Shown here: positions 1 through 20,424 of the stretch, in pieces
How positions within the stretch are numbered: the first letter of the stretch is position 1
Layout of the letters: every line of letters begins with the position of its first letter
UHGV virus genome: UHGV-0172319
Length of the DNA: 20,424 nucleotides
Direction: 5' to 3' (one strand)
Source: a virus
Translations under genes and position numbers: made by a program
The notes under the pieces: model-generated
Databases searched by the model: none
Told to the model about the DNA's origin: nothing
Seen by the model: the letters and a program-made list of their open reading frames with translations, nothing else

Positions 1-296
1 GGTTCTGTCAGCGGCACCTTGATATTTCGTTCTACCCAGGCCAACGCTTTATCGCGTTCGATGGCGTTTACCTGGTCACATTTCGCCTGCGTCAACTTCA
101 TGCCCTTCACTACTGGCTTACCATCGACCATCGTGGCGCCACGGCAAATGGTCCAGATTCCACCGCCATCCCGGTACGCTGTCAGGCTGTTTCCCTCTTT
201 CTCATCGAGAAACTGGTCGAGAATCACCGACGCTGGCGCACCGGCAAGCACCAGTCCCAGAACGGCGGCGCTTAGTTTTGTTTTTGTCGAGGCCAT
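1..296 (-). CDS. Endolysin, phage lysozyme (T4-lysozyme-like muramidase) with N-terminal SAR-type hydrophobic segment; N-terminal part only, gene continues past window start
   Basis: Reverse-strand translation from ATG at 296-294: MASTKTKLSAAVLGLVLAGAPASVILDQFLDEKEGNSLTAYRDGGGIWTICRGAT... Shows the E-x8-D-x5-T catalytic triad spacing of true lysozymes and a Gly/Ala-rich weakly hydrophobic N-terminus. Start lies 1 nt after the holin stop. Not in the ORF track because no stop falls inside the window. Confidence 0.8.
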   Translation of the reverse strand, partial: MASTKTKLSAAVLGLVLAGAPASVILDQFLDEKEGNSLTAYRDGGGIWTICRGATMVDGKPVVKGMKLTQAKCDQVNAIERDKALAWVERNIKVPLTE

Positions 297-297
297 A

Positions 298-612
298 TTA
301 TTTCACTGCCTCACCTGAGATACGTTTCATTGCCTCTGTCACCACCTCAGCGGCAGCAGGGCGATCACGGTCAGGTTTAACAGCCACATCAGCGAGGTAT
401 TTAGCCAGAAGCTGAGTTCTTTTCTTTTCCTCATCAAGCCGCTCACGCTCTTCTTTTCGCTTCGCGTAGTAGGTCTTAATAGTGAAATAGGCCGAGATCA
501 GTGCGCCGAGAATAAAAACATAATCCTGCAAACTCAGAACGGAGAAGAAACCAAGCAGCCCTGACCACCAGTACGGCAAGTTATGTCCATCGGTTGGGTT
601 CATACGTTGCAT
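298..612 (-). CDS. Holin (two predicted TM segments, pinholin-like) with dual-start motif
   Basis: 104 aa; N-terminus MQRM (two in-frame Met separated by Gln-Arg, the classic antiholin/holin dual start); two hydrophobic stretches (LPYWWSGLLGFFSVLSL, YVFILGALISAYFTI) then a charged tail; sits immediately upstream of the endolysin. Confidence 0.7.
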   Translation of the reverse strand: MQRMNPTDGHNLPYWWSGLLGFFSVLSLQDYVFILGALISAYFTIKTYYAKRKEERERLDEEKKRTQLLAKYLADVAVKPDRDRPAAAEVVTEAMKRISGEAVK

Positions 613-746
613 TCCACACCTCCGCTATCGGGGTGCTGTGTGATTAAAATGAATCAGGCTTCCGGGCTCTTTTGTAAAAGTGAAAAAGAAGGTGATTCCC
701 GGAGCCTGAAGATGATGATCACCACAGCGGTATGACGTGATGATCG

Positions 747-1799
747 TTATGTCTTATTCAGTTCGCGGATTTCTTCCACAGTCTGAATAAACCTTTCTGT
801 TTCCAGCTCAACACCGATTGCCCGTCGCCCCAGCGTCATAGCCGCTTTAATGGTTGAACCGGATCCCATGAAGAAATCAGCCACAACATCACCCGGCCTG
901 CTGCTGGCGTTGATGATCTGCTGCAACATGTCTGCTGGCTTTTCGCATGGGTGTTTGCCGGGATAGAACTGAACCGGCTTATGCGTCCAGACATCGGTGA
1001 AAGGAACAGAGACTGAAACAGAAAAGAATCGCCGGAGAGACTTATACTCTTCCAGCAATTCTGAATACTTTCGGTTCAACGAATGCCACGTGGCCACCAG
1101 CTGGTGGTGTGGTGTGTCGAGCTCATTGTTTCGATGCTTATCGAATGCAACCCTGGTGAACAATTCCTGCAGTTTCTGGTAATCCGCTTCGCCTGGCAGT
1201 TGCCATTGGGATGCACCGAACCAGTGGGACACCATGTTCTTTTTCCCGGTCGCATCGGCGATCTGCTTAGAGGAAACCCCCAGCGATTCACGCGCGTCAC
1301 GGAAGTATGAAATTAGAGGCGTCAGCACATGCTGTTTGAGCTCGTTACTTTTCTCCGCGTATCCATCACTCTTGGGCTTATATGGGCCCTGGTAATGTTC
1401 AGCGAAAAGAATGCGCTCAGTCGCAGGGAAATATGACCGCAGGCTTTCTTTGTTGCAGCCATTCCAGCGACCGGAAGGTTTTGCCCAGATGATGTGATTA
1501 AGGACACTGAACCGCTCCCGCATTATGATTTCAATATCAGACGCAAGGCGATGCCCGCAGAACAGGTAAAGGCTACCGGCGGGTTTCAGAACGCGCCAGA
1601 ACTCAGCCAGGTATCCATCAAGCCAGCGTAAAAAATCCTCGTCCCCTTTCCACTGGTTGTCCCATCCTTCAGGTTTCACCCTGAAGTAAGGTGGATCCGT
1701 AACGATAAGGTCAATGGAGTTATCAGGGAGAGAAGCGATGTAATGCAGGGAGTCAGCGTTGATTAACTCAACACTGTTTATTTTTACAGTATTTTCCAT
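747..1799 (-). CDS. Orphan DNA methyltransferase (beta-class amino-MTase, N6-adenine or N4-cytosine)
   Basis: 350 aa; motif IV DPPY near the N-terminus (LIVTDPPY) and AdoMet motif I near the C-terminus (FFMGSGST). No adjacent restriction endonuclease ORF. Confidence 0.85.
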   Translation of the reverse strand: MENTVKINSVELINADSLHYIASLPDNSIDLIVTDPPYFRVKPEGWDNQWKGDEDFLRWLDGYLAEFWRVLKPAGSLYLFCGHRLASDIEIIMRERFSVLNHIIWAKPSGRWNGCNKESLRSYFPATERILFAEHYQGPYKPKSDGYAEKSNELKQHVLTPLISYFRDARESLGVSSKQIADATGKKNMVSHWFGASQWQLPGEADYQKLQELFTRVAFDKHRNNELDTPHHQLVATWHSLNRKYSELLEEYKSLRRFFSVSVSVPFTDVWTHKPVQFYPGKHPCEKPADMLQQIINASSRPGDVVADFFMGSGSTIKAAMTLGRRAIGVELETERFIQTVEEIRELNKT

Positions 1800-2194
1800 A
1801 GATCAGTAAGCGTAACTCTGGTAGGCTCACTATGCTTTTGCGCTAAAGCAGTGGGCCCTGGTTAGCTTGTGACCTGAAAGCATGAGCTGATGGCTGGCCG
1901 GGTGCTACAACACCCACCAGCCGCCCATCTTCACAAAAAGAAAGCCCCGCTTAAACGAGGCATCAAAATCGTTTTAAGTCCGTGGCGTAGAAACCACTCT
2001 TAACACAGTAATACATAAAATGCGGACCGCGTGAGGAAAACAATGGTTTTTTTTAATCCATTGAGTAAAATCAATGCCACTTTGCACACATGTTATCCAC
2101 ACAGTGTGCTTGCAAATTCTCATTTATTTTTTTGAATTTTGTAAATGCTCTAATTTATGGGCTTTTTTTACCGATAGCATCTAAACACTTGTGT

Positions 2195-2218
2195 GGTAAG
2201 TTCTGAATGAACGTTACC
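2195..2218. promoter_or_regulatory. Imperfect inverted repeat (GGTAAGTTC / GAACGTTACC) 35-60 bp upstream of the protease start; candidate operator or 5'-UTR hairpin
   Basis: Read directly from sequence; arms share the GGTAA/TTACC core with the cI operator half-site; lies in a strongly AT-rich divergent promoter region (about 1960-2250). Confidence 0.35.
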
Positions 2219-2253
2219 CCTTGGTTTAAAACTCTTAACATAAGGACATCCGA

Positions 2254-3249
2254 ATGTTTGAGCAGCGGAAAGCTTTGTATGCGCAACTGGAACAAGCACG
2301 CAGTTCAAAAGTATTATGCTATGTAACTGGTGACAGACCAAACCAAGAAGCTCAAATCAGCGCTGATGTATTTGATCTTTTCGTTAACCATTTAGATGTG
2401 ATCGGTGACGTTCAAAAAATTAGTCTTGTGCTCTATACGCGAGGCGGCGACACTTTGACTGCATGGAGCCTTGTAAACCTGCTTCGTCAGTTTTGTAAAG
2501 AACTCGAAATCATAATCCCATCCAAATGTCATAGCTCTGGGACGATCATGTGTCTTGGCGCTAACAATTTGGTTATGACAAAGCAGGCAACCTTAGGTCC
2601 AATCGATCCGAGTGTGAATACACCACTCAACCCTTCGGCCATTATCAATGGGCAGCAACTTCAACTTCCAGTCAGTGTTGAAGAAATCAATGGTTATCTT
2701 GAAGTAGTTAAGCATGATTTGAGTATCAAGGATGATGCCTCACTTGCGCAGATCCTCCTTGCATTAAGTGAAAAGGTTCACCCACTAGTGCTTGGTAAAG
2801 TCTATCGAGCTAAATCGCAGATTCAAATGCTCGCAAGAAAACTACTTTCTCACCAACTCACTGATAGTGAAAGCATTGAGAAAATTGTAAGTTTCCTTTG
2901 TAGTGATTCTGGTAGCCATGACTACACTATAAACAGGATTGAGGCAGTAAACGATTTAGGTCTTACTGTGGAAAAACCAGATGAGCAACTTTACGGCCTG
3001 ATCAAAGAAATTTATGAAGATTTCAAAACTGAGATGCATCTGGGTGAACCTTTTGACCCAAATGCTATCTTAGGAACAGTTAACCAAGCATCGTATGTAT
3101 CTGTTAGAAGCATTTTAGAGGCTCCAGATACATTTTCATATCAATTCCGCACTGAGGGCATGTTACAGCGTTTGCAAACTCCAGGTGTCCCAAGTCAGTT
3201 CGGAATAAATCATAACCTTATCTCAGAAGGATGGGCTCAACATGGATAA
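2254..3249 (+). CDS. SDH-family / ClpP-crotonase-fold serine protease-like protein (moron gene)
   Basis: 331 aa; N-terminal half has the ClpP/SppA-like pattern (LYTRGGDTLTAWSLVNLL..PSKCHSSGTIMCLGANNLVM..LGPIDP); good RBS (AAGGA, 8 nt spacing); clearly lower GC than flanking phage genes; opposite strand to the late operon. Confidence 0.65.
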   Translation: MFEQRKALYAQLEQARSSKVLCYVTGDRPNQEAQISADVFDLFVNHLDVIGDVQKISLVLYTRGGDTLTAWSLVNLLRQFCKELEIIIPSKCHSSGTIMCLGANNLVMTKQATLGPIDPSVNTPLNPSAIINGQQLQLPVSVEEINGYLEVVKHDLSIKDDASLAQILLALSEKVHPLVLGKVYRAKSQIQMLARKLLSHQLTDSESIEKIVSFLCSDSGSHDYTINRIEAVNDLGLTVEKPDEQLYGLIKEIYEDFKTEMHLGEPFDPNAILGTVNQASYVSVRSILEAPDTFSYQFRTEGMLQRLQTPGVPSQFGINHNLISEGWAQHG

Positions 3250-3424
3250 CAAATCATCTACAGGAAACTTTGTCGTCTATACGAATAGGCATACAAATAC
3301 AGCAGCGCCTAAGACAGCAAGCACCCCATCTACTGCTCAAAAAGTTAGTAATAATGGTGTGAATGGCTACAGTAACTTTTTAAGTTGCACAACAGGTTCG
3401 GCCATAAAAAACAGTTTCTAAAAG

Positions 3425-3455
3425 CAACGGCTCATAATGAGCCGTTGTTGTTTCT
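3425..3455. terminator. Bidirectional rho-independent terminator between convergent protease gene and Q
   Basis: Perfect palindrome CAACGGCTCAT..ATGAGCCGTTG (3425-3447) followed by TTGTTTCT on + strand and preceded by an A-tract (T-tract on - strand). Confidence 0.55.
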
Positions 3456-3834
3456 ACTCACATTCTAAACGTATTTCGAGCATGCTAAGGCAACCATCGA
3501 TAAATCCCTCTGCCATCTGGATCTCGATGCGTATCAATTTTTCATCCTTCTTGCGCATTCTCGCTATCTTACGCTTAGAAATGCCATACAAATAATGCGC
3601 TACCAGTAGTGAATGCTCATAAGGCTTTCGCTTCTGAAGTCGGGCTAAGCAACCTTCTATAATAAGGGCATCATCATCGGTGCATGAAAGACGAGTTTTG
3701 CTTGTCTGAGGAAGAATCCCTTTAAAGCCAGCCGCAATAGGTGAGTAATCGACTCCTGAACTATCACTCGCTGCCCAACCACCCCAGCGCTCTAATACCA
3801 TCTGAATATCCCGCATGTAATCTCCACTGTTCAT
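3454..3834 (-). CDS. Late-gene antiterminator Q (QuuD / phage-82-type Q family)
   Basis: Core sequence MRDIQMVLERWGGWAA...IAAGFKG...LVAHYLYG...IQMAEGFIDGCLSMLEIRLE matches the lambdoid Q/QuuD family. Start at 3834 overlaps the upstream stop (ATGA); alternative start at 3816 gives MRDIQ. The longer track ORF to 3954 would overlap the upstream gene and is unlikely. Confidence 0.75.
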   Translation of the reverse strand: MNSGDYMRDIQMVLERWGGWAASDSSGVDYSPIAAGFKGILPQTSKTRLSCTDDDALIIEGCLARLQKRKPYEHSLLVAHYLYGISKRKIARMRKKDEKLIRIEIQMAEGFIDGCLSMLEIRLECE

Positions 3835-4820
3835 GCAAGCACGCCAATAGCAAGCGCGCGATCGATAAAACGAAATATCAACTCCAGCTGCGAGCCGTAT
3901 TTCTCTTCGAATACCACGGTATCCGCATGTAACTCGTCGTGATGCTTTCTGCACAAAGGCAACACCCAGAGGTCATGCGCTTTTGTCCCCATGCCGCCCT
4001 GACCGTGACCTATCAGGTGGTGCGGATCATCAGCCTGCTTACCACAGCAGGCGCACGGCTGGGCCTTCACCCATCGCGTGTATTTCTCATTTTCCCAGCG
4101 TCGGCGCTTCGGGCGTAGCATGAAGCTTTCCGGCGATTCCGGATCAATCCTGAGTGTCAGTACCTTTTTCGCCTTCTCCTGCACAATGCTGGTGGCCGGT
4201 AACGAGGGCACAATATCGCTTTCTCGCATGATGGATTTCGGCTCTTCATCCGGTAGTCGCAGCGCTTTATGTGCAACGCTTTCCGGTATCACGTCACCCA
4301 GATCATTTCTGACCATCCACCAGCACAACTCCGGGAGAGTCAGAACATGCGACTCAGAGAAACCTAAATCTGTTCGAATGACTGACAAAATCCAGGATAC
4401 CAGGTTTTTGCTGGCTATACCTGCAAGCTGTTCCGTGTATTGACCAGCGAGAGTGTGATCGCAGTGCCAGCACAGCCGGATGCTACCAGGCTGATGGTGC
4501 ATTATCGTGAAATTCTTGTCGTGCCATGTTGAATGGGGCCACTGGCATTCGAACTTTTTGTTTAACCAGCCATCAAGCGAAGACAATCCACCAGCGCGCT
4601 GAATAACGCGCTGATTTTCAAATATTCCACTCATTACCGGATCGTCTGCCAGTGGTTGAACCGCTGCCGGCACATGACCAGTATTGTAAGAGGCCATGCT
4701 TTCCGGTTCTGGCTCAAGTAAGACCCGACCGCGCATGAATAGCGGCATCAGTTCAGCACCGGGACGGAAAAGCACAACCCCCATTCGGTGGGCTATTTCA
4801 GGAGTTAACAACGCTCTCAC
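3831..4820 (-). CDS. DUF968-family protein (YdfU-like nin-region protein) with C-terminal Cys/His-rich motif
   Basis: 329 aa; C-terminal CACCGKQADDPHHLIGHGQGGMGTKAHDLWVLPLCRKHHDELH is typical of prophage DUF968 proteins; conserved position upstream of Q. Confidence 0.7.
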   Translation of the reverse strand: MRALLTPEIAHRMGVVLFRPGAELMPLFMRGRVLLEPEPESMASYNTGHVPAAVQPLADDPVMSGIFENQRVIQRAGGLSSLDGWLNKKFECQWPHSTWHDKNFTIMHHQPGSIRLCWHCDHTLAGQYTEQLAGIASKNLVSWILSVIRTDLGFSESHVLTLPELCWWMVRNDLGDVIPESVAHKALRLPDEEPKSIMRESDIVPSLPATSIVQEKAKKVLTLRIDPESPESFMLRPKRRRWENEKYTRWVKAQPCACCGKQADDPHHLIGHGQGGMGTKAHDLWVLPLCRKHHDELHADTVVFEEKYGSQLELIFRFIDRALAIGVLA

Positions 4821-4827
4821 AGCAACC

Positions 4828-5739
4828 TCACCCGACCAGATCGATAAGCTTCATCATCTCAGCAAATTTTGACTCGAAGAAATGTGGCTGAGTCTCGCGC
4901 GGGTTTGCTGGACTGGTAATGTTTTTCCCAAACAGACAGCCTTTCGCAGTAAGCGACCAGAACTTTTTAACTCCATTGATACCTGAACGGCTCTGGCGCT
5001 GTTTCTGCTCAACAATCCCCTGCCGGGACATCATGTGATAGACCTGATTGGCAGTGATCCGGAGATTATTAGCCTTGAGGAGGGCGCTTAGTGATTGCGT
5101 AGGTCGACTAGACCCGTCCTGTGCGCCTGCTGGTGCATCAATTGCATAGTGCGGCATCAGGTCTGGCAGGCCAGCAACTTGCTGCAGTTTGTGGTACGCC
5201 CCAAGCTTTGATGAATTTGAGAGGTTCAGCATTTTGGCGGCTGATTCGAGCAGGATAATACCGGCCTGAATTTTATCTGAAGTTTGTGAATGCGAAGCCG
5301 CATTCTGAGCAGCATCGAACGTTCTGATGACCTTAAGGTTAAAGGATGGGCTAATCCACATTGCATAGGCGTAAACAAGCTCTTTGCAGACGTAGGTTCC
5401 TCCGTTACGCCCCTGAATTGTCATCACCGGAATACTACGGGAATTTCCCGTAGTTTCTTTTTCCAACAATTCCACCAACGCCTGGGTTTCTGGACGCCGC
5501 ATGAACTCATGGACTTCCATTGAACGAGCGGATCGCTTTTCGCCTGAAGCGTTAAGCGCTGCTTTTTGCAGATCGTTAAGACAGTAATTGGATTCAAAAT
5601 ATTGACGTACGGAAACGCCATCAATTACAAGTAACTGATTCATTGTTTTCTCCACTGTTTTAGTGCGAAGGGGACTGCACTCCCGTTTCGCTTGCACCGG
5701 ATAACCATACCCTGAATTACCCATGTTTTGCTCTAGCAA
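4828..5739 (-). CDS. KilA-N domain protein (Rha/antirepressor-like nin-region protein)
   Basis: KilA-N-like segment (...GRNGGTYVCKELVYAYAMWISPSFNLKVIRTF...). RBS GAGGA precedes ATG at 5739; alternative start at 5643 (GGAG RBS) gives 271 aa. Confidence 0.6.
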   Translation of the reverse strand: MLEQNMGNSGYGYPVQAKRECSPLRTKTVEKTMNQLLVIDGVSVRQYFESNYCLNDLQKAALNASGEKRSARSMEVHEFMRRPETQALVELLEKETTGNSRSIPVMTIQGRNGGTYVCKELVYAYAMWISPSFNLKVIRTFDAAQNAASHSQTSDKIQAGIILLESAAKMLNLSNSSKLGAYHKLQQVAGLPDLMPHYAIDAPAGAQDGSSRPTQSLSALLKANNLRITANQVYHMMSRQGIVEQKQRQSRSGINGVKKFWSLTAKGCLFGKNITSPANPRETQPHFFESKFAEMMKLIDLVG

Positions 5740-6119
5740 GATGATATTTTTTCCTCAAATTTCTTGATCGAGATCTCTACTCTTCCCCCTTTCACTACTG
5801 GCCCCCACTCCACCAGCATTCTTTTCACCTGGCTGTCGTCCTCCCAGATCCCCGCGTGGGTAAGAGCGTCGAACAGCGCTTTGTTGTAGTTATCCAGATC
5901 CCGGATCCGGTTGTCCGGTGGGAACAGGATTATTTCAACAGCCGCCGGTGACGATGACGGCTTCGGGAGCATGCGCAGTTGTTCAATGATTGCCGCACAT
6001 GCTGACGACTGGAACTGGCGACCTTTGGCACTTATCAGGTGACGTCCCGCCAGCGGCCCCTTATTCGGGGCGCGCCAGTACGTGTTCACACTCGGAGGAA
6101 ACGGCAGCACCAGTTTCAT
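5733..6119 (-). CDS. rusA: Holliday-junction resolvase RusA
   Basis: 128 aa; start region and core (PPSVNTYWR...RDLDNYNKALFDALTHAGIWEDDSQV...KGGRVEISI) align with E. coli RusA, including the catalytic Asp-rich segment. Confidence 0.85.
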   Translation of the reverse strand: MKLVLPFPPSVNTYWRAPNKGPLAGRHLISAKGRQFQSSACAAIIEQLRMLPKPSSSPAAVEIILFPPDNRIRDLDNYNKALFDALTHAGIWEDDSQVKRMLVEWGPVVKGGRVEISIKKFEEKISSC

Positions 6120-6439
6120 ACCGTGATCCCCTTGTTTTTGAGATAGGCGATTGCGCGGTCCTTCGCACCATCCTCACCATTCACAAGCGCATGCAGCAGG
6201 GAATCTGCATCAGCAACGTTCTCCAGATCGTTGATGGCTATTCCCCGCGAAACGCCACGCGTCAGGGTGATAGCCCCTTTCCTCTCCAGCGCGCGCAGAT
6301 GATCCGCAGCAGCATTTGGGGAGCTGCATCCCAGCAGCCCCGAAAGTTCTGTATTGGTTGGAGGATAGCCATGCTCGCGTTGAAAGCTGATCAAGGTCTC
6401 CAGTACATGCTGCTGGCGAGCCGTGAGAATTTCTTTCAC
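6116..6439 (-). CDS. LexA N-terminal DNA-binding-domain-like protein (winged HTH, no S24 peptidase domain)
   Basis: 107 aa; LTARQQHVLETL...PPTNTELSGLLGCSSPNAAADHLRALERKGAITLTRGVSRGI parallels the LexA DNA-binding domain; no Ser/Lys peptidase region follows. Confidence 0.6.
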   Translation of the reverse strand: MKEILTARQQHVLETLISFQREHGYPPTNTELSGLLGCSSPNAAADHLRALERKGAITLTRGVSRGIAINDLENVADADSLLHALVNGEDGAKDRAIAYLKNKGITV

Positions 6440-7314
6440 GCGCTTTCCTCCAGAATGTTGACCATCTGAGCAGAAGCAACGGCAATGATCTCGCTGGTGG
6501 GCATACGTTCAAGCCATAGCTGATTGATATTGTCTTTCAGCTTGTTCTGCTGTGACTCAGTCAGGGCGTCAACGCCATCCACCTGGTTAAACACCAGACC
6601 AACCTCGAGAGGCCAGATACGCGATTCGACTTCTGGTAATGTCAGCGGCGCAGGTGGCTGTACTGTTTCTGCCTGGCGGGTCTTACCAGCGGCAAATGTG
6701 ACCAGCGACATAAACGCCTTCCCTTTTTCCTCCAGATCGGTACGGCTGATGTAGCTGAAACGCTCGCCGCGCCATGACTTATCGAAGATTGCAATGGCGC
6801 CAGCAAAGAAAGCACCTGTGGGTTTCTGCTTATCGTCAGCAGGAACAAACCACACAGGGAGATCGAAACCAATGCGACCGCGAATAAACATGATGTGATC
6901 GGCATCTTCAGGCCACCATGTTTCACTTGTCGCCGCTTTAATGAGGAACACGTAACGCCCCCCCTTTTCACGCATCTCCATTGTGTGATCCATGATGTGG
7001 GTCATGCCGGTGATCGCCTGCTTCTCGTGGTACTGAGAGCGGCTATAGGGTGGATTACCGAATGCGGCCCCGCCGATTGATTCCAGCATTTCCGACCAAT
7101 CCTGCATCAACGCGTTATCTTCGGCGGTGTACCAGACCGGGCACTTCGCGTTATCGTCGTCAGCAAACAGATCCAGAACCAACGGCCCAAATATTGAGTT
7201 GATCCCCCAAAACAACAGATCCGGAGTACACCATTGATCACCAACCTCTTTCAGTTCATGGGCTGGTTTGCTTCGCAGTGAGGCCAGCGCCAGGCTGTAG
7301 GAACTAATATTCAT
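6436..7314 (-). CDS. Phage Dam-family N6-adenine DNA methyltransferase with C-terminal extension
   Basis: 292 aa; motif IV NPPY (AAFGNPPYS) in the N-terminal half; about 100 aa C-terminal extension of unknown function; 4-bp overlap with the upstream replication gene. Confidence 0.7.
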   Translation of the reverse strand: MNISSYSLALASLRSKPAHELKEVGDQWCTPDLLFWGINSIFGPLVLDLFADDDNAKCPVWYTAEDNALMQDWSEMLESIGGAAFGNPPYSRSQYHEKQAITGMTHIMDHTMEMREKGGRYVFLIKAATSETWWPEDADHIMFIRGRIGFDLPVWFVPADDKQKPTGAFFAGAIAIFDKSWRGERFSYISRTDLEEKGKAFMSLVTFAAGKTRQAETVQPPAPLTLPEVESRIWPLEVGLVFNQVDGVDALTESQQNKLKDNINQLWLERMPTSEIIAVASAQMVNILEESA

Positions 7315-8351
7315 GATGACACTCCTTTCCCTGCCTCAGTTGACCAGATGTTGTTCCACCCAAACTGCGCCAGACCGTGGTTATAGCCTTTTGCCTTCAG
7401 CCCATCACGATCAGCTTTTGCACGGACCAATACTTCAACTTCGCTTTTCGGCTCGTTATTAGCTTCAAGGTCATGGTATCGACGCCAGGCAAGATCACGC
7501 TCAGCGGTATCAACACCAGCGTCCTGGCTGTAGCCATTCAGTTGCGTGGCCTGTCTTTTTGTCTTATTCCAGTCTTCTCTGGCTGGTCGCCCACGGCTTT
7601 CCCAGCGCGTGGCACTCTGCAGATAGCCTTCGAACTTCTTCGGGCCGAACAGCGTTTCAGGGCGCATGTACTGGTACTGCTCATCGTTGCCGTGCCAGTG
7701 CTCGTGTTTCAGGTCGATAACCAGTTGCAGGTCAGCAACGCTGTAACCTTCACGCAGACGAGCACGAATGTTTTCCAGCGAGGTTTTTGATTTCTGAAAG
7801 CGGGAGCCGCTGACCTGGTTCAAATGGGTTAAAACAAGAATGGCGTTATCGGTGATCACAACTTCAGGGTCTGGTTGCGACGCAACCGGACAAGAAGGTT
7901 TTTTACCTGATGGATCAGTAGTTGAATTTACTGACGGATCCCCGCCAGATTCTGACGGGTGAAAACCGCAATTCTGACCGGATTTTGACGCATCAAATTT
8001 TGACGGGTCAGATTTTGATGCGTCAGATTTTGACGGGTCAGAATCTGACAGGTGAGCGAATGCAACTGTCTGGAGTTTTGCCACATTCAACTGATAAACA
8101 TTGGAGGCATTTCGGTTGCCCTGTCGCCGCGCTTTGCGTGACAACCAGCCATCGGCTTCAAGCTTCGCTATTGCCGTTCTGACAGTGCTGACGCCTGCGC
8201 CAAGCTGGCGCGCGATTGTTTCAATGGAAGGCCAGCAGACACCTTCGTCATTGCTGAAATCAGCCAGGCGCGCCATAATAGCCACGCTGGATAACTTCAT
8301 TCCTGACGCTGCACAGGCATCCCATACATAGCCTGTCAATTTAGTGCTCAT
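7311..8351 (-). CDS. Phage replication initiation protein (replisome organizer, O-like) with N-terminal HTH and internal repeat region
   Basis: 346 aa; N-terminal winged-HTH-like segment; central peptide repeats (SDSDPSKSDASKSDPSKFDASKS) encoded by DNA iterons; position after cro/cII matches lambda O / P22 gene 18. Confidence 0.7.
   Translation of the reverse strand: MSTKLTGYVWDACAASGMKLSSVAIMARLADFSNDEGVCWPSIETIARQLGAGVSTVRTAIAKLEADGWLSRKARRQGNRNASNVYQLNVAKLQTVAFAHLSDSDPSKSDASKSDPSKFDASKSGQNCGFHPSESGGDPSVNSTTDPSGKKPSCPVASQPDPEVVITDNAILVLTHLNQVSGSRFQKSKTSLENIRARLREGYSVADLQLVIDLKHEHWHGNDEQYQYMRPETLFGPKKFEGYLQSATRWESRGRPAREDWNKTKRQATQLNGYSQDAGVDTAERDLAWRRYHDLEANNEPKSEVEVLVRAKADRDGLKAKGYNHGLAQFGWNNIWSTEAGKGVSS
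7948..8051. repeat. Iteron array (about 7 tandem copies of a roughly 12-15 bp unit, consensus approx. TCAGATTTTGACGG); candidate replication origin inside the replication gene
   Basis: Direct tandem repeats read in sequence (tctgacggg / attctgaccg / gattttgacgc / aattttgacggg / tcagattttgatgc / gtcagattttgacggg / tcagaatctgacagg). Confidence 0.6.
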
Positions 8352-8694
8352 GCTTCAACCCTTTTAAACTTATCCCTGAACCGCTCAACAGGCTGCATGC
8401 AGTCATGTGGGTAACCTTTTCGCCTGAAAATAACTTGTCGCTTTTCGCGTTCATATCCGATGACGTGGACTTCAATTCCCCGGTGGTCTCTGTATTTGCG
8501 ATCAAGCTCTTCCACTCTTTCGGCCCCTTTTCATTCATGGCTGAAAATGCGCCTACCAAATTGTCCGCAGGCTGGTAGTTGTGGCTGCCATCGGCGCAAC
8601 GTACTCTTTCCACATAGCCGAACGGGACATTACGCCCCACCAGCGGCGGACAACGAAATTGCTTCGCGGGTCTGAATCGGTTTAAACTGTTCAT
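8341..8694 (-). CDS. Hypothetical protein between cII-like gene and replication gene
   Basis: 117-aa ORF with plausible RBS (GGAG, 9 nt spacing); no recognisable motif; overlaps the replication gene start by 11 nt. Confidence 0.4.
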   Translation of the reverse strand: MNSLNRFRPAKQFRCPPLVGRNVPFGYVERVRCADGSHNYQPADNLVGAFSAMNEKGPKEWKSLIANTETTGELKSTSSDMNAKSDKLFSGEKVTHMTACSLLSGSGISLKGLKHEH

Positions 8695-8755
8695 GCGTTA
8701 GTTTCTCCACTGAATACGACACGCCACGACGCCAGGAGCTGCACACTCGCTGGCG

Positions 8756-9220
8756 TCACTTCTTTTGACGACGACTGAATAACGCCACAATCGCGCGAAT
8801 TTCTTCTTCACGTGCAGCCAGATGACGTCGGTGATGTTCCTGAATCTCTTCGGCTTCATGTTTTTCAATCACCCCATCCTCAAGTGCTTTCTGGATAATT
8901 TGATCCACCTGCCCTCTTGCAGCTGCTGTACGCATTGCTCGACTGAACAAGTCAACACGGTCTAGATCTTCCAGGCTTGGCAAGTCCACCAGAAGTGCTC
9001 CGCGGCGCTTGGCAAAGTAGTCAGCAACAAATGACGTATTAGAAATGTCTTCCATCGCTTCCAGTTCAGTTACTTCAAAGAACCGGCATCCGTTTTTCTC
9101 GTACAGGTTGTTGTTGAACTGGGTTTCTGACATGCCTAACGCACCAGCCATAGCCTGACGGCCTCCGGGGTACGCCTTGCACATCGCTTTCACTACTTCT
9201 TTCAAGGTTTGCTCTACCAT
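8756..9220 (-). CDS. CII-like early regulatory protein (putative)
   Basis: 154 aa from ATG at 9220 with RBS AAGGA; located immediately downstream of cro as lambda cII / P22 c1 is. The longer ORF start at 9289 would overlap cro. Confidence 0.5.
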   Translation of the reverse strand: MVEQTLKEVVKAMCKAYPGGRQAMAGALGMSETQFNNNLYEKNGCRFFEVTELEAMEDISNTSFVADYFAKRRGALLVDLPSLEDLDRVDLFSRAMRTAAARGQVDQIIQKALEDGVIEKHEAEEIQEHHRRHLAAREEEIRAIVALFSRRQKK

Positions 9221-9245
9221 CTTGTTTTTCCTTTGGTAGTTACTT

Positions 9246-9443
9246 TTACGCTGCTGAATCTGTAGCCTTCTGGTAAAGAGCAGCGTCATATTTCAATTTG
9301 CCTTTTGTGATTCGTTCGATCACGAAGGCCTGTTTCTCTGGAATGACTTCACCCCACCTGCAAACTGCCGGGTGAGAAATACCGAGCGCATATGCGGTTT
9401 TGGATACACCGCCAAAATGCTCAAGAACTTCTGATTTACGCAT
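9246..9443 (-). CDS. cro: Cro-like repressor (P22 Cro family)
   Basis: 65 aa; VLEHFGGVSKTAYALGISHPAVCRWGEVIPEKQAF...KGKLKYD resembles P22 Cro (as recalled from memory, not searched); divergent from cI; RBS GGAGGG. Confidence 0.8.
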   Translation of the reverse strand: MRKSEVLEHFGGVSKTAYALGISHPAVCRWGEVIPEKQAFVIERITKGKLKYDAALYQKATDSAA

Positions 9444-9538
9444 GTTCCCTCCTAGTTAACCTACGCCCTAAAGGTAACAAAAGGTACATTAAATAGCAAA
9501 CAACAGTTACAGGAAAACAATGTAACATTCGTTACATG
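9444..9538. promoter_or_regulatory. OR-like immunity operator/promoter region between divergent cro and cI
   Basis: Contains operator copy GGTAACAAAAGGTACATT (9473-9490) and a related inverted element TGTAACATTCGTTACATG (9521-9538) overlapping the cI start; several GTAAC/GTTAC hexamers. Confidence 0.65.
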
Positions 9539-10198
9539 AAAACAGAGATGAAAGACCGAATCAGATCAAGGCGTGTACAGCTCGATATAACGCAGCAGAC
9601 CCTAGCTAAAAAGCTGGGGGTTAGCCGTGTATCTGTAACAAAATGGGAAAGCGGAACCACAAAACCAGATGGAGAGAACCTTCATCAGTTAGCGCTGGCT
9701 CTGCAAACCACCCCAGAATGGATTCTTTATGGTCAGGGCGATGATGAAAAAGTTGATGACACAAAATTAGTGCCATACTTAAAAACACCAACCGCCGTCC
9801 CAATTATTTCTGCTGTTCAGGCAGGCCTGTGGACTGATACCTATGCATGCTCAAGGCTGACTGATGTGATTTCCTGGACTCAAACAACTGCTAATGTTTC
9901 TGACGAAGTTTTTGGTCTTGTCGTTCGCGGCGAATCGATGACAAACCCACATGGACTCCCTTCAATACCTGAAGGCTCTATCGTAATCGTTGAACCACAC
10001 TATGGTCAGCTAGATGACCTTTATGGGAAGATCGTAGTTGCAGTTCTGGATGGCTCTGCTGAAGCTACGGTGAAAAAGTTAGTATGGGATAGCCCTTATG
10101 CCTATCTCATGCCACTAAATCCAGTGTTTAAACCCATTCAGATTGATGGAAATTGCAGAATCGTTGGAAAGGTTGTTCAGATTACGCAAAACCTATAG
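9536..10198 (+). CDS. cI: CI-type prophage repressor (N-terminal HTH plus C-terminal S24 LexA-like autopeptidase domain)
   Basis: 220 aa; HTH (LDITQQTLAKKLGVSRVSVTKWESG); C-terminal VVRGESM (Ser nucleophile) and TVKKL (Lys) as in lambda CI/LexA; divergent from cro. Confidence 0.9.
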   Translation: MKTEMKDRIRSRRVQLDITQQTLAKKLGVSRVSVTKWESGTTKPDGENLHQLALALQTTPEWILYGQGDDEKVDDTKLVPYLKTPTAVPIISAVQAGLWTDTYACSRLTDVISWTQTTANVSDEVFGLVVRGESMTNPHGLPSIPEGSIVIVEPHYGQLDDLYGKIVVAVLDGSAEATVKKLVWDSPYAYLMPLNPVFKPIQIDGNCRIVGKVVQITQNL

Positions 10199-10218
10199 TC
10201 CTCACCTCATCATGTAAT

Positions 10219-10245
10219 GCCAGCGAGATCGCTGGCTTTTTTTTT
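10219..10245 (+). terminator. Rho-independent terminator downstream of cI
   Basis: GCCAGCGA..TCGCTGGC stem followed by a run of nine T. Confidence 0.6.
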
Positions 10246-10249
10246 ACCC

Positions 10250-10310
10250 AAAAGGTAACAAAAAGTACATTACACACTTGACCATCATGGTAACTAAAGG
10301 TACATTCTTA
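10250..10310 (+). promoter_or_regulatory. OL-like operators with pL-like promoter (-35 TTGACC 10278-10283, -10 TACATT 10301-10306, 17-bp spacer)
   Basis: Two further copies of the 18-bp operator: GGTAACAAAAAGTACATT (10254-10271) and GGTAACTAAAGGTACATT (10289-10306); the latter overlaps the -10 element. Confidence 0.65.
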
Positions 10311-10583
10311 TTACACCGTAGGAACCATTGGTTACCACGGAAAGTTCCTTGTTCTGGCTGTTCACTTTCCCCTTGAGGGTGTCAGCCAGCCTTTTCAGGG
10401 CACAACATGCAAGCGCACTCCTTCACTTACCAGTTATGGGTGACAGGTGTGAAACGGCGGAGTGCGCTTGCAGTTGTGGTGAAGTGCAGCCCTCAGAGGT
10501 AACCAGAAGATAAGCATCTGGCGCCACAACCCAATCACGTAGCCAGCGTGGTACCAGGAAGTAAGAAAGCTGTGTGTAGTCTT

Positions 10584-10655
10584 GGCGGTACCAGGGTCTT
10601 CAACCTGAAAAAAGGGGGACGAAGATAATGTTCTACCTCGGTACCGCCCTTTTTT
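10584..10655 (+). terminator. Terminator/attenuator-like structure in the early-left leader
   Basis: 9-bp perfect inverted repeat GGCGGTACC (10584-10592) / GGTACCGCC (10640-10648) followed by TTTTTT; an upstream AAAAAAGGG tract (10608-10616) can alternatively pair with CCCTTTTTT (10647-10655). Confidence 0.4.
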
Positions 10656-10791
10656 ACAAAACAGACAAGGGCATCACCGGGCGACGGGCTCATAACCCAA
10701 TCCACCCGGGCGGTTGCAGCCGCAGGTGCTCTTGTCTGTTTTGTGGAGAAACTAACTGGCGGTTGCGACCGCCAACTCGAGGGTTAAGACG

Positions 10792-11163
10792 ATGAGTAAT
10801 GACCGCATGACCGTAGTGCCCGATTTCCTGGGCGAACTGGATGCCGGCGTGTTCATGAACAAGATCGCCGCTGCGCTGAATACCACCGCGCTCGGCGTTC
10901 TGAACAACGGCAACAAAGGCAAGGTAGTCCTCACCTTTGATTTTGAGCGTATGGGTAACTCCGTCGAAGAAAAGCGCGTCAAGATCAAGCACAAGCTGAA
11001 CTACAGCACCCCGACACCGCGCGGTAAAGCGTCTGAAGAGGACACAACCGAAACCCCTATGTGGGTCAACAAAGGCGGGAAGCTCACCATCCTCCAGGAG
11101 GATCAGGGGCAACTGTTCGGGATCACCGGTACGGTGGACGGAAAGCTTAAAGCGGCTCAGTGA
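10792..11163 (+). CDS. Hypothetical early-left protein (resembles CPS-53 YfdP-type gene by position and size)
   Basis: 123 aa; RBS GAGGG; first gene after the pL leader; family assignment from memory only. Confidence 0.5.
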   Translation: MSNDRMTVVPDFLGELDAGVFMNKIAAALNTTALGVLNNGNKGKVVLTFDFERMGNSVEEKRVKIKHKLNYSTPTPRGKASEEDTTETPMWVNKGGKLTILQEDQGQLFGITGTVDGKLKAAQ

Positions 11164-11219
11164 TCCGCAGCAACAAATTCACTGATACCACTTCGATCAT
11201 CAGTTAATAAGGAATTTCT

Positions 11220-12047
11220 ATGTCTCAGTTAGACAGCGGTGCATTTAAGCAGGTAAAAGACCTGGTCCTTTCTGGCTACCACCTGAATGATATTCAGGAT
11301 CTGGCATGCCCTACCGCTTTGTTGCCAGAAGGAACCAGCGTTGAAAGCCTCGAGCGTTTTTCTCTGGAGCGTTTCCGCTTTCGCGGCGCAATGACCACGA
11401 CCAGCATTGACGACTTCGCTCGTTACTCGAAGGGTTACGCCAGCGCCGACGAACCCGCCCGTTGCTTTATTGACGCTGACAACATGACCGCCCGCTCGGT
11501 ATTCAATATCGGTTCCCTGAAAAATCCTGGACATGCCGATAACGTTGCCGCTATCACCCTGAAGAAAACTGCCCCGTTCCGCGCTCTGCTGCAGATCGAT
11601 GGTCAACGCCTGAAGCAAAAGCAAATCGCTGAATGGCTGGAAGACTGGAGCGATTATCTGCTGGCGTTCGATGCTGATGGCAATACGATGCAAATTTCCC
11701 AGGCCGCCCAGGCTGTACGCCGTATCACTATCCAGCAGGCAACCCAGCAGGATCATGAAACGGGTGACTTCGCAGGTAAACGTTCACTCATGCAAAGCGT
11801 CGAAGCCAGCAGCAAAGATGTCATGCCGGTGGCGTTCGAGTTCAAGTGTGTGCCGTATGAAGGGCTTGGCGAGCGCCGCTTTAGTCTGCGTAACAGCCTG
11901 CTGACTGGTGATGAGCCAAGCTTTGTTCTGCGTATCGTCCAACTGGAAGCCCAGGAAGAAGCGATCGCCAACGAGTTTCGCGATCTGCTGATCAGTAAAT
12001 TCGACGGTGAATCAGTAGAAACTTTCATCGGTAACTTTAAAGCATAA
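11220..12047 (+). CDS. DUF2303-family protein (YfdQ-like)
   Basis: 275 aa; RBS AAGGAA; size and position match the CPS-53 yfdQ-yfdR arrangement; immediately precedes the HD-domain gene. Confidence 0.65.
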   Translation: MSQLDSGAFKQVKDLVLSGYHLNDIQDLACPTALLPEGTSVESLERFSLERFRFRGAMTTTSIDDFARYSKGYASADEPARCFIDADNMTARSVFNIGSLKNPGHADNVAAITLKKTAPFRALLQIDGQRLKQKQIAEWLEDWSDYLLAFDADGNTMQISQAAQAVRRITIQQATQQDHETGDFAGKRSLMQSVEASSKDVMPVAFEFKCVPYEGLGERRFSLRNSLLTGDEPSFVLRIVQLEAQEEAIANEFRDLLISKFDGESVETFIGNFKA

Positions 12048-12058
12048 TTGCTCAGCAT

Positions 12059-12086
12059 TAAATCCCCGGCGTCGCGGGGATTTATT
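12059..12086 (+). terminator. Stem-loop, weak terminator or attenuator, between yfdQ-like and yfdR-like genes
   Basis: AAATCCCCG..CGGGGATTT hairpin followed by ATTG; may allow read-through. Confidence 0.4.
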
Positions 12087-12178
12087 GAAGCGTAATTCCT
12101 TTATATATCGCCATCTGGCGAGGGATTCGTGCAACCAAAAATCGTGCGGTGCAGCGCACCAATTAAGGAGAACTAACG

Positions 12179-12718
12179 ATGAGTTTTATCCAGACTCTTT
12201 CCGGTAAGAAGTTCGATTATATCAACTCCACCATTGACGATATTGATATCGAAGACATCGCCGGGGCGCTTTCCAATATCTGCCGCTTCGCGGGGCACCT
12301 GTCGGAATTTTACAGCGTGGCGCAGCACTCCGTTCTGTGCAGTCAGCTCGTGGCGCCAGAGTTCGCCTTTGAAGCGCTGATGCATGATGCCGCAGAGGCA
12401 TACTGCCTGGACATCCCTGCCCCGCTGAAAGCTTTGTTGCCAGATTACCGCCGGATCGAGACGCGCACGGATCAACTGATCCGCCTGAAATTCGGCCTGC
12501 CTCTCGACGAGACATACCTCGTTAAATATGCCGACCTGACTATGCTAGCGACCGAGCGCCGGGATCTGGATATCGACGACGGCTCCATATGGCCGATTCT
12601 GGAAGGTATTCCACCAACGGATTTATTCGAAATTCATCCTTTGCGCCCCGGTCAGGCTTTCGGCCTGTTCATTAACCGGTTCAATGAACTGATGGAGCTG
12701 CGCCAATGCGCCGCCTGA
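12179..12718 (+). CDS. HD-domain phosphohydrolase (YfdR-like 5'-deoxynucleotidase family)
   Basis: 179 aa; HD motif (ALMHDAAEAY) and upstream His (SVAQHS); RBS AAGGAG; size and motifs consistent with CPS-53 YfdR. Confidence 0.8.
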   Translation: MSFIQTLSGKKFDYINSTIDDIDIEDIAGALSNICRFAGHLSEFYSVAQHSVLCSQLVAPEFAFEALMHDAAEAYCLDIPAPLKALLPDYRRIETRTDQLIRLKFGLPLDETYLVKYADLTMLATERRDLDIDDGSIWPILEGIPPTDLFEIHPLRPGQAFGLFINRFNELMELRQCAA

Positions 12719-12882
12719 AAGTAAAGGAGCTTGTTGCGGAGGCGCATGCCTCCGTACCGGAACTACCAGCAAAGCATGGGCGGCTTATGAAAGAGGTCGC
12801 AACACGACTGGAAGCAACCTATGCAGCGTTAACCGAGTCACTGGCTCGGCTGGATCAACAACGTGAAGGTAATGCGCAATGA
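12706..12882 (+). CDS. Small hypothetical protein (58 aa), translationally coupled on both sides
   Basis: ATG at 12706 overlaps the yfdR-like stop; its TGA overlaps the ATG of the next gene (ATGA). Translation MRRLKVKELVAEAHASVPELPAKHGRLMKEVATRLEATYAALTESLARLDQQREGNAQ. Absent from the ORF track. Confidence 0.3.
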   Translation: MRRLKVKELVAEAHASVPELPAKHGRLMKEVATRLEATYAALTESLARLDQQREGNAQ

Positions 12883-13133
12883 CCGTATTCGAATACGTCC
12901 AGGCCTATCCCAATACCACCAGCAGCGATATTGCTAAAGCGCTGCACAGAAGGACACCTGTCGTGGCCGGCGCACTATCGCAACTCTACACCACTGGCCA
13001 CATCGTAAAAACTGGCGTTCGTGGTGGCGCACCAACTTACCGCGTTAACGATCTGCCATTCGGCTGCAGTAATCCTCTGACGCTAATGTTCAACCAGCTT
13101 TTACAGGCAGTTCGCCGGGAGGCAGCCCAATGA
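12879..13133 (+). CDS. Hypothetical small protein (84 aa, possible winged-helix)
   Basis: ORF with coupled start; overlaps the downstream PAPS-reductase-family gene by 4 nt. Confidence 0.5.
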   Translation: MTVFEYVQAYPNTTSSDIAKALHRRTPVVAGALSQLYTTGHIVKTGVRGGAPTYRVNDLPFGCSNPLTLMFNQLLQAVRREAAQ

Positions 13134-14155
13134 GCAACATTGACCAGCGCTGCCTTGCAAAAAACACCTTCAATTTAATTTCCATGTCCGGTGGGAAGGA
13201 CTCTCTCGCACAATGTCTGTACGCAGTAGAGAACGGCGTGCAGCACGAGCGGGTGTTTGCTGACACTGGTCACGAACACCCACAAACGATGGAGTACCTC
13301 GATTACCTGGAACAAAAGCTGGGTCCGATTCGCTGTGTAAAAGCCGACTTTACTCGTCAGATCGAGGGTAAGCGTAAATTCATTGCAGAAAAATGGCCGG
13401 TCTCCCTCGTTGAAGAATGTGGGATGTCTCAAGATGAAGCGGCGGAGCGCATTGCAAAAGCCTTAGAAATCCTCCACCCAACCGGTAATCCATTTCTTGA
13501 CCTGTGCATGTGGAAAGGCCGATTTCCGAGCACAAAGGCGCGGTTCTGCACGTTCGACCTTAAACATGAGCCTGTACGCACTCAGGTGGTGCTGCCGGCA
13601 CTTGATGAATATGACGAGGTTATCAGCTGGCAGGGTGTACGCGCCCAGGAATCGCCAGCGCGGGCCGGCCTGCCAATGTGGGAAGAAGATGCAGACAATA
13701 CGCCTGGCCTGCACGTCTATCGTCCGATCCTCAACTGGCTGCATGAGGATGTATTCGCCATTGCTAAACGCCACGGTATTAAACCTAACCCACTCTACCA
13801 GCAGGGATGCAGCCGGGTTGGGTGTATGCCGTGTATTCATGCTCGTAAATCTGAACTGGCAGAAATTTTCCAGCGCTGGCCGGAGGAAATCGCCAGGGTG
13901 GCGGAGTGGGAGCGATTCGTTGCGGCCTGCTCCCGCCGTGGAAATTCTACCTTCTTCCCGTCGACTCATGACCCACGAAGGGCGGAACGTCGCATAGACG
14001 TTATCACTGTTGACGGTTACGGGATTGAAACCTATCGAGACTGGGCAATGACCACTCGCGGGGGGCGCAATTTGATTTACTGGCCGCTGCGAACGATAAA
14101 TCCGTGTGCAGCAGTATTTATGCGGGGGTGTGCGAATGAACGAAAAACTACTTGA
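13130..14155 (+). CDS. PAPS-reductase-family PP-loop ATP pyrophosphatase-like protein
   Basis: 341 aa; PP-loop motif SMSGGKDS near the N-terminus; Cys-rich C-terminal region (GCSRVGCMPC); RBS GGAGG. Confidence 0.8.
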   Translation: MSNIDQRCLAKNTFNLISMSGGKDSLAQCLYAVENGVQHERVFADTGHEHPQTMEYLDYLEQKLGPIRCVKADFTRQIEGKRKFIAEKWPVSLVEECGMSQDEAAERIAKALEILHPTGNPFLDLCMWKGRFPSTKARFCTFDLKHEPVRTQVVLPALDEYDEVISWQGVRAQESPARAGLPMWEEDADNTPGLHVYRPILNWLHEDVFAIAKRHGIKPNPLYQQGCSRVGCMPCIHARKSELAEIFQRWPEEIARVAEWERFVAACSRRGNSTFFPSTHDPRRAERRIDVITVDGYGIETYRDWAMTTRGGRNLIYWPLRTINPCAAVFMRGCANERKTT

Positions 14156-14294
14156 TGACGACGTAAAAATCCTCCGCCGTCAAATCGATGAAGGTCGACC
14201 ATATGCCGAAGTGATTAATTTCATGGTTAATCAACTGGGATTAACCCACCAGGAAGCGCAGGACGTTTACGAGCGTCTGGCATGTGAGGACTAA
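14136..14294 (+). CDS. Small hypothetical protein (52 aa)
   Basis: ATG at 14136 preceded by a GGGGG RBS; overlaps the end of the PAPS-reductase-family gene; the track ORF starts earlier at 14106. Confidence 0.35.
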   Translation: MNEKLLDDDVKILRRQIDEGRPYAEVINFMVNQLGLTHQEAQDVYERLACED

Positions 14295-14422
14295 CGGGTT
14301 CATTTACAGCAATGGATACCGCTTATCAGAAGATGCTCGCTGCATCACCATTGCATTCAGCCACCAGCACTGATAATTGATGTTACAGCCCGGGTGCAGC
14401 CGGGCTAAGTGGAGAAACAGCC

Positions 14423-14632
14423 ATGGCAAAGCTAATGAAGGCGAGTCAATGGGGACGCCGTGAATTTACCAATGACTCAGTTCCTGACAACCGAACTATT
14501 AGACGTTGGGTCGAGAATGGTTTACTCATGGGACGTATCGTGGACGGTTCTGTTTTTGTCTGCGAAACAGAAAAATGGGGTGTCGACTCAATGGTTAGTC
14601 AAGTAGTTCGCCAGTTAATTAATGAGGGCTGA
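14423..14632 (+). CDS. xis: Excisionase (Xis)
   Basis: 69 aa; TIRRWVENGLLMGRIVDGSVFV resembles the lambda Xis winged-helix core; immediately upstream of int with 1-codon spacing; RBS GGAG. Confidence 0.65.
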   Translation: MAKLMKASQWGRREFTNDSVPDNRTIRRWVENGLLMGRIVDGSVFVCETEKWGVDSMVSQVVRQLINEG

Positions 14633-14634
14633 CC

Positions 14635-15813
14635 ATGGCGGCAAGGCCAAGAAAAAAAGAATACCGACATCTGCCGGACTATCTGGTATTTGATAAAGAT
14701 CGAGGTGTTTATAAATTCACACTTATTACCGGGAAGAAGAAAAATATAGGTAAGGATCGGGCCATAGCAATAGCTATCGCTAGAGAGTACAACCTGAGAA
14801 TGAGACCTGAGCTTTCCCCGTCGGTTGATAATCTCATTAGAGAATCTGGTGGGGCTACTGGAGAAGCCAAACCATTTGCTGAACATGTGGATCACATAAT
14901 GGAACGTGCTATTGAGGACGAGCGCCCTTCTCAGAGCACCCTGGATGACTGGAATAATGACGCACTACGCGTAAAAGAGTTTTTCGTTAATGTTCCTGCC
15001 TGCGATATCGAGTTGGAGCATGTTAACGCATACATCAATCAATACCATGCCGGCGCGTCTGCGAACGTGCAAAACAGAAAAGTCAGCTTCCTTAAAAAGC
15101 TGTTTTCGTATGCGGTCGATGAATCCCTGATGCTCGATAATCCGGCAACCCGGAAGAAAATGCGCAGGACCGAAGAGAAGAAAAGACAACGCCTGTCTCT
15201 CGATCATTTCATGGCTATCCGGCGCGCTGCAGCACCATGGTTAAGAACGGCAATGGACCTGGCTCTACAGACGACACATGCGCGCCTCGAAGTATCGAGG
15301 ATCCGTTATTCAATTCGCGAACCCAAAAACGGTATATGTGGTTGTGTCTGGCTCGATCAGCCAGAGAACGGTATCTATGGAACACTATACATACACCGCC
15401 AAAAGGTACAGAAGAAGGAGGCGTCGCACGTTGCGATCCCCATAGGTGATGAGTTAAAACGCATCATTGATGATAGCCGGGATAATGTGGCCAGCCCGTA
15501 TGTTGTTCACCGGATCCCAGAACGGCAGGTAAAACGGAGTAAAGAGGTTTCGCATCCCACCCAGGTGGCCCCGGACTATTTAAGCCGCTCATTCTCTGCA
15601 GTACGCGACAAGCTCGGGTTATGCAATCACCTCGCTATGGATGAAAGACCTACCTTCCATGAAATACGCGCGTTGGCTGCTCACTTGTTTAATCAACAGG
15701 GTATCGATCCACAAGGACGAATGGCGCACAGTGATGCCAAGTCAACGAAGATTTATACCCAAAACCATATTGATTGGGTCGTTGTTCCTCATGGAGAAAT
15801 TTTAACGGCATAA
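14635..15813 (+). CDS. int: Tyrosine integrase (lambda Int family)
   Basis: 392 aa; C-terminal catalytic-region motifs (HEIRALAAHL; IYTQNH with putative Tyr nucleophile); N-terminal arm-binding-like domain; position after xis. Confidence 0.9.
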   Translation: MAARPRKKEYRHLPDYLVFDKDRGVYKFTLITGKKKNIGKDRAIAIAIAREYNLRMRPELSPSVDNLIRESGGATGEAKPFAEHVDHIMERAIEDERPSQSTLDDWNNDALRVKEFFVNVPACDIELEHVNAYINQYHAGASANVQNRKVSFLKKLFSYAVDESLMLDNPATRKKMRRTEEKKRQRLSLDHFMAIRRAAAPWLRTAMDLALQTTHARLEVSRIRYSIREPKNGICGCVWLDQPENGIYGTLYIHRQKVQKKEASHVAIPIGDELKRIIDDSRDNVASPYVVHRIPERQVKRSKEVSHPTQVAPDYLSRSFSAVRDKLGLCNHLAMDERPTFHEIRALAAHLFNQQGIDPQGRMAHSDAKSTKIYTQNHIDWVVVPHGEILTA

Positions 15814-16123
15814 GAAAAGGCACCAACAGGTGCCTTGAAATTGAGCTTTTTAACAACGAACTAAGAATGCCCATGCCTCATACCCATAATCATGAGCATC
15901 AAGGACTTTTGCGGATTTTCCACGTACCTTGCGGTAACGGCAGAAAACCCAGCGGAAACCTTTTGGTGCCGCTTTTGAAACGATTGATTTCAAACCCATT
16001 CATAAAACACCTCCTTACCAAGAGAGATTTTTCCCTTGAACATCTTCCCTGAAGGTGTTAGTTTCAGGCTGTCTATTGAAGCTGTTCACGGTGGTGATGC
16101 CTCTCGGATTCATCACCTAAATA

Positions 16124-16159
16124 CCCCTTGCATTGGTTGGCGCCAAGCAAGGGGTTTTT
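16124..16159. terminator. Bidirectional terminator between convergent int and ImmA-like gene
   Basis: CCCCTTGC..GCAAGGGG stem (16124-16154) followed by TTTTT; a second hairpin AAGGCACC..GGTGCCTT sits just after the int stop (15817-15837). Confidence 0.5.
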
Positions 16160-16679
16160 ACATTTTGTCTAACTGATAACGTGCGGCCACTAATGATACT
16201 CCGCATGCCTCAGCAACATTTTCAGCACCCATCCCTTTTAAAACATTGGCATGAATAGCTGGCACTAATAACTCACCACTAAAACATTTAGCTTGCCACT
16301 CACTACTCTCAAAAGGGCGGATTTTAACCCCTGGAGCAGAACGAGCAAAAGCTATGTTCCTGTGCATGAGAAGATGGCCCAACTCATGCGCGGCAGTCAT
16401 CCTGTCACGACCAACCCCATTCAAAGCACCTTCGTAGATGTCTTCGCGCAGAATTAATAAATGTTCCTGCGGGTACGTAAGTCCATGCGTCTCCCCCATT
16501 TCTTTCATCCCGCCGATGTGGAGTTCAAAATCAGGGATCAACTGAGGCAATGCGAACTCAATTACCTCCATAACAGGAAACTTCAGACCTGTAATACCGA
16601 AGGTGCTCCGCAGAGATCTGACGATCGAACGTATTGATTCACGATTCTGCGGGGGTACTCGATAATCTTGTCCGCTCAA
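16158..16679 (-). CDS. ImmA/IrrE-family zinc metallopeptidase (COG2856-like)
   Basis: 173 aa; HEXXH motif (AAHELGHLLMH); apparent TTG start preceded by a strong AGGAGG RBS; directly downstream of the XRE HTH gene. Confidence 0.8.
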   Translation of the reverse strand: MSGQDYRVPPQNRESIRSIVRSLRSTFGITGLKFPVMEVIEFALPQLIPDFELHIGGMKEMGETHGLTYPQEHLLILREDIYEGALNGVGRDRMTAAHELGHLLMHRNIAFARSAPGVKIRPFESSEWQAKCFSGELLVPAIHANVLKGMGAENVAEACGVSLVAARYQLDKM

Positions 16680-16687
16680 ACTGCCTC

Positions 16688-17047
16688 CTACTGCTGTTTT
16701 CGATTCAAAATCTGTCGTAAATTCCGGAAGTCTTCTTCGTTTAACTCATCAAAACTACGAGCGAACGCAATTGCGACTTCACGAGCGTGGTCGTTCTTAC
16801 CTGACAAGCTGATCTCTACTGATTGCTGAGAGTCACGAGCTGCACTGATAAGCTTTTCTTTTTGTTTTTCATCCGCATTAAGATAGCCAATGATGCTATC
16901 AAGCACGGGTTTAGTGACCGCCCTTTTACCAGTTTCGATTGCTGAAAGATAAGACGAGGTCATACCCATAGCCTCAGCCATGCTTTTAAGCGTAAGCCCC
17001 AGGTCTATGCGCATTTTTCTTACTGTCTTACCAAACGGCGTTAACAT
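16688..17047 (-). CDS. XRE-family helix-turn-helix transcriptional regulator
   Basis: HTH segment (LGLTLKSMAEAMGMTSSYLSAIETGKR); ATG at 17047 with GGAG RBS (the track ORF's TTG at 17080 is less likely); forms an operon with the ImmA-like gene. Confidence 0.8.
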   Translation of the reverse strand: MLTPFGKTVRKMRIDLGLTLKSMAEAMGMTSSYLSAIETGKRAVTKPVLDSIIGYLNADEKQKEKLISAARDSQQSVEISLSGKNDHAREVAIAFARSFDELNEEDFRNLRQILNRKQQ

Positions 17048-17121
17048 ATGTTGTATCTCCAGTGTGTCAAAGACCCCCAATACTCTCGGGTCTCATTTTA
17101 AGTTAACACGCTCCAGACATG

Positions 17122-17145
17122 AAATCAACTAAATTTTGTTGATTT
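17122..17145. promoter_or_regulatory. Perfect palindrome AAATCAAC-N8-GTTGATTT upstream of the XRE/ImmA operon; candidate operator
   Basis: 8-bp perfect inverted arms read in sequence, about 75-100 bp upstream of the XRE start in an AT-rich promoter region. Confidence 0.45.
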
Positions 17146-17343
17146 GTTTTATCTGACTTAGTTAATGAGTTTTTCATGTTCTGTTGATAGAACCTTTAGC
17201 TGAGTGAAGATATATGGGGAAATATGGGATATAAGTCTTTGATGTACAACACACACATTTTGCGAAAAATGCACTGTTTGTTTATACATACGAATGGTTA
17301 GCAACAGCAGACATGGAGCGACTTGCAGAGCTTTCGAAGCGGT

Positions 17344-17391
17344 GTCATGGGGTGTCGGGGGTCGGAGGTTCAAATCCTCTCGTGCCGACCA
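17344..17391 (+). other. 3' fragment (about 48 nt: anticodon-loop region, T-arm, acceptor 3' strand, CCA) of a tRNA-Pro(GGG)-like gene, with no matching 5' half; candidate att core
   Basis: GTCATGGGGTGTCGGGGGTCGGAGGTTCAAATCCTCTCGTGCCGACCA has the T-loop GGTTCAAATCC and acceptor CGTGCCGACCA; matches enterobacterial proL as recalled from memory; no complementary CGGCACG acceptor 5' strand upstream. Confidence 0.6.
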
Positions 17392-17401
17392 AAATTCCCC
17401 A

Positions 17402-17433
17402 GAAAAACCAGCCTTTTACGGCTGGTTTTTTTA
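17402..17433 (+). terminator. Rho-independent terminator directly after the tRNA fragment
   Basis: CCAGCC..GGCTGG stem followed by TTTTTTT. Confidence 0.6.
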
Positions 17434-17523
17434 TTATTGCCGTCCACCGAAATGGAATTCGATTCGAGTTATGGACGGAAATAATGTTACACTTCCGGTT
17501 TTGCACAGCCGATCTTATTGCTT

Positions 17524-17886
17524 ATGTGGCATCACTTCATCAAGTACACCTCCGTAGGCGTGATCAACACATTGATTCACTGGATAGTTTTTGCTATCTG
17601 CATCTACGCCTTTCATACCCATCAGGCGCTGGCGAATTTCCTGGGCTTCAGTGTGGCGGTCAGTTTTTCTTTTTACGCCAACGCCCGGTTTACCTTTAAG
17701 CAATCGACCACAACGCGTCGCTATCTGCTGTATGTCGGCTTTATGGGCCTGCTCAGTATCCTGACGGGTTGGGGGGCCGAACAGTGCGGTTTCCCACCGC
17801 TGGTGACGCTGGTCGCGTTCTCCGCCATTAGTCTCATTTGTGGCTTTATTTATTCCAGATTCATTGTATTCAAGGACGCACGATGA
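17524..17886 (+). CDS. gtrA: GtrA, bactoprenol-linked glucose flippase (O-antigen glucosylation)
   Basis: 120 aa from ATG 17524; small polytopic membrane protein ([14 protein letters not shown]..., ...[18 protein letters not shown]) closely resembling P22/SfV GtrA as recalled. Confidence 0.85.
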
Positions 17887-18830
17887 AAATTTCACTGGTC
17901 GTTCCTGTCTTCAACGAAGAAGAAACCATTGGCCTCTTTTACAAGACGGTGCGTGAATACGACGCACTGAAAGAACATGATGTCGAAATTGTGTTCATCA
18001 ACGATGGTAGCACCGACGCAACGGAATCCATCATCAACGCCCTCGCCGTCGCCGACCCACTCGTTGTTCCGCTCTCGTTTACGCGAAATTTTGGTAAAGA
18101 ACCGGCGCTGCTCGCCGGGCTCGACAATGCCAGTGGCGATGCCGTCATTCCGATGGATGTCGATCTCCAGGATCCTGTCGAAGTCCTGCCGCACTTGATT
18201 CAAAAATGGCAGGATGGGGCGGACATCGTGCTGGCTAAGCGTTCCGATCGCTCCGTCGATAGCCGCCTGAAGCGAAAATCCGCCGAGTGGTTTTATAAGC
18301 TACACAATAAAATCAGCACGCCGCATATCGAAGAAAACGTCGGCGATTTTCGGCTGATGAGTCGTGAAGTGGTGGACAACATTAAACAAATGCCAGAACG
18401 AAATCTGTTCATGAAAGGGATTTTATCCTGGGTTGGCGGCAAAACTGACATCGTCCTCTACGCGCGCGCCACTCGCTGTGCCGGGAAAAGTAAATTCAAC
18501 GGCTGGAAACTGTGGAACCTTGCACTGGAAGGGATCACCTCTTTTTCTACCTTCCCTCTGCGTATCTGGACCTACATTGGTCTGGCGGTTGCCCTGCTTT
18601 CTTTCACCTACGGTGCAGGAATGGTGATAGATACGCTTCTGTGGGGAAATCCCGTGCGTGGCTATTCTTCCTTGATTGTGTCAATCCTGTTTCTGGGAGG
18701 CGTACAGCTTATTGGCATTGGCGTGCTGGGTGAGTATATCGGACGAATCTATGTCGAGACCAAGCAGCGGCCTCGATACATTCTGAAAAAACGTAAAACT
18801 GTGGACCACGATTCAGACAAGGATAACTGA
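17883..18830 (+). CDS. gtrB: GtrB, bactoprenol glucosyltransferase (GT2 family)
   Basis: 315 aa; [13 protein letters not shown]... with DxD-type region (PMDVDLQD); C-terminal TM helices; start overlaps gtrA stop (ATGA). Confidence 0.9.
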
Positions 18831-20374
18831 TGTTAAAGCATGTTAATAAAAGCATTCTTTTAATTGCCTTTTTTGCAGTATTTATCCTGGAGTGGTTCAC
18901 CCCTATTCACTCCGATGATTACCGTTATGCCCTGCTTGGCATCTCATTTGATGCGCACCTGCATCACTACCTGACCTGGAGCGGGCGCATAGTGGCTGAT
19001 TTTGTCAGCTCGCTTTTACTCGCCACCGGATCTCGTGGATTTATCTCAACCATGACCGGCCTTGTCGTCGTCGCGTTCTGCTATTTCATTGTGAAAACGC
19101 CGACGGGCACGCTGAAATGGAAAAAACATGACGCGCTGATCTTTACCCTTATTTTTCTGACCTTTTGGGTCGCTAACCCGAATATCGGACAAACGGTTTT
19201 CTGGATAGTCGGCAGCGCGAACTACCTGTGGACGAATCTGTTCGTCGCCGCATGGCTCTGGAACCTGTACCGCATACAGCTTCAGCGTGAAGAGCGTACA
19301 CACATGGGTATGCTGTTGCTCGGGCTGTTGGCGGGCTGTTCCAATGAAAGCGTCGCGCCATTTGTCGTGGGTTTTGCCCTTCTGGCTATCGTGTACGATT
19401 ACTGGCAAGCGAAACGCGTCTTTGCGAATAAGGTCGCGTATTTTTTGTCCGCACTGGTGGGCGCCAGTATTTTGATTTTCTCACCAGGCAATTTTATTCG
19501 CGCTCAGGGCGCTCATACCGTCTGGTATGATAAATCGATCGTTGAAAGAATCACAATTCATCTGAGCGAGCGCTTCTTTAACCACCTGGCGCTGGTCTGG
19601 ATTTCTTATGTCGTACTGGTCTTACTGGCAATGCTTCTGATCGTGGCCAAACGACAAGGCCATCGCATTAAAAGTGCGAATCTCAACATGGTCGGCTTAA
19701 TGCTGTTGGTGGGGCTGGGAACCTCTTTAATTATGGTGGCCTCCCCGTCGTATCCTGACCGCGTCATGCTGTCGACATTTTTATTTTTCCTGCTTGCCCT
19801 CTCGTTCCTTGCGCGGGAAGTCGTCACGGTAGCCGGACCATGTGTCATGAAAGGAGTCTATGTCGTTACGGGCCTGATGGCTGCGGTATTCATCTGGTCA
19901 TACGCGTTAATGTATGCCGCTTATACGCGCGTTTATGAGCAGGATGTTGTTCGTGTGAATATCGTTAAGCGCCAACTCAGCCAGGGTCACAAGGACTTTA
20001 CGGTGCCTGACTTCCACTTCCTGAAAATGCAAAACAGCGGAGGGCATTTCGGTTTCTTTCACGATCCGCAGGTCTATGGCCGTTATTTTGCCGCAGGGAA
20101 TGTGGCGAAGAAAAAAGTTAACTTCGACTACTCCGTACTCGTCAACGGTAAGCAGCAAACCATCGATGACAATACCGTGGCCTGGTTCAATCACCGCGGT
20201 GATTTAATGCTGGTGAGCAAGCATCCATTAACCGGTACCGTGCAGGTGAAGACCGAATCGTCCGATACGTCGCGCTCGCTTACGCGCTTTACCGCCGCGA
20301 AAATTAACGATGAATACTGGTATTTCAGCGCCATACCTAAAGCAGAAGTGACTCACGTCGCGCTGCTGCCCTGA
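18830..20374 (+). CDS. gtrC: GtrC-type serotype-specific O-antigen glucosyltransferase (polytopic membrane protein)
   Basis: 514 aa; many hydrophobic segments over the first 380 aa then a soluble C-terminal domain; third gene of the gtr operon, start overlapping the gtrB stop. Confidence 0.7.
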   Translation: MLKHVNKSILLIAFFAVFILEWFTPIHSDDYRYALLGISFDAHLHHYLTWSGRIVADFVSSLLLATGSRGFISTMTGLVVVAFCYFIVKTPTGTLKWKKHDALIFTLIFLTFWVANPNIGQTVFWIVGSANYLWTNLFVAAWLWNLYRIQLQREERTHMGMLLLGLLAGCSNESVAPFVVGFALLAIVYDYWQAKRVFANKVAYFLSALVGASILIFSPGNFIRAQGAHTVWYDKSIVERITIHLSERFFNHLALVWISYVVLVLLAMLLIVAKRQGHRIKSANLNMVGLMLLVGLGTSLIMVASPSYPDRVMLSTFLFFLLALSFLAREVVTVAGPCVMKGVYVVTGLMAAVFIWSYALMYAAYTRVYEQDVVRVNIVKRQLSQGHKDFTVPDFHFLKMQNSGGHFGFFHDPQVYGRYFAAGNVAKKKVNFDYSVLVNGKQQTIDDNTVAWFNHRGDLMLVSKHPLTGTVQVKTESSDTSRSLTRFTAAKINDEYWYFSAIPKAEVTHVALLP

Positions 20375-20381
20375 ATAAAAA

Positions 20382-20417
20382 AGCCTCTCATCACGATGAG
20401 AGGCTCTCCCCCTTTTC
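20382..20417 (+). terminator. Rho-independent terminator after gtrC
   Basis: AGCCTCTCATC..GATGAGAGGCT stem followed by a C/T-rich run (CTCCCCCTTTTCC). Confidence 0.6.
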
Positions 20418-20424
20418 CCGACAG

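Follow-up and report, generated by a model that had tools for sequence, protein, structure and literature searches.

Two stand-alone N6-adenine methyltransferases of an SfV-like temperate phage and an apparently undescribed conserved RNA leader upstream of the late-region gene

The closest described relatives of the two methyltransferases discussed here belong to two distinct families of orphan enzymes. M.EcoGII, which together with M.EcoGI comes from prophages of E. coli O104:H4 C227-11, is a non-specific adenine methyltransferase that modifies DNA in any context and is also active on RNA; its gene, carried by a prophage, stays silent during lysogeny, and its constitutive expression harms the cell (PMC5778455). 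The enzyme behaves as a dimer. Its nearest relative with site specificity, M.PflMI, shares only 27% identity with it, and reconstructed ancestors that lie deeper than the late-region enzyme described below are still non-site-specific (PMC11551740). In the phage Dam family, the characterized members M.EcoT1Dam and M.Btr190III methylate GATC, and M.Btr190III shows notable off-target activity (PMC4996451). The genomes of STEC reportedly encode several prophage orphan methyltransferases each, including homologs of M.EcoGI/II and of phage Dam (PMC6602927), and a comparative study regards the methylase of the replication module as accessory, with SfII and SfV having it and SfIV lacking it (PMC3851460).

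Here we analyze the two methyltransferase genes, denoted MT1 and MT2, that are encoded in a 20,424-nucleotide stretch of DNA from the virus genome UHGV-0172319 (hereafter, the window). The listing of open reading frames and the family scans reveal a lambdoid-style temperate phage segment, and the window is part of an SfV/ST64B/phiNP-like temperate phage that covers the early, nin-equivalent and late-leader segment. Nucleotide similarity to phiNP, ST64B, SfV/SfIV, cdtI and Stx2c phages is patchy, in the range of 75-84% (megablast). The features outside the MT1 leader region are the following, with the minus-strand genes given in their order from cro to the holin gene:

9246-9443, minus strand: cro (family scan)
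8756-9289, minus strand: CII-like gene
7311-8351, minus strand: O-like replication initiator (PF09524 and HTH_36), its stop overlapping the MT2 start by 4 nt
6436-7314, minus strand: MT2, Dam-family methyltransferase of 292 amino acids (PF05869 and TIGR01712), catalytic domain at about 6718-7260
6439-6621, minus strand: three-helix module of MT2, residues ~232-292
6116-6439, minus strand: LexA-DNA-binding-domain protein (PF01726), its start overlapping the MT2 stop by 4 nt
5733-6119, minus strand: RusA
4828-5739, minus strand: KilA-N protein
3831-4820, minus strand: DUF968/HNH gene
3454-3954, minus strand: antiterminator Q (PF06530, 179 bits), likely start at 3816, giving 120 amino acids
2254-3421, opposite-strand reading: low-GC insert of ~1.2 kb between Q and the MT1 leader
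747-1799, minus strand: MT1, beta-class methyltransferase of 350 amino acids (PF01555)
298-612, minus strand: holin, the first lysis gene downstream of MT1 (phrog_1350, E = 4e-33)
9536-10198, plus strand: cI
Plus strand: DUF2303 gene and dNMP-phosphatase-like gene
13130-14155, plus strand: PAPS-reductase-like gene
14635-15813, plus strand: integrase
17838-20374, plus strand: gtr-like glycosyltransferase genes

The gene callers applied to identical contigs also call Q as a protein of 120 amino acids, and in the source contig the holin gene is followed by a lysozyme gene. In agreement with the original prediction, MT1 is located upstream of the lysis genes, and MT2 lies in the nin-equivalent region, surrounded by the genes from the replication initiator to Q. 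The window shows no avoidance of GATC, with 101 sites compared to 101.8 expected.

This layout is that of the SfV-type phages (SfV, phiNP, cdtI and the Stx2c-converting phages), which share with the window the order rep-dam-LexA-like-RusA-KilA-HNH/DUF968-Q-...-methyltransferase-holin. The rep-dam-LexA-like-RusA portion is common to the window and SfV, where the LexA-like gene after dam is orf42, and SfV further resembles the window in its serotype-converting style, with gtr-like genes beside int. The two phages also differ in several respects: the SfV Dam protein consists of 217 amino acids and lacks the C-terminal module that is present in the 292-amino-acid MT2; the gap between Q and the late methyltransferase is occupied by the small orf47 in SfV and by a 331-amino-acid opposite-strand insert in the window; and the Q proteins are of different types.

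MT1 is encoded by an uninterrupted open reading frame on the minus strand, and its product of 350 amino acids is nearly the same length as M.EcoGII (349 amino acids). It matches the N6_N4_Mtase profile PF01555 with 150.3 bits (cutoff 26.7) and, like M.EcoGII and M.EcoGI, contains the motifs in the beta-class order, that is, DPPY at residue 35, a central TRD, and FMGSG (FxGxG) at residue 310, as originally predicted. The profile, which has 221 positions, is stretched over residues 29-337, and this implies an insert of about 100 amino acids. In a full-length alignment with M.EcoGII that includes only 2 gap positions, 271 of 348 residues (~78%) are identical; the reference sequence was taken from the machine-read supplement text of PMC11551740, which contains a few obvious duplications and small errors. 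Identity amounts to 86% in the N-terminal catalytic region, 70% in the central four-helix TRD (residues 135-259 of M.EcoGII) and 75% in the C-terminal part, so that MT1 differs from M.EcoGII in 22% of its residues overall and in 30% within the TRD, and the activity of MT1 is a prediction from sequence. Given this identity, the much lower identity (27%) of the site-specific kin, and the lack of site specificity in deeper ancestors, MT1 is most likely a sequence-independent m6A writer without a target motif. The expectation that MT1 and MT2 have different specificities is plausible, but an MT1 motif that could be predicted from REBASE, as also suggested originally, is unlikely given the similarity to a non-specific enzyme.

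Among other phage enzymes, MT1 is 86% identical to the phiNP protein annotated as 'dam' and 78-79% identical to the methylases of phiP27 and Stx2a phages. Identical proteins are encoded in the 30-kb contig JAWDZH010000010.1 of GCA_032476215.1 and in three metagenome contigs, with the local gene order kept. The host is not E. coli, in contrast to that of M.EcoGII: the best genome matches, from Trabulsiella, Mixta, Enterobacter and Citrobacter, do not exceed 85%. We detected 157 relatives of MT1 in GTDB contigs with one genome per species, in Enterobacter, Citrobacter, Klebsiella, Kluyvera, Mixta, Erwinia, Yersinia, Providencia, Photorhabdus and Xenorhabdus. The position of these genes is constant, after Q and before the lysis genes. 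MT1 itself is located between Q and the holin gene, as are its counterparts in SfV (Q, terminator, orf47, orf48, terminator, S), phiNP (Q, small ORF, 'dam', holin) and phiP27 (Q, methyltransferase, tRNAs, stx2e, holin). The coding sequences of both MT1 and MT2 are under purifying selection or deeply conserved.

MT2, also an uninterrupted open reading frame on the minus strand, encodes 292 amino acids. The protein scores 148.1 bits against PF05869 (cutoff 28.1, residues 19-199) and 204.8 bits against the equivalog model TIGR01712 'phage_N6A_met' (cutoff 97.05). Its NPPY motif (residue 87) and the SAM motif DLFA (residue 48) are invariant in 37 homologs. On these signatures MT2 is a member of the T1/HP1 phage Dam family, in which NPPY is likewise preceded by a D-x-F-A SAM motif and the enzymes are small, without a recognizable TRD. 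Together with the alignment of MT1 to M.EcoGII, this bears out the original assignment of MT2 as a Dam-family NPPY enzyme and the integrity of the catalytic motifs in both enzymes, the loss of which had been named as a refuting outcome. Homologs are numerous (n = 1594, the top 120 being 75-92% identical), and the form of 292-299 amino acids is abundant in prophages of Citrobacter and Salmonella (hundreds of proteins). MT2 is 83% identical to Sb44/45 of ST64B, and in a comparison restricted to the catalytic domain, its identity to SfV Dam and the Stx2c phage enzymes amounts to 72%. Identity to T1 Dam is only 27% over 146 residues, a distance at which we rejected this comparison as proof of the specificity of MT2; MT2 further differs from T1 Dam in its extra C-terminal three-helix module and in its location in a lambdoid replication module, as opposed to a virulent phage. 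No close homolog with a measured motif was found, and a sequence search of the PDB gave no matches. Most likely, MT2 targets GATC or a relaxed version of it, a family-level inference at this distance from T1 Dam. The 4-nt overlaps of MT2 with both neighboring genes point to translational coupling in an early operon. In many RefSeq records, the Dam-family gene is mislabeled 'PAPS reductase'.

The C-terminal extension of roughly 100 amino acids reported for MT2 is real: the protein continues for about 93 residues past the Pfam domain, and the total length of 292 amino acids is outside the range of the single-domain members of the Dam family (~170-240 amino acids), making MT2 a variant architecture. 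An exhaustive profile-free search of 1.84 billion proteins with residues 200-292 retrieved relatives in only 34 cluster representatives. Many of these are stand-alone proteins of 80-135 amino acids, and in others, of 297 or 439 amino acids, the module is fused to the C-terminus of a Dam-family methyltransferase; in several related loci, the catalytic domain and the module are set apart by ~170 residues of different sequence. The conserved core reads roughly WP-EV-LVF-Q-E...Q-KLK-HINRLWLE-P...II. AlphaFold models the module as a confident three-helix bundle (pLDDT 84-95); for full-length MT2, only this module is confident, and the model of the catalytic domain (mean pLDDT 41) is unusable because the alignment of 37 sequences is shallow. 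Foldseek comparison of the module with the PDB produced only generic three-helix bundles, none significant (best E = 0.4), and we found no evidence that the module is a target-recognition domain. The module is a mobile add-on.

The implication that a phage with two orphan methyltransferases is unusual did not hold up. The pair is ordinary for this phage group and already known, since the same two families are found in the same two slots of SfV (orf41 dam and orf48), with almost the same set of genes between them, and since phiNP carries both along with two further annotated methyltransferases, while both genes are also present in cdtI, in Stx2c phages and in several new E. coli and Klebsiella phage records; STEC genomes, as noted above, contain several such enzymes each (PMC6602927). 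Among 81 related loci, all retrieved through MT1 alone, 21 have a Dam-family match 4-7 kb upstream, beside the replication gene (at least 68% identity in 18 of these). The orphan status of the two enzymes was upheld: family scans detected no restriction-endonuclease-like neighbor of MT1 or MT2, and PADLOC returned methyltransferase matches only, with no restriction or defense partner. The neighbors are the holin, an SDH/ClpP-like protease ORF, the replication protein, the LexA-DBD protein and RusA. The only nuclease-like genes in the window are RusA and the DUF968/HNH gene, and the latter occurs in 44 of the 81 related loci irrespective of the presence of MT2.

The sole feature of the window that we consider to merit follow-up is an apparently undescribed conserved folded RNA immediately upstream of MT1. 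The relevant features are:

2116-2145, minus strand: weak sigma-70-like match TTTACA-18-GAGAAT, candidate late promoter (from a consensus scan only)
1944-1961, minus strand: GC-rich hairpin with T-run, intrinsic-terminator-like and tR'-like (terminator scan)
1800-1945, minus strand: structured leader directly 5' of MT1, with 136 conserved nucleotides at 1800-1935 (covariation)
~1882-1928, minus strand: 5' hairpin domain of the leader
~1801-1874, minus strand: 3' domain of the leader

The 136 nt preceding the MT1 AUG retain 85-95% identity in different genera, and the sequence further upstream differs completely. Averaged over comparisons with the 34 loci whose MT1 coding sequence exceeds 72% nucleotide identity, the value is 0.88 for the leader, 0.876 for MT1 codon positions 1 and 2, and 0.50 for position 3; the leader is as conserved as the non-synonymous codon positions of MT1. 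For an alignment of 30 sequences, RNAalifold yields a structure with 34 pairs in six helices, and double-sided compensatory changes are seen in 13 of these pairs. On this structure 95.6% of the cells are paired, compared to 27-41% when the partners are slid by 1-3 columns, and none of 500 shuffles reaches the observed values on any measure; as a single sequence, the leader folds with z = -3.0. Helix 4, which closes the 3' domain by pairing GGUCA (1874-1870) with UGAUC (1805-1801), ends 1 nt before the AUG at 1799. A covariance model of the leader matches ~61 of 82 loci immediately upstream of the methyltransferase ATG, except for one weak extra match in L002; the Photorhabdus loci yield weak partial matches at the same position. 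The leader with the start of the MT1 gene is present in 2683 of 5426 complete E. coli genomes, at up to 8 copies per genome, and the occurrence of the leader upstream of M.EcoGII-family genes, in about half of these genomes, extends across Enterobacterales. With its conserved structure, its compensatory changes and its fixed place 5' of the MT1 AUG, the leader has the generic hallmarks of a structured cis-regulatory RNA.

The leader is preceded by the terminator-like hairpin, and an equivalent hairpin of different sequence is found before the leader in most related loci. Automated detection flagged a terminator in 11 of 55 loci, an under-call caused by global folds that masked the hairpins; on visual inspection, most of the non-Providencia upstream sequences examined show a GC-rich hairpin and, after it, a U-rich stretch. 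The late promoter is not confidently placed, since promoter-like matches in this region are not above the shuffled expectation of the consensus scan. No Rfam 15 family matches the window at the gathering score, and between 1700 and 2300 only chance-level matches appear at E up to 10. A full-text literature search with strings from the leader sequence returned no paper, and a paper on the pR' regions of Stx phages mentions neither the methylase nor the leader.

Phage 5' leaders that sequester the ribosome-binding site or are processed are known, the lambda N leader, which contains an RNase III site, being one of them. The MT1 leader resembles leaders of the lambda N type in that it forms a long hairpin and base pairs the downstream initiation region within an antitermination-controlled phage operon; it differs from them in that it has no sequence or Rfam relation, in that no Shine-Dalgarno sequence is visible before MT1, and in that it is tied to M.EcoGII-family genes. 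Most likely, the leader would be an element that controls a dangerous enzyme by gating its translation or through processing. The more specific proposal, which we advance tentatively and with slightly less than even confidence, is that it represents an undescribed class of cis-acting RNA that gates translation or processing of a toxic non-specific methyltransferase by sequestering an initiation region devoid of a Shine-Dalgarno sequence. The leader might be responsive to a late-phase signal, to RNase III, or to the methyltransferase itself, the last candidate being suggested by the fact that M.EcoGII also binds and methylates RNA.

We put at roughly 75% the probability of the following reading, in which the two stand-alone N6-adenine methyltransferases of the window work at different stages, MT2 early and MT1 late; from the gene identities, motifs, synteny, conservation and RNA covariation, we infer the timing, the specificities and the protective role. 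In the early rightward operon, translation of MT2 appears to be coupled to that of the replication gene, so MT2 would be made as replication of the phage DNA starts. It could then keep the fast-replicating phage DNA methylated (at GATC or a relaxed site) where the host Dam cannot keep pace; the virion DNA of lambda and P22 is known to be undermethylated by host Dam because replication outruns that enzyme (PMC8022706). MT1, the putative first gene of the Q-dependent late operon, behind the terminator-like hairpin and the leader in which the bases preceding its start codon are paired, would be silent in the lysogen and made only after Q antitermination, shortly before packaging. The upstream layout, namely, the hairpin and the pairing within the leader of the bases before the start, hints at this silence. 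Once made, MT1 would methylate adenines in essentially any context of the progeny DNA, and DNA coated with m6A would be protected from many m6A-sensitive restriction systems in the next host; by staying silent in the lysogen, MT1 would spare the cell the toxicity that M.EcoGII is reported to have. The broad anti-restriction protection originally proposed is a reasonable expectation for MT1, and the benefit is deduced from the properties of the enzyme. Counting against this division of labor are the identity of the MT1 TRD to that of M.EcoGII (~70%), the distance of MT2 from T1 Dam (27%) and the 1.2-kb opposite-strand insert between Q and the MT1 leader, and the C-terminal module could alter the specificity or function of MT2.

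One alternative is that MT2 is not a GATC enzyme at all and that its specificity differs or is strongly relaxed, perhaps through the three-helix module. We regard this as rather unlikely, while giving it real weight: identity to T1 Dam is only 27% over 146 residues, a relative with 35% identity to T1 Dam already displays significant off-target activity, and the module is missing from SfV Dam and most of the family. However, the equivalog score of MT2 is twice the cutoff, the gene is named dam in SfV, the characterized family members are GATC enzymes, and the module also exists as a small protein of its own, which speaks against its being an integral part of target recognition. That MT1 is a site-specific orphan enzyme that has acquired its specificity is much less probable; the TRD is indeed its least conserved region, but the alignment with M.EcoGII covers the full length and has just 2 gap positions, M.EcoGII and the nearest site-specific enzyme known are only 27% identical, and ancestors more divergent than MT1 remain non-site-specific. 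Just as improbable, in our assessment, is a mainly epigenetic role of the two enzymes, as opposed to anti-restriction, in the regulation of phage or host genes, for instance, in the control of lysogeny or phase variation of the adjacent gtr-like genes, the other function that had been envisaged and in favor of which our analysis of the window yielded nothing. Phage gtr operons are known to undergo phase variation that depends on Dam (PMC2909390), and gtr-like genes are located at 17838-20374; against such a role, GATC methylation is already supplied by the host Dam, the 17081-17312 intergenic region contains no GATC cluster, and MT1 belongs to the late operon behind a terminator, its ortholog M.EcoGII being silent in lysogens.

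With respect to the leader, an alternative is that the conserved 136 nt function not as an RNA but at the DNA level, for instance, by binding a protein or by serving as a recombination 'linker' where two modules meet, or else that they form a small coding region. The leader does sit at a mosaic junction upstream of which the sequence differs completely between loci, and it contains short ORFs, for example, one encoding MGGWWVL. These explanations nevertheless seem improbable considering the compensatory changes in 13 of 34 pairs and the specificity of the register (95.6% paired as opposed to at most 41% when slid). The mini-ORFs, MGGWWVL and another of 17 amino acids, were rejected as the cause of the conservation, being conserved across loci neither in frame nor in peptide sequence, and a conserved in-frame UGA 6 nt before the AUG shows that the leader is not an N-terminal extension of MT1.

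The finding of two methyltransferases in one phage adds little to what is known, given that prophage-borne orphan adenine methyltransferases of both families, singly or as a pair, are on record for SfV, Stx phages and numerous enterobacterial genomes, and that the late-region family has a well-characterized member that is sold as a reagent. The practical correction that follows is that the late-region gene should be read as encoding a probable sequence-independent m6A writer, as opposed to a motif-bearing enzyme. The leader, if functional, could explain how a harmful methyltransferase is kept silent in thousands of lysogens, and could provide a compact regulatory part for the control of M.EcoGII-type tools.

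The M.EcoGII-like beta-class adenine methyltransferase gene of the phage (MT1) is preceded by a structured RNA leader, and an insert in the opposite orientation is located between this leader and the antiterminator gene Q:

1800-1945, minus strand: structured RNA leader, 136 nt, directly 5' of MT1, supported by conservation and compensatory changes
1944-1961, minus strand: hairpin adjoining the leader
2254-3421, plus strand: opposite-strand insert of low GC content (~40%)
3423-3449: perfect 12-bp bidirectional terminator hairpin at the end of the insert, common to Q

The leader, which is found in about half of the complete E. coli genomes, is conserved to the same degree as non-synonymous codon positions, and compensatory changes were detected in 13 of the 34 pairs of its structure. 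The AUG of MT1 is SD-less, and the bases immediately 5' of it are paired within the leader; comparison of the leader with Rfam matched no family. The insert encodes a 331-aa protein with an SDH/ClpP-like serine-protease domain along with a 59-aa ORF and looks like a lysogen-expressed moron; it gave no match with PADLOC.

The following features concern the second, Dam-family adenine methyltransferase (MT2), members of its family in other phages, and a gene of the early-left operon:

6439-6621, minus strand: C-terminal module of MT2, ~60 residues
13130-14155, plus strand: stand-alone PAPS-reductase-domain protein, 341 aa
SfV, 6959-7612: Dam-family gene bearing a reductase label
ST64B (NC_004313), ~32343-33172: Dam-family gene bearing a reductase label

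The C-terminal module is confidently predicted to form a three-helix bundle, for which fold comparison returned no informative match. Its relatives comprise only 34 cluster representatives among the 1.84 billion proteins searched, and the same module is also encoded alone, as proteins of 80-135 aa. In RefSeq phage records, including those of many Chi-like and Salmonella phages, PF05869 Dam-family methyltransferases are labelled 'phosphoadenosine phosphosulfate reductase'. This is likely a systematic mis-annotation, apparently originating from phrog_33262 of PHROG, which was built on PAPS-reductase-methyltransferase fusion proteins. The 341-aa protein, with SspD, BrxP and DndC as its top PADLOC matches, may be the product of a third gene related to DNA modification in the same phage. 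phiNP carries another adenine methyltransferase in the comparable early-left stretch.

A contiguous region includes the integrase and gtr-like genes (14635-20374):

16158-17080, minus strand: HTH protein and M78/IrrE-type metallopeptidase
17838-18830: GT2, gtr-like gene
18830-20374: DUF6056, gtr-like gene

The HTH protein and the metallopeptidase are similar to CapH/CapP, a pair of regulators found in defence systems; their genes and the gtr-like glycosyltransferase genes are divergently oriented. Integrase and gtr-like genes are thus found in one contiguous stretch, and a 340-nt gap (15814-16157) lies where attP is expected; on these grounds, the sequence may represent the circular or virion form of the phage and not an integrated prophage.

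Four methyltransferases are annotated in phiNP (6353-8080 and 15921-16652), and in one 499-aa Salmonella protein (P0001), a Dam-family domain is joined to a C5-cytosine methylase fragment. Together, these arrangements show that methyltransferase modules are often shuffled at this position.

Follow-up and report, generated by a model that had tools for sequence, protein, structure and literature searches.

The window analysed here, a stretch of 20,424 nt of viral DNA (UHGV virus genome UHGV-0172319), contains a protease gene at 2254–3249 on the + strand, located between the antiterminator gene Q and the lysis genes and opposite in direction to late transcription, and the question raised by this locus is what such a gene does in this place. 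In a preliminary description it was taken for a phage-defence or lysogenic-conversion effector standing alone in its slot. The slot and the opposite strand were found to be as described but the gene is not alone; a small open reading frame follows it on the same strand (3242–3421), and an N6/N4 DNA methylase gene (747–1799, - strand; PF01555, E = 1e-43) is situated on the late strand between this cassette and the holin gene (298–612; phrog_1350, E = 4e-33). Q itself (3454–3816, - strand; Pfam PF06530, E = 2.9e-53) is convergent with the cassette and is called as a 120 aa gene in public assemblies. The carrier is a lambdoid prophage, probably of Citrobacter.

The open reading frame of 331 aa is preceded by the sequence AAGGA (2242–2246, + strand), read from the sequence as a ribosome binding site 7 nt ahead of the ATG, as previously noted. 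A search with Pfam gave a match of residues 54–127 to PF01972, SDH_protease (54 bits against a gathering threshold of 31.3, E = 1.6e-14), covering only profile positions 92–165 of 286, and a confident structure model showed a ClpP/SppA/NfeD fold with additional helices and, at the C-terminus, a beta domain of three strands, both results being in agreement with the ClpP-type protease first proposed. The RefSeq label for the E. coli copy is "SDH family Clp fold serine proteinase". The NCBIfam equivalog model NF047768 (Clp_like_SDH) scored 69.2 bits, below its curated cut-off of 250, and the protein is therefore placed in a divergent SDH subfamily.

When aligning 36 homologues, the first serine of H-S-S-G-T within PSKCHSSGT, Ser94, already pointed out as the candidate nucleophile, was found to be invariant together with K110, D118, H176, H222 and D223. 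Ser94 aligns with Ser97 of the NfeD protease 1510-N and, in a weak alignment, with the catalytic serine of ClpP; the comparison with the E. coli ClpP profile spans only the segment up to this serine, with the His and Asp equivalents outside it. The motifs VMTK110Q and H222-D223-Y-T, where ClpP has its His and Asp, were picked out by eye and not by a tool alignment. The PF01972 family is described as having its catalytic residues in the order Ser-Asp-His, and S94, D118, H176 and H222 follow each other in that order. A Ser/Lys dyad is possible, and K110, D118, H176, H222 and D223 are all candidate partners of Ser94. The protein has a ClpP/crotonase fold with a nucleophilic serine at the conserved N-terminus of a helix, and as judged from model and alignment both fold and nucleophile are intact, the catalytic partners remaining at the level of candidates.

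A ClpP-type fold in a phage genome could indicate a prohead maturation or scaffold protease, or some other function in the lytic cycle. Residues 43–114 weakly resemble ClpP-type head-maturation profiles (PHROGs 1684, 2976 and 133, E ~1e-3), and NCBIfam NF045542 was matched, with 28.4 bits, but against a cut-off of 120. In L085–L088 the cassette is flanked by the portal gene and that of the large terminase subunit, although a separate HK97-like protease ORF, by motif reading only, appears after the portal in L086. Such a function is extremely unlikely in view of the context, since in the window the gene runs antisense in the stretch from Q to the late leader, since the protease is always accompanied by the small partner and since homologues elsewhere follow repressor genes, occupy P2 hotspots or the ends of prophages, or reside in the chromosomes of archaea and bacteria, and a tblastn search of 50,697 deposited phage genomes returned no homologue. 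The head-maturation protease was rejected on scores and context, and the gene does lie outside a morphogenesis module, as the preliminary description held.

The small gene, proposed to encode a neutraliser or antitoxin-like protein, begins with an ATG that overlaps the stop codon of the protease gene (ATGGATAA). Its product of 59 aa consists to 47% of S, T, N and Q and has neither a hydrophobic segment nor a signal peptide. The sequence GAAGGATGG (3226–3234, + strand), 10 nt before the partner ATG, holds the codons for E325-G326-W327 of the protease and is at the same time the putative Shine-Dalgarno sequence of the partner. These three C-terminal residues are conserved among the protease homologues, G326 and W327 being invariant, and nearly all loci have GA(A/G)GGNTGG ahead of the partner ATG, with the start codon 3–13 nt inside the protease gene. 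By its position GAAGGATGG is the predicted translational-coupling signal between the two genes.

An equivalent of the partner ORF was present in 61 out of 61 distinct viral and prophage loci, compared with 258 of 937 control stops (p = 8.5e-33), and in 66 of 78 independent species genomes representing many phyla, archaea included. Among 12,574 ORFs a profile of the partner family gave matches at the partner position only, and a hold-out profile trained on non-enteric partners only still finds the ORF of the window (E = 0.0033). The dN/dS values of 0.05–0.26 place the partner under purifying selection, with a dN that is 3–6 times that of the protease. No match to the partner of the window was obtained in Pfam, PHROG or PADLOC (PADLOC at E ≤ 0.01), and in RefSeq the gene is unannotated in the E. 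coli copies; at ~60 aa, the partner would escape most annotation pipelines. No conserved third gene could be seen in the cassette neighbourhoods of either the viral and prophage loci or the independent genomes. Judged by conservation and selection, the partner is a real coding gene, conserved family-wide and coupled in translation to the protease, and its S/T-rich protein is probably disordered and evolving several times faster than the protease. With overlapping start and stop codons and a Shine-Dalgarno sequence inside the upstream gene, the pair has the conserved coupled two-gene operon of type II toxin-antitoxin systems.

On the Q side, a hairpin with a 12-bp stem (3423–3449) fills the space between the stops of the partner (3421) and of Q (3454), and scoring on both strands supports the bidirectional intrinsic terminator noted earlier (+ strand, -18.7 kcal/mol, z = -6.0; - strand, -16.6 kcal/mol, z = -4.9, then a U-run). 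A similar hairpin is found directly after Q in EC11, mEp390, SfIV and PhiR40_1. On the other side of the cassette the intergenic region 2036–2253 is AT-rich by composition (GC 0.35 for the wider interval 1962–2253); it presumably contains the candidate promoter of the cassette and possibly also a candidate divergent late promoter. Of the AT-rich promoter region ascribed to the gene, the AT-richness was evident but the promoter was not, as no σ70 match of at least 9/12 exists on the + strand upstream of the protease, the best being 7/12. A σ70-like TTTACA-18-GAGAAT was identified on the - strand at 2145–2116.

Next to this region lies a conserved core of ~60 bp, ACGCGGTCCGCA...GTTAAGAGTGGTT...CGCCAC (1975–2035, - strand), a candidate leader element of the late operon. 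The core could be aligned in the window, EC11, mEp390 and SfIV, a pattern search located it also in PhiR40_1, L040, cdtI and vB_EcoS-733R5, and in every related phage examined it is situated beyond the cargo; Rfam gave no match within the intergenic regions. Just downstream of the core a tR'-like hairpin with a U-run, resembling an intrinsic terminator, was found (1944–1961, - strand; -11.2 kcal/mol, z = -3.2), and relatives have a hairpin at the same place. Consensus scanning did not locate the late promoter; weak matches occur 50–140 nt upstream of the core in all relatives, many of them expected by chance in AT-rich sequence. Since one terminator abuts Q while the core and a second terminator lie beyond the cargo, the late promoter is probably distal to the cassette. 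The same layout makes it doubtful that Q-antiterminated late transcripts read the protease gene in antisense, as had been supposed, and suggests that the cassette is insulated between terminator and late leader.

These results bear on the original proposal, a protease acting alone in defence or lysogenic conversion and kept silent in the lytic cycle by late transcripts running antisense to it. In its favour, the gene runs opposite to Q and encodes an intact, conserved protease, and phi80 offers a parallel in taiEcA, a defence gene that is likewise antisense and close to Q and is reduced when Q is expressed (PMC11364771). A partner ORF that is essentially universal and under purifying selection argues against a single-gene effector, and a terminator at Q with the core and a second terminator past the cargo in all relatives argues against the silencing, making this proposal very unlikely.

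A function for the small protein is suggested by relatives in which it is longer. In five Firmicutes loci (L125, L136, L139, L151 and L173) an ORF of ~200 aa takes the place of the small one, with a partner-like N-terminus followed by SocA_Panacea (E 1.7e-18 to 5.3e-23 in the four of them that were searched with Pfam). Such fusions occur in only ~5 of the 78 genomes, and PF13274 (SocA_Panacea) is missing from the 59 aa of the window, which leaves this partner outside PanAT. It is from the Panacea-fused partners in relatives that neutralisation of the protease by the partner is deduced, and the presence of this antitoxin domain in some Firmicutes likewise points to a toxin-antitoxin logic.

Roles as a substrate, a pro-peptide or an adaptor would be equally conceivable for the small protein. 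As a dedicated substrate or pro-peptide it would be processed to an active peptide or degraded as a timer, and several features agree with this: a disordered-looking protein whose short conserved linear motifs are of the kind usual at sites recognised by proteases, a tight translational coupling that sets the stoichiometry, and the parallel of NfeD 1510-N, which cleaves the stomatin of its own operon. Against it, the Panacea fusions at the partner position indicate an antitoxin role and the protein lacks the signal peptide or hydrophobic segment of a secreted or membrane peptide, although sequence hardly separates a pseudosubstrate inhibitor from a true substrate. A protease with its dedicated substrate is on balance rather unlikely.

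The protease gene has a GC content of 0.415 (GC3 0.349) compared with 0.501 in the rest of the window, and the cargo reads 0.40 against 0.50; the visibly lower GC noted before holds. In mEp390 the Q-proximal slot is occupied by a TIR-TM gene, a candidate defence gene, and in SfIV, cdtI, 733R5 and PhiR40_1 by other antisense cargo. Among the features of a lambdoid moron, a terminator, a deviant composition and variable cargo in the slot are all present, with a promoter match of 7/12 at best. By composition and by comparison of the interval in related phages, the gene is cargo of low GC gained by horizontal transfer, and the slot that it occupies between Q and the late genes is a variable one, as first thought. 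The interval from this type of Q to the late leader emerges as a cargo hotspot, with the TIR-TM candidate and several unknown cassettes, and is a practical place for seeking new defence genes.

Far from being an unusual standalone protease, the protein has 4073 homologues in the database, and the gene occurs in 222 species-level genomes, with ~50% identity across phyla and into archaea. Of 5,426 E. coli genomes, 47 have the Q-adjacent copy; searching at the DNA level with five variants of the family gave only the same 47, and no further SDH-like gene was found in the set at ≥65% nucleotide identity. Homologues are located between P2 gpA and the portal gene, an interval published as a defence hotspot (PMC9122126), directly downstream of S24/CI-type repressor genes and, in some cases, near OLD-TOPRIM/AAA_15, AbiEii-like, restriction and integrase genes. 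In many genomes the neighbours of the cassette are housekeeping genes, which is as compatible with a selfish toxin-antitoxin module as with defence.

A purely selfish addiction module, stabilising prophages and other mobile elements and taking no part in phage defence, would also account for the overlapping two-gene architecture with its Panacea-fused partners, for the very wide horizontal spread and for the many insertions beside housekeeping genes. It is unlikely given the recurrent use of exclusion and defence slots, namely after CI, between P2 gpA and portal, and next to Q in the slot shared with TIR-TM. The two roles are moreover not exclusive, toxin-antitoxin systems being closely related to antiphage systems and increasingly seen to act in phage defence (PMC10440598). 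Of the defence role put forward in the preliminary description, these positions speak in its favour and PADLOC-DB does not, the protease having no match in v2.0.0 at E ≤ 1. The suggestion of defence comes from genomic position only and is a reasonable guess.

With moderate confidence we read the locus as a toxin-antitoxin-like cassette of a protease and its neutraliser, probably defensive. On this reading a lambdoid prophage has as its cargo a mobile cassette of two genes, the first encoding an SDH-family serine protease with the ClpP fold that is cytoplasmic, and the second, translationally coupled, the S/T-rich and probably disordered protein of 59 aa, which would bind the protease and neutralise it as a linear inhibitor or pseudosubstrate. 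The cassette has the orientation of the repressor gene, the sole ground for assuming that it is expressed in the lysogen. If the partner were lost or displaced, for example by phage-induced shut-off of host expression or by a phage trigger, the protease would be freed to cleave host or phage proteins and the infection would be aborted, to the benefit of the lysogen. More tentatively, the whole family may be a toxin-antitoxin or abortive-infection family of bacteria and archaea, with an SDH ClpP-fold toxin and a disordered mini-antitoxin of ~60 aa that in some members is joined to a Panacea sensor domain.

In hundreds of species, archaea included, what is annotated as a lone "serine protease" is in fact a two-gene unit. 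If the pair works as proposed, a ClpP-fold protease joins the toxins and effectors known from toxin-antitoxin and abortive-infection systems, as a toxin class new to type II-like systems as far as the papers searched show, and the substrates of this protease/inhibitor pair would define the mode of cell or phage shut-down. The cassette is small, 1.2 kb.

Among known systems, FS_HP_SDH_sah is reportedly a two-gene anti-phage system on a phage-related mobile element, included in DefenseFinder and said to be PICI-encoded and to come from Fillol-Salom et al., Cell 2022. One of its proteins presumably carries Pfam SDH_sah, which we take to be the present SDH_protease PF01972, the other being its "HP" protein. 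The protein of the window likewise passes PF01972 and is likewise found on mobile elements, a likeness by description only, and should the system derive from E. coli it would be a distant relative at best, since SDH-like copies in E. coli are confined to the 47 genomes. The name had no match in the literature text searched, a literature search for the SDH_sah/PF01972 family or ClpP-like anti-phage proteases gave nothing relevant, and the SDH family is absent from the supplements of DefensePredictor and Rousset.

ClpP, SppA and the ClpP-type prohead proteases share the ClpP/crotonase fold and the position of the nucleophile with the protein of the window but are only ~12% identical to it, and this protein differs in its additional helical region and C-terminal beta domain, in having no ATPase partner and in its context outside morphogenesis. 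NfeD 1510-N (PDB 2deo, 3bpp) is a ClpP-fold membrane protease acting on stomatin. It has a Ser-Lys dyad with the lysine 41 residues after the serine, where the protein of the window has no lysine; the latter also lacks a membrane anchor and an OB domain, and its partner is tiny and probably disordered whereas that of NfeD is stomatin.

In phi80 the TaiEcA/AtiEcA "noncontiguous operon" (He et al. 2024, PMC11364771) contains a prophage defence gene that lies antisense downstream of Q and is active in lysogens. The cassette of the window is also antisense and beside Q, but the late transcript is said to cross taiEcA (PMC11364771), whereas the layout found here suggests insulation. Tai as the identity of the system was rejected, Tai being unrelated and no protease (PMC11364771).

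PanAT and related type II toxin-antitoxin systems are, like the cassette, bicistronic, overlapping and carried on mobile elements (PMC8832971, PMC10440598). They differ in that the putative toxin of the window is a ClpP-fold protease, a toxin class for which term searches of PMC8832971 and PMC10440598 gave no instance, and in that the partner is only a 59 aa element with neither Panacea nor a DNA-binding domain. Multidomain Panacea antitoxins neutralise their toxins via attached linear, sometimes disordered, elements (Ernits 2023, PMC10440598; Kurata 2022, PMC8832971), and the five relatives in which Panacea follows a partner-like segment correspond to this published arrangement of a linear neutraliser with an accessory or sensory Panacea domain.

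The 331-aa protease ORF (2254–3249, + strand) is situated at a lambdoid early-right/late junction where Dam, a LexA-like protein, RusA, KilA-N and DUF968/HNH are all encoded on the - strand, as are the antiterminator Q (3454–3816) and, on the opposite side of the ORF (left), an N6/N4 DNA methylase (747–1799) and a holin (298–612). Since a cI-like gene, matching a Peptidase_S24/HTH repressor in related loci, is on the + strand (9536–10198), the protease ORF is oriented like the repressor gene and, as the preliminary description had it, opposite to the Q/late strand. Its claims of lower GC than the flanks, a good RBS and an own bidirectional terminator were likewise borne out: the GC content is 0.415 in the gene (GC3 0.349) and 0.40 over 1962–3453 versus 0.50 in the remaining window, AAGGA precedes the ATG by 7 nt, and a 12-bp hairpin lies at 3423–3449 (-18.7 kcal/mol and z = -6.0 on the + strand; -16.6 kcal/mol on the - strand, with a U-run after it). 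The identical protein is recorded from Citrobacter, with near-identical copies in Enterobacter and Escherichia. When called mechanically the Q ORF comprises 166 aa from a GTG (3454–3954, - strand), overlapping the DUF968 gene; the 120-aa form starting at 3816 is favoured by public gene calls and by the Pfam match (residues 47–164).

The assignment to an SDH/ClpP-fold serine protease also held. Pfam SDH_protease (PF01972) matched residues 54–127 only, with 54 bits (E = 1.6e-14) against a threshold of 31.3, while the NCBIfam equivalog model of the SDH family, whose cut-off is 250 bits, gave a score of 69, which places the protein in a divergent branch of that family. It is assigned to phrog_11747 (function unknown) and no model in PADLOC-DB v2 matched it. 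An AlphaFold2 model from 36 homologues was confident (pLDDT 85.8, pTM 0.82). The protein shares the fold of ClpP, SppA and NfeD, to which it adds a helical region and, at the C-terminus, a sheet of three strands. Ser94 in the sequence C-H-S-S-G-T is invariant and aligned to the catalytic Ser97 of 1510-N and, weakly, to the ClpP serine; invariance extends to K110 (MTKQATLGPIDPS), D118, H176 and the block S-G-S-H222-D223-Y-T-I. By our own motif comparison VMTK110Q resembles VMIHQ of ClpP, and H222-D223-Y-T...E-A...G-L resembles R-D-R-F...E-A...G-L of the same enzyme, so that either Ser-Lys(-Asp) or Ser-His-Asp chemistry would be possible. The protease contains no hydrophobic segment and is therefore probably cytoplasmic.

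The gene had been described as sitting alone, which turned out to be incorrect. A second ORF of 59 aa (3242–3421, + strand), whose ATG overlaps the protease stop codon (ATGGATAA), ends two bases short of the terminator. Ten bases 5' of this ATG the sequence GAAGGATGG makes up the codons of the conserved C-terminal Glu-Gly-Trp of the protease, with G326 and W327 invariant, and doubles as the Shine-Dalgarno sequence of the small ORF. In a viral and prophage set of 78 fetched loci with relatives of 44–98% identity, plus loci found earlier, all 61 distinct loci had an ORF of 54–113 aa that was in a different frame and began only a few bases from the protease stop, usually 3–13 nt inside the protease gene and with GA(A/G)GGNTGG upstream; at other long-ORF stops of the same loci an ORF of 55–120 aa was found at this position in 258 of 937 cases (Fisher p = 8.5e-33). 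An independent scan with one genome per species (222 species matched, 80 loci kept, 78 evaluated) recovered the partner ORF in 66 of the 78, and a profile search found it in several of the remaining loci.

The partner peptides are highly divergent (mean column identity 14%), sharing an aromatic pair near residues 10–16 and an S/T-S-A patch, to which most lineages add the motif [DN]-[ST]-L-x3-[IM]-[KR]-N-x2-[IV]-[IV]. When run against 12,574 ORFs (all of at least 40 aa in every locus), a profile of them matched at partner positions only, and a hold-out profile trained on 59 non-enteric genomes only found the window ORF (E = 0.0033), its non-training matches all being at the partner position. 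For unsaturated pairs the partner has a dN/dS of 0.05–0.26, and its dN is 3–6 times the protease value. We regard the two-gene unit as real with high confidence. The partner ORF had no match in Pfam, PHROG or PADLOC; in E. coli RefSeq only the protease is listed under a query spanning both genes, and a few submitter-annotated (non-RefSeq) records give the partner as a hypothetical protein. In an Omnitrophota contig (L148) the small partner is replaced by a 414-aa ORF (2886–4142), which overlaps the protease stop codon and by our own reading resembles SbcD/Mre11-type nucleases at its N-terminus.

Clues to the role of the partner came from five Firmicutes genomes (L125, L136, L139, L151 and L173), in which the ORF at this position is ~200 aa, overlaps the protease 3' end and joins a SocA_Panacea antitoxin domain (Pfam E 1.7e-18 to 5.3e-23 in the four of five that were run) to the end of a partner-like N-terminal segment (aromatic, then T-S-A, then a hydrophobic strand); the L125 ORF (7013–7630) is also matched by the partner profile (E = 0.002). 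Panacea antitoxins partner dozens of unrelated toxins (PMC8832971), and in multidomain forms attached linear elements, possibly intrinsically disordered, neutralise while a sensor role has been proposed for the Panacea domain (PMC10440598). By analogy with this pattern, the 59-aa protein of the window would correspond to just the neutralising element, with the protease as a toxin-like effector. A rival reading, drawn from the 1510-N/stomatin operon, where the protease cleaves the protein encoded beside it, would make the small protein a substrate of the protease. The architecture itself corresponds to a type II toxin-antitoxin pair with the toxin first, and the best-supported model is that of a protease-toxin with a mini-antitoxin, a cassette that prophages would use, probably in defence. 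Taken as a whole, this toxin-antitoxin-like defence model has in our estimate an even chance of being right, and any specific trigger or substrate a much smaller one.

The Q-proximal slot holds differing antisense cargo among relatives that share this type of Q: a TIR-TM protein, itself a defence candidate, in mEp390 (mEp390_047, L018 3663–4481; PADLOC PDLC03016, E = 1.6e-57), gp49-gp48 in SfIV (L017 2933–4355), orf54 (DUF6731)-orf53 in cdtI (L097 1556–2944) and as a cassette in vB_EcoS-733R5 (L098 2642–4030), and a 148-aa ORF in PhiR40_1 (L003 3624–4070). In SfV, Q is much longer (250 aa) and the interval has no antisense gene. Between the same Q type and the late leader, antisense cargo was always present in the relatives examined. 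The cassette of DUF6731 and a 147-aa protein, annotated 'portal' in 733R5, probably wrongly, is uncharacterised, as is the SfIV pair, and both could be further defence candidates.

It had further been proposed that Q-antiterminated transcripts read the gene antisense, which is probably not the case. In the window, EC11, mEp390, SfIV and PhiR40_1 only a few bases separate the Q stop from a GC-rich hairpin and its U-run, and as the 3' end of the cargo abuts this hairpin there is no space for a late promoter. On the far side of the cargo a ~60-bp conserved core (ACGCGGTCCGCA...GTTAAGAGTGGTT...CGCCAC) is found on the - strand, in the window at 1944–2035 together with a second terminator-like hairpin 3' of it (1944–1961). 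Both occur in the window, EC11, mEp390, SfIV, PhiR40_1, L040, cdtI and 733R5 regardless of cargo, and the core was located at L001 6021–6061, L018 3552–3592, L017 4485–4525, L003 3518–3530 and L040 2830–2842. As it is common to phages differing in both Q-proximal cargo and downstream late genes, it may be a late-operon leader or a recombination junction; Rfam gave no match for the core or the intergenic regions. On the simplest reading the late promoter and leader would lie beyond the cassette on its left side, perhaps in the AT-rich 2036–2253 and back to back with the promoter of the cassette, which would thus be insulated. Promoter consensus scans gave weak candidates only, on either strand. 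In the published model of phi80 late transcription crosses the antisense tai gene (PMC11364771), which keeps late read-through of the cassette as an alternative.

Beyond this slot, the cassette was found directly 3' of CI/S24-type repressors and co-oriented with them in L016, L082 and L092, and after an HTH repressor-like protein (own reading) in L081; directly downstream of the CI repressor is also the position of rexAB in lambda. Further settings are a prophage end beside tail fibre genes, positions next to integrases, and the interval between TerL and portal, as in L085–L088 (e.g. L086 4249–8438), where it is co-oriented with both genes. In L086 a 151-aa ORF 3' of portal resembles an HK97-type prohead protease, cut short beside a transposase-like ORF (both own readings; a PDB search was uninformative). 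In a degraded Mu-type prophage of Nitrosomonas (L014/L015; 5792–6370, 6725–9903) the cassette adjoins a HigB/HigA pair and lies antisense between the Mu-like protease (gpI) gene and a Mu F-like gene. Some loci have it between P2-type gpA and portal, an interval known as a hotspot for anti-phage systems (PMC9122126).

Among the 124 Pfam families neighbouring the cassette in whole genomes no recurrent third gene was found; they include OLD-TOPRIM/AAA_15, AbiEii-like AAA_21, restriction and methylase genes and integrases, and also plain housekeeping genes. The family ranges over Proteobacteria, Bacteroidota, Firmicutes, Spirochaetes, Chloroflexi, other phyla and three archaeal genera with ~50% identity over full length, indicating much horizontal transfer. 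Methanofastidiosum (L146), Methanobrevibacter (L147) and Methanothrix (L170) carry a protease ~50% identical to the enterobacterial one with a recognisable small partner beside it, which points to recent inter-domain transfer of the cassette. The protease is present in 47 of 5,426 complete E. coli genomes, whereas 50,697 deposited phage genomes yielded no homologue. The Q-SDH cassette region also occurs in two 43.7-kb records filed under E. coli plasmids (NZ_CP081704.1 and NZ_CP081794.1) as well as in the chromosomes of the same strains; these records probably represent a prophage, excised or circularised, that the assembly treated as a replicon of its own.

The original observation is thus largely real: its interpretation as cargo, as a protease and as a defence candidate stands, without the solitary gene and probably without antisense late reading. 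The Panacea-fused relatives link the cassette to PanAT, from which it differs in that the window partner lacks the Panacea domain. DefenseFinder lists a PICI-borne two-gene system named FS_HP_SDH_sah, reportedly described by Fillol-Salom et al. 2022, and the present cassette may be this system, may be related to it or may be distinct from it; if the system is as reported, a defence role would already be established for an SDH-domain protease.

Follow-up and report, generated by a model that had tools for sequence, protein, structure and literature searches.

What does a phage do with the DNA-binding head of the SOS repressor LexA once the peptidase half of that protein is missing? The question is raised by a 107-amino-acid protein encoded by the virus genome UHGV-0172319, which was analysed here as a single stretch of 20,424 nucleotides (the window). 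Antibiotics and DNA damage drive, through LexA, mutagenesis, persistence, the induction of Shiga-toxin phages and the mobilisation of genetic elements. In about two-fifths of sequenced E. coli, and also in Citrobacter, Salmonella, Klebsiella and Atlantibacter, prophages carry a LexA look-alike that is proof against removal by RecA; Shiga-toxin phages are among the carriers. If such a protein binds SOS boxes, the LexA-driven responses of lysogens could all be altered, and a RecA-proof binder of this kind would make prophages a widespread hidden layer of SOS control; if instead it has a target of its own, it would be a regulator, so far unrecognised, in phages of a very common type. The protein and its family are known and already annotated, and the LexA-domain assignment is correct.

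The gene and its neighbourhood

The gene lies on the minus strand, among the following features.

6116–6439, minus strand: LexA-head-only gene, 107 aa and a TGA stop (open reading frame, Pfam and PHROG matches)
6446–6451, minus strand: Shine-Dalgarno sequence GGAGGA of this gene (read directly from the sequence)
6436–7314, minus strand: upstream Dam-like N6-adenine methyltransferase (Pfam PF05869, 2.6e-43)
5733–6119, minus strand: downstream RusA Holliday-junction resolvase (Pfam PF05866, 3e-15)
7311–8351, minus strand: O-like replication gene with origin iterons
8348–8515, minus strand: DUF4222 (Pfam)
8756–9289, minus strand: cII (Pfam)
9536–10198, plus strand: CI-like repressor with an S24 domain (Pfam)
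4828–5739, minus strand: KilA-N protein (Pfam)
3831–4820, minus strand: DUF968/HNH (Pfam)
3454–3954, minus strand: Q
2254–3249, plus strand: ClpP-like protease, on the opposite strand
1961–1944, minus strand: terminator
747–1799, minus strand: N6_N4 methyltransferase, a late gene
14635–15813, plus strand: integrase
17313–20374, plus strand: gtrABC-like genes

Read directly from the sequence, the gene begins with GTG at 6439–6437, six nucleotides from the GGAGGA, which itself falls within the last part of the Dam-like gene. Four nucleotides are shared with the end of the methyltransferase gene, whose stop codon runs into the GTG (GTGA, 6436–6439), and four with the beginning of rusA (ATGA, 6116–6119), and the gene is translationally coupled to both neighbours. 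A preliminary description of this DNA, made from its letters alone, put the gene in the nin region with a Dam-like methyltransferase on one side and rusA on the other; the PF05869 match upstream and the PF05866 match downstream bear this out. Gene order in phage SfV (dam, orf42, rusA, orf44, orf45, Q and the orf48 methyltransferase) matches that of the window, so that the window can be read as the early part of a lambdoid phage of the SfV kind. Neither Rfam nor tRNA scans gave a match in it, and PADLOC gave no meaningful defence-system match for the LexA-like protein.

A LexA head without its peptidase

The head of the protein was assigned from profile matches and from an AlphaFold2 model (pLDDT 86.9) for which 32 sequences of the family were used; together they place the following element.

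6233–6430, minus strand: winged helix-turn-helix, residues 4–69 (Pfam and AlphaFold2 model)

Residues 4–66 match positions 3–65 of the 65-position Pfam profile LexA_DNA_bind (PF01726) with an E value of 1.8e-18, the nearest entries in a sequence search of the PDB are those of E. coli LexA (1lea and 3jso, E about 1e-13 to 1e-14), and the LexA-domain assignment is far above chance. In the model, helices at residues 7–23, 29–36 and 41–53 are followed by strands at 57–59 and 67–69 that form a two-stranded wing, and the model overlays the DNA-bound LexA head 3jso_B with an rmsd of 0.7 Å over 68 residues at 47% identity. As judged from the model, residues 4–69 adopt the LexA winged helix-turn-helix fold, in agreement with the preliminary description of a LexA N-terminal domain at 6116–6439. 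Compared with the E. coli LexA N-domain (1LEA, and 3JSO with operator DNA; 47–48% identity), the phage protein shares the LTARQQ start, Ser39, Asn41, Ala42, His46 and Leu47 in LexA numbering and the Ser-Arg-Gly of the wing; it differs at Glu44 (Ala), Glu45 (Asp) and Arg28 (Asn), in having a two-helix tail of its own, and in being phage-encoded within an early lytic operon, whereas E. coli LexA is autoregulated.

The rest of LexA is missing. No Pfam match to Peptidase_S24 (PF00717) was found in the 107-aa protein, whose chain ends at residue 107, and the LexA-type peptidase and dimerisation domain with its Ser119/Lys156 dyad is absent. On the NCBIfam lexA equivalog TIGR00498, whose cut-off is 110.95 bits, the protein reaches 61.3 bits, and only positions 3–87 of the 203 are matched. 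In a MAFFT alignment Asn87-Gly88 of the phage protein falls on the Ala84-Gly85 scissile bond of LexA. RecA-stimulated self-cleavage is impossible, since the S24 catalytic domain is absent and Asn-Gly stands at the position of the cleaved bond, so that the absence of the autopeptidase and the non-cleavable character, both claimed at the outset, were upheld.

The missing half also bears on the suggestion, likewise made in the preliminary description, that the protein might form heterodimers with host LexA, a reading in which host LexA would be poisoned by mixed dimers. LexA dimerises through its C-terminal domain (PMC3091678), the very part that the phage protein lacks, and the tail of the phage protein is unlike any part of the interface of the LexA dimer. 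Apart from homology between the N-terminal domains, nothing speaks for mixed dimers; we rejected this candidate on the missing dimerisation domain and regard it as highly improbable.

A large and maintained phage family

The exact protein is present in public databases as WP_044268878.1, a 'LexA family transcriptional regulator' of Citrobacter amalonaticus, and residues 5–106 match positions 4–105 of the 106-position profile of PHROG 362 ('transcriptional repressor') at 3.1e-40. The gene belongs to PHROG 362 / SfV orf42, a large phage family that databases already annotate. A tblastn search gave family members, about 49% identical, in 61 phage records, among them SfV (orf42), SfII, SfIV, cdtI, mEp460 and Stx2a and Stx2c phages, and rusA lies immediately downstream in nearly all of them. 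SfV orf42 and its PHROG 362 relatives ('LexA family protein' at NCBI) have the same head and helical tail in 105–109 aa, and orf42 likewise lies between methyltransferase and rusA, with stop and start codons that overlap, although the E. coli and Shigella phage versions are only about 49% identical to the window protein. Of 5426 complete E. coli genomes, 2233 (about 41%) contain DNA homologous to SfV orf42, at 95–99% identity and in one to four copies per genome, annotated as 'LexA family protein'.

Protein searches returned further versions of 105–109 aa from Citrobacter, Salmonella and Atlantibacter, versions of 135 aa with an N-terminal extension from Enterobacter, and versions of 157–158 aa from Klebsiella and Raoultella that join this head to a different C-terminal domain. 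In a model of the 157-aa Klebsiella variant this domain is a beta-alpha-beta-alpha-beta unit, and a fold search with the model gave no PDB match besides the LexA head. Short LexA-head-only proteins of 65–150 aa are common in other virus groups too. Full-text literature searches found no functional study of the enterobacterial family with LexA head and tail. The annotated family, the conserved 40-residue tail and the precedent of the activator gp6, described below, are all additions to the preliminary description.

Could the gene simply be a decaying, functionless remnant of a captured lexA? It is short and has no catalytic half, as a remnant might. Against this, length (105–109 aa), tail and position are kept in at least five genera at 49–96% identity with no disruption of the frame, the gene is coupled at both ends to its neighbours and has a strong ribosome-binding site, and the E. 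coli homologue occurs at 95–99% identity in 2233 of the 5426 genomes. With the head of E. coli LexA the protein shares only about 47% identity, so that the lineage is old and maintained and no recent fragment. Conservation of length, tail and position across genera led us to discard a truncated lexA or pseudogene, and decay is the least probable of the readings considered here.

Within the head, LTxRQQ, Ser40, Asn42, His47-Leu48 and Ser64-Arg65-Gly66 are invariant or nearly so (window numbering), Ala43 is also kept throughout, and the alignment places the strongest conservation of the family on the DNA-binding surface. Because this surface is the most conserved, DNA binding is taken, on alignment evidence, as the selected function of the family.

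The recognition helix

Whether the DNA bound is an SOS box depends on the recognition helix.

6281–6319, minus strand: recognition helix, residues 41–53, PNAAADHLRALER (aligns with LexA helix III)

In LexA the DNA-contacting residues of helix III are Ser39, Asn41, Ala42, Glu44 and Glu45 (PMC3091678). Ser40 of the window protein, directly before the recognition helix, aligns with LexA Ser39, and the five contact positions read Ser, Asn, Ala, Ala and Asp; three of five are thus identical, one is conservatively replaced (Asp45) and one is lost (Glu44). Conservation of the contact residues, which a LexA mimic was expected to show, therefore held for Ser39, Asn41 and Ala42 and failed at Glu44, replaced by Ala, with Glu45 replaced by Asp.

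A census of positions 44 and 45 (LexA numbering) in 124 sequences extended this to the family. At position 44 the tail-bearing family has A, N, V or S but in no case Glu, and at position 45 it has D, E, T or S, with the subfamily pairs A-D, A-E, V-E, N-D and A-T; LexAs with an S24 domain that came up in the same search retain Glu44, followed by Glu or Asp. Helix III reads SPNAAADHL in the window protein and SVNAAVEHL in SfV, and a relative in the Klebsiella phage ST846-OXA48phi9.1 has the strongly altered helix SSSKAVLLHL. Asp45 is present in two S24-bearing LexAs from the same search (P0100 and P0113), and the Edwardsiella phage EPP-1 encodes a tail-less LexA head with Glu44-Asp45 in a two-gene unit immediately preceded by an SOS box. 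Since S24-bearing LexAs and the EPP-1 head also have Asp45, this residue is, as far as sequence comparison goes, no obstacle to a LexA-like reading of DNA. What speaks against a strict copy of LexA specificity is that Glu44 has been lost throughout the family and that both 44 and 45 vary; in a protein aimed at the invariant host SOS box the two residues would be expected to stay fixed, and host LexAs do keep both. Occupation of SOS boxes by the phage protein as a mimic of LexA, as first proposed, is plausible and is weakened by these replacements.

The same residues feed the principal rival reading, in which the protein is a phage-specific transcription factor, possibly an activator, that reads an operator of its own and for which the LexA head is a borrowed scaffold with drifted specificity. 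The loss of Glu44 and the change of position 45 between subfamilies resemble diversifying specificity, and the altered helix of the ST846-OXA48phi9.1 relative and the commonness of short LexA-head-only proteins across many virus groups are also in its favour. Its precedent is gp6 of the Bacillus phage GIL01 (Fornelos et al. 2018), an early-made protein that is little more than a LexA DNA-binding domain and has no cleavage domain (PMC6182141), the only characterised phage LexA-head-only protein that a literature search turned up. This protein binds its own palindrome, GaCACA..TGTGaC, and not the host LexA box; the palindrome overlaps the −35 element of the GIL01 late promoter P3, which gp6 activates (PMC6182141). 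By analogy, the case shows that a borrowed LexA head may change both the target of LexA and the sign of regulation. Unlike the window protein, gp6 has 66 aa and no tail, and it belongs to a tectivirus of a Gram-positive host; BLASTP of gp6 against the window protein gave no alignment at E ≤ 100. As there is no detectable pairwise similarity, the two are independent derivations linked only by the LexA-domain fold. On the other side, most of helix III and the wing of the window protein are still LexA-like, and the operator searches described below gave only origin iterons and ordinary SOS boxes. An operator of the phage's own is a possible explanation, less likely than the one favoured below.

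The C-terminal tail

Where LexA continues into its linker and C-terminal domain, the phage protein has a short module.

6134–6223, minus strand: two-helix C-terminal hairpin, residues 73–86 and 92–102 (model and alignment)

The tail is some 35–40 residues long and conserved across genera, with L81, L85, A92, A96, I97, L100 and G104 kept across the family in the pattern A..LL.AL..G...AR..AIA.L...G, and AlphaFold2 predicts it to be helical with a pLDDT of about 90. Searched alone against 1.84 billion representative sequences, the tail gave three matches, none of them informative (one family fragment and two long proteins, one of which, of 533 aa, matched in six stretches), and no structural match was found in the PDB. 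Since the LexA dimer on the operator is held together by the absent C-domain, the tail probably replaces that domain as dimerisation element.

A different use of the tail is suggested by its alignment, for the first tail helix falls on the linker and cleavage-site region of LexA, MAFFT pairing SLLHALVNG with PLVGRVAAG. The protein might then act mainly by binding proteins, its tail docking as an uncleavable pseudo-substrate on an S24 peptidase (host LexA, the CI-like repressor at 9536–10198 or UmuD), or it might bind RusA or the methyltransferase, and its DNA binding would be secondary. The Salmonella and SfV variants do have Ala-Gly at the aligned scissile position, the TIGR00498 match extends through profile position 87, and the gene is tightly coupled to its neighbours. 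Yet the tail is predicted to be helical, as against the extended cleavage-site region of LexA, and neither Ala nor Gly is conserved at the aligned position, where the family has VNG, VAG, LNG, IDD or TDE; the most conserved part of the protein is, moreover, its set of DNA-contact residues. We consider a mainly protein-binding role improbable.

A LexA head without its C-domain also arises during the SOS response itself. Neher et al. are said to have found in 2003 that the cleavage fragment LexA 1–84 is cleared by ClpXP. This fragment keeps some, weak, operator binding, and its destruction by ClpXP completes SOS induction. The phage protein differs from LexA 1–84 in having no exposed ClpX signal at its end and in carrying the conserved helical module, and by this comparison stability would be expected of it, together with much better binding if it is a dimer.

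Candidate targets in phage DNA

A consensus scan of the window for LexA-type operators gave one strong site.

1773–1790, strand not assigned: sole strong LexA-type operator in the window, ACTGTTTATTTTTACAGT (consensus scan; candidate target)

The box ACTGTTTATTTTTACAGT spans codons 4–9 of the late N6_N4 methyltransferase gene (747–1799, minus strand), and none of 100 dinucleotide-preserving shuffles of the window produced such a match. It is kept in SfV and in phage Eeyore, and as CTGT..CCAG in a Klebsiella prophage, and is conserved even where the amino acids encoded by its codons differ. A tie between this box and the LexA-like gene was weakened by Eeyore, which has the box and lacks the gene; for this reason host LexA is the more likely binder, and the phage protein could use the box too.

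Searches for a palindrome specific to these phages bear on the own-operator reading. An inverted-repeat search of window positions 1–10500 gave only the origin iterons and ordinary SOS boxes, and when exact palindromes with arms of 5–6 nt were compared between the early-right regions of six gene-carrying phages (including the window, SfV, Klebsiella and Atlantibacter phages), only the origin iterons were common. Relaxed half-site scans (CTNT, CNGT and NTGT with N8) found no variant palindrome and only ordinary SOS boxes, and NTNT-N8-ANAN scans of 11 loci found no sites besides SOS boxes. These results count against an operator of the phage's own to the extent that simple searches can, as direct repeats, other spacings and subfamily-specific sites would escape them. 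The missing palindrome weakly favours a target outside the phage, in host SOS boxes, or the SOS box itself.

Timing and proposed role

The LexA-like gene follows cII and the replication gene in the early-rightward operon, and no sigma-70-like promoter precedes it in a consensus scan. Given this position and the outcome of the promoter scan, the protein should not be made until the CI-like prophage repressor is lost. The proposal that it damps the induction of its own prophage is therefore doubtful. The protein could, on the other hand, act while host LexA is depleted.

We tentatively favour, at a probability of about 0.4, a reading in which the protein, insensitive to RecA and probably dimeric, binds CTGT-type palindromes and holds some LexA-controlled promoters closed while the phage grows. 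DNA would be bound by helix III and the wing through the family-kept residues Ser40, Asn42, Ala43 and Ser64-Arg65-Gly66, and the tail hairpin would dimerise the protein so that two heads could read a palindrome. The target would be a CTGT-type, SOS-box-like palindrome, proposed because helix III is mostly LexA-like and Asp45 occurs in S24-bearing LexAs; this is the weakest step, since Glu44 is replaced in the whole family. Made once the prophage repressor is gone, the protein would appear when host LexA is already cleaved. The promoters held shut might be those of host SOS genes, of LexA-controlled functions of rival prophages or of the phage's own SOS-boxed late methyltransferase, and candidate operators for an SOS mimic would be those of recA, sulA, lexA and umuDC (CTGT-N8-ACAG) together with TACTGTAAAAATAAACAGTG.

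A stronger form of this proposal, in which a RecA-proof SOS-box binder re-silences the SOS regulon and the LexA-controlled antirepressors, toxins or defences of rivals after LexA cleavage or during infection, is conceivable, and we hold it to be rather doubtful. Mobile elements carry modulators of the SOS response, such as GIL01 gp7 (PMC4551915), plasmid PsiB and DinI, which act on the LexA or RecA proteins. These may be functional analogues of the phage protein; they show no homology to it and do not act on DNA.

The constancy of the neighbourhood allows one further, quite unlikely, possibility, namely that methyltransferase, LexA-like protein and RusA form a self-protection cassette against the SOS induction and DNA breaks that foreign methylation causes. 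In most contexts examined the upstream gene is a DNA methyltransferase, and its family differs: Dam in the window, SfV and mEp460, Dam and a C5 DNA_methylase in Klebsiella, and a D12-class enzyme (MethyltransfD12) in Atlantibacter. With some exceptions, the LexA-like gene occupies the slot between methyltransferase and rusA in the window, SfV, mEp460, Klebsiella, Atlantibacter and E. coli genomes, and the order methyltransferase, LexA-like gene, rusA is kept through these changes of methyltransferase family.

Tail of the LexA-like protein and related LexA-head proteins

6134-6223, minus strand: tail of the LexA-like protein
6436-7314, minus strand: Dam-like methyltransferase (Dam PF05869), directly upstream of the LexA-like gene

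When family proteins were aligned with LexA (alignment A5), the first tail helix paired with the stretch of LexA that holds the linker and the cleavage site (SLLHALVNG in the window protein vs PLVGRVAAG in LexA). The scissile position is Asn-Gly in the window protein and Ala-Gly in the Salmonella (LVAGEE) and SfV/E. coli (LLAGEE) versions. The tail may have originated as the start of the LexA C-domain, and it is possible that an S24 peptidase could cleave the two Ala-Gly variants in trans.

LexA heads were also found in other settings. The Klebsiella/Raoultella prophage versions (P0060-P0099; loci L003-L005) are 157-158 aa long. They share the LexA head, at 54-56% identity to the E. coli protein. 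Fused to it is an unrelated C-domain of ~75 residues that has a beta-alpha-beta-alpha-beta arrangement and conserved cysteines, and for which a search for Pfam and PDB matches gave none. In Edwardsiella phage EPP-1 (L011 2733-3710), a unit of two genes begins 64 bp downstream of an SOS box, aaCTGTATGTAAATCCAGta; the first gene encodes a Rha-like regulator and the second a 71-aa tail-less LexA head in which Glu44 is retained. This unit looks like an antirepressor-type module under LexA control that includes an uncleavable LexA head of its own.

The DNA methyltransferase gene immediately upstream of the LexA-like gene differs from phage to phage: the enzymes are non-orthologous, of the Dam PF05869, C5 PF00145 or D12-class PF02086 type (loci L003, L004 and L006-L008). 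In the unrelated podovirus MW202482 a LexA-like ORF adjoins an N6_N4 methyltransferase. The methyltransferase and the LexA-like protein may be functionally linked.

SOS boxes and a candidate second switch

747-1799, minus strand: late-region N6_N4 DNA methyltransferase gene
1773-1790: near-consensus SOS box taCTGTAAAAATAAACAGtg (coding strand), in codons 4-9 of this gene
1800-1885: leader of this gene, ~85 nt
1961-1944: terminator-like hairpin, with the SOS box just downstream
16158-16679, minus strand: IrrE/M78-peptidase protein (PADLOC match to CapP, 1.3e-10)
16688-17080, minus strand: HTH protein (PADLOC match to CapH, 2.3e-10)
17274-17289: intergenic SOS-like site CTGTTTGTTTATACAT, one core mismatch, before the gtrA-like gene

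Sequence comparison with SfV, Eeyore and a Klebsiella prophage revealed that the SOS box in the late methyltransferase gene is retained despite changes in the encoded amino acids, and that conservation is higher in the leader than in the coding sequence, which together suggest either LexA control or an RNA/DNA element where the late genes are entered. The CapP/CapH-like genes, placed between the integrase and gtrA-like genes, are predicted to be a second, LexA-independent DNA-damage-type switch of the same element.

Further features of the window

2254-3249, plus strand: ClpP-like SDH-type serine protease gene
7986-8049: tandem inverted repeats of the GTCAGATTTTGAC type, within the O-like replication gene
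14635-15813: integrase
17313-20374: gtrA/gtrB/gtrC-like O-antigen modification genes (GT2 glycosyltransferase, DUF6056)

The integrase and gtr-like genes lie side by side in the SfV genome record (L001), as in the window, and the phage is likely to be serotype-converting. The inverted repeats, which coincide with SDPSK repeats in the O-like replication protein and whose arms recur in the Atlantibacter prophages, are probably the phage origin. The ClpP-like gene, flanked by Q and the late methyltransferase gene and transcribed in the other direction, occupies a frequent moron site of lambdoid phages.

Follow-up and report, generated by a model that had tools for sequence, protein, structure and literature searches.

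How is the early-left operon controlled in a lambdoid phage that has no N gene? N-less temperate enterobacterial phages form a large group (ST64B, SfV/SfII/SfIV, mEp460, phiNP, LLS and several Stx2 phages) whose early-left control has been left open; for LLS, in which no N homologue was found, the mechanism was likewise left open and a put-like one was proposed (PMC12315714). The same question is raised by the DNA analysed here, the UHGV virus genome UHGV-0172319 (20,424 nt; 'the window' means this whole stretch, and coordinates refer to the strand given, here the plus strand). A preliminary description had drawn attention to the long leader between its pL-like promoter and the first early-left gene, and had offered three readings of it: RNA-based antitermination in the manner of HK022 put, an attenuator or an embedded sRNA.

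The locus and the early-left promoter

From its sequence, the window is part of a lambdoid prophage of the ST64B/LLS/SfV type without an N gene. The nearest phages are ST64B, 118970_sal3, phiNP and LLS (~80-83% identity over parts of the window), and none of its proteins could be assigned to an N-like family. The genes and signals that bear on the argument are as follows.

3954-3454, minus strand: Q-like antiterminator
Minus strand: O-like replication gene and nin-region genes
8694-8341, minus strand: unannotated 117-aa gene, directly 3' of the pR copy of the box described below
9220-8756, minus strand: cII-like gene
9443-9246, minus strand: cro
9536-10198, plus strand: cI-like repressor, with its own terminator at 10219-10245
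10278-10306, plus strand: pL-like sigma-70 promoter (TTGACC-17-TACATT), the sole promoter-like site in 9200-11300
10779-10794, plus strand: Shine-Dalgarno sequence GAGGG and ATG of the yfdP-family gene
10792-11163, plus strand: first early-left gene, yfdP family
Plus strand, after the cI-like repressor: yfdP-family, DUF2303/yfdQ and 5'-nucleotidase genes
14635-15813, plus strand: integrase; the gtr O-antigen genes also lie on this strand

Transcription from pL is predicted to start at ~10313. A 26-nt repeat, CCCWAAAGGTAACAAAARGTACATTA, occurs in three copies, one on the pR side (9466-9491) and two over pL (10247-10272 and 10282-10307), and these are probably repressor operators. The 117-aa protein belongs to PHROG 1170, of unknown function, and has neither a Pfam nor an NCBIfam family; its N-terminus in relatives reads MNSLT, MSNLT or MTSLT.

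The leader is non-coding, strongly folded and modular

The elements of the leader, in the direction of pL transcription, are listed below.

~10316-10340, plus strand: hairpin A1, promoter-proximal
10347-10400, plus strand: hairpin A2, promoter-proximal
10401-10480, plus strand: long hairpin B, with a 20-bp stem
10486-10568, plus strand: branched domain 5' of the seed, with a hairpin at 10503-10521 and CGCCACAAC, a motif recurring in relatives
10569-10583, plus strand: RprA-identical seed GCUGUGUGUAGUCUU, predicted to be single-stranded
10584-10648, plus strand: intrinsic-terminator-like hairpin with base stem GGCGGUACC/GGUACCGCC, then C-U6 (T6 at 10650-10655)
10656-10744, plus strand: element D, a three-way junction (P1 10656-10675/10725-10744; P2 10677-10683/10703-10709; P3 10710-10723)
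10684-10702, plus strand: apical loop of D, ACGGGCUCAUAACCCAAUC, near-invariant
10743-10756, plus strand: box GUGGAGAAACUAAC, containing a conserved GGAGAAA
10758-10773, plus strand: hairpin E, GGCGGUUGCGACCGCC, just 5' to where the ribosome-binding site (RBS) lies

The preliminary description held that some 480 bp between pL and the first gene were free of credible ORFs and highly structured, and both statements were borne out. The leader (501 nt) folds to -211.8 kcal/mol, compared with -164.6 +/- 6.7 for shuffled sequences (z = -7.0; 0 of 100 shuffles were as good), and its ORFs, of which there are some of 26-61 codons, yield no protein conserved across relatives. The lengths of its elements differ among relatives by +1, +2, +4, +19, +23 and so on, and the reading frames are broken because these differences are not multiples of 3. 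The leader is non-coding and modular. One part of it, 10640-10756, is ~90% identical by BLAST in dozens of lambdoid phages, including mEp460, SfII, SfIV, SfV, cdtI and Stx2a/Stx2c phages, and in mEp460 and LLS, the two read in detail, this conserved block ends ~36-44 nt upstream of the first early-left gene. The parts upstream of the block are common only to subsets of phages; A2, for instance, is also found in LLS-type leaders and directly adjoins element D in some relatives.

Several smaller features noted previously could be placed within this layout. The inverted repeat described as 13 bp is present as 14 nt of 100% complementarity (10408-10421/10459-10472, 37 nt apart) and forms the core of the 20-bp stem of hairpin B, which is flanked by CACAAC...GUUGUGGUGAAG, similar to D's outer stem; the covariance model of D gives B 16.8 bits. 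The GC hairpin before the RBS is hairpin E, one base away from the coordinates first assigned to it; it was found in 59 of 63 distinct relatives with varying stem sequences and loops that are usually UGCA, GGCA or GUGCAG(A). As to the two direct repeats, GGTACCAGG is present, whereas the presence of AACCCAATC is at chance level (at least two matches in 16 of 100 shuffles). Rfam gave no match in the leader at gathering score, and at relaxed E-value only weak, mostly chance matches.

Element D is a conserved structured RNA

In element D a 20-bp outer stem (P1) encloses P2, whose 7 bp close a loop of 19 nt in which a GGG/CCC stem is possible, and the variable hairpin P3. Covariation across related phages had been suggested as a check on the leader, and it locates conserved structure at D. 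Among 60 distinct class I sequences 93.9% of cells were paired, against 39-53% when the 3' partners were slid by 1-3 columns; 10 pairs showed double changes (104 cells), and the values observed for percentage paired, number of double-change cells and covariation score were each reached by 0 of 500 shuffles. The G-U pairs favour the plus strand, that is, the direction of pL transcription, and paired bases inside and outside the leader ORFs change together. The D model scores 116.8 bits in the window, where D is single copy: no second copy was found on the pR transcript, and hairpin B is only a weak stem-level match. There is no Rfam family for D.

An exact-pattern scan for the D core found it in >120 viral contigs and ~30 enterobacterial genomes. 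The gene that follows it varies, being yfdP-like or one of several unrelated genes, and D therefore belongs to the leader rather than to yfdP. The copy in ST64B has its loop changed to CUCAUUA and P2 weakened and still scores 83.6 bits.

The loop of D resembles an initiator tRNA anticodon arm

Within the apical loop of D, GGGCUCAUAACCC is identical over 13 nt to the anticodon stem-loop of genuine initiator-type tRNA-Met. The loop (ACGGGCUCAUAAYCCAAUC) was fixed by the search pattern, and its variants were sought by scans forcing a change at the CAU-equivalent positions; at the three positions these yielded 4, 4 and 0 contigs (8 in total) versus >120 with CAU, and lineages with UAU, CCU or CGU replacing CAU do exist. 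Related cores, here called class II, score 36-42 bits with the class I model and lie in tRNA arrays of Klebsiella phages, downstream of Q, directly after tRNA-Arg/Asn genes and with a terminator ~80 nt beyond (e.g. L005 2509-2578, in Klebsiella phage GZ7; also L006, L128, L156 and L204). These copies are tRNA-sized and have a 6-bp acceptor-like stem followed by A/G-CCA, neither of which is present in the window. Because its class II homologues combine a place in tRNA arrays with an acceptor-like stem and A/G-CCA, D looks like a tRNA-derived module. ARAGORN found nothing in D or in the class II copies, and the Rfam tRNA model matched only the neighbouring true tRNAs.

Sequences complementary to the D loop within the window are limited to scattered 7-9-mers. 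That the CAU loop pairs with the start codon was considered and discarded, as the AUGAG after many yfdP starts is inseparable from codon choice and CAU is not invariant. Two truncated copies of initiator tRNA sharing GGGCTCATAACCCAATC were also noticed: that in L182 (1541-1585), beside an intact tRNA-Met, has the appearance of a duplicate from an integration site, and that in L176 (~3665-3740) looks like tRNA-fMet without the T arm. Elsewhere in the window, just past the Q-like gene, a 12-pair hairpin in 27 nt (3423-3449, with ACGGCTCAT/ATGAGCCGT) resembles the D loop; this may be coincidence or part of a late promoter/terminator region.

An RprA-like seed precedes a terminator-like hairpin

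Immediately upstream of D, the sequence GCUGUGUGUAGUCUU is 15/15 identical to the conserved 3' seed of RprA, an Hfq-dependent sRNA of the host (0.04 matches expected by chance) and is unpaired in the predicted fold, between the upstream domain and the terminator hairpin. A stable hairpin that ends in at least 5 T and lies within 18 nt of P1 was found in 75 of 79 distinct relatives, with varying hairpin sequences. No other convincing plus-strand terminator was found in the pL operon. This one may work poorly, because the interior of the hairpin is 46 nt and branched. An alternative pairing of the T-tract with an upstream A-tract had also been proposed; the hairpin itself is present and conserved in place, but relatives having the same hairpin lack an A-tract with which the U run could pair.

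The RprA model of Rfam (RF00034) gives no match in the window itself. In the LLS relative it gives 40.8 bits (E 0.038; below the gathering score of 70 bits) over the hairpin and the bases just before it. By BLAST the LLS module finds a match in the chromosomal gene annotated as rprA of 5424 of 5426 E. coli genomes; the similarity covers only the last 50 nt, and full-length RprA's 5' stem-loops, where the hdeD seed lies at ~nt 31 (PMC5861431), are absent. RNase E processes RprA itself into a shorter 3' form (PMC6202311). The RprA 13-mer is kept in 37 of 85 distinct relatives, with other bases at the seed position in the rest, and since it is absent from more than half of them we regard the seed as an exchangeable cassette rather than the core function of the leader. 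The embedded sRNA or attenuator is the part of the earlier three-way reading that gains support, from the RprA seed 5' of a hairpin and U-run and from the conservation of this terminator; the put-like part does not (below).

Other sRNA families were compared with the same region. The ST64B leader (L196 1374-1492) partially matches STnc100 of Rfam (RF02076; 35.1 bits, E 8e-6, against a gathering score of 47), and the base stem of the window terminator is weakly DicF-like (16.6 bits, far below the gathering threshold). Downstream of cI in ST64B an ncRNA, STnc1310, is reported to be induced together with the prophage (PMC7067206), which also favours the embedded-sRNA reading. We found no RprA-like phage sRNA in the open-access literature. 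The prophage sRNAs Pas and HnrS were rejected as equivalents, being encoded at different loci.

A box shared by the pL and pR transcripts and a candidate antisense RNA

The box that follows D has a counterpart on the other early operon, where a further set of features is found.

8697-8753, minus strand: pR counterpart of the 3' half of D, comprising a hairpin, a GU-rich spacer and box GUGGAGAAACUAAC
8659-8768, plus strand: candidate gene for an OOP-like antisense RNA, within the pR operon and directly behind the cII-like stop
8659-8664 and 8683-8688, plus strand: predicted antisense promoter (-35 TTGCTT, 18-nt spacer, -10 TAAACT; start ~8695)
8728-8757, plus strand: predicted antisense terminator hairpin, then a U-rich tail, giving a predicted RNA of ~74 nt (~8695-8768)

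The same 14-mer, GUGGAGAAACUAAC, lies on the pR transcript at 8710-8697, downstream of a conserved hairpin (loop UGUGCAG) that follows the cII-like stop directly and a spacer that resembles the P1 3' arm. The box was found again on pR in 81 of 97 distinct loci; its variants match between both sites of one phage, and the pL and pR boxes were concordant in 25 of 26 immunity-region clusters. Two old lineages together with linkage, instead of pairing with a shared RNA, could also explain this agreement. At the pR site GGAG is the RBS of the 117-aa gene (8694-8341), and that the box there is simply a ribosome-binding site counts against a pairing role.

The candidate antisense gene has the promoter geometry TTGCxx-18 nt-TA(A/C)A(C/T)T in 72 of 73 distinct relatives, with varying spacer sequence, and the folding of its RNA has z = -3.6. 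The 5' end of this RNA is complementary to the box and antisense to the RBS of gene 8694-8341. For its first 30 nt the best pairing on the plus strand of the whole window is 10727-10757, with a predicted duplex of -32 kcal/mol where tiles average -12.7 (sd 3.6).

A possible 14-codon uORF (10743-10787) starts at the GUG of the pL box and stops 4 nt before the yfdP ATG; its start is AUG in relatives with GUGUAUGGAG. Translation from the box (GUG/AUG-GAG-AAA) was rejected as a function, since on inspection of the sequences neither the peptide, its length nor the position of its stop is conserved in relatives.

Antitermination and other explanations

A put covariance model was built from 7 put RNAs (two stems, core GAACGGC...GGCGGGYUCAGGRWGARCGGCAAU). 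It recovered the controls HK022 putL, HK022 putR and HK639 putL with 96.9, 93.7 and 55.7 bits and found no plus-strand match in the leader; with filters off the best hit in 8300-11000 had 7.7 bits, and 12 related class I loci gave nothing above 8 bits. Two put-like copies, one after pL and one after pR, were not found either, the 14-nt box alone being common to both transcripts, and the put-like option first entertained for this leader is not supported. RNA-only processive antitermination could still be imagined with D or the promoter-proximal hairpins binding RNA polymerase and suppressing downstream termination or Rho. In its favour are the absence of N, the strong conservation of D (the highest of any leader element), its occurrence ahead of several first genes that are unrelated, and two hairpins that follow the predicted start directly, as with putL. 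The failure of the put model is joined, on the other side, by the lack of a second D on the pR transcript, by the position of D after the terminator rather than before it, and by the free-standing CCA-ending copies in tRNA arrays, which misfit a polymerase-bound nascent RNA; we consider this mechanism very unlikely.

A protein-dependent, nut-like system is the better of the antitermination hypotheses, though it too strikes us as improbable. The box, in the form U[G/A]UGGAGAAAC, with the xGCAG-loop hairpin would make up paired pL and pR sites for an unrecognised phage protein that modifies RNA polymerase; one candidate is the 117-aa protein of gene 8694-8341, which directly follows the site on pR. 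Matched sites as in lambda N/nut are indeed provided by the box, whose motif is unrelated to known nut sites; they co-vary within a phage as nutL and nutR do, the hairpin loops are alike on both sides, the mechanism in LLS, with no N homologue, is open (PMC12315714), and the candidate protein belongs to no Pfam or NCBIfam family. The sole clear terminator of the pL operon, however, lies upstream of the pL site, and the search between cro and Q and within the pL operon gave no convincing ones. The pR box is at RBS distance from an ATG, and the 117-aa candidate is not obviously arginine-rich. Moreover, neither a conserved boxA nor a conserved boxB with a GNRA-like loop was found in the leader. 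The boxB-like motif reported at 10604-10615, CCTGAAAAAAGG, does exist, but the GAAAAA loop of CCUGAAAAAAGG is replaced by UUAUGCAA, UUAUACAA or CAACACCA in relatives with the same hairpin, and a boxA-like CGCYCUUUUUACAA is the terminator tail. Nor does the leader contain a small arginine-rich N gene or any conserved ORF. The notion that it hides a small N-like or other protein gene draws on ORFs of 55-61 codons (10328-10513, 10628-10795 and, on the minus strand, 10535-10705), on D-overlapping peptides that recur in relatives and on a minus-strand ORF annotated at the same place in mEp460. The recurrence merely follows the conserved nucleotides of D, however; the frames are broken by P3 indels that are not multiples of 3 and by a T5/T6 difference, compensatory changes link bases inside and outside the ORFs, and the loop lacks synonymous-site variation, all of which makes a hidden gene extremely improbable.

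The loop of D invites yet another explanation, that D is a tRNA mimic engaging a tRNA-binding partner such as the P site of the 30S subunit or initiation factors (the neighbouring GGAG would then serve for loading or as a decoy), RNase P, MetRS or TilS, or else that it is an early decoy for a host anticodon nuclease. In its favour are the 13 bases shared with the initiator-tRNA anticodon stem-loop, the near-invariance of the loop in >120 viral contigs (8 vary at the first two CAU-equivalent positions, 0 at the third), the tRNA-sized homologues with acceptor-like stem and NCCA inside phage tRNA arrays, and the presence of D in the first transcript made on induction. D is not called by ARAGORN or the Rfam tRNA model, however, class I has an outer stem of 20-26 bp and no CCA, some lineages have UAU, CCU or CGU in place of CAU, and no partner has been identified; on balance we think mimicry unlikely. 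A broader form of the idea, which we also regard as unlikely, would make D a new class of tRNA-derived cis-regulatory RNA, in which an exapted anticodon arm, presented by the three-way junction, recruits a tRNA-binding partner (ribosomal P site, RNase P, an anticodon nuclease or a synthetase) to the earliest transcript of the phage, D's 3' half, the box and the OOP-like antisense RNA form a two-operon switch that replaces N/nut, and the CCA-ending copies are trans-acting.

A proposed explanation

The explanation we favour, to which we give about an even chance of being correct, is that this is the leader of an N-less lambdoid pL operon built of RNA modules: an sRNA/terminator, a control point at D and an antisense coupling. 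Transcripts starting at ~10313 would reach the hairpin and U6 (10584-10655) and a fraction of them would end there. We infer this first step, termination with release of an sRNA, from homology and the conserved layout. The 3' part of the terminated RNA would consist of the single-stranded RprA-identical seed, the terminator hairpin and the U tail, and such a succession is the standard layout of an Hfq-type sRNA. Probably after trimming, the RNA would act in trans as a mimic of the RprA 3' seed, so that the hairpin at 10584-10655 would at once mark the sRNA's presumed 3' end and form a leaky barrier ahead of the genes. Read-through RNA would carry D, then GGAGAAACUAAC, hairpin E and the RBS. 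D, whose structure is established by covariation, may with the box form a control point for the downstream mRNA, and its outer stem of 20-26 bp looks like an RNase III-type processing or stabilising site. The exposed box and P1 3' arm, as the best trans target in the window for the OOP-like antisense RNA, may allow pairing that couples early-left expression to the early-right operon, and the heavy folding of the leader may restrict the loading of Rho on its 480 nt that are not translated. The position of the start, the efficiency of termination, the processing and the binding of Hfq are predictions in every case. It counts against this explanation that no step accounts for the near-invariant tRNA-like loop or for the tRNA-sized copies ending in CCA.

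The most informative features, the covarying D with its tRNA-like loop and the box shared with pR, were both absent from the preliminary description. The guess of a put element is replaced by concrete, testable parts, each of which is open to simple mutations in phages already in culture. D is a widespread structured RNA with a tRNA-like loop and no Rfam family; a phage copy of a host sRNA seed, carried on the first transcript made after induction, would give the phage access to the RprA regulon; and the antisense RNA would provide a sequence link between the two early operons.

Comparison with known systems

Among host sRNAs the closest likeness is to RprA, which has the same single-stranded sequence 5' of its terminator (15 nt in the window, 23 nt in LLS), with a hairpin and U tail in both and, in LLS, a terminator similar to that of RprA. 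The phage element differs in lying inside a pL leader, in lacking the 5' stem-loops and, in the window, in having another type of terminator stem. DicF is cut out of a longer prophage early transcript; here the seed is different, and families of this kind (DicF, STnc100, STnc1310) have not been described from a site between pL and the first gene. Known tRNA-like RNAs of phages include C4 of P1/P7 and CI of P4, which are processed from leaders by RNase P. D carries the tRNA-fMet anticodon arm and its class II homologues are tRNA-sized and end in NCCA, but D lacks both a D arm and a T loop, in class I the outer stem is very long (20-26 bp) and without CCA, and D gives no match to the C4 family of Rfam.

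Like HK022 put, the leader is an RNA after the early promoter of a lambdoid phage without N; unlike put, it shows no match in sequence or structure, and D is single copy and downstream of the terminator. The N leader of lambda (nutL and the RNase III hairpin) is long and structured, with a duplex suited to RNase III, and the leader studied here is likewise a long structured RNA with a long duplex before the first pL gene and with matched motifs on pL and pR, but has no N gene, conserved boxA or conserved boxB. In lambda, an OOP-type RNA is not known to pair with the pL leader. In position the candidate antisense gene resembles lambda OOP: it abuts the 3' end of cII and has its own predicted promoter and terminator.

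Follow-up and report, generated by a model that had tools for sequence, protein, structure and literature searches.

Genes at 10792–14294 of UHGV virus genome UHGV-0172319 make up the accessory portion, of an ordinary kind, that a lambda-like Citrobacter prophage carries in its early-left (pL) operon; on balance we favour an explanation in which at least three already-named cassettes, each inherited independently, form a mosaic, with a single new system rejected. Mosaic architecture as such is very probable for this interval. The cassettes are (a) yfdP–yfdQ (plus yfdR), (b) the genes for 58-aa and 84-aa proteins and (c) a 1.2-kb segment with an orf84-type enzyme and a 52-aa open reading frame (ORF). 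The window, by which we mean the whole stretch of 20,424 nucleotides that was analysed, holds all seven predicted ORFs, each on the + strand:

9536–10198, + strand: CI-type repressor (HTH_3 and Peptidase_S24 in Pfam)
10219–10236: terminator of the CI-type repressor gene (terminator scan)
10278–10306, + strand: pL-like sigma-70 promoter by consensus match (TTGACC, 17-nt spacer, TACATT)
10651–10773, + strand: conserved structured leader RNA upstream of yfdP
10651–10675 / 10725–10749: long stem of the leader, containing a perfect 14-nt inverted repeat (10656–10669 / 10731–10744)
10677–10688 / 10696–10709: inner hairpin of the leader
10710–10723: variable hairpin of the leader
10758–10773: RBS-proximal hairpin of the leader
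10792–11163, + strand: yfdP homolog, 123 aa, obligate upstream partner of yfdQ
11220–12047, + strand: yfdQ homolog, 275 aa, DUF2303 (PF10065, E = 1.5e-66)
12179–12718, + strand: yfdR homolog, HD-domain phosphohydrolase, 179 aa
12706–12882, + strand: 58-aa ORF with a 13-nt overlap with yfdR (phrog_12248, E = 5.7e-25)
12879–13133, + strand: 84-aa ORF matching the C-terminal part of the phrog_1687 profile (E = 3.3e-20)
13130–14155, + strand: PP-loop ATP-pyrophosphatase-type protein of the PAPS_reduct family, 341 aa
13137–14350: 1.2-kb mosaic cassette (PAPS-family gene and 52-aa ORF), with other DNA here in the nearest relatives
14136–14294, + strand: 52-aa ORF (52 aa from ATG, 62 aa from an upstream GTG)
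14423–14632, + strand: excisionase-like gene, close to the end of the early-left operon
14635–15813, + strand: tyrosine integrase, at the end of the early-left operon

The cluster lies between the CI-type repressor and xis/int (14423–15813), the early-left position of lambda, and elsewhere the window is lambdoid too (Cro/CII-like, O-like initiator, Dam, RusA, Q and a second methyltransferase). The expectation of a lambda-like position without recombination genes was borne out, with no SSAP, exonuclease or Gam/Abc in the gene content of the window; Chi sites number 11 against 0.67 expected. A Rec-less, Chi-rich window fits the published LLS functional type, which names the yfdP/yfdQ/HD trio, and the phage is a serotype-converting lambdoid Citrobacter prophage of this type. 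The original prediction had placed the cluster in functionally unknown territory, a view that no longer stands: the trio was already named in LLS, ST64B and phiNP (2025 Genome Research paper) and the PAPS-family gene corresponds to orf84 of coliphage 186. Across yfdP–yfdQ–yfdR, the window shares 78–82% DNA identity with LLS gp37–39, ST64B sb35–37 and phiNP, and LLS-type phages likewise have no Rec module and many Chi sites. Their genes downstream of the trio differ from those of the window, and the phage records listed by the same DNA search hold no DNA-level match to the PAPS cassette.

The cryptic prophage CPS-53 (KpLE1) of Escherichia coli K-12 belongs to the same type of phage, having int and gtrABC-like genes, and carries yfdP–yfdQ–yfdR in the same order, also between the immunity region and the excisionase. 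The predicted YfdP/Q/R-like assignment is upheld by protein identities of 59%, 58% and 69%, respectively, to the K-12 homologs. Where CPS-53 continues with yfdS–yfdT, the window instead has the 58-aa ORF, the 84-aa, probably winged-helix ORF, the Orf84-like enzyme and the 52-aa ORF. For each cluster gene there are tens to hundreds of other phage loci in which it is conserved, far above chance, the 52-aa ORF being the weakest case.

Judging from position alone, the pL-like promoter probably drives the whole cluster, the genes of which are presumably co-transcribed; on loss of the repressor, all would be transcribed through a roughly 480-nt structured leader. The description of the cluster as a tight chain of overlapping genes applies to the last four junctions (-13, -4, -4 and -20 nt) but not to yfdP–yfdQ and yfdQ–yfdR, where gaps of 56 nt and 131 nt each contain a separate Shine–Dalgarno sequence. 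The leader RNA has a minimum free energy of -72.7 kcal/mol (z about -6). In its alignment, 89.5% of cells are paired versus 46–56% in slid controls, and 12 pairs have double-sided changes versus 5.9 ± 1.3 in shuffles, none of 500 shuffles reaching 12. No Rfam family matched it.

The first cassette is built on a strict pair. yfdP stands beside yfdQ in 215 of 217 related phage loci (79/80, 80/80 and 56/57 per set) and in 5/5 distant contigs, making yfdP–yfdQ an obligate gene pair across proteobacterial phages. The 123-aa protein, previously called unknown, is identified as YfdP by its likeness to the K-12 protein; the new Pfam family PF27127 is found in all of the homologs listed for it, and it is 93–100% identical across close loci. 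The DUF2303 assignment of its partner was confirmed by profile search. The YfdQ family comprises 1398 clusters at 50% identity, and a homolog has been solved with 36 chains (PDB 9o7m). Structure comparison of YfdQ, the AF2 model of which has a pLDDT of 91.4, returned no fold analogue, and no known fold was shown for YfdP.

yfdR is attached more loosely. It occurs with yfdQ in 79/80, 78/80 and 14/57 loci, directly adjacent in only 1 of those 14, and its linkage to the pair is limited to enterobacterial lambdoid phages. In most close loci amino-acid identity is about 95–99% for YfdP and YfdQ and about 70–79% for YfdR, a drop that indicates a mosaic joint. The proposed HD domain is supported by an intact motif (H50...H69-D70...D119, the HD dyad being residues 69–70), by phrog_318 ('dNMP phosphatase', E = 3.5e-96), by PDB 2gz4 (E = 3e-13) and by the identity to K-12 YfdR, but not by the Pfam check: at E ≤ 0.01 the protein matches no HD model of Pfam or NCBIfam, unlike the YfbR/Dmp-type enzymes. 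The PHROG label 'deoxyribonucleoside 5′ monophosphate phosphatase' reflects likeness to these HD-domain 5′-deoxynucleotidases (E. coli YfbR and phage T5 Dmp), with which YfdR has the HD metal-binding motif in common. K-12 YfdR is reported to have weak dNMP phosphatase activity and a nucleotide affinity much lower than that of YfbR (PMC4776307).

The 58-aa ORF is present in 54/80 close loci and the 84-aa ORF, which is probably a winged-helix (MarR-like) domain protein judging from its profile match, in 38/80. Beyond them the DNA changes source: homology to loci L003, L004 and L006 stops at 13136–13144 and restarts at 14350–14361, and the nearest relatives keep the block from yfdP to the 84-aa ORF at 96–97% DNA identity while unrelated DNA replaces the cassette. 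The 52-aa ORF at its end has no family match in Pfam, other profile, PHROG or PADLOC searches; copies occur in only two other loci (L086 and L091), 69–75% identical and in the same position, and it accompanies the PAPS-family gene in its lambdoid version.

What the P–Q–R core does can be approached through K-12, where the published findings agree with the original prediction: YfdR is reported to bind DnaA domain I, and multicopy yfdQ-R-S-T to inhibit initiation (Noguchi & Katayama 2016, PMC4776307). Because the K-12 homologs have published DnaA binding and weak dNMP phosphatase activity, the core would serve host-replication or nucleotide-pool takeover early in lytic growth, with YfdR binding DnaA domain I and, together with YfdQ, damping initiation at the host oriC. 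YfdQ would work in the form of a very large homo-oligomer partnered by YfdP. We propose this DnaA/replication role only tentatively. The K-12 phenotype required yfdQ, yfdR and either yfdS or yfdT, with yfdP dispensable, was seen only with multicopy expression and may, as its authors allow, be an overexpression artefact; deletion of yfdQRST had no replication phenotype (PMC4776307). The window has no YfdT homolog and no yfdS/DUF551, so the published phenotype is not simply transferable. Of the 80 closest loci, a single one has a YfdS homolog, and the window has the unrelated 58-aa and 84-aa genes at this place. As YfdP, the most constant companion of YfdQ, is unneeded for the K-12 phenotype and the pair is widespread without YfdR, the P–Q core function may be unrelated to DnaA.

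An unlikely alternative is that yfdP–yfdQ acts in anti-defence or superinfection exclusion, for example with the large oligomer serving as a sponge or decoy, and that the DnaA effect is an overexpression side-effect, a possibility that the K-12 authors concede. No genes stand closer to the early promoter than this pair, and the mosaic region around them is hypervariable. The family is a large one with a phage-restricted context, the YfdQ assembly in 9o7m is very large, and YfdQ production in K-12 set off plaque production by a resident phage (bioRxiv 10.1101/413146). However, the pair is not known to be linked experimentally to any defence system, its strict pairing and the strong conservation of YfdP are atypical of fast-evolving anti-defence genes, and the pair matches no PADLOC model, in a library that is one of defence rather than anti-defence proteins. 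Less probable still is that Rec-less phages have in yfdP–yfdQ(–yfdR) a so far unrecognised module for recombination or DNA ends that replaces Red/Erf functions. The genes take the exo–bet–gam position in a Chi-rich phage without a Rec module, and an SSB gene is directly upstream of yfdP in 9/57 loci of diverse phages; the JC1 authors found a DUF2303 protein in CsCl-purified virions and speculated on DNA-end binding, and a passage in PMC4776307 cites a K-12 yfdQ mutant as weakly MMS-sensitive.

For the enzyme of the third cassette, the predicted PAPS_reduct profile was confirmed (PF01507, E = 1.5e-37). The 341-aa protein is 79–80% identical over 97% of its length to the coliphage 186 orf84 product and P2-like homologs, which marks it as the ortholog of 186 Orf84. 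It is highly improbable that the protein works as a true CysH-like PAPS reductase, an auxiliary metabolic enzyme boosting host sulfur assimilation, although PF01507 matches, PDB PAPS reductases align to residues about 146–250 (E = 3e-8 to 3e-4) and phage records label homologs 'cysH' or 'PAPS reductase'. It falls under every CysH/DndC curated cut-off (PRK02090, 63.9 versus 154; TIGR02057, 38.4 versus 254; TIGR03183, 17.7 versus 290), it has a canonical PP-loop (SGGKDS, residues 20–25) and a C227/C232/C235 cluster but no C-terminal ECG[LI]H, the motif with the catalytic cysteine, in PADLOC it matches SspD (1.7e-24), BrxP (2e-13) and DndC (1e-6) better, and its gene lies in early replication operons beside methylases and replicases. 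By these motifs and scores the PP-loop enzyme resembles SspD/DndC, and the CysH-type reading is rejected.

In 62/80 loci the gene is followed immediately by that of a P2 gpA-type replicase, and in 33/80 it comes immediately after one for a Dam-type methylase; it is found mainly in early operons of P2-like phages, which are without yfdPQR. It accompanies YfdQ in 3/217 loci (1/80, 0/80 and 2/57), and among the 80 closest PAPS-family loci only 4 have YfdP/Q, so that the suggested 'HD plus PP-loop pairing' is a mosaic accident and the claim of one combined module fails on co-occurrence. A co-adapted system, with HD phosphohydrolase, PP-loop enzyme and small proteins in a single nucleotide- or DNA-modification pathway, is barely credible given this distribution and the replaced DNA in the nearest relatives, even though the genes are co-oriented, the last five overlap, and the PAPS-family gene lies downstream of yfdR or yfdQ in lambdoid loci L089, L090, L091, L121 and L137.

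The Orf84-like enzyme would be a separate, dispensable early function, an ATP-pyrophosphatase rather than a sulfonucleotide reductase; 186 orf84 is annotated 'not essential'. In 186 and P2-like phages such as Yersinia phage P37 the gene sits in an early operon with stop/start overlaps with its neighbours, coupled in 186 to the rolling-circle replicase gene A, whereas in the window it belongs to a lambdoid pL operon, with the 52-aa ORF and xis/int after it. No phenotype is reported for 186 orf84. The proposal of an anti-defence or DNA-modification role is a fair guess for the PP-loop enzyme alone and is not supported for the combined module. The enzyme may most plausibly act on or with DNA phosphorothioation chemistry, allowing escape from Dnd/Ssp-type restriction, a role that analogy makes possible but doubtful. 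With the phosphorothioation enzymes DndC, SspD and BrxP it has in common a PAPS_reduct-fold core, the canonical PP-loop and a cysteine cluster; it matches them in part and under the curated threshold, and none of their partner genes (dndA/B/D/E, sspA/B/C or BREX) lies nearby.

In Vibrio phages, a PAPS-domain–Dam fusion gene and an adjacent gene gave infection of a Dnd+ host (bioRxiv 10.1101/2021.05.05.442762), and a passage of PMC13551039 cites the PAPS-domain protein as helping to evade Dnd. This precedent is a fusion protein of a different phage group, its effect being that of two genes transferred together. The fusion, p0018 of Vibrio phage 44E38.1 (Piel et al.), is half of an anti-Dnd gene pair; like the window enzyme it is a phage-encoded, DndC-related PAPS_reduct-family domain in a variable region, the likeness being one of domain family. 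Unlike p0018, the window protein stands alone, with the Dam gene of the phage (6436–7314) in the other early operon. A gene of the window type often lies directly 3′ of a DNA methylase gene in P2-like and Burkholderia phages, an arrangement that recalls the p0018 fusion.

Between the CI-type repressor gene (9536-10198; HTH_3 and Peptidase_S24 domains) and the excisionase-like and integrase genes (14423-15813), all seven predicted plus-strand open reading frames are found:

10792-11163, + strand, yfdP (123 aa)
11220-12047, + strand, yfdQ (275 aa; DUF2303)
12179-12718, + strand, yfdR (179 aa; HD)
12706-12882, + strand, 58-aa open reading frame
12879-13133, + strand, 84-aa open reading frame
13130-14155, + strand, PAPS-family PP-loop gene (341 aa)
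14136-14294, + strand, 52-aa open reading frame

The original prediction was largely correct in what it observed. Its DUF2303 call on the 275-aa protein is borne out by Pfam PF10065 (E=1.5e-66; 224.8 bits, cut-off 26.6) with a full-length match (residues 31-273 on profile positions 28-269 of 269), as is the PAPS reductase call on the 341-aa protein (PF01507, E=1.5e-37). The HD assignment of the 179-aa protein held in part: the Pfam and NCBIfam HD models miss it, and PHROG profiles alone match, with no Pfam or NCBIfam family at E<=0.01, but the protein is 69% identical to K-12 YfdR, matches phrog_318 ‘dNMP phosphatase’ (E=3.5e-96) and the HD protein Atu1052 (PDB 2gz4; E=3e-13), and keeps the H...HD...D metal-binding motif (H50, H69-D70 and D119) in alignment with Atu1052 and K-12 YfdR. 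The 123-aa protein, previously taken as unknown, is YfdP, with 59% identity to K-12 YfdP; the new Pfam family PF27127 is precomputed on 120 of the 120 YfdP homologs listed, some of them 99% identical. The genes had been described as a tight chain of overlaps, which applies to the last four junctions (-13, -4, -4 and -20 nt); yfdP lies immediately upstream of yfdQ across a 56-nt gap and yfdQ is separated from yfdR by 131 nt, with a separate Shine-Dalgarno sequence at each.

The proposal that these genes form one combined module is not supported: the PAPS-family gene rarely occurs with YfdQ. We scored three sets of IMG/VR loci by profile searches.

Table. Co-occurrence of YfdQ with the other members of the cluster
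80 loci closest to the window YfdQ: YfdP in 79, YfdR in 79, PAPS-family gene in 1
80 K-12-type loci: YfdP in 80, YfdR in 78, PAPS-family gene in 0
57 diverse loci (39-58% identity to their query): YfdP in 56, YfdR in 14 (directly adjacent in 1), PAPS-family gene in 2

YfdP is found together with YfdQ in 215 of 217 loci and the PAPS-family gene in 3; in the converse survey, centred on the PAPS-family gene, just 4 of its 80 closest loci have YfdP/Q. A further five distant contigs have YfdP directly upstream of YfdQ and are missing YfdR, and 54 of the 80 close loci carry the 58-aa gene and 38 the 84-aa gene. Identity steps down in most close loci from 95-99% across yfdP and yfdQ to about 70-79% across yfdR and the small open reading frames, a drop that points to a mosaic joint in the 131-nt spacer 12048-12178 and suggests that recombination at this site is recurrent. 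The nearest relatives (loci L003, L004 and L006) share 96-97% DNA identity with the window from the leader until the 84-aa gene ends; homology is lost at 13136-13144 and regained at 14350-14361, which defines the PAPS-family gene and the 52-aa open reading frame as a 1.2-kb cassette. The pairing of HD and PP-loop proteins, once read as a hint of modification chemistry, is therefore mosaic chance. All the parts fall into families that have been named before and whose functions are at best partly known. The result is chiefly an annotation clean-up; what merits further study is the obligate YfdP-YfdQ function, a possible counter-defence role of the Orf84-type enzyme, and the leader RNA.

Together, yfdP and yfdQ make up an early phage function that is found widely, and one gene is almost never inherited without the other. 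Given this obligate pairing, both genes should be studied together; the K-12 work left out yfdP. The YfdQ family comprises about 1,400 clusters at 50% identity. No recognisable fold was found for YfdP or YfdQ, and searches of the PDB by sequence and by profile returned no YfdP-like chain; PDB entry 9o7m is a YfdQ homolog with 36 chains. PADLOC gave no matches for YfdP, YfdQ, YfdR or the small open reading frames, and two distant YfdQ representatives yielded no matches when scanned against IMG/VR. The JC1 DUF2303 protein has been detected in CsCl-purified virions, with which a 36-mer could merely co-sediment, and YfdQ production in K-12 set off plaque formation by a resident phage. Speculatively, and with rather less than even likelihood, the pair may represent an undescribed class of mechanism, such as a new control of replication initiation or neutralisation of host defence, built on a giant YfdQ homo-oligomer, with expression governed in enterobacterial lambdoids by the hitherto undescribed, covariation-supported leader RNA at 10651-10773. 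In the diverse set (L252-L308), 9 of 57 loci have an SSB gene immediately before yfdP, and 24 of 57, in GC-rich phages, encode a protein of ~179 aa immediately after yfdQ; judged by eye, the latter shows a hydrophobic (transmembrane-like) segment at its N terminus as well as repeats of coiled-coil type. The SSB and the ~179-aa protein are each possible partners of the pair in particular lineages.

For the enterobacterial yfdP-yfdQ-yfdR block, takeover of host replication or of the nucleotide pool would be the most likely role, a reading that we hold tentatively. In K-12, multicopy yfdQ and yfdR with either yfdS or yfdT inhibits initiation at oriC, yfdP being dispensable for the effect, and purified YfdR binds DnaA in a Phe46-dependent manner (Noguchi & Katayama, PMC4776307). 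Deletion of the genes gave no phenotype, and the authors concede a possible overexpression artefact; nucleotidase activity and DnaA domain I (Phe46) binding are known for K-12 YfdR alone (PMC4776307). The minimal set is incomplete in the window, where yfdQ and yfdR are present: no similarity to YfdT was detected there, a YfdS homolog occurs in just 1 of the 80 closest loci, and the position of yfdS is held by the unrelated 58-aa and 84-aa genes. Without yfdS or yfdT, the K-12 DnaA story cannot be transferred to the window. An anti-defence function of the three-gene core is the next candidate, and an unlikely one. A function at DNA ends or in recombination is improbable, and the presence of both the trio and a full Rec module in phage ArgO145 has been taken as an argument against YfdP and YfdQ being recombination proteins (PMC12315714).

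The 341-aa enzyme has a canonical SGGKDS PP-loop (residues 20-25) and a C227/C232/C235 cluster within CSRVGCMPC (227-235). A regular-expression search found no ECG[LI]H CysH catalytic cysteine motif in it, and it misses the curated CysH/APS-reductase cut-offs (PRK02090, 63.9 versus 154; TIGR02057, 38.4 versus 254.2; TIGR02055, 48.8 versus 235.3), so a CysH-type role in sulfur assimilation is rejected. The DndC model TIGR03183 is likewise far from reached (17.7 bits versus a cut-off of 290.4). Its best PADLOC match is SspD (E=1.7e-24), which is partial (residues 125-264 on profile positions 70-202 of 277), alongside BrxP and DndC; partner genes of the dnd, ssp or BREX systems are absent from its neighbourhood, and the window contains no dnd genes. 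The enzyme is 79.3% identical to coliphage 186 Orf84 over residues 4-334 and is, as judged from sequence, a member of the Orf84 family, a stand-alone phage PP-loop protein in an early operon. The so-called PAPS reductase is thus the long-known, function-less 186 orf84 and not a sulfur-metabolism gene. In 186, orf84 is annotated as ‘unknown function; not essential’, and the A replicase seems to be translated only if ribosomes read orf84 to its end.

In 62 of its 80 closest loci the PAPS-family gene is followed directly by a P2 gpA-type replicase, and in 33 of 80 it comes directly after a Dam-type methylase; in P2-like and Burkholderia phages, a methylase gene often adjoins PAPS-family genes of the window type. 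In Vibrio phages, transfer of a PAPS-domain-Dam fusion gene together with its neighbour enables a sensitive phage to infect a Dnd-carrying host (bioRxiv 10.1101/2021.05.05.442762), and on this basis a 2026 NAR paper regards phage PAPS reductases as candidate anti-defence genes. Whereas Vibrio phage p0018 combines PAPS and Dam methylase domains in one protein, the window protein is unfused, with a single PF01507 domain. By analogy, the Orf84-type enzyme might act as an ATP-pyrophosphatase that helps the phage to escape phosphorothioate-dependent restriction, a possibility that we favour in view of this precedent and of the frequent methylase adjacency, and to which we give somewhat less than an even chance. 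The family offers an experimentally accessible candidate for a counter-measure that acts on its own against phosphorothioate-based restriction. The window also encodes a methylase of its own:

6436-7314, − strand, Dam-type methylase (PF05869), with best PHROG match phrog_33262 ‘PAPS reductase’ over the C-terminal part of the profile only

We dismissed this label as a sign of fusion because PF01507 is absent from all 120 of the nearest Dam homologs. In RefSeq, many phage records give the name ‘PAPS reductase’ to plain Dam homologs, SfV ‘dam’ among them, which may be annotation spill-over from genuine PAPS-Dam fusions such as that of p0018.

The ~480 nt between the pL-like promoter and yfdP are devoid of a convincing open reading frame and end in a structured leader:

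10219-10236, terminator after cI
10278-10306, pL-like promoter
10651-10773, + strand, last ~130 nt of leader RNA before yfdP, just upstream of its ribosome-binding site
10651-10675 / 10725-10749, long stem of the leader, enclosing two inner hairpins
10758-10773, GC hairpin directly ahead of the yfdP ribosome-binding site

The leader has a minimum free energy (MFE) of -72.7 kcal/mol (z about -6). Across 54 distinct sequences, which are mutually related, 89.5% of cells are paired versus 46-56% with partners slid, 12 pairs show double-sided changes versus 5.9±1.3 in shuffles (0 of 500 reaching 12), and compensatory cells number 42 versus 7-18 in slid controls. RNAalifold run straight on the MAFFT alignment gave short hairpins only; the long stem appeared only after projection of the window MFE structure onto the alignment, so that the structure derives from one of the sequences tested. 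It could serve as an RNase III site, control the translation of yfdP or act in antitermination as a put-like element; the phage has no N-like gene after pL. As a conserved element, the leader provides a handle on the control of early-left operons in N-less lambdoid phages. Rfam returned no family at gathering score over the whole window. The sole match in the leader, a weak DicF-like one at 10571-10649 on the + strand (16.6 bits versus gathering 48, E=0.63), ends at the terminator-like GGTACCGCCCTTTTTT immediately before the conserved stem; it is probably chance, and DicF itself also lies in an early-left-type prophage operon. One E. coli relative carries a gene for a ClpX-type zinc finger at this place, and the window leader contains no decayed copy of it.

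The nearest YfdQ proteins are from Citrobacter freundii (97% identity), and no E. coli genome exceeds a DNA match of ~81% to the window. The rest of the window comprises:

− strand, lambdoid early-right operon: Cro-like, CII-like, O-like/DnaD-like initiator, Dam, LexA-DNA-binding-domain protein, RusA, KilA-N, DUF968/HNH, Q and a second methyltransferase
16158-20374, past int, IrrE/ImmA-like M78 peptidase and XRE-type HTH partner (− strand), then the gtrA/gtrB/DUF6056 (gtrC-like) O-antigen glucosylation operon
2254-3249, + strand, ClpP-like SDH-type serine protease gene (phrog_11747), standing alone in an island of low GC content (0.39-0.42)

CPS-53 likewise has an ImmA/XRE-like pair and a gtr operon beyond int, and a gtr operon of this kind is also present in SfV. 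No tRNA gene was found across the whole window and the xis-int spacing is just 2 nt, which places the attachment site elsewhere.

Every open reading frame from pL to int is assigned, with no Rec function among them, and the nin region has RusA and DUF968/HNH only; no SSAP, exonuclease or RecBCD inhibitor was found within the window, which is part of the phage. Chi (GCTGGTGG) is strongly over-represented, occurring 11 times where 0.67±0.75 would be expected (a count reached in 0 of 100 shuffles), at 1094, 1100, 1914, 4188, 4317, 4588, 5810, 6493, 8637, 12916 and 14361. Eight are on the − strand, and there is none after 14368, in the gtr/int-distal part of the window. The phage fits the Rec-less, Chi-rich ‘LLS functional type’ of lambdoid phages set out in a 2025 Genome Research study (PMC12315714), which names the yfdP/yfdQ/HD trio in LLS, ST64B and phiNP and describes P and Q as lacking a known function; over the trio, these phages match the window at 78-82% DNA identity. 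One Chi site (14361-14368, − strand) falls on the right boundary of the PAPS-family cassette, where the homology of relatives resumes (14350-14361); this may be fortuitous or a vestige of mosaic exchange mediated by RecBCD. The protease gene at 2254-3249, flanked by the genes for the Q antiterminator and a DNA methylase, looks like a moron.

Follow-up and report, generated by a model that had tools for sequence, protein, structure and literature searches.

The LexA-box-like 20-mer CACTGTTTGTTTATACATAC, located at positions 17272-17291 of the window (the whole stretch of viral DNA analysed here, 20,424 nucleotides long), lies in a conserved block just upstream of a tRNA fragment. On balance, our sequence comparisons favour the view that this 20-mer is part of the int-proximal attachment arm, here attR, of a prophage with lambda-type Int and Xis inserted in proL, and that it represents a dual site, for an accessory recombination protein and for LexA, which is in a LexA-off state in this phage. 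In the window the site is probably a LexA-off allele rather than a working LexA operator.

On the plus strand the site consists of CTGT (17274-17277), TTGTTTAT (17278-17285) and ACAT (17286-17289), exactly the CTGT-N8-ACAT motif at 17274-17289 pointed out in an earlier note on this DNA, and the single mismatch from the LexA box core claimed there was also confirmed, with CAT in place of CAG. The 20-mer was recorded without assignment to a strand. Its left half, CACTGT, is canonical and its right half reads ACATAC instead of ACAGT(N), so that T17289 occupies the position that LexA needs as G and A17290 stands for the usual T or C. When submitted to a CTG-N10-CAG test, the site showed the left CTG (17274-17276) and failed on the right, where CAT (17287-17289) replaces the CAG present in 18/18 of the verified boxes used.

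The site was then scored with a symmetrised heterology-index (HI) matrix trained on 18 E. coli LexA boxes, the source list of which was PMC3009722. The matrix scoring that the earlier note had suggested gave a divided answer: the site ranked third among the 20,405 window positions, but its HI of 14.0 lay above the range of the training sites (1.8-12.2), whose scores reached up to 17 when each was left out in turn. No numerical HI cut-offs are given in the main text of the PSOSP paper. Sites with HI 14.0 or better are expected 0.34 times per 20.4 kb, and the chance of a site of this grade in a 250-bp stretch of the same composition is 0.02. The CTGT-N8-ACAK pattern occurred four times in the window against 1.06 expected, a number reached in 8 of 100 shuffles. 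Judged on the window alone, the LexA match is marginal.

A much better, near-consensus LexA box, CACTGTTTATTTTTACAGTA, was detected at 1772-1791, with the best HI of the window (5.4), a value never reached in 500 simulations. It falls within codons 4-10 of an N6/N4 DNA methyltransferase gene (747-1799, minus strand, ATG at 1799), and its 18-nt core is exact in 7 related viral contigs that also carry a gene for a protein made of a LexA DNA-binding domain only. The 1772-1791 box is a far better candidate for LexA, or for the phage LexA-like protein, than 17272-17291.

The window corresponds to the early and integration region of a lambdoid prophage. It encodes P22-type Cro, CII and a CI repressor with an S24 peptidase domain (9536-10198), and also contains replication and nin-region genes. 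A YfdQ-like DUF2303 protein (11220-12047) and a PAPS-reductase-domain protein (13130-14155) are encoded between CI and xis, in a region with relatives in E. coli CPS-53-like and proL prophages. The recombination module (14423-15813, plus strand) encodes a Xis-like protein and a lambda-type integrase. The integrase (14635-15813, plus strand) has an arm-binding N-terminal domain (PF09003 Arm-DNA-bind_1, with PF00589) and matches lambda Int with an E value of 2e-16. The Xis-like protein (14423-14632, plus strand) is 69 aa long and returned no PHROG hit; that it might be the Xis of this phage is suggested by the location of its gene, upstream of int, and by a weak similarity to Xis of lambda (31% identity over 32 aa, E 0.005).

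The arm is composed, from left to right, of Int arm-type site(s), an IHF site, a 37-bp block containing the 20-mer, a spacer of ~50 nt and a core beginning at the tRNA anticodon loop. The Int arm-type feature (17214-17232, plus strand) comprises ATGGGGAAA (17214-17222) and, at 17224-17232, a second copy that is degenerate, ATGGGATAT. The IHF consensus site (17232-17244) is on the minus strand, where cATCAAagacTTA matches WATCAANNNNTTR. The conserved block (17259-17295, plus strand) has the consensus TTTTGCAAAAAATGCACTGTTTGyWTAtACAKnnnAAT, and is separated from the core by a spacer (17296-17345, plus strand) of poorly conserved sequence and near-constant length. The core (17346-17394, plus strand) was identified by alignment with E. 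coli K-12 proL and equals the host tRNA-Pro(GGG) gene between the anticodon loop (CATGGGG) and the CCA end (17391), both included, with the AAA that comes next; the full homologous tRNA gene in the related locus L017 was called as tRNA-Pro with anticodon GGG. The tRNA terminator hairpin (17404-17432, plus strand) is formed by CCAGCC, a 6-nt loop and GGCTGG, with a run of seven T. Since ARAGORN called no complete tRNA in the window and Rfam returned nothing at gathering score, the element after the site is a tRNA fragment, as the earlier note had it, and consists of the 3' part of tRNA-Pro only (17346-17391).

A conservation profile was built from 76 unique arms anchored on the box. In the IHF site, TAA and TTGAT each gave ~2.0 bits, with four variable bases between them. 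Most positions of the block carried 1.0-2.0 bits, a few less, and the flanking columns little; those of the spacer were mostly below 0.7 bit. Several arm positions were invariant at 2.0 bits. The IHF and arm-type sites are in fixed register with the box, and 67 or 68 nt separated the last base of CACTGT from the core in 95/96 arm occurrences. The block lies between the arm-type site and the core, within ~150 bp of the crossover, is held in phase and is linked to the recombination module, as an accessory site of an attachment arm would be.

Where attP is intact, as in the cultured E. coli phages Eeyore and Flotzy among others, the far arm contains 2-3 tandem copies of ATGG(G/T)(G/A)AAA at ~11 bp spacing, just past the tRNA terminator, and within a phage the two arms co-vary in the variant of the repeat that they carry (ATGGTAAAA, ATGGGGAAA or ATGGTGAAA). 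The presence of this repeat on both arms and its co-variation identify it, and not the box, as the Int arm-type site; the box was rejected in that role, which the ATGG(G/T)(G/A)AAA repeat fills. One exact copy of CACTGTTTG was present in the window, and near matches with one mismatch did not exceed chance (6 found, 5.5 expected). Past the far arm of attP, a UmuD-like gene and a DinI gene were found in Eeyore (L097, 3741-4663) and in Flotzy (L098, 3241-4167), and in Flotzy a canonical LexA box, gACTGTATGCATATACAGTAg, lies between the two genes (L098, 3824-3843). SOS-related accessory genes thus adjoin an attP that itself bears a LexA box.

In the window, no Int arm-type repeat was found to the right of the terminator, and the gtr flank found there had no match in 5,426 complete E. 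coli genomes. These two results indicate that the junction is attR, with the prophage residing in another enterobacterial host beside a gtr island. The E. coli relatives of the prophage are located at proL, adjoining yejO. The flank (17433-20424) is an O-antigen glucosylation cluster with gtrA, gtrB and a gtrC-like gene (DUF6056), which starts ~85 nt past the tRNA terminator, outside the prophage, and is not preceded by the arm-type repeats of this phage. It appears to be what is left of an earlier element that used this tRNA in a non-E. coli host. The spacer (17296-17345) is weakly similar to the 5' half of proL and its upstream sequence, e.g., GGTTAGCAACAGCAGACATGGAGCGACTTGCAGAGC compared with TATTAGCAGCCACGAGTCGGCACGTAGCGCAGC of K-12, and one possible origin of the phage arm is a complete tRNA gene that was captured and then decayed.

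The distribution of the element was evaluated on a collection of 82 unique arms, assembled without bias towards the box by anchoring on the IHF site and the core only; the arms are phylogenetically non-independent, and all family counts given below are to be read with this dependence. The orthologous element was found in 82/82 of these arms, with CTG (positions 3-5 of the 20-mer) in 81/82, TTG (7-9) in 80-81/82 and CA (16-17) in 81/82. An earlier collection of 78 viral contigs, gathered by a pattern fixing only CACTGT and the core, showed the same motif in the same register. Among integrase relatives from species-representative genomes, 13/14 carried it, again in register with the tRNA core downstream, in the genera Enterobacter, Pseudocitrobacter, Citrobacter, Serratia, Symbiopectobacterium and Entomohabitans; host names come from 13 species-labelled loci and from Escherichia (E. 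coli) records, IMG/VR contigs carrying no host label. Two loci with more distant Int relatives (L015 and L017, from Parashewanella and Psychromonadaceae) were set aside as comparators, being devoid of arm and box and hence uninformative.

These comparisons bear directly on the possibility that the site is nothing but an accidental, functionless match in A+T-rich intergenic DNA. The fact that at least one site of HI 14.0 or better occurred in 29% of simulated (shuffled) windows would agree with such an explanation, but in-register conservation in 82 unique arms across several host genera excludes pure chance and refutes this reading, which we consider extremely improbable.

The earlier note had placed the motif in an intergenic region upstream of an XRE/ImmA promoter. 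The site is indeed intergenic, between XRE (ATG at 17050, minus strand) and the tRNA 3' fragment (17346-17391), but it is not part of the XRE/ImmA promoter region. Pfam searches and alignment with the cargo-free locus L033 defined a cargo insertion of ~1.4 kb (15814-17205, minus strand) between the int stop codon and the att arm, containing ImmA/IrrE (16158-16679, minus strand) and XRE (16688-17050, minus strand). In L033 the arm-type site comes immediately after the stop codon of int, and the ~1.4 kb with XRE/ImmA is inserted at that point in the window. The block is kept with XRE/ImmA cargo, with AAA-ATPase cargo, with hypothetical-protein cargo or with none; it travels with int/xis and the tRNA core, whatever the cargo. 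Relatives without cargo have the int stop only 131-167 nt from the core, and retain the box. E. coli loci with other int-att genes, one with an AAA ATPase and a hypothetical protein, another with a single hypothetical protein, share only ~17213-17440 with the window. The box is 222 nt from the XRE ATG, past the cassette boundary and past the palindromes at 17124-17143 and 17183-17188. Because the box persists with other or no cargo, and because the XRE ATG lies at this distance across the cargo boundary, the assignment to the XRE/ImmA promoter was abandoned: XRE/ImmA is cargo to the left of the arm. Upstream of the XRE/ImmA operon, ATCAACTAAATTTTGTTGAT at 17124-17143 is a perfect ATCAAC-N8-GTTGAT palindrome, with an extra GTTGAT half-site at 17183-17188; both are inside the cargo cassette and are probably the operators of XRE itself.

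The 82 arms revealed a dimorphism at position 18 of the 20-mer, where LexA requires a G, with G in 57 arms, T in 24 (including the window), C in 1 and A in none. The following base, position 19, was T or C in 56/57 G-class arms and in 4/24 T-class arms (Fisher p=4.5e-14), and when only distinct 20-mers were considered the proportions were 29/30 and 4/17 (p=2e-7); in the verified boxes, the base after CAG is T or C in 18/18 cases. The HI values separated the two classes. The G class had a median of 8.2, with 49/57 arms at 10 or better, i.e., within the range of verified boxes, and a range of 3.9-12.7 save for one arm at 36.8 that is probably out of register. Near-consensus sites were found in L142 (TACTGTATGCATATACAGTT) and L006 (CACTGTATGTATATACAGTT), and the variants at positions 1-2 (CA, TA, AA, TG, CG) are of the kind tolerated by real boxes. 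The T class had a median HI of 14.0, with 0/24 arms at 10 or better.

The two alleles have switched repeatedly. Four identical 17-nt prefixes were found with either G or T, and a neighbour-joining tree of 66 integrases required at least 9 changes of the G/T state, as compared with 20.7 when the states were shuffled. A Xis 96-97% identical to that of the window occurs with either allele, with CAG in L019 and with CAT in L092. As read from these alignments, the LexA-like constraint (CAG followed by T or C) is one that acts in the G class only, and one and the same transversion has repeatedly created or removed it. The exclusive use of G and T, with A never seen, can be explained only by assuming a second protein that reads the keto group at position 18.

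The LexA resemblance reported in the earlier note has therefore a real evolutionary basis, since the orthologous site has the canonical form CTGT-N8-(A/C)CAG in 57/82 relatives (~70%), but in the window itself the allele is CAT, the HI is 14.0 and the following T is lost. With the invariant G replaced, the next T lost and no T-class arm at HI 10 or better, strong LexA binding in the window is unlikely; the T allele together with the loss of T at position 19 (A17290) led us to read the window as the LexA-off version of a dual site.

One might still regard 17272-17291 as a weak but working LexA operator, repressing a nearby promoter (that of XRE/ImmA, or an outward or antisense one) until SOS induction. 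As true sites reach HI 17 when left out of the matrix, a value of 14.0 is borderline and weak LexA binding in the window is possible; the rank of the site in the window, its perfect CACTGT left half and the canonical orthologues point in the same direction. The replacement of the invariant G of CAG, the scores of the T class, none of which reaches 10 or better, and the lapse of the position-19 constraint in that class argue against it, as do the promoter scan, which called no promoter, the location of the XRE ATG across the cargo boundary in a cassette with operator-like palindromes of its own, and the retention of the site where no gene lies between int and core. We consider this reading unlikely, and retain that of a LexA-off allele within an attachment arm.

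The target might alternatively be recognised by a protein of the phage itself. The LexA-DNA-binding-domain-only protein which the earlier note had reported in the same phage was confirmed: it is encoded at 6116-6439 (minus strand), is 107 aa long, matches PF01726 with E=1.8e-18 and is a full-length member of PHROG 362, annotated as 'transcriptional repressor'. It aligns to LexA residues 3-70, without the cleavage or dimerisation domain, and its gene is in the nin region between Dam methylase and RusA. The protein could be an uncleavable LexA mimic made in lytic growth. Its recognition helix reads SPNAAADHL, compared with SPNAAEEHL in LexA, the SPNAA start being kept, and from this difference its binding specificity could be shifted.

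In this case, 17272-17291 would be bound by the 107-aa protein through an altered helix accepting CAT besides CAG. The kept SPNAA with the differing remainder of the helix and the repressor annotation of PHROG 362 are compatible with such a role, and the T allele occurs in 5/7 att-arm loci where the gene was seen. A first count of 5 T against 1 CAG had suggested an association between allele and gene, which was undone by L075 and L101 (one contig), where a 97%-identical gene accompanies a CAG box of HI 6.9, and by the finding that the att arm is within reach in only 1/40 contigs carrying the gene. The latter value indicates independent assortment of the LexA-like gene and the att module. In L078, too, the gene is accompanied by CAG, and the T-class loci L004, L005, L074 and L077 show no such gene in at least 12 kb. 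No link emerged between the allele of the box and the presence of the gene, or otherwise between the protein and the candidate binding site of the earlier note, and a role of this protein at 17272-17291 appears improbable.

A further possibility is that the conserved positions belong to a promoter, with TTGCGA (17260-17265), a 17-nt spacer and TATACA (17283-17288), that would give a short RNA crossing the tRNA fragment and ending at the terminator, and for which the box would be the operator. Hexamers and spacing are conserved (TTGC at 1.2-1.8 bits, TATACA 17 nt downstream), and E. coli K-12 proL has a TTGCAA -35 hexamer. In classical SOS promoters the box overlaps the spacer and the -10 hexamer, and the box in the window would do the same. 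On the other hand, the last base of TATACA is A, and not the near-essential T, in 81/82 arms, and its second base is G in 13/82. The promoter scan called no sigma-70 promoter at the box on either strand, and a sigma-70 promoter was discarded on this ground and because the candidate -10 hexamers are without the conserved last T. The would-be transcript is fixed in length and unconserved in sequence, which fits phasing of DNA better than an RNA, and it corresponds to no Rfam family and to no complete tRNA. An RNA element was likewise rejected, as the Rfam matches were all sub-threshold and driven by the tRNA and the terminator, and ARAGORN found no tRNA. This explanation was considered very unlikely.

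The architecture of the arm was then compared with the P arm of lambda attP, in which the Xis sites X1, X1.5 and X2 and the Fis site F are located between the arm-type/IHF sites and the core. The two modules are of the same type, with an Int carrying the lambda arm-binding domain and a small Xis-like protein, and follow the same order of arm-type site, IHF site, accessory block, spacer and core. The block is ~37 bp long and starts ~76 bp from the presumed crossover centre, and in lambda CTGTTTTTTATGCA lies at ~72 bp. The systems differ in that int adjoins this arm in the window, whereas it adjoins P' in lambda, and in that no arm-type site is directly beside the block in the window family. By eye, CTGTTT(G)TTTAT(A/G)CA resembles CTGTTTTTTATGCA, but homology to the lambda P arm was rejected because global alignment of four arms gave z values of -0.15 to 0.39 against shuffles. 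A Fis site or a second IHF site in the block was also excluded, as inspection by eye showed neither a Fis-type G-N13-C core nor a second match to WATCAANNNNTTR inside it. The parallel with lambda X2/Fis would thus be one of position only.

From this arrangement we infer which proteins may bind the block and what LexA occupancy might do. The invariant part of the block (TTTTGC...TGCACTGTTTG..T...CA...AAT) would be the docking place of an architectural protein that is accessory to the recombination complex, with the Xis-like directionality factor as the most plausible candidate, the block being placed where lambda has its X1-X2/Fis sites. A first constraint, common to all arms, would hold CTGTTTG, T and CA with the flanking TTTTGC and AAT, and would keep block, IHF site and core at a constant phasing, as expected of an architectural docking site of a recombination complex. 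In ~70% of the family the same DNA would also be a good LexA operator, CTGT-N8-(A/C)CAG(T/C), and in these G-class phages host LexA would occupy the arm, thus tying assembly of the excision/integration complex to the SOS state. LexA on a G-class arm might block access of Xis until SOS induction, or might license integration in undamaged cells. The changes of the window at 17289 (G->T) and 17290 (T->A) would remove the LexA-specific contacts with all else kept. SOS coupling can also go through autocleavage of S24-peptidase CI repressors, and since the CI repressor of the window has an S24 peptidase domain, the coupling of this phage can run by that route; it presumably depends on CI (9536-10198) for SOS induction.

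A bolder formulation would make host LexA a direct component, or gatekeeper, of the recombination complex, bound to a phased operator in the arm at the dock of the directionality factor, so that LexA cleavage licenses excision or integration at the DNA substrate with no promoter involved, and the G/T toggle, set to T here, switches the gate and has been flipped many times. We advance this idea tentatively, as possible but not probable.

Such an arrangement can be set against known uses of LexA. The site of the window shares with the E. coli LexA operator (TACTGTATATATATACAGTA; recA, sulA, umuDC) the dyad, the spacing CTGT-N8-ACA-, a perfect left half and an A/T-rich centre, and differs from it in the T that replaces the invariant G, in the HI (14.0 versus 1.8-12.2) and in having no recognisable promoter overlap. 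The central TTG is invariant in the arm family although LexA does not require it, and the site is inside a recombination arm. LexA control of mobile elements operates at integron intI promoters, at CTXphi PrstA, at coliphage 186 tum and at the Gifsy antirepressors, where LexA represses the promoter of a gene. In these systems, too, recombination or induction is coupled to SOS through host LexA; by contrast, the box described here is in the recombination substrate, with no gene or promoter attached. Neither a LexA box inside an attP arm nor LexA control acting directly on the recombination substrate was found described in the full text of the limited literature searched.

As for the annotation of the window, the motif should not be labelled as an SOS operator of XRE/ImmA; it marks the attR arm of the prophage. 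Across the family, the pattern is that of a canonical LexA operator at fixed phase in an attachment arm, with no gene to regulate and with a recurrent one-base switch. The G allele is present in the intact attP of Eeyore and Flotzy, which makes experiments practical in these cultured E. coli phages. Should LexA indeed be present on these arms, excision or integration of the prophage would come under SOS control directly at the recombination substrate.

Follow-up and report, generated by a model that had tools for sequence, protein, structure and literature searches.

The tRNA-like sequence at 17344-17433 of the window, by which we mean the whole 20,424-nucleotide stretch of DNA analysed here (UHGV-0172319), is very probably of host origin. 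We suggest that it is the displaced host 3' end of the proline tRNA gene proL, lying at the int-proximal end of a lambda-like prophage in a Citrobacter-type chromosome, and that the gtrABC genes that follow it also belong to the host. The junction is a textbook feature of a known kind at an already recognised integration site. For annotation, the right-hand boundary of the prophage lies at about 17343/17344 and the tRNA-like piece is not to be counted as a gene.

The tRNA-Pro fragment and the host flank

The fragment occupies 17344-17391 on the plus strand (GTCATGGGGTGTCGGGGGTCGGAGGTTCAAATCCTCTCGTGCCGACCA), and all 48 of its nucleotides match linear positions 30-77 of proL, a tRNA-Pro(GGG) gene, a segment that begins with the 5' strand of the anticodon stem and ends in CCA. 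The reference for this comparison is the complete gene called by ARAGORN in a related locus, L003 (8486-8562). An exact match of this length to a tRNA gene is far beyond what chance would give, and the fragment can be read as the att identity block that contains the crossover point. An earlier note on this DNA had described a perfect 48-nt tRNA-Pro 3' end with CCA and no 5' strand, and had proposed an alignment to host tRNA-Pro genes as a check; its coordinates and description are exact. The first 29 nt of proL have no counterpart in the window even when three mismatches are allowed, and ARAGORN calls no complete tRNA gene in the whole window. Rfam finds nothing at the gathering threshold, and even at E<=10 there is no tRNA match in 17200-17500, where sub-threshold T-arm/terminator matches are the only ones returned. 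The note had also allowed that the fragment might turn out to be part of a complete tRNA in a covariance-model scan; these searches give no sign of it, and a complete cloverleaf is not recovered. The fragment is the 3' part of a host tRNA gene standing without the 5' part, an arrangement expected at a prophage junction in a tRNA gene. It is not a functional tRNA gene, as judged from its sequence, and lacking the promoter-proximal 5' half it would not yield a tRNA.

The spacer and intrinsic terminator of host proL follow at 17392-17433, also on the plus strand, and are identical to the empty-site chromosome. The note had placed a terminator here, and folding bears this out: the hairpin 17401-17413/17420-17432 with its T-run has an energy of -18.2 kcal/mol and a z-score of -5.8, which was equalled by none of 200 shuffles. 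The consensus terminator scanner does not report this hairpin, probably since the A-run/T-run lengthens the stem, and folding was used instead. In the host DNA between the proL terminator and gtrA there is a 14-nt inverted repeat at 17433-17446/17472-17485 (ATTATTGCCGTCCA/TGGACGGAAATAAT; 93% complementary), which is also found in prophage-free L003. It could be a regulatory hairpin or an operator for gtrA.

The side of the junction that belongs to the host is fixed by an empty site. For this comparison we used contigs that encode a GtrC identical to that of the window. One of these, L003, is a prophage-free 5.1-Mb chromosome with the order yejM, intact proL (8486-8562), gtrA-gtrB-gtrC, narP, and ccmH onward. 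The window from 17344 to 20424 is 100% identical to L003 8515-11595 over 3081 nt, and the identity begins exactly at tRNA position 30. Thus, the same flank is joined to an intact proL in a chromosome without the prophage. Because of this complete identity to L003, we assign the DNA from 17344 rightward to the host, and the terminator at 17392-17433 would be that of host proL and not a phage feature. The earlier note had offered two readings, an intact attP or a prophage junction with gtrABC in the adjacent DNA. The empty site in L003 upholds the second and speaks against the first.

The three genes to the right of the terminator are all on the plus strand: gtrA at 17524-17886 (GtrA_DPMS_TM, PF04138), gtrB at 17883-18830 (Glycos_transf_2, PF00535) and gtrC at 18830-20374 (DUF6056/GT_STM0557_N, PF19528). 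A flippase-like GtrA, a GT2 bactoprenol glucosyltransferase GtrB and a serotype-specific GtrC are present in that order, and together they are predicted to form an O-antigen glucosylation cluster. On the comparisons above, we place gtrABC in the resident host chromosome, outside the prophage. The O-antigen modification is assigned to the host chromosome, and serotype conversion should thus not be attributed to this prophage.

We take the host to be Citrobacter-like. The yejK-yejM region is 83% identical to that of E. coli, and GtrC has relatives of 61-91% identity, likewise between proL and narP, in Citrobacter sp. ANG330, C. amalonaticus, C. sedlakii, Intestinirhabdus and another enterobacterium. 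In E. coli, yejO stands at this position in place of gtrABC. Prophages that differ in their cargo or lack it sit at this very point in four further contigs with an identical GtrC (L004, L005, L006 and L007), and their similarity to the window resumes within the att arm, at 17258. Two short-read contigs, L008 and L009, start inside the fragment, their position 1 being window 17364 and 17366, respectively. Such breaks are as expected for a segment that is present twice, once at each prophage end, or for samples with mixed populations of lysogens and non-lysogens.

A second att repeat after gtrC was found neither in L003, in a lenient search, nor in the window. A BLAST row had suggested a second tRNA fragment at 6528 of L010, the ANG330 locus; this is an artefact of alignment extension, and a lenient short-query search returns the complete proL alone. 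In ANG330 (L010 2565-6600), an arm remnant of phage type (ACGGGGAATAAC...) comes after the complete proL, and umuD/umuC homologues stand between it and gtrABC. The C. amalonaticus ku-bf3 locus (L015 6681-6760) has three degenerate arm repeats after proL and lacks gtrA, gtrB and the 5' end of gtrC. The remnants in both genomes look like leftovers of earlier proL prophages.

Integrase, att arms and related phages

The integration genes lie to the left of the fragment. The integrase gene (14635-15813, plus strand) encodes a 392-aa lambda-family tyrosine integrase with an arm-binding N-terminal domain. It matches Arm-DNA-bind_1 of Pfam at 26.9 bits (cut-off 22) and PHROG 1, integrase, at E=2e-32; the match to the catalytic domain, Phage_integrase, is under the Pfam cut-off at 20.6 bits. 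The protein is 79% identical to the Int of phage Eeyore and 23% identical to lambda Int, and the gene is transcribed towards the att site. Directly upstream, at 14423-14632 on the plus strand, is a putative excisionase gene (69 aa). This call is weak, with PHROG 629 matched at E=8e-4 and the HTH family DUF4817 below its cut-off; in the E. coli and Citrobacter relatives, too, int is preceded by a 210-nt ORF in this place. With the 3' part of proL beside a lambda-family Int, the proposal of the earlier note that this is the att sequence of a tRNA-targeting integrase is well founded.

Between int and the att site, the window carries two cargo genes on the minus strand, one for an M78 (ImmA/IrrE-like) peptidase (16158-16679; PF06114) and one for an XRE-type HTH protein (16688-17080; PF13560/PF01381). 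Relatives have other contents in this slot. E. coli 362 has a DUF4760 protein together with an AAA ATPase there, L004 encodes an unknown protein of 256 aa, and in L005 the slot is empty. Across the IMG/VR relatives the core lies 0.15-3.2 kb past the int stop codon, and the interval has the look of a hotspot for morons or defence genes. The gene proL is an integration hotspot common to related E. coli and Citrobacter phages, and the int-att interval is a variable cargo slot.

The phage DNA next to the fragment, at 17209-17343 on the plus strand, is the int-proximal att arm. It starts with a tandem GATATATGGG/GAAATATGGG repeat at 17209-17228, in which we see putative arm-type Int sites. It also contains a block of about 55 bp (about 17238-17292) that recurs, whatever the cargo, at the attP of the phages Flotzy, Eeyore and Phi06_2987 and in prophages of E. 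coli and Citrobacter. In an alignment of nine att sequences, this block is conserved in all the phage-bearing ones, whether free-phage attP or prophage junctions, and CATGGGG...GACCAAAA is invariant in attP, attB, attL and attR. Each attP has its own diverged copy of the proL terminator. The window and the three free phages alike have the motif TGGGGAAA at -131/-132 relative to the core. It occurs twice in the window against 0.86 expected, a count that is not significant by itself, and for this reason the conserved position is what suggests a role as an arm site.

On the other side of the core, the free phages have two or three such repeats at about 113-133 nt after it. In eight IMG/VR contigs, a complete proL adjoins a phage arm in which three repeats, either of the GGGGAA type or of the ATGGTGAAA type, stand in tandem. 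True attP and attL copies carry three tandem arm-type repeats about 110-135 nt past the core, and the simplest reading is that these repeats are arm-type sites for Int. In the window there are no arm-type repeats after the core, which argues against an intact attP. In Flotzy and Eeyore the order is xis, int, core, umuD-like, dinI and tail-fibre genes, and this represents a true attP. Our literature search found nothing specific on Flotzy/Eeyore, on prophages at proL and yejM, or on gtrABC in Citrobacter.

Both junctions can be followed in a related lysogen. The related E. coli prophages have an int that is 83% identical at the DNA level and the same layout of xis, int, cargo, fragment and terminator, followed by yejO-narP. 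In E. coli 362, the tRNA end begins with yejM and an intact tRNA-Pro and continues with DinI-like, acyltransferase, tail-fibre and contractile-tail genes and head genes; then come lysis genes, Q, replication genes, the repressor, xis, int, cargo, the fragment and yejO-narP. In an alignment with attP and attB, its two junctions share tRNA positions 30-77 and AAAATCCC, and differ beyond. The terminator on the side of the intact tRNA is the phage copy and that on the int side is the host copy. A direct repeat with the complete tRNA at the far end is thus seen in a related E. coli lysogen, and the eight IMG/VR contigs show the same join of proL to a phage arm. The shared segment occurs at 5712 places in 5426 complete E. 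coli genomes. Because this amounts to about 286 extra copies, a few per cent of E. coli strains would have an element at proL. The gene proL has been named among the prophage sites in STEC O121 (PMC8767318).

The search for Int relatives in IMG/VR gave 80 loci, of which 19 reach the core. In all 19, the core is again a fragment of the tRNA gene and has the orientation seen in the window, on the int strand and downstream of int. The earlier note had observed that the 3' end of the fragment points away from int and had thought this atypical for an int-proximal reconstituted tRNA; the observation is correct, and this orientation is the norm in the phage family. What lies past the true attP varies: a tail-tip and a tail-fibre protein in L081, an Acyl_transf_3 protein and baseplate genes in L034, and a NEL E3-ligase effector and a tail fibre in L033. 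No match to GtrA, GtrB or GtrC was obtained by tblastn in the 84 loci L019-L102, which comprise three att loci (Flotzy, Eeyore and Phi06_2987), one 49-kb stretch of an E. coli lysogen and the 80 IMG/VR Int relatives.

Some of the genes distal to int in these relatives are host-interaction morons. L033 encodes an LRR-NEL E3 ubiquitin-ligase effector (10191-11987), and Acyl_transf_3 proteins resembling O-antigen acetylases are encoded in L034 (11141-12220) and in E. coli 362 (L022 34273-35298). A different arrangement is present in C. amalonaticus P55 (L011 1356-5019), in which a shorter integrase of 324 aa on the opposite strand abuts a proL fragment that starts at tRNA position 27; after this fragment come a 798-aa invasin/RCC1-repeat protein and then gtrABC. 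We regard the P55 element as a second, unrelated element family that uses proL.

Integration model and rival explanations

We propose the following course of integration. The attP would duplicate the 3' portion of proL, starting at the anticodon stem-loop and running a few bases past CCA. Int would bind the core and the arm sites, presumably with host bending proteins, as inferred from what is established for lambda-family integrases and tRNA-targeting elements. Strand exchange would then take place inside the identity block. Its most likely position is the anticodon loop, at the block's left edge, given that the anticodon stem is where the identity starts; the junction is identical to attB from 17344 on, so that any point within the 48-nt block would fit. 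With the 3' part brought in by the phage, proL would be made whole again at the prophage end that is far from int, beside the tail genes, and the host's own 3' part with its terminator, now window 17344-17433, would be displaced to the int-proximal end. To the left of the fragment there would then be the phage att arm and to the right untouched host DNA, with gtrABC followed by narP-ccm just past the window. The fragment would be one half of a direct repeat, at which Int and Xis are predicted to reverse the reaction by excision. The observed parts of this scheme are the empty site, the identity block with phage DNA on one side and host DNA on the other, and, in a relative, both junctions.

A rival explanation is that the window holds an intact attP from an unintegrated or circularly permuted phage, and that gtrABC is a serotype-conversion module of this phage, as in P22 or SfV. 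With xis, int, att, gtrA, gtrB and gtrC following each other on a single strand, the window does resemble a P22-type map, as the earlier note had emphasised, and relatives carry morons for surface modification (Acyl_transf_3) beyond attP. However, phage DNA is not found on both sides of the core, since the identical gtrABC stands after an intact proL in prophage-free L003 and leads on to narP-ccm. In addition, none of the 84 loci L019-L102 gave a gtr match, tail-fibre genes and other morons follow attP in the relatives that continue past it, and the window is without the three tandem int-distal arm repeats. We consider this explanation highly improbable. Because gtrABC is resident without a prophage and gtr is missing from L019-L102, the P22-like order would be a coincidence, in which a prophage end is juxtaposed with a host gtr operon. 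It can also be asked whether site-specific recombination was involved at all, as the fragment might be a tRNA pseudogene that decayed by deletion or duplication. That the tRNA is incomplete is the sole point in favour of this. Independent prophages of E. coli and Citrobacter break with the host sequence at one and the same tRNA position, which is also where the attP core of free phages has its edge, an integrase and a conserved att arm adjoin the fragment, and there is zero decay, the sequence being 100% identical to the live gene. A pseudogene is thus hardly credible.

Another proposal is compatible with the displaced proL end that we favour, and concerns the older history of the flank. Here two phage-derived elements would meet: proL-gtrABC would be the fossil of an older proL phage, gtrABC would come from the int-distal arm of that phage, and the present prophage would have inserted beside it. 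It is established that gtr operons are typically phage-borne and next to tRNA genes; GtrC is in the STM0557 family, and E. coli has yejO instead of gtrABC. The arm-repeat remnants after the proL terminator in ANG330 and C. amalonaticus ku-bf3 also point this way, as does umuDC in ANG330, which is like the int-distal arm of Flotzy/Eeyore; they show that remains of phages build up at this site. However, neither L003 nor the window has an arm-repeat remnant between the terminator and gtrA, no second att repeat follows gtrC, and none of the relatives in L019-L102 has gtr. The order proL-gtrABC-narP is moreover shared by Citrobacter species, Intestinirhabdus and another enterobacterial genus, with a divergence that roughly tracks the flanks, which fits long vertical residence. 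We therefore think this proposal unlikely. In a wider form, proL-narP would be a long-lived landing pad where successive proL phages leave their int-distal morons, and gtrABC would be one such fossil. The hints for this are umuDC and the arm remnants in two Citrobacter genomes and the acyltransferase or effector found here in relatives, and we offer it tentatively, as a rather doubtful idea. If it were true, the P22-like order would echo an ancient serotype-converting phage.

Known systems and the remaining prophage genes

The favoured reading, a displaced proL end at a prophage junction, has close parallels in known systems. The likeness to lambda Int/Xis lies in an arm-binding tyrosine integrase with a small xis just upstream, in int being directed towards att, in short repeated arm motifs with three in tandem on one arm, and in a prophage with the identity block repeated in direct orientation at its two ends. 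The differences are in the target, which is a tRNA gene here and the gal-bio intergenic region in lambda, in the identity block (about 48-57 bp versus 15 bp), and in Int, with only 23% identity. Lambda has its three tandem repeats on the int-proximal side, in the P' arm, whereas the three-repeat arm is distal to int in the proL family. Much closer are the E. coli proL phages and prophages (Eeyore, Flotzy, Phi06_2987 and those of STEC O121), which share the core, the int-proximal arm block, the layout xis-int-(cargo)-att and, at 79% identity, the Int. They differ in that the flank is yejO-narP in E. coli and gtrABC-narP in the window, where the host is Citrobacter-like and the cargo is the HTH protein and the M78 peptidase.

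The phages P22, SfV and Sf6, with int-attP-gtrABC or oac, are alike in linear order, and some relatives of the window phage do have an O-antigen-type acyltransferase beside attP. The difference is that the gtrABC genes of the window belong to the host side of the junction and also occur where there is no prophage. In addition, P22, SfV and Sf6 target thrW or argW, not proL. For integration at tRNA genes in general, as with P4-like and other tyrosine integrases, attP reportedly carries the 3' part of the tRNA, and the gene is rebuilt on integration. The present site agrees in having an identity block from the anticodon stem-loop to the 3' end, and there is no difference of substance. It is the displaced fragment and not the rebuilt gene that lies beside int, because of the int-to-core orientation in this phage family.

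The phage part of the window is the early and integration half of a lambdoid prophage, with holin, Q, replication genes, cro, cI, xis and int. On the minus strand are the genes for a holin (298-612), a DNA methyltransferase (747-1799), a Q-like antiterminator (3454-3954), a Dam methylase (6436-7314) and a replication protein (7311-8351). Two ORFs on this strand are named by position: a RusA-like ORF (5733-6119), for which a related E. coli prophage has a RusA gene at the matching place, and a cro-like ORF (9246-9443) beside the repressor. On the plus strand are a CI-like repressor (9536-10198), homologues of yfdP, yfdQ and yfdR (10792-12718) and, just upstream of xis-int, a PAPS-reductase family gene (13130-14155). 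The prophage thus has two DNA methyltransferases (747-1799 and 6436-7314), one of which is of the Dam type. Between the methyltransferase and Q there is also a 331-aa ORF (2254-3249, plus strand), which is on the strand opposite to its neighbours and sits in a 40% GC island, a low-GC patch at about 2000-3500. This ORF encodes a ClpP-like serine protease domain of the SDH type (PF01972), also matches PHROG 11747, a family of unknown function, and is probably a moron.
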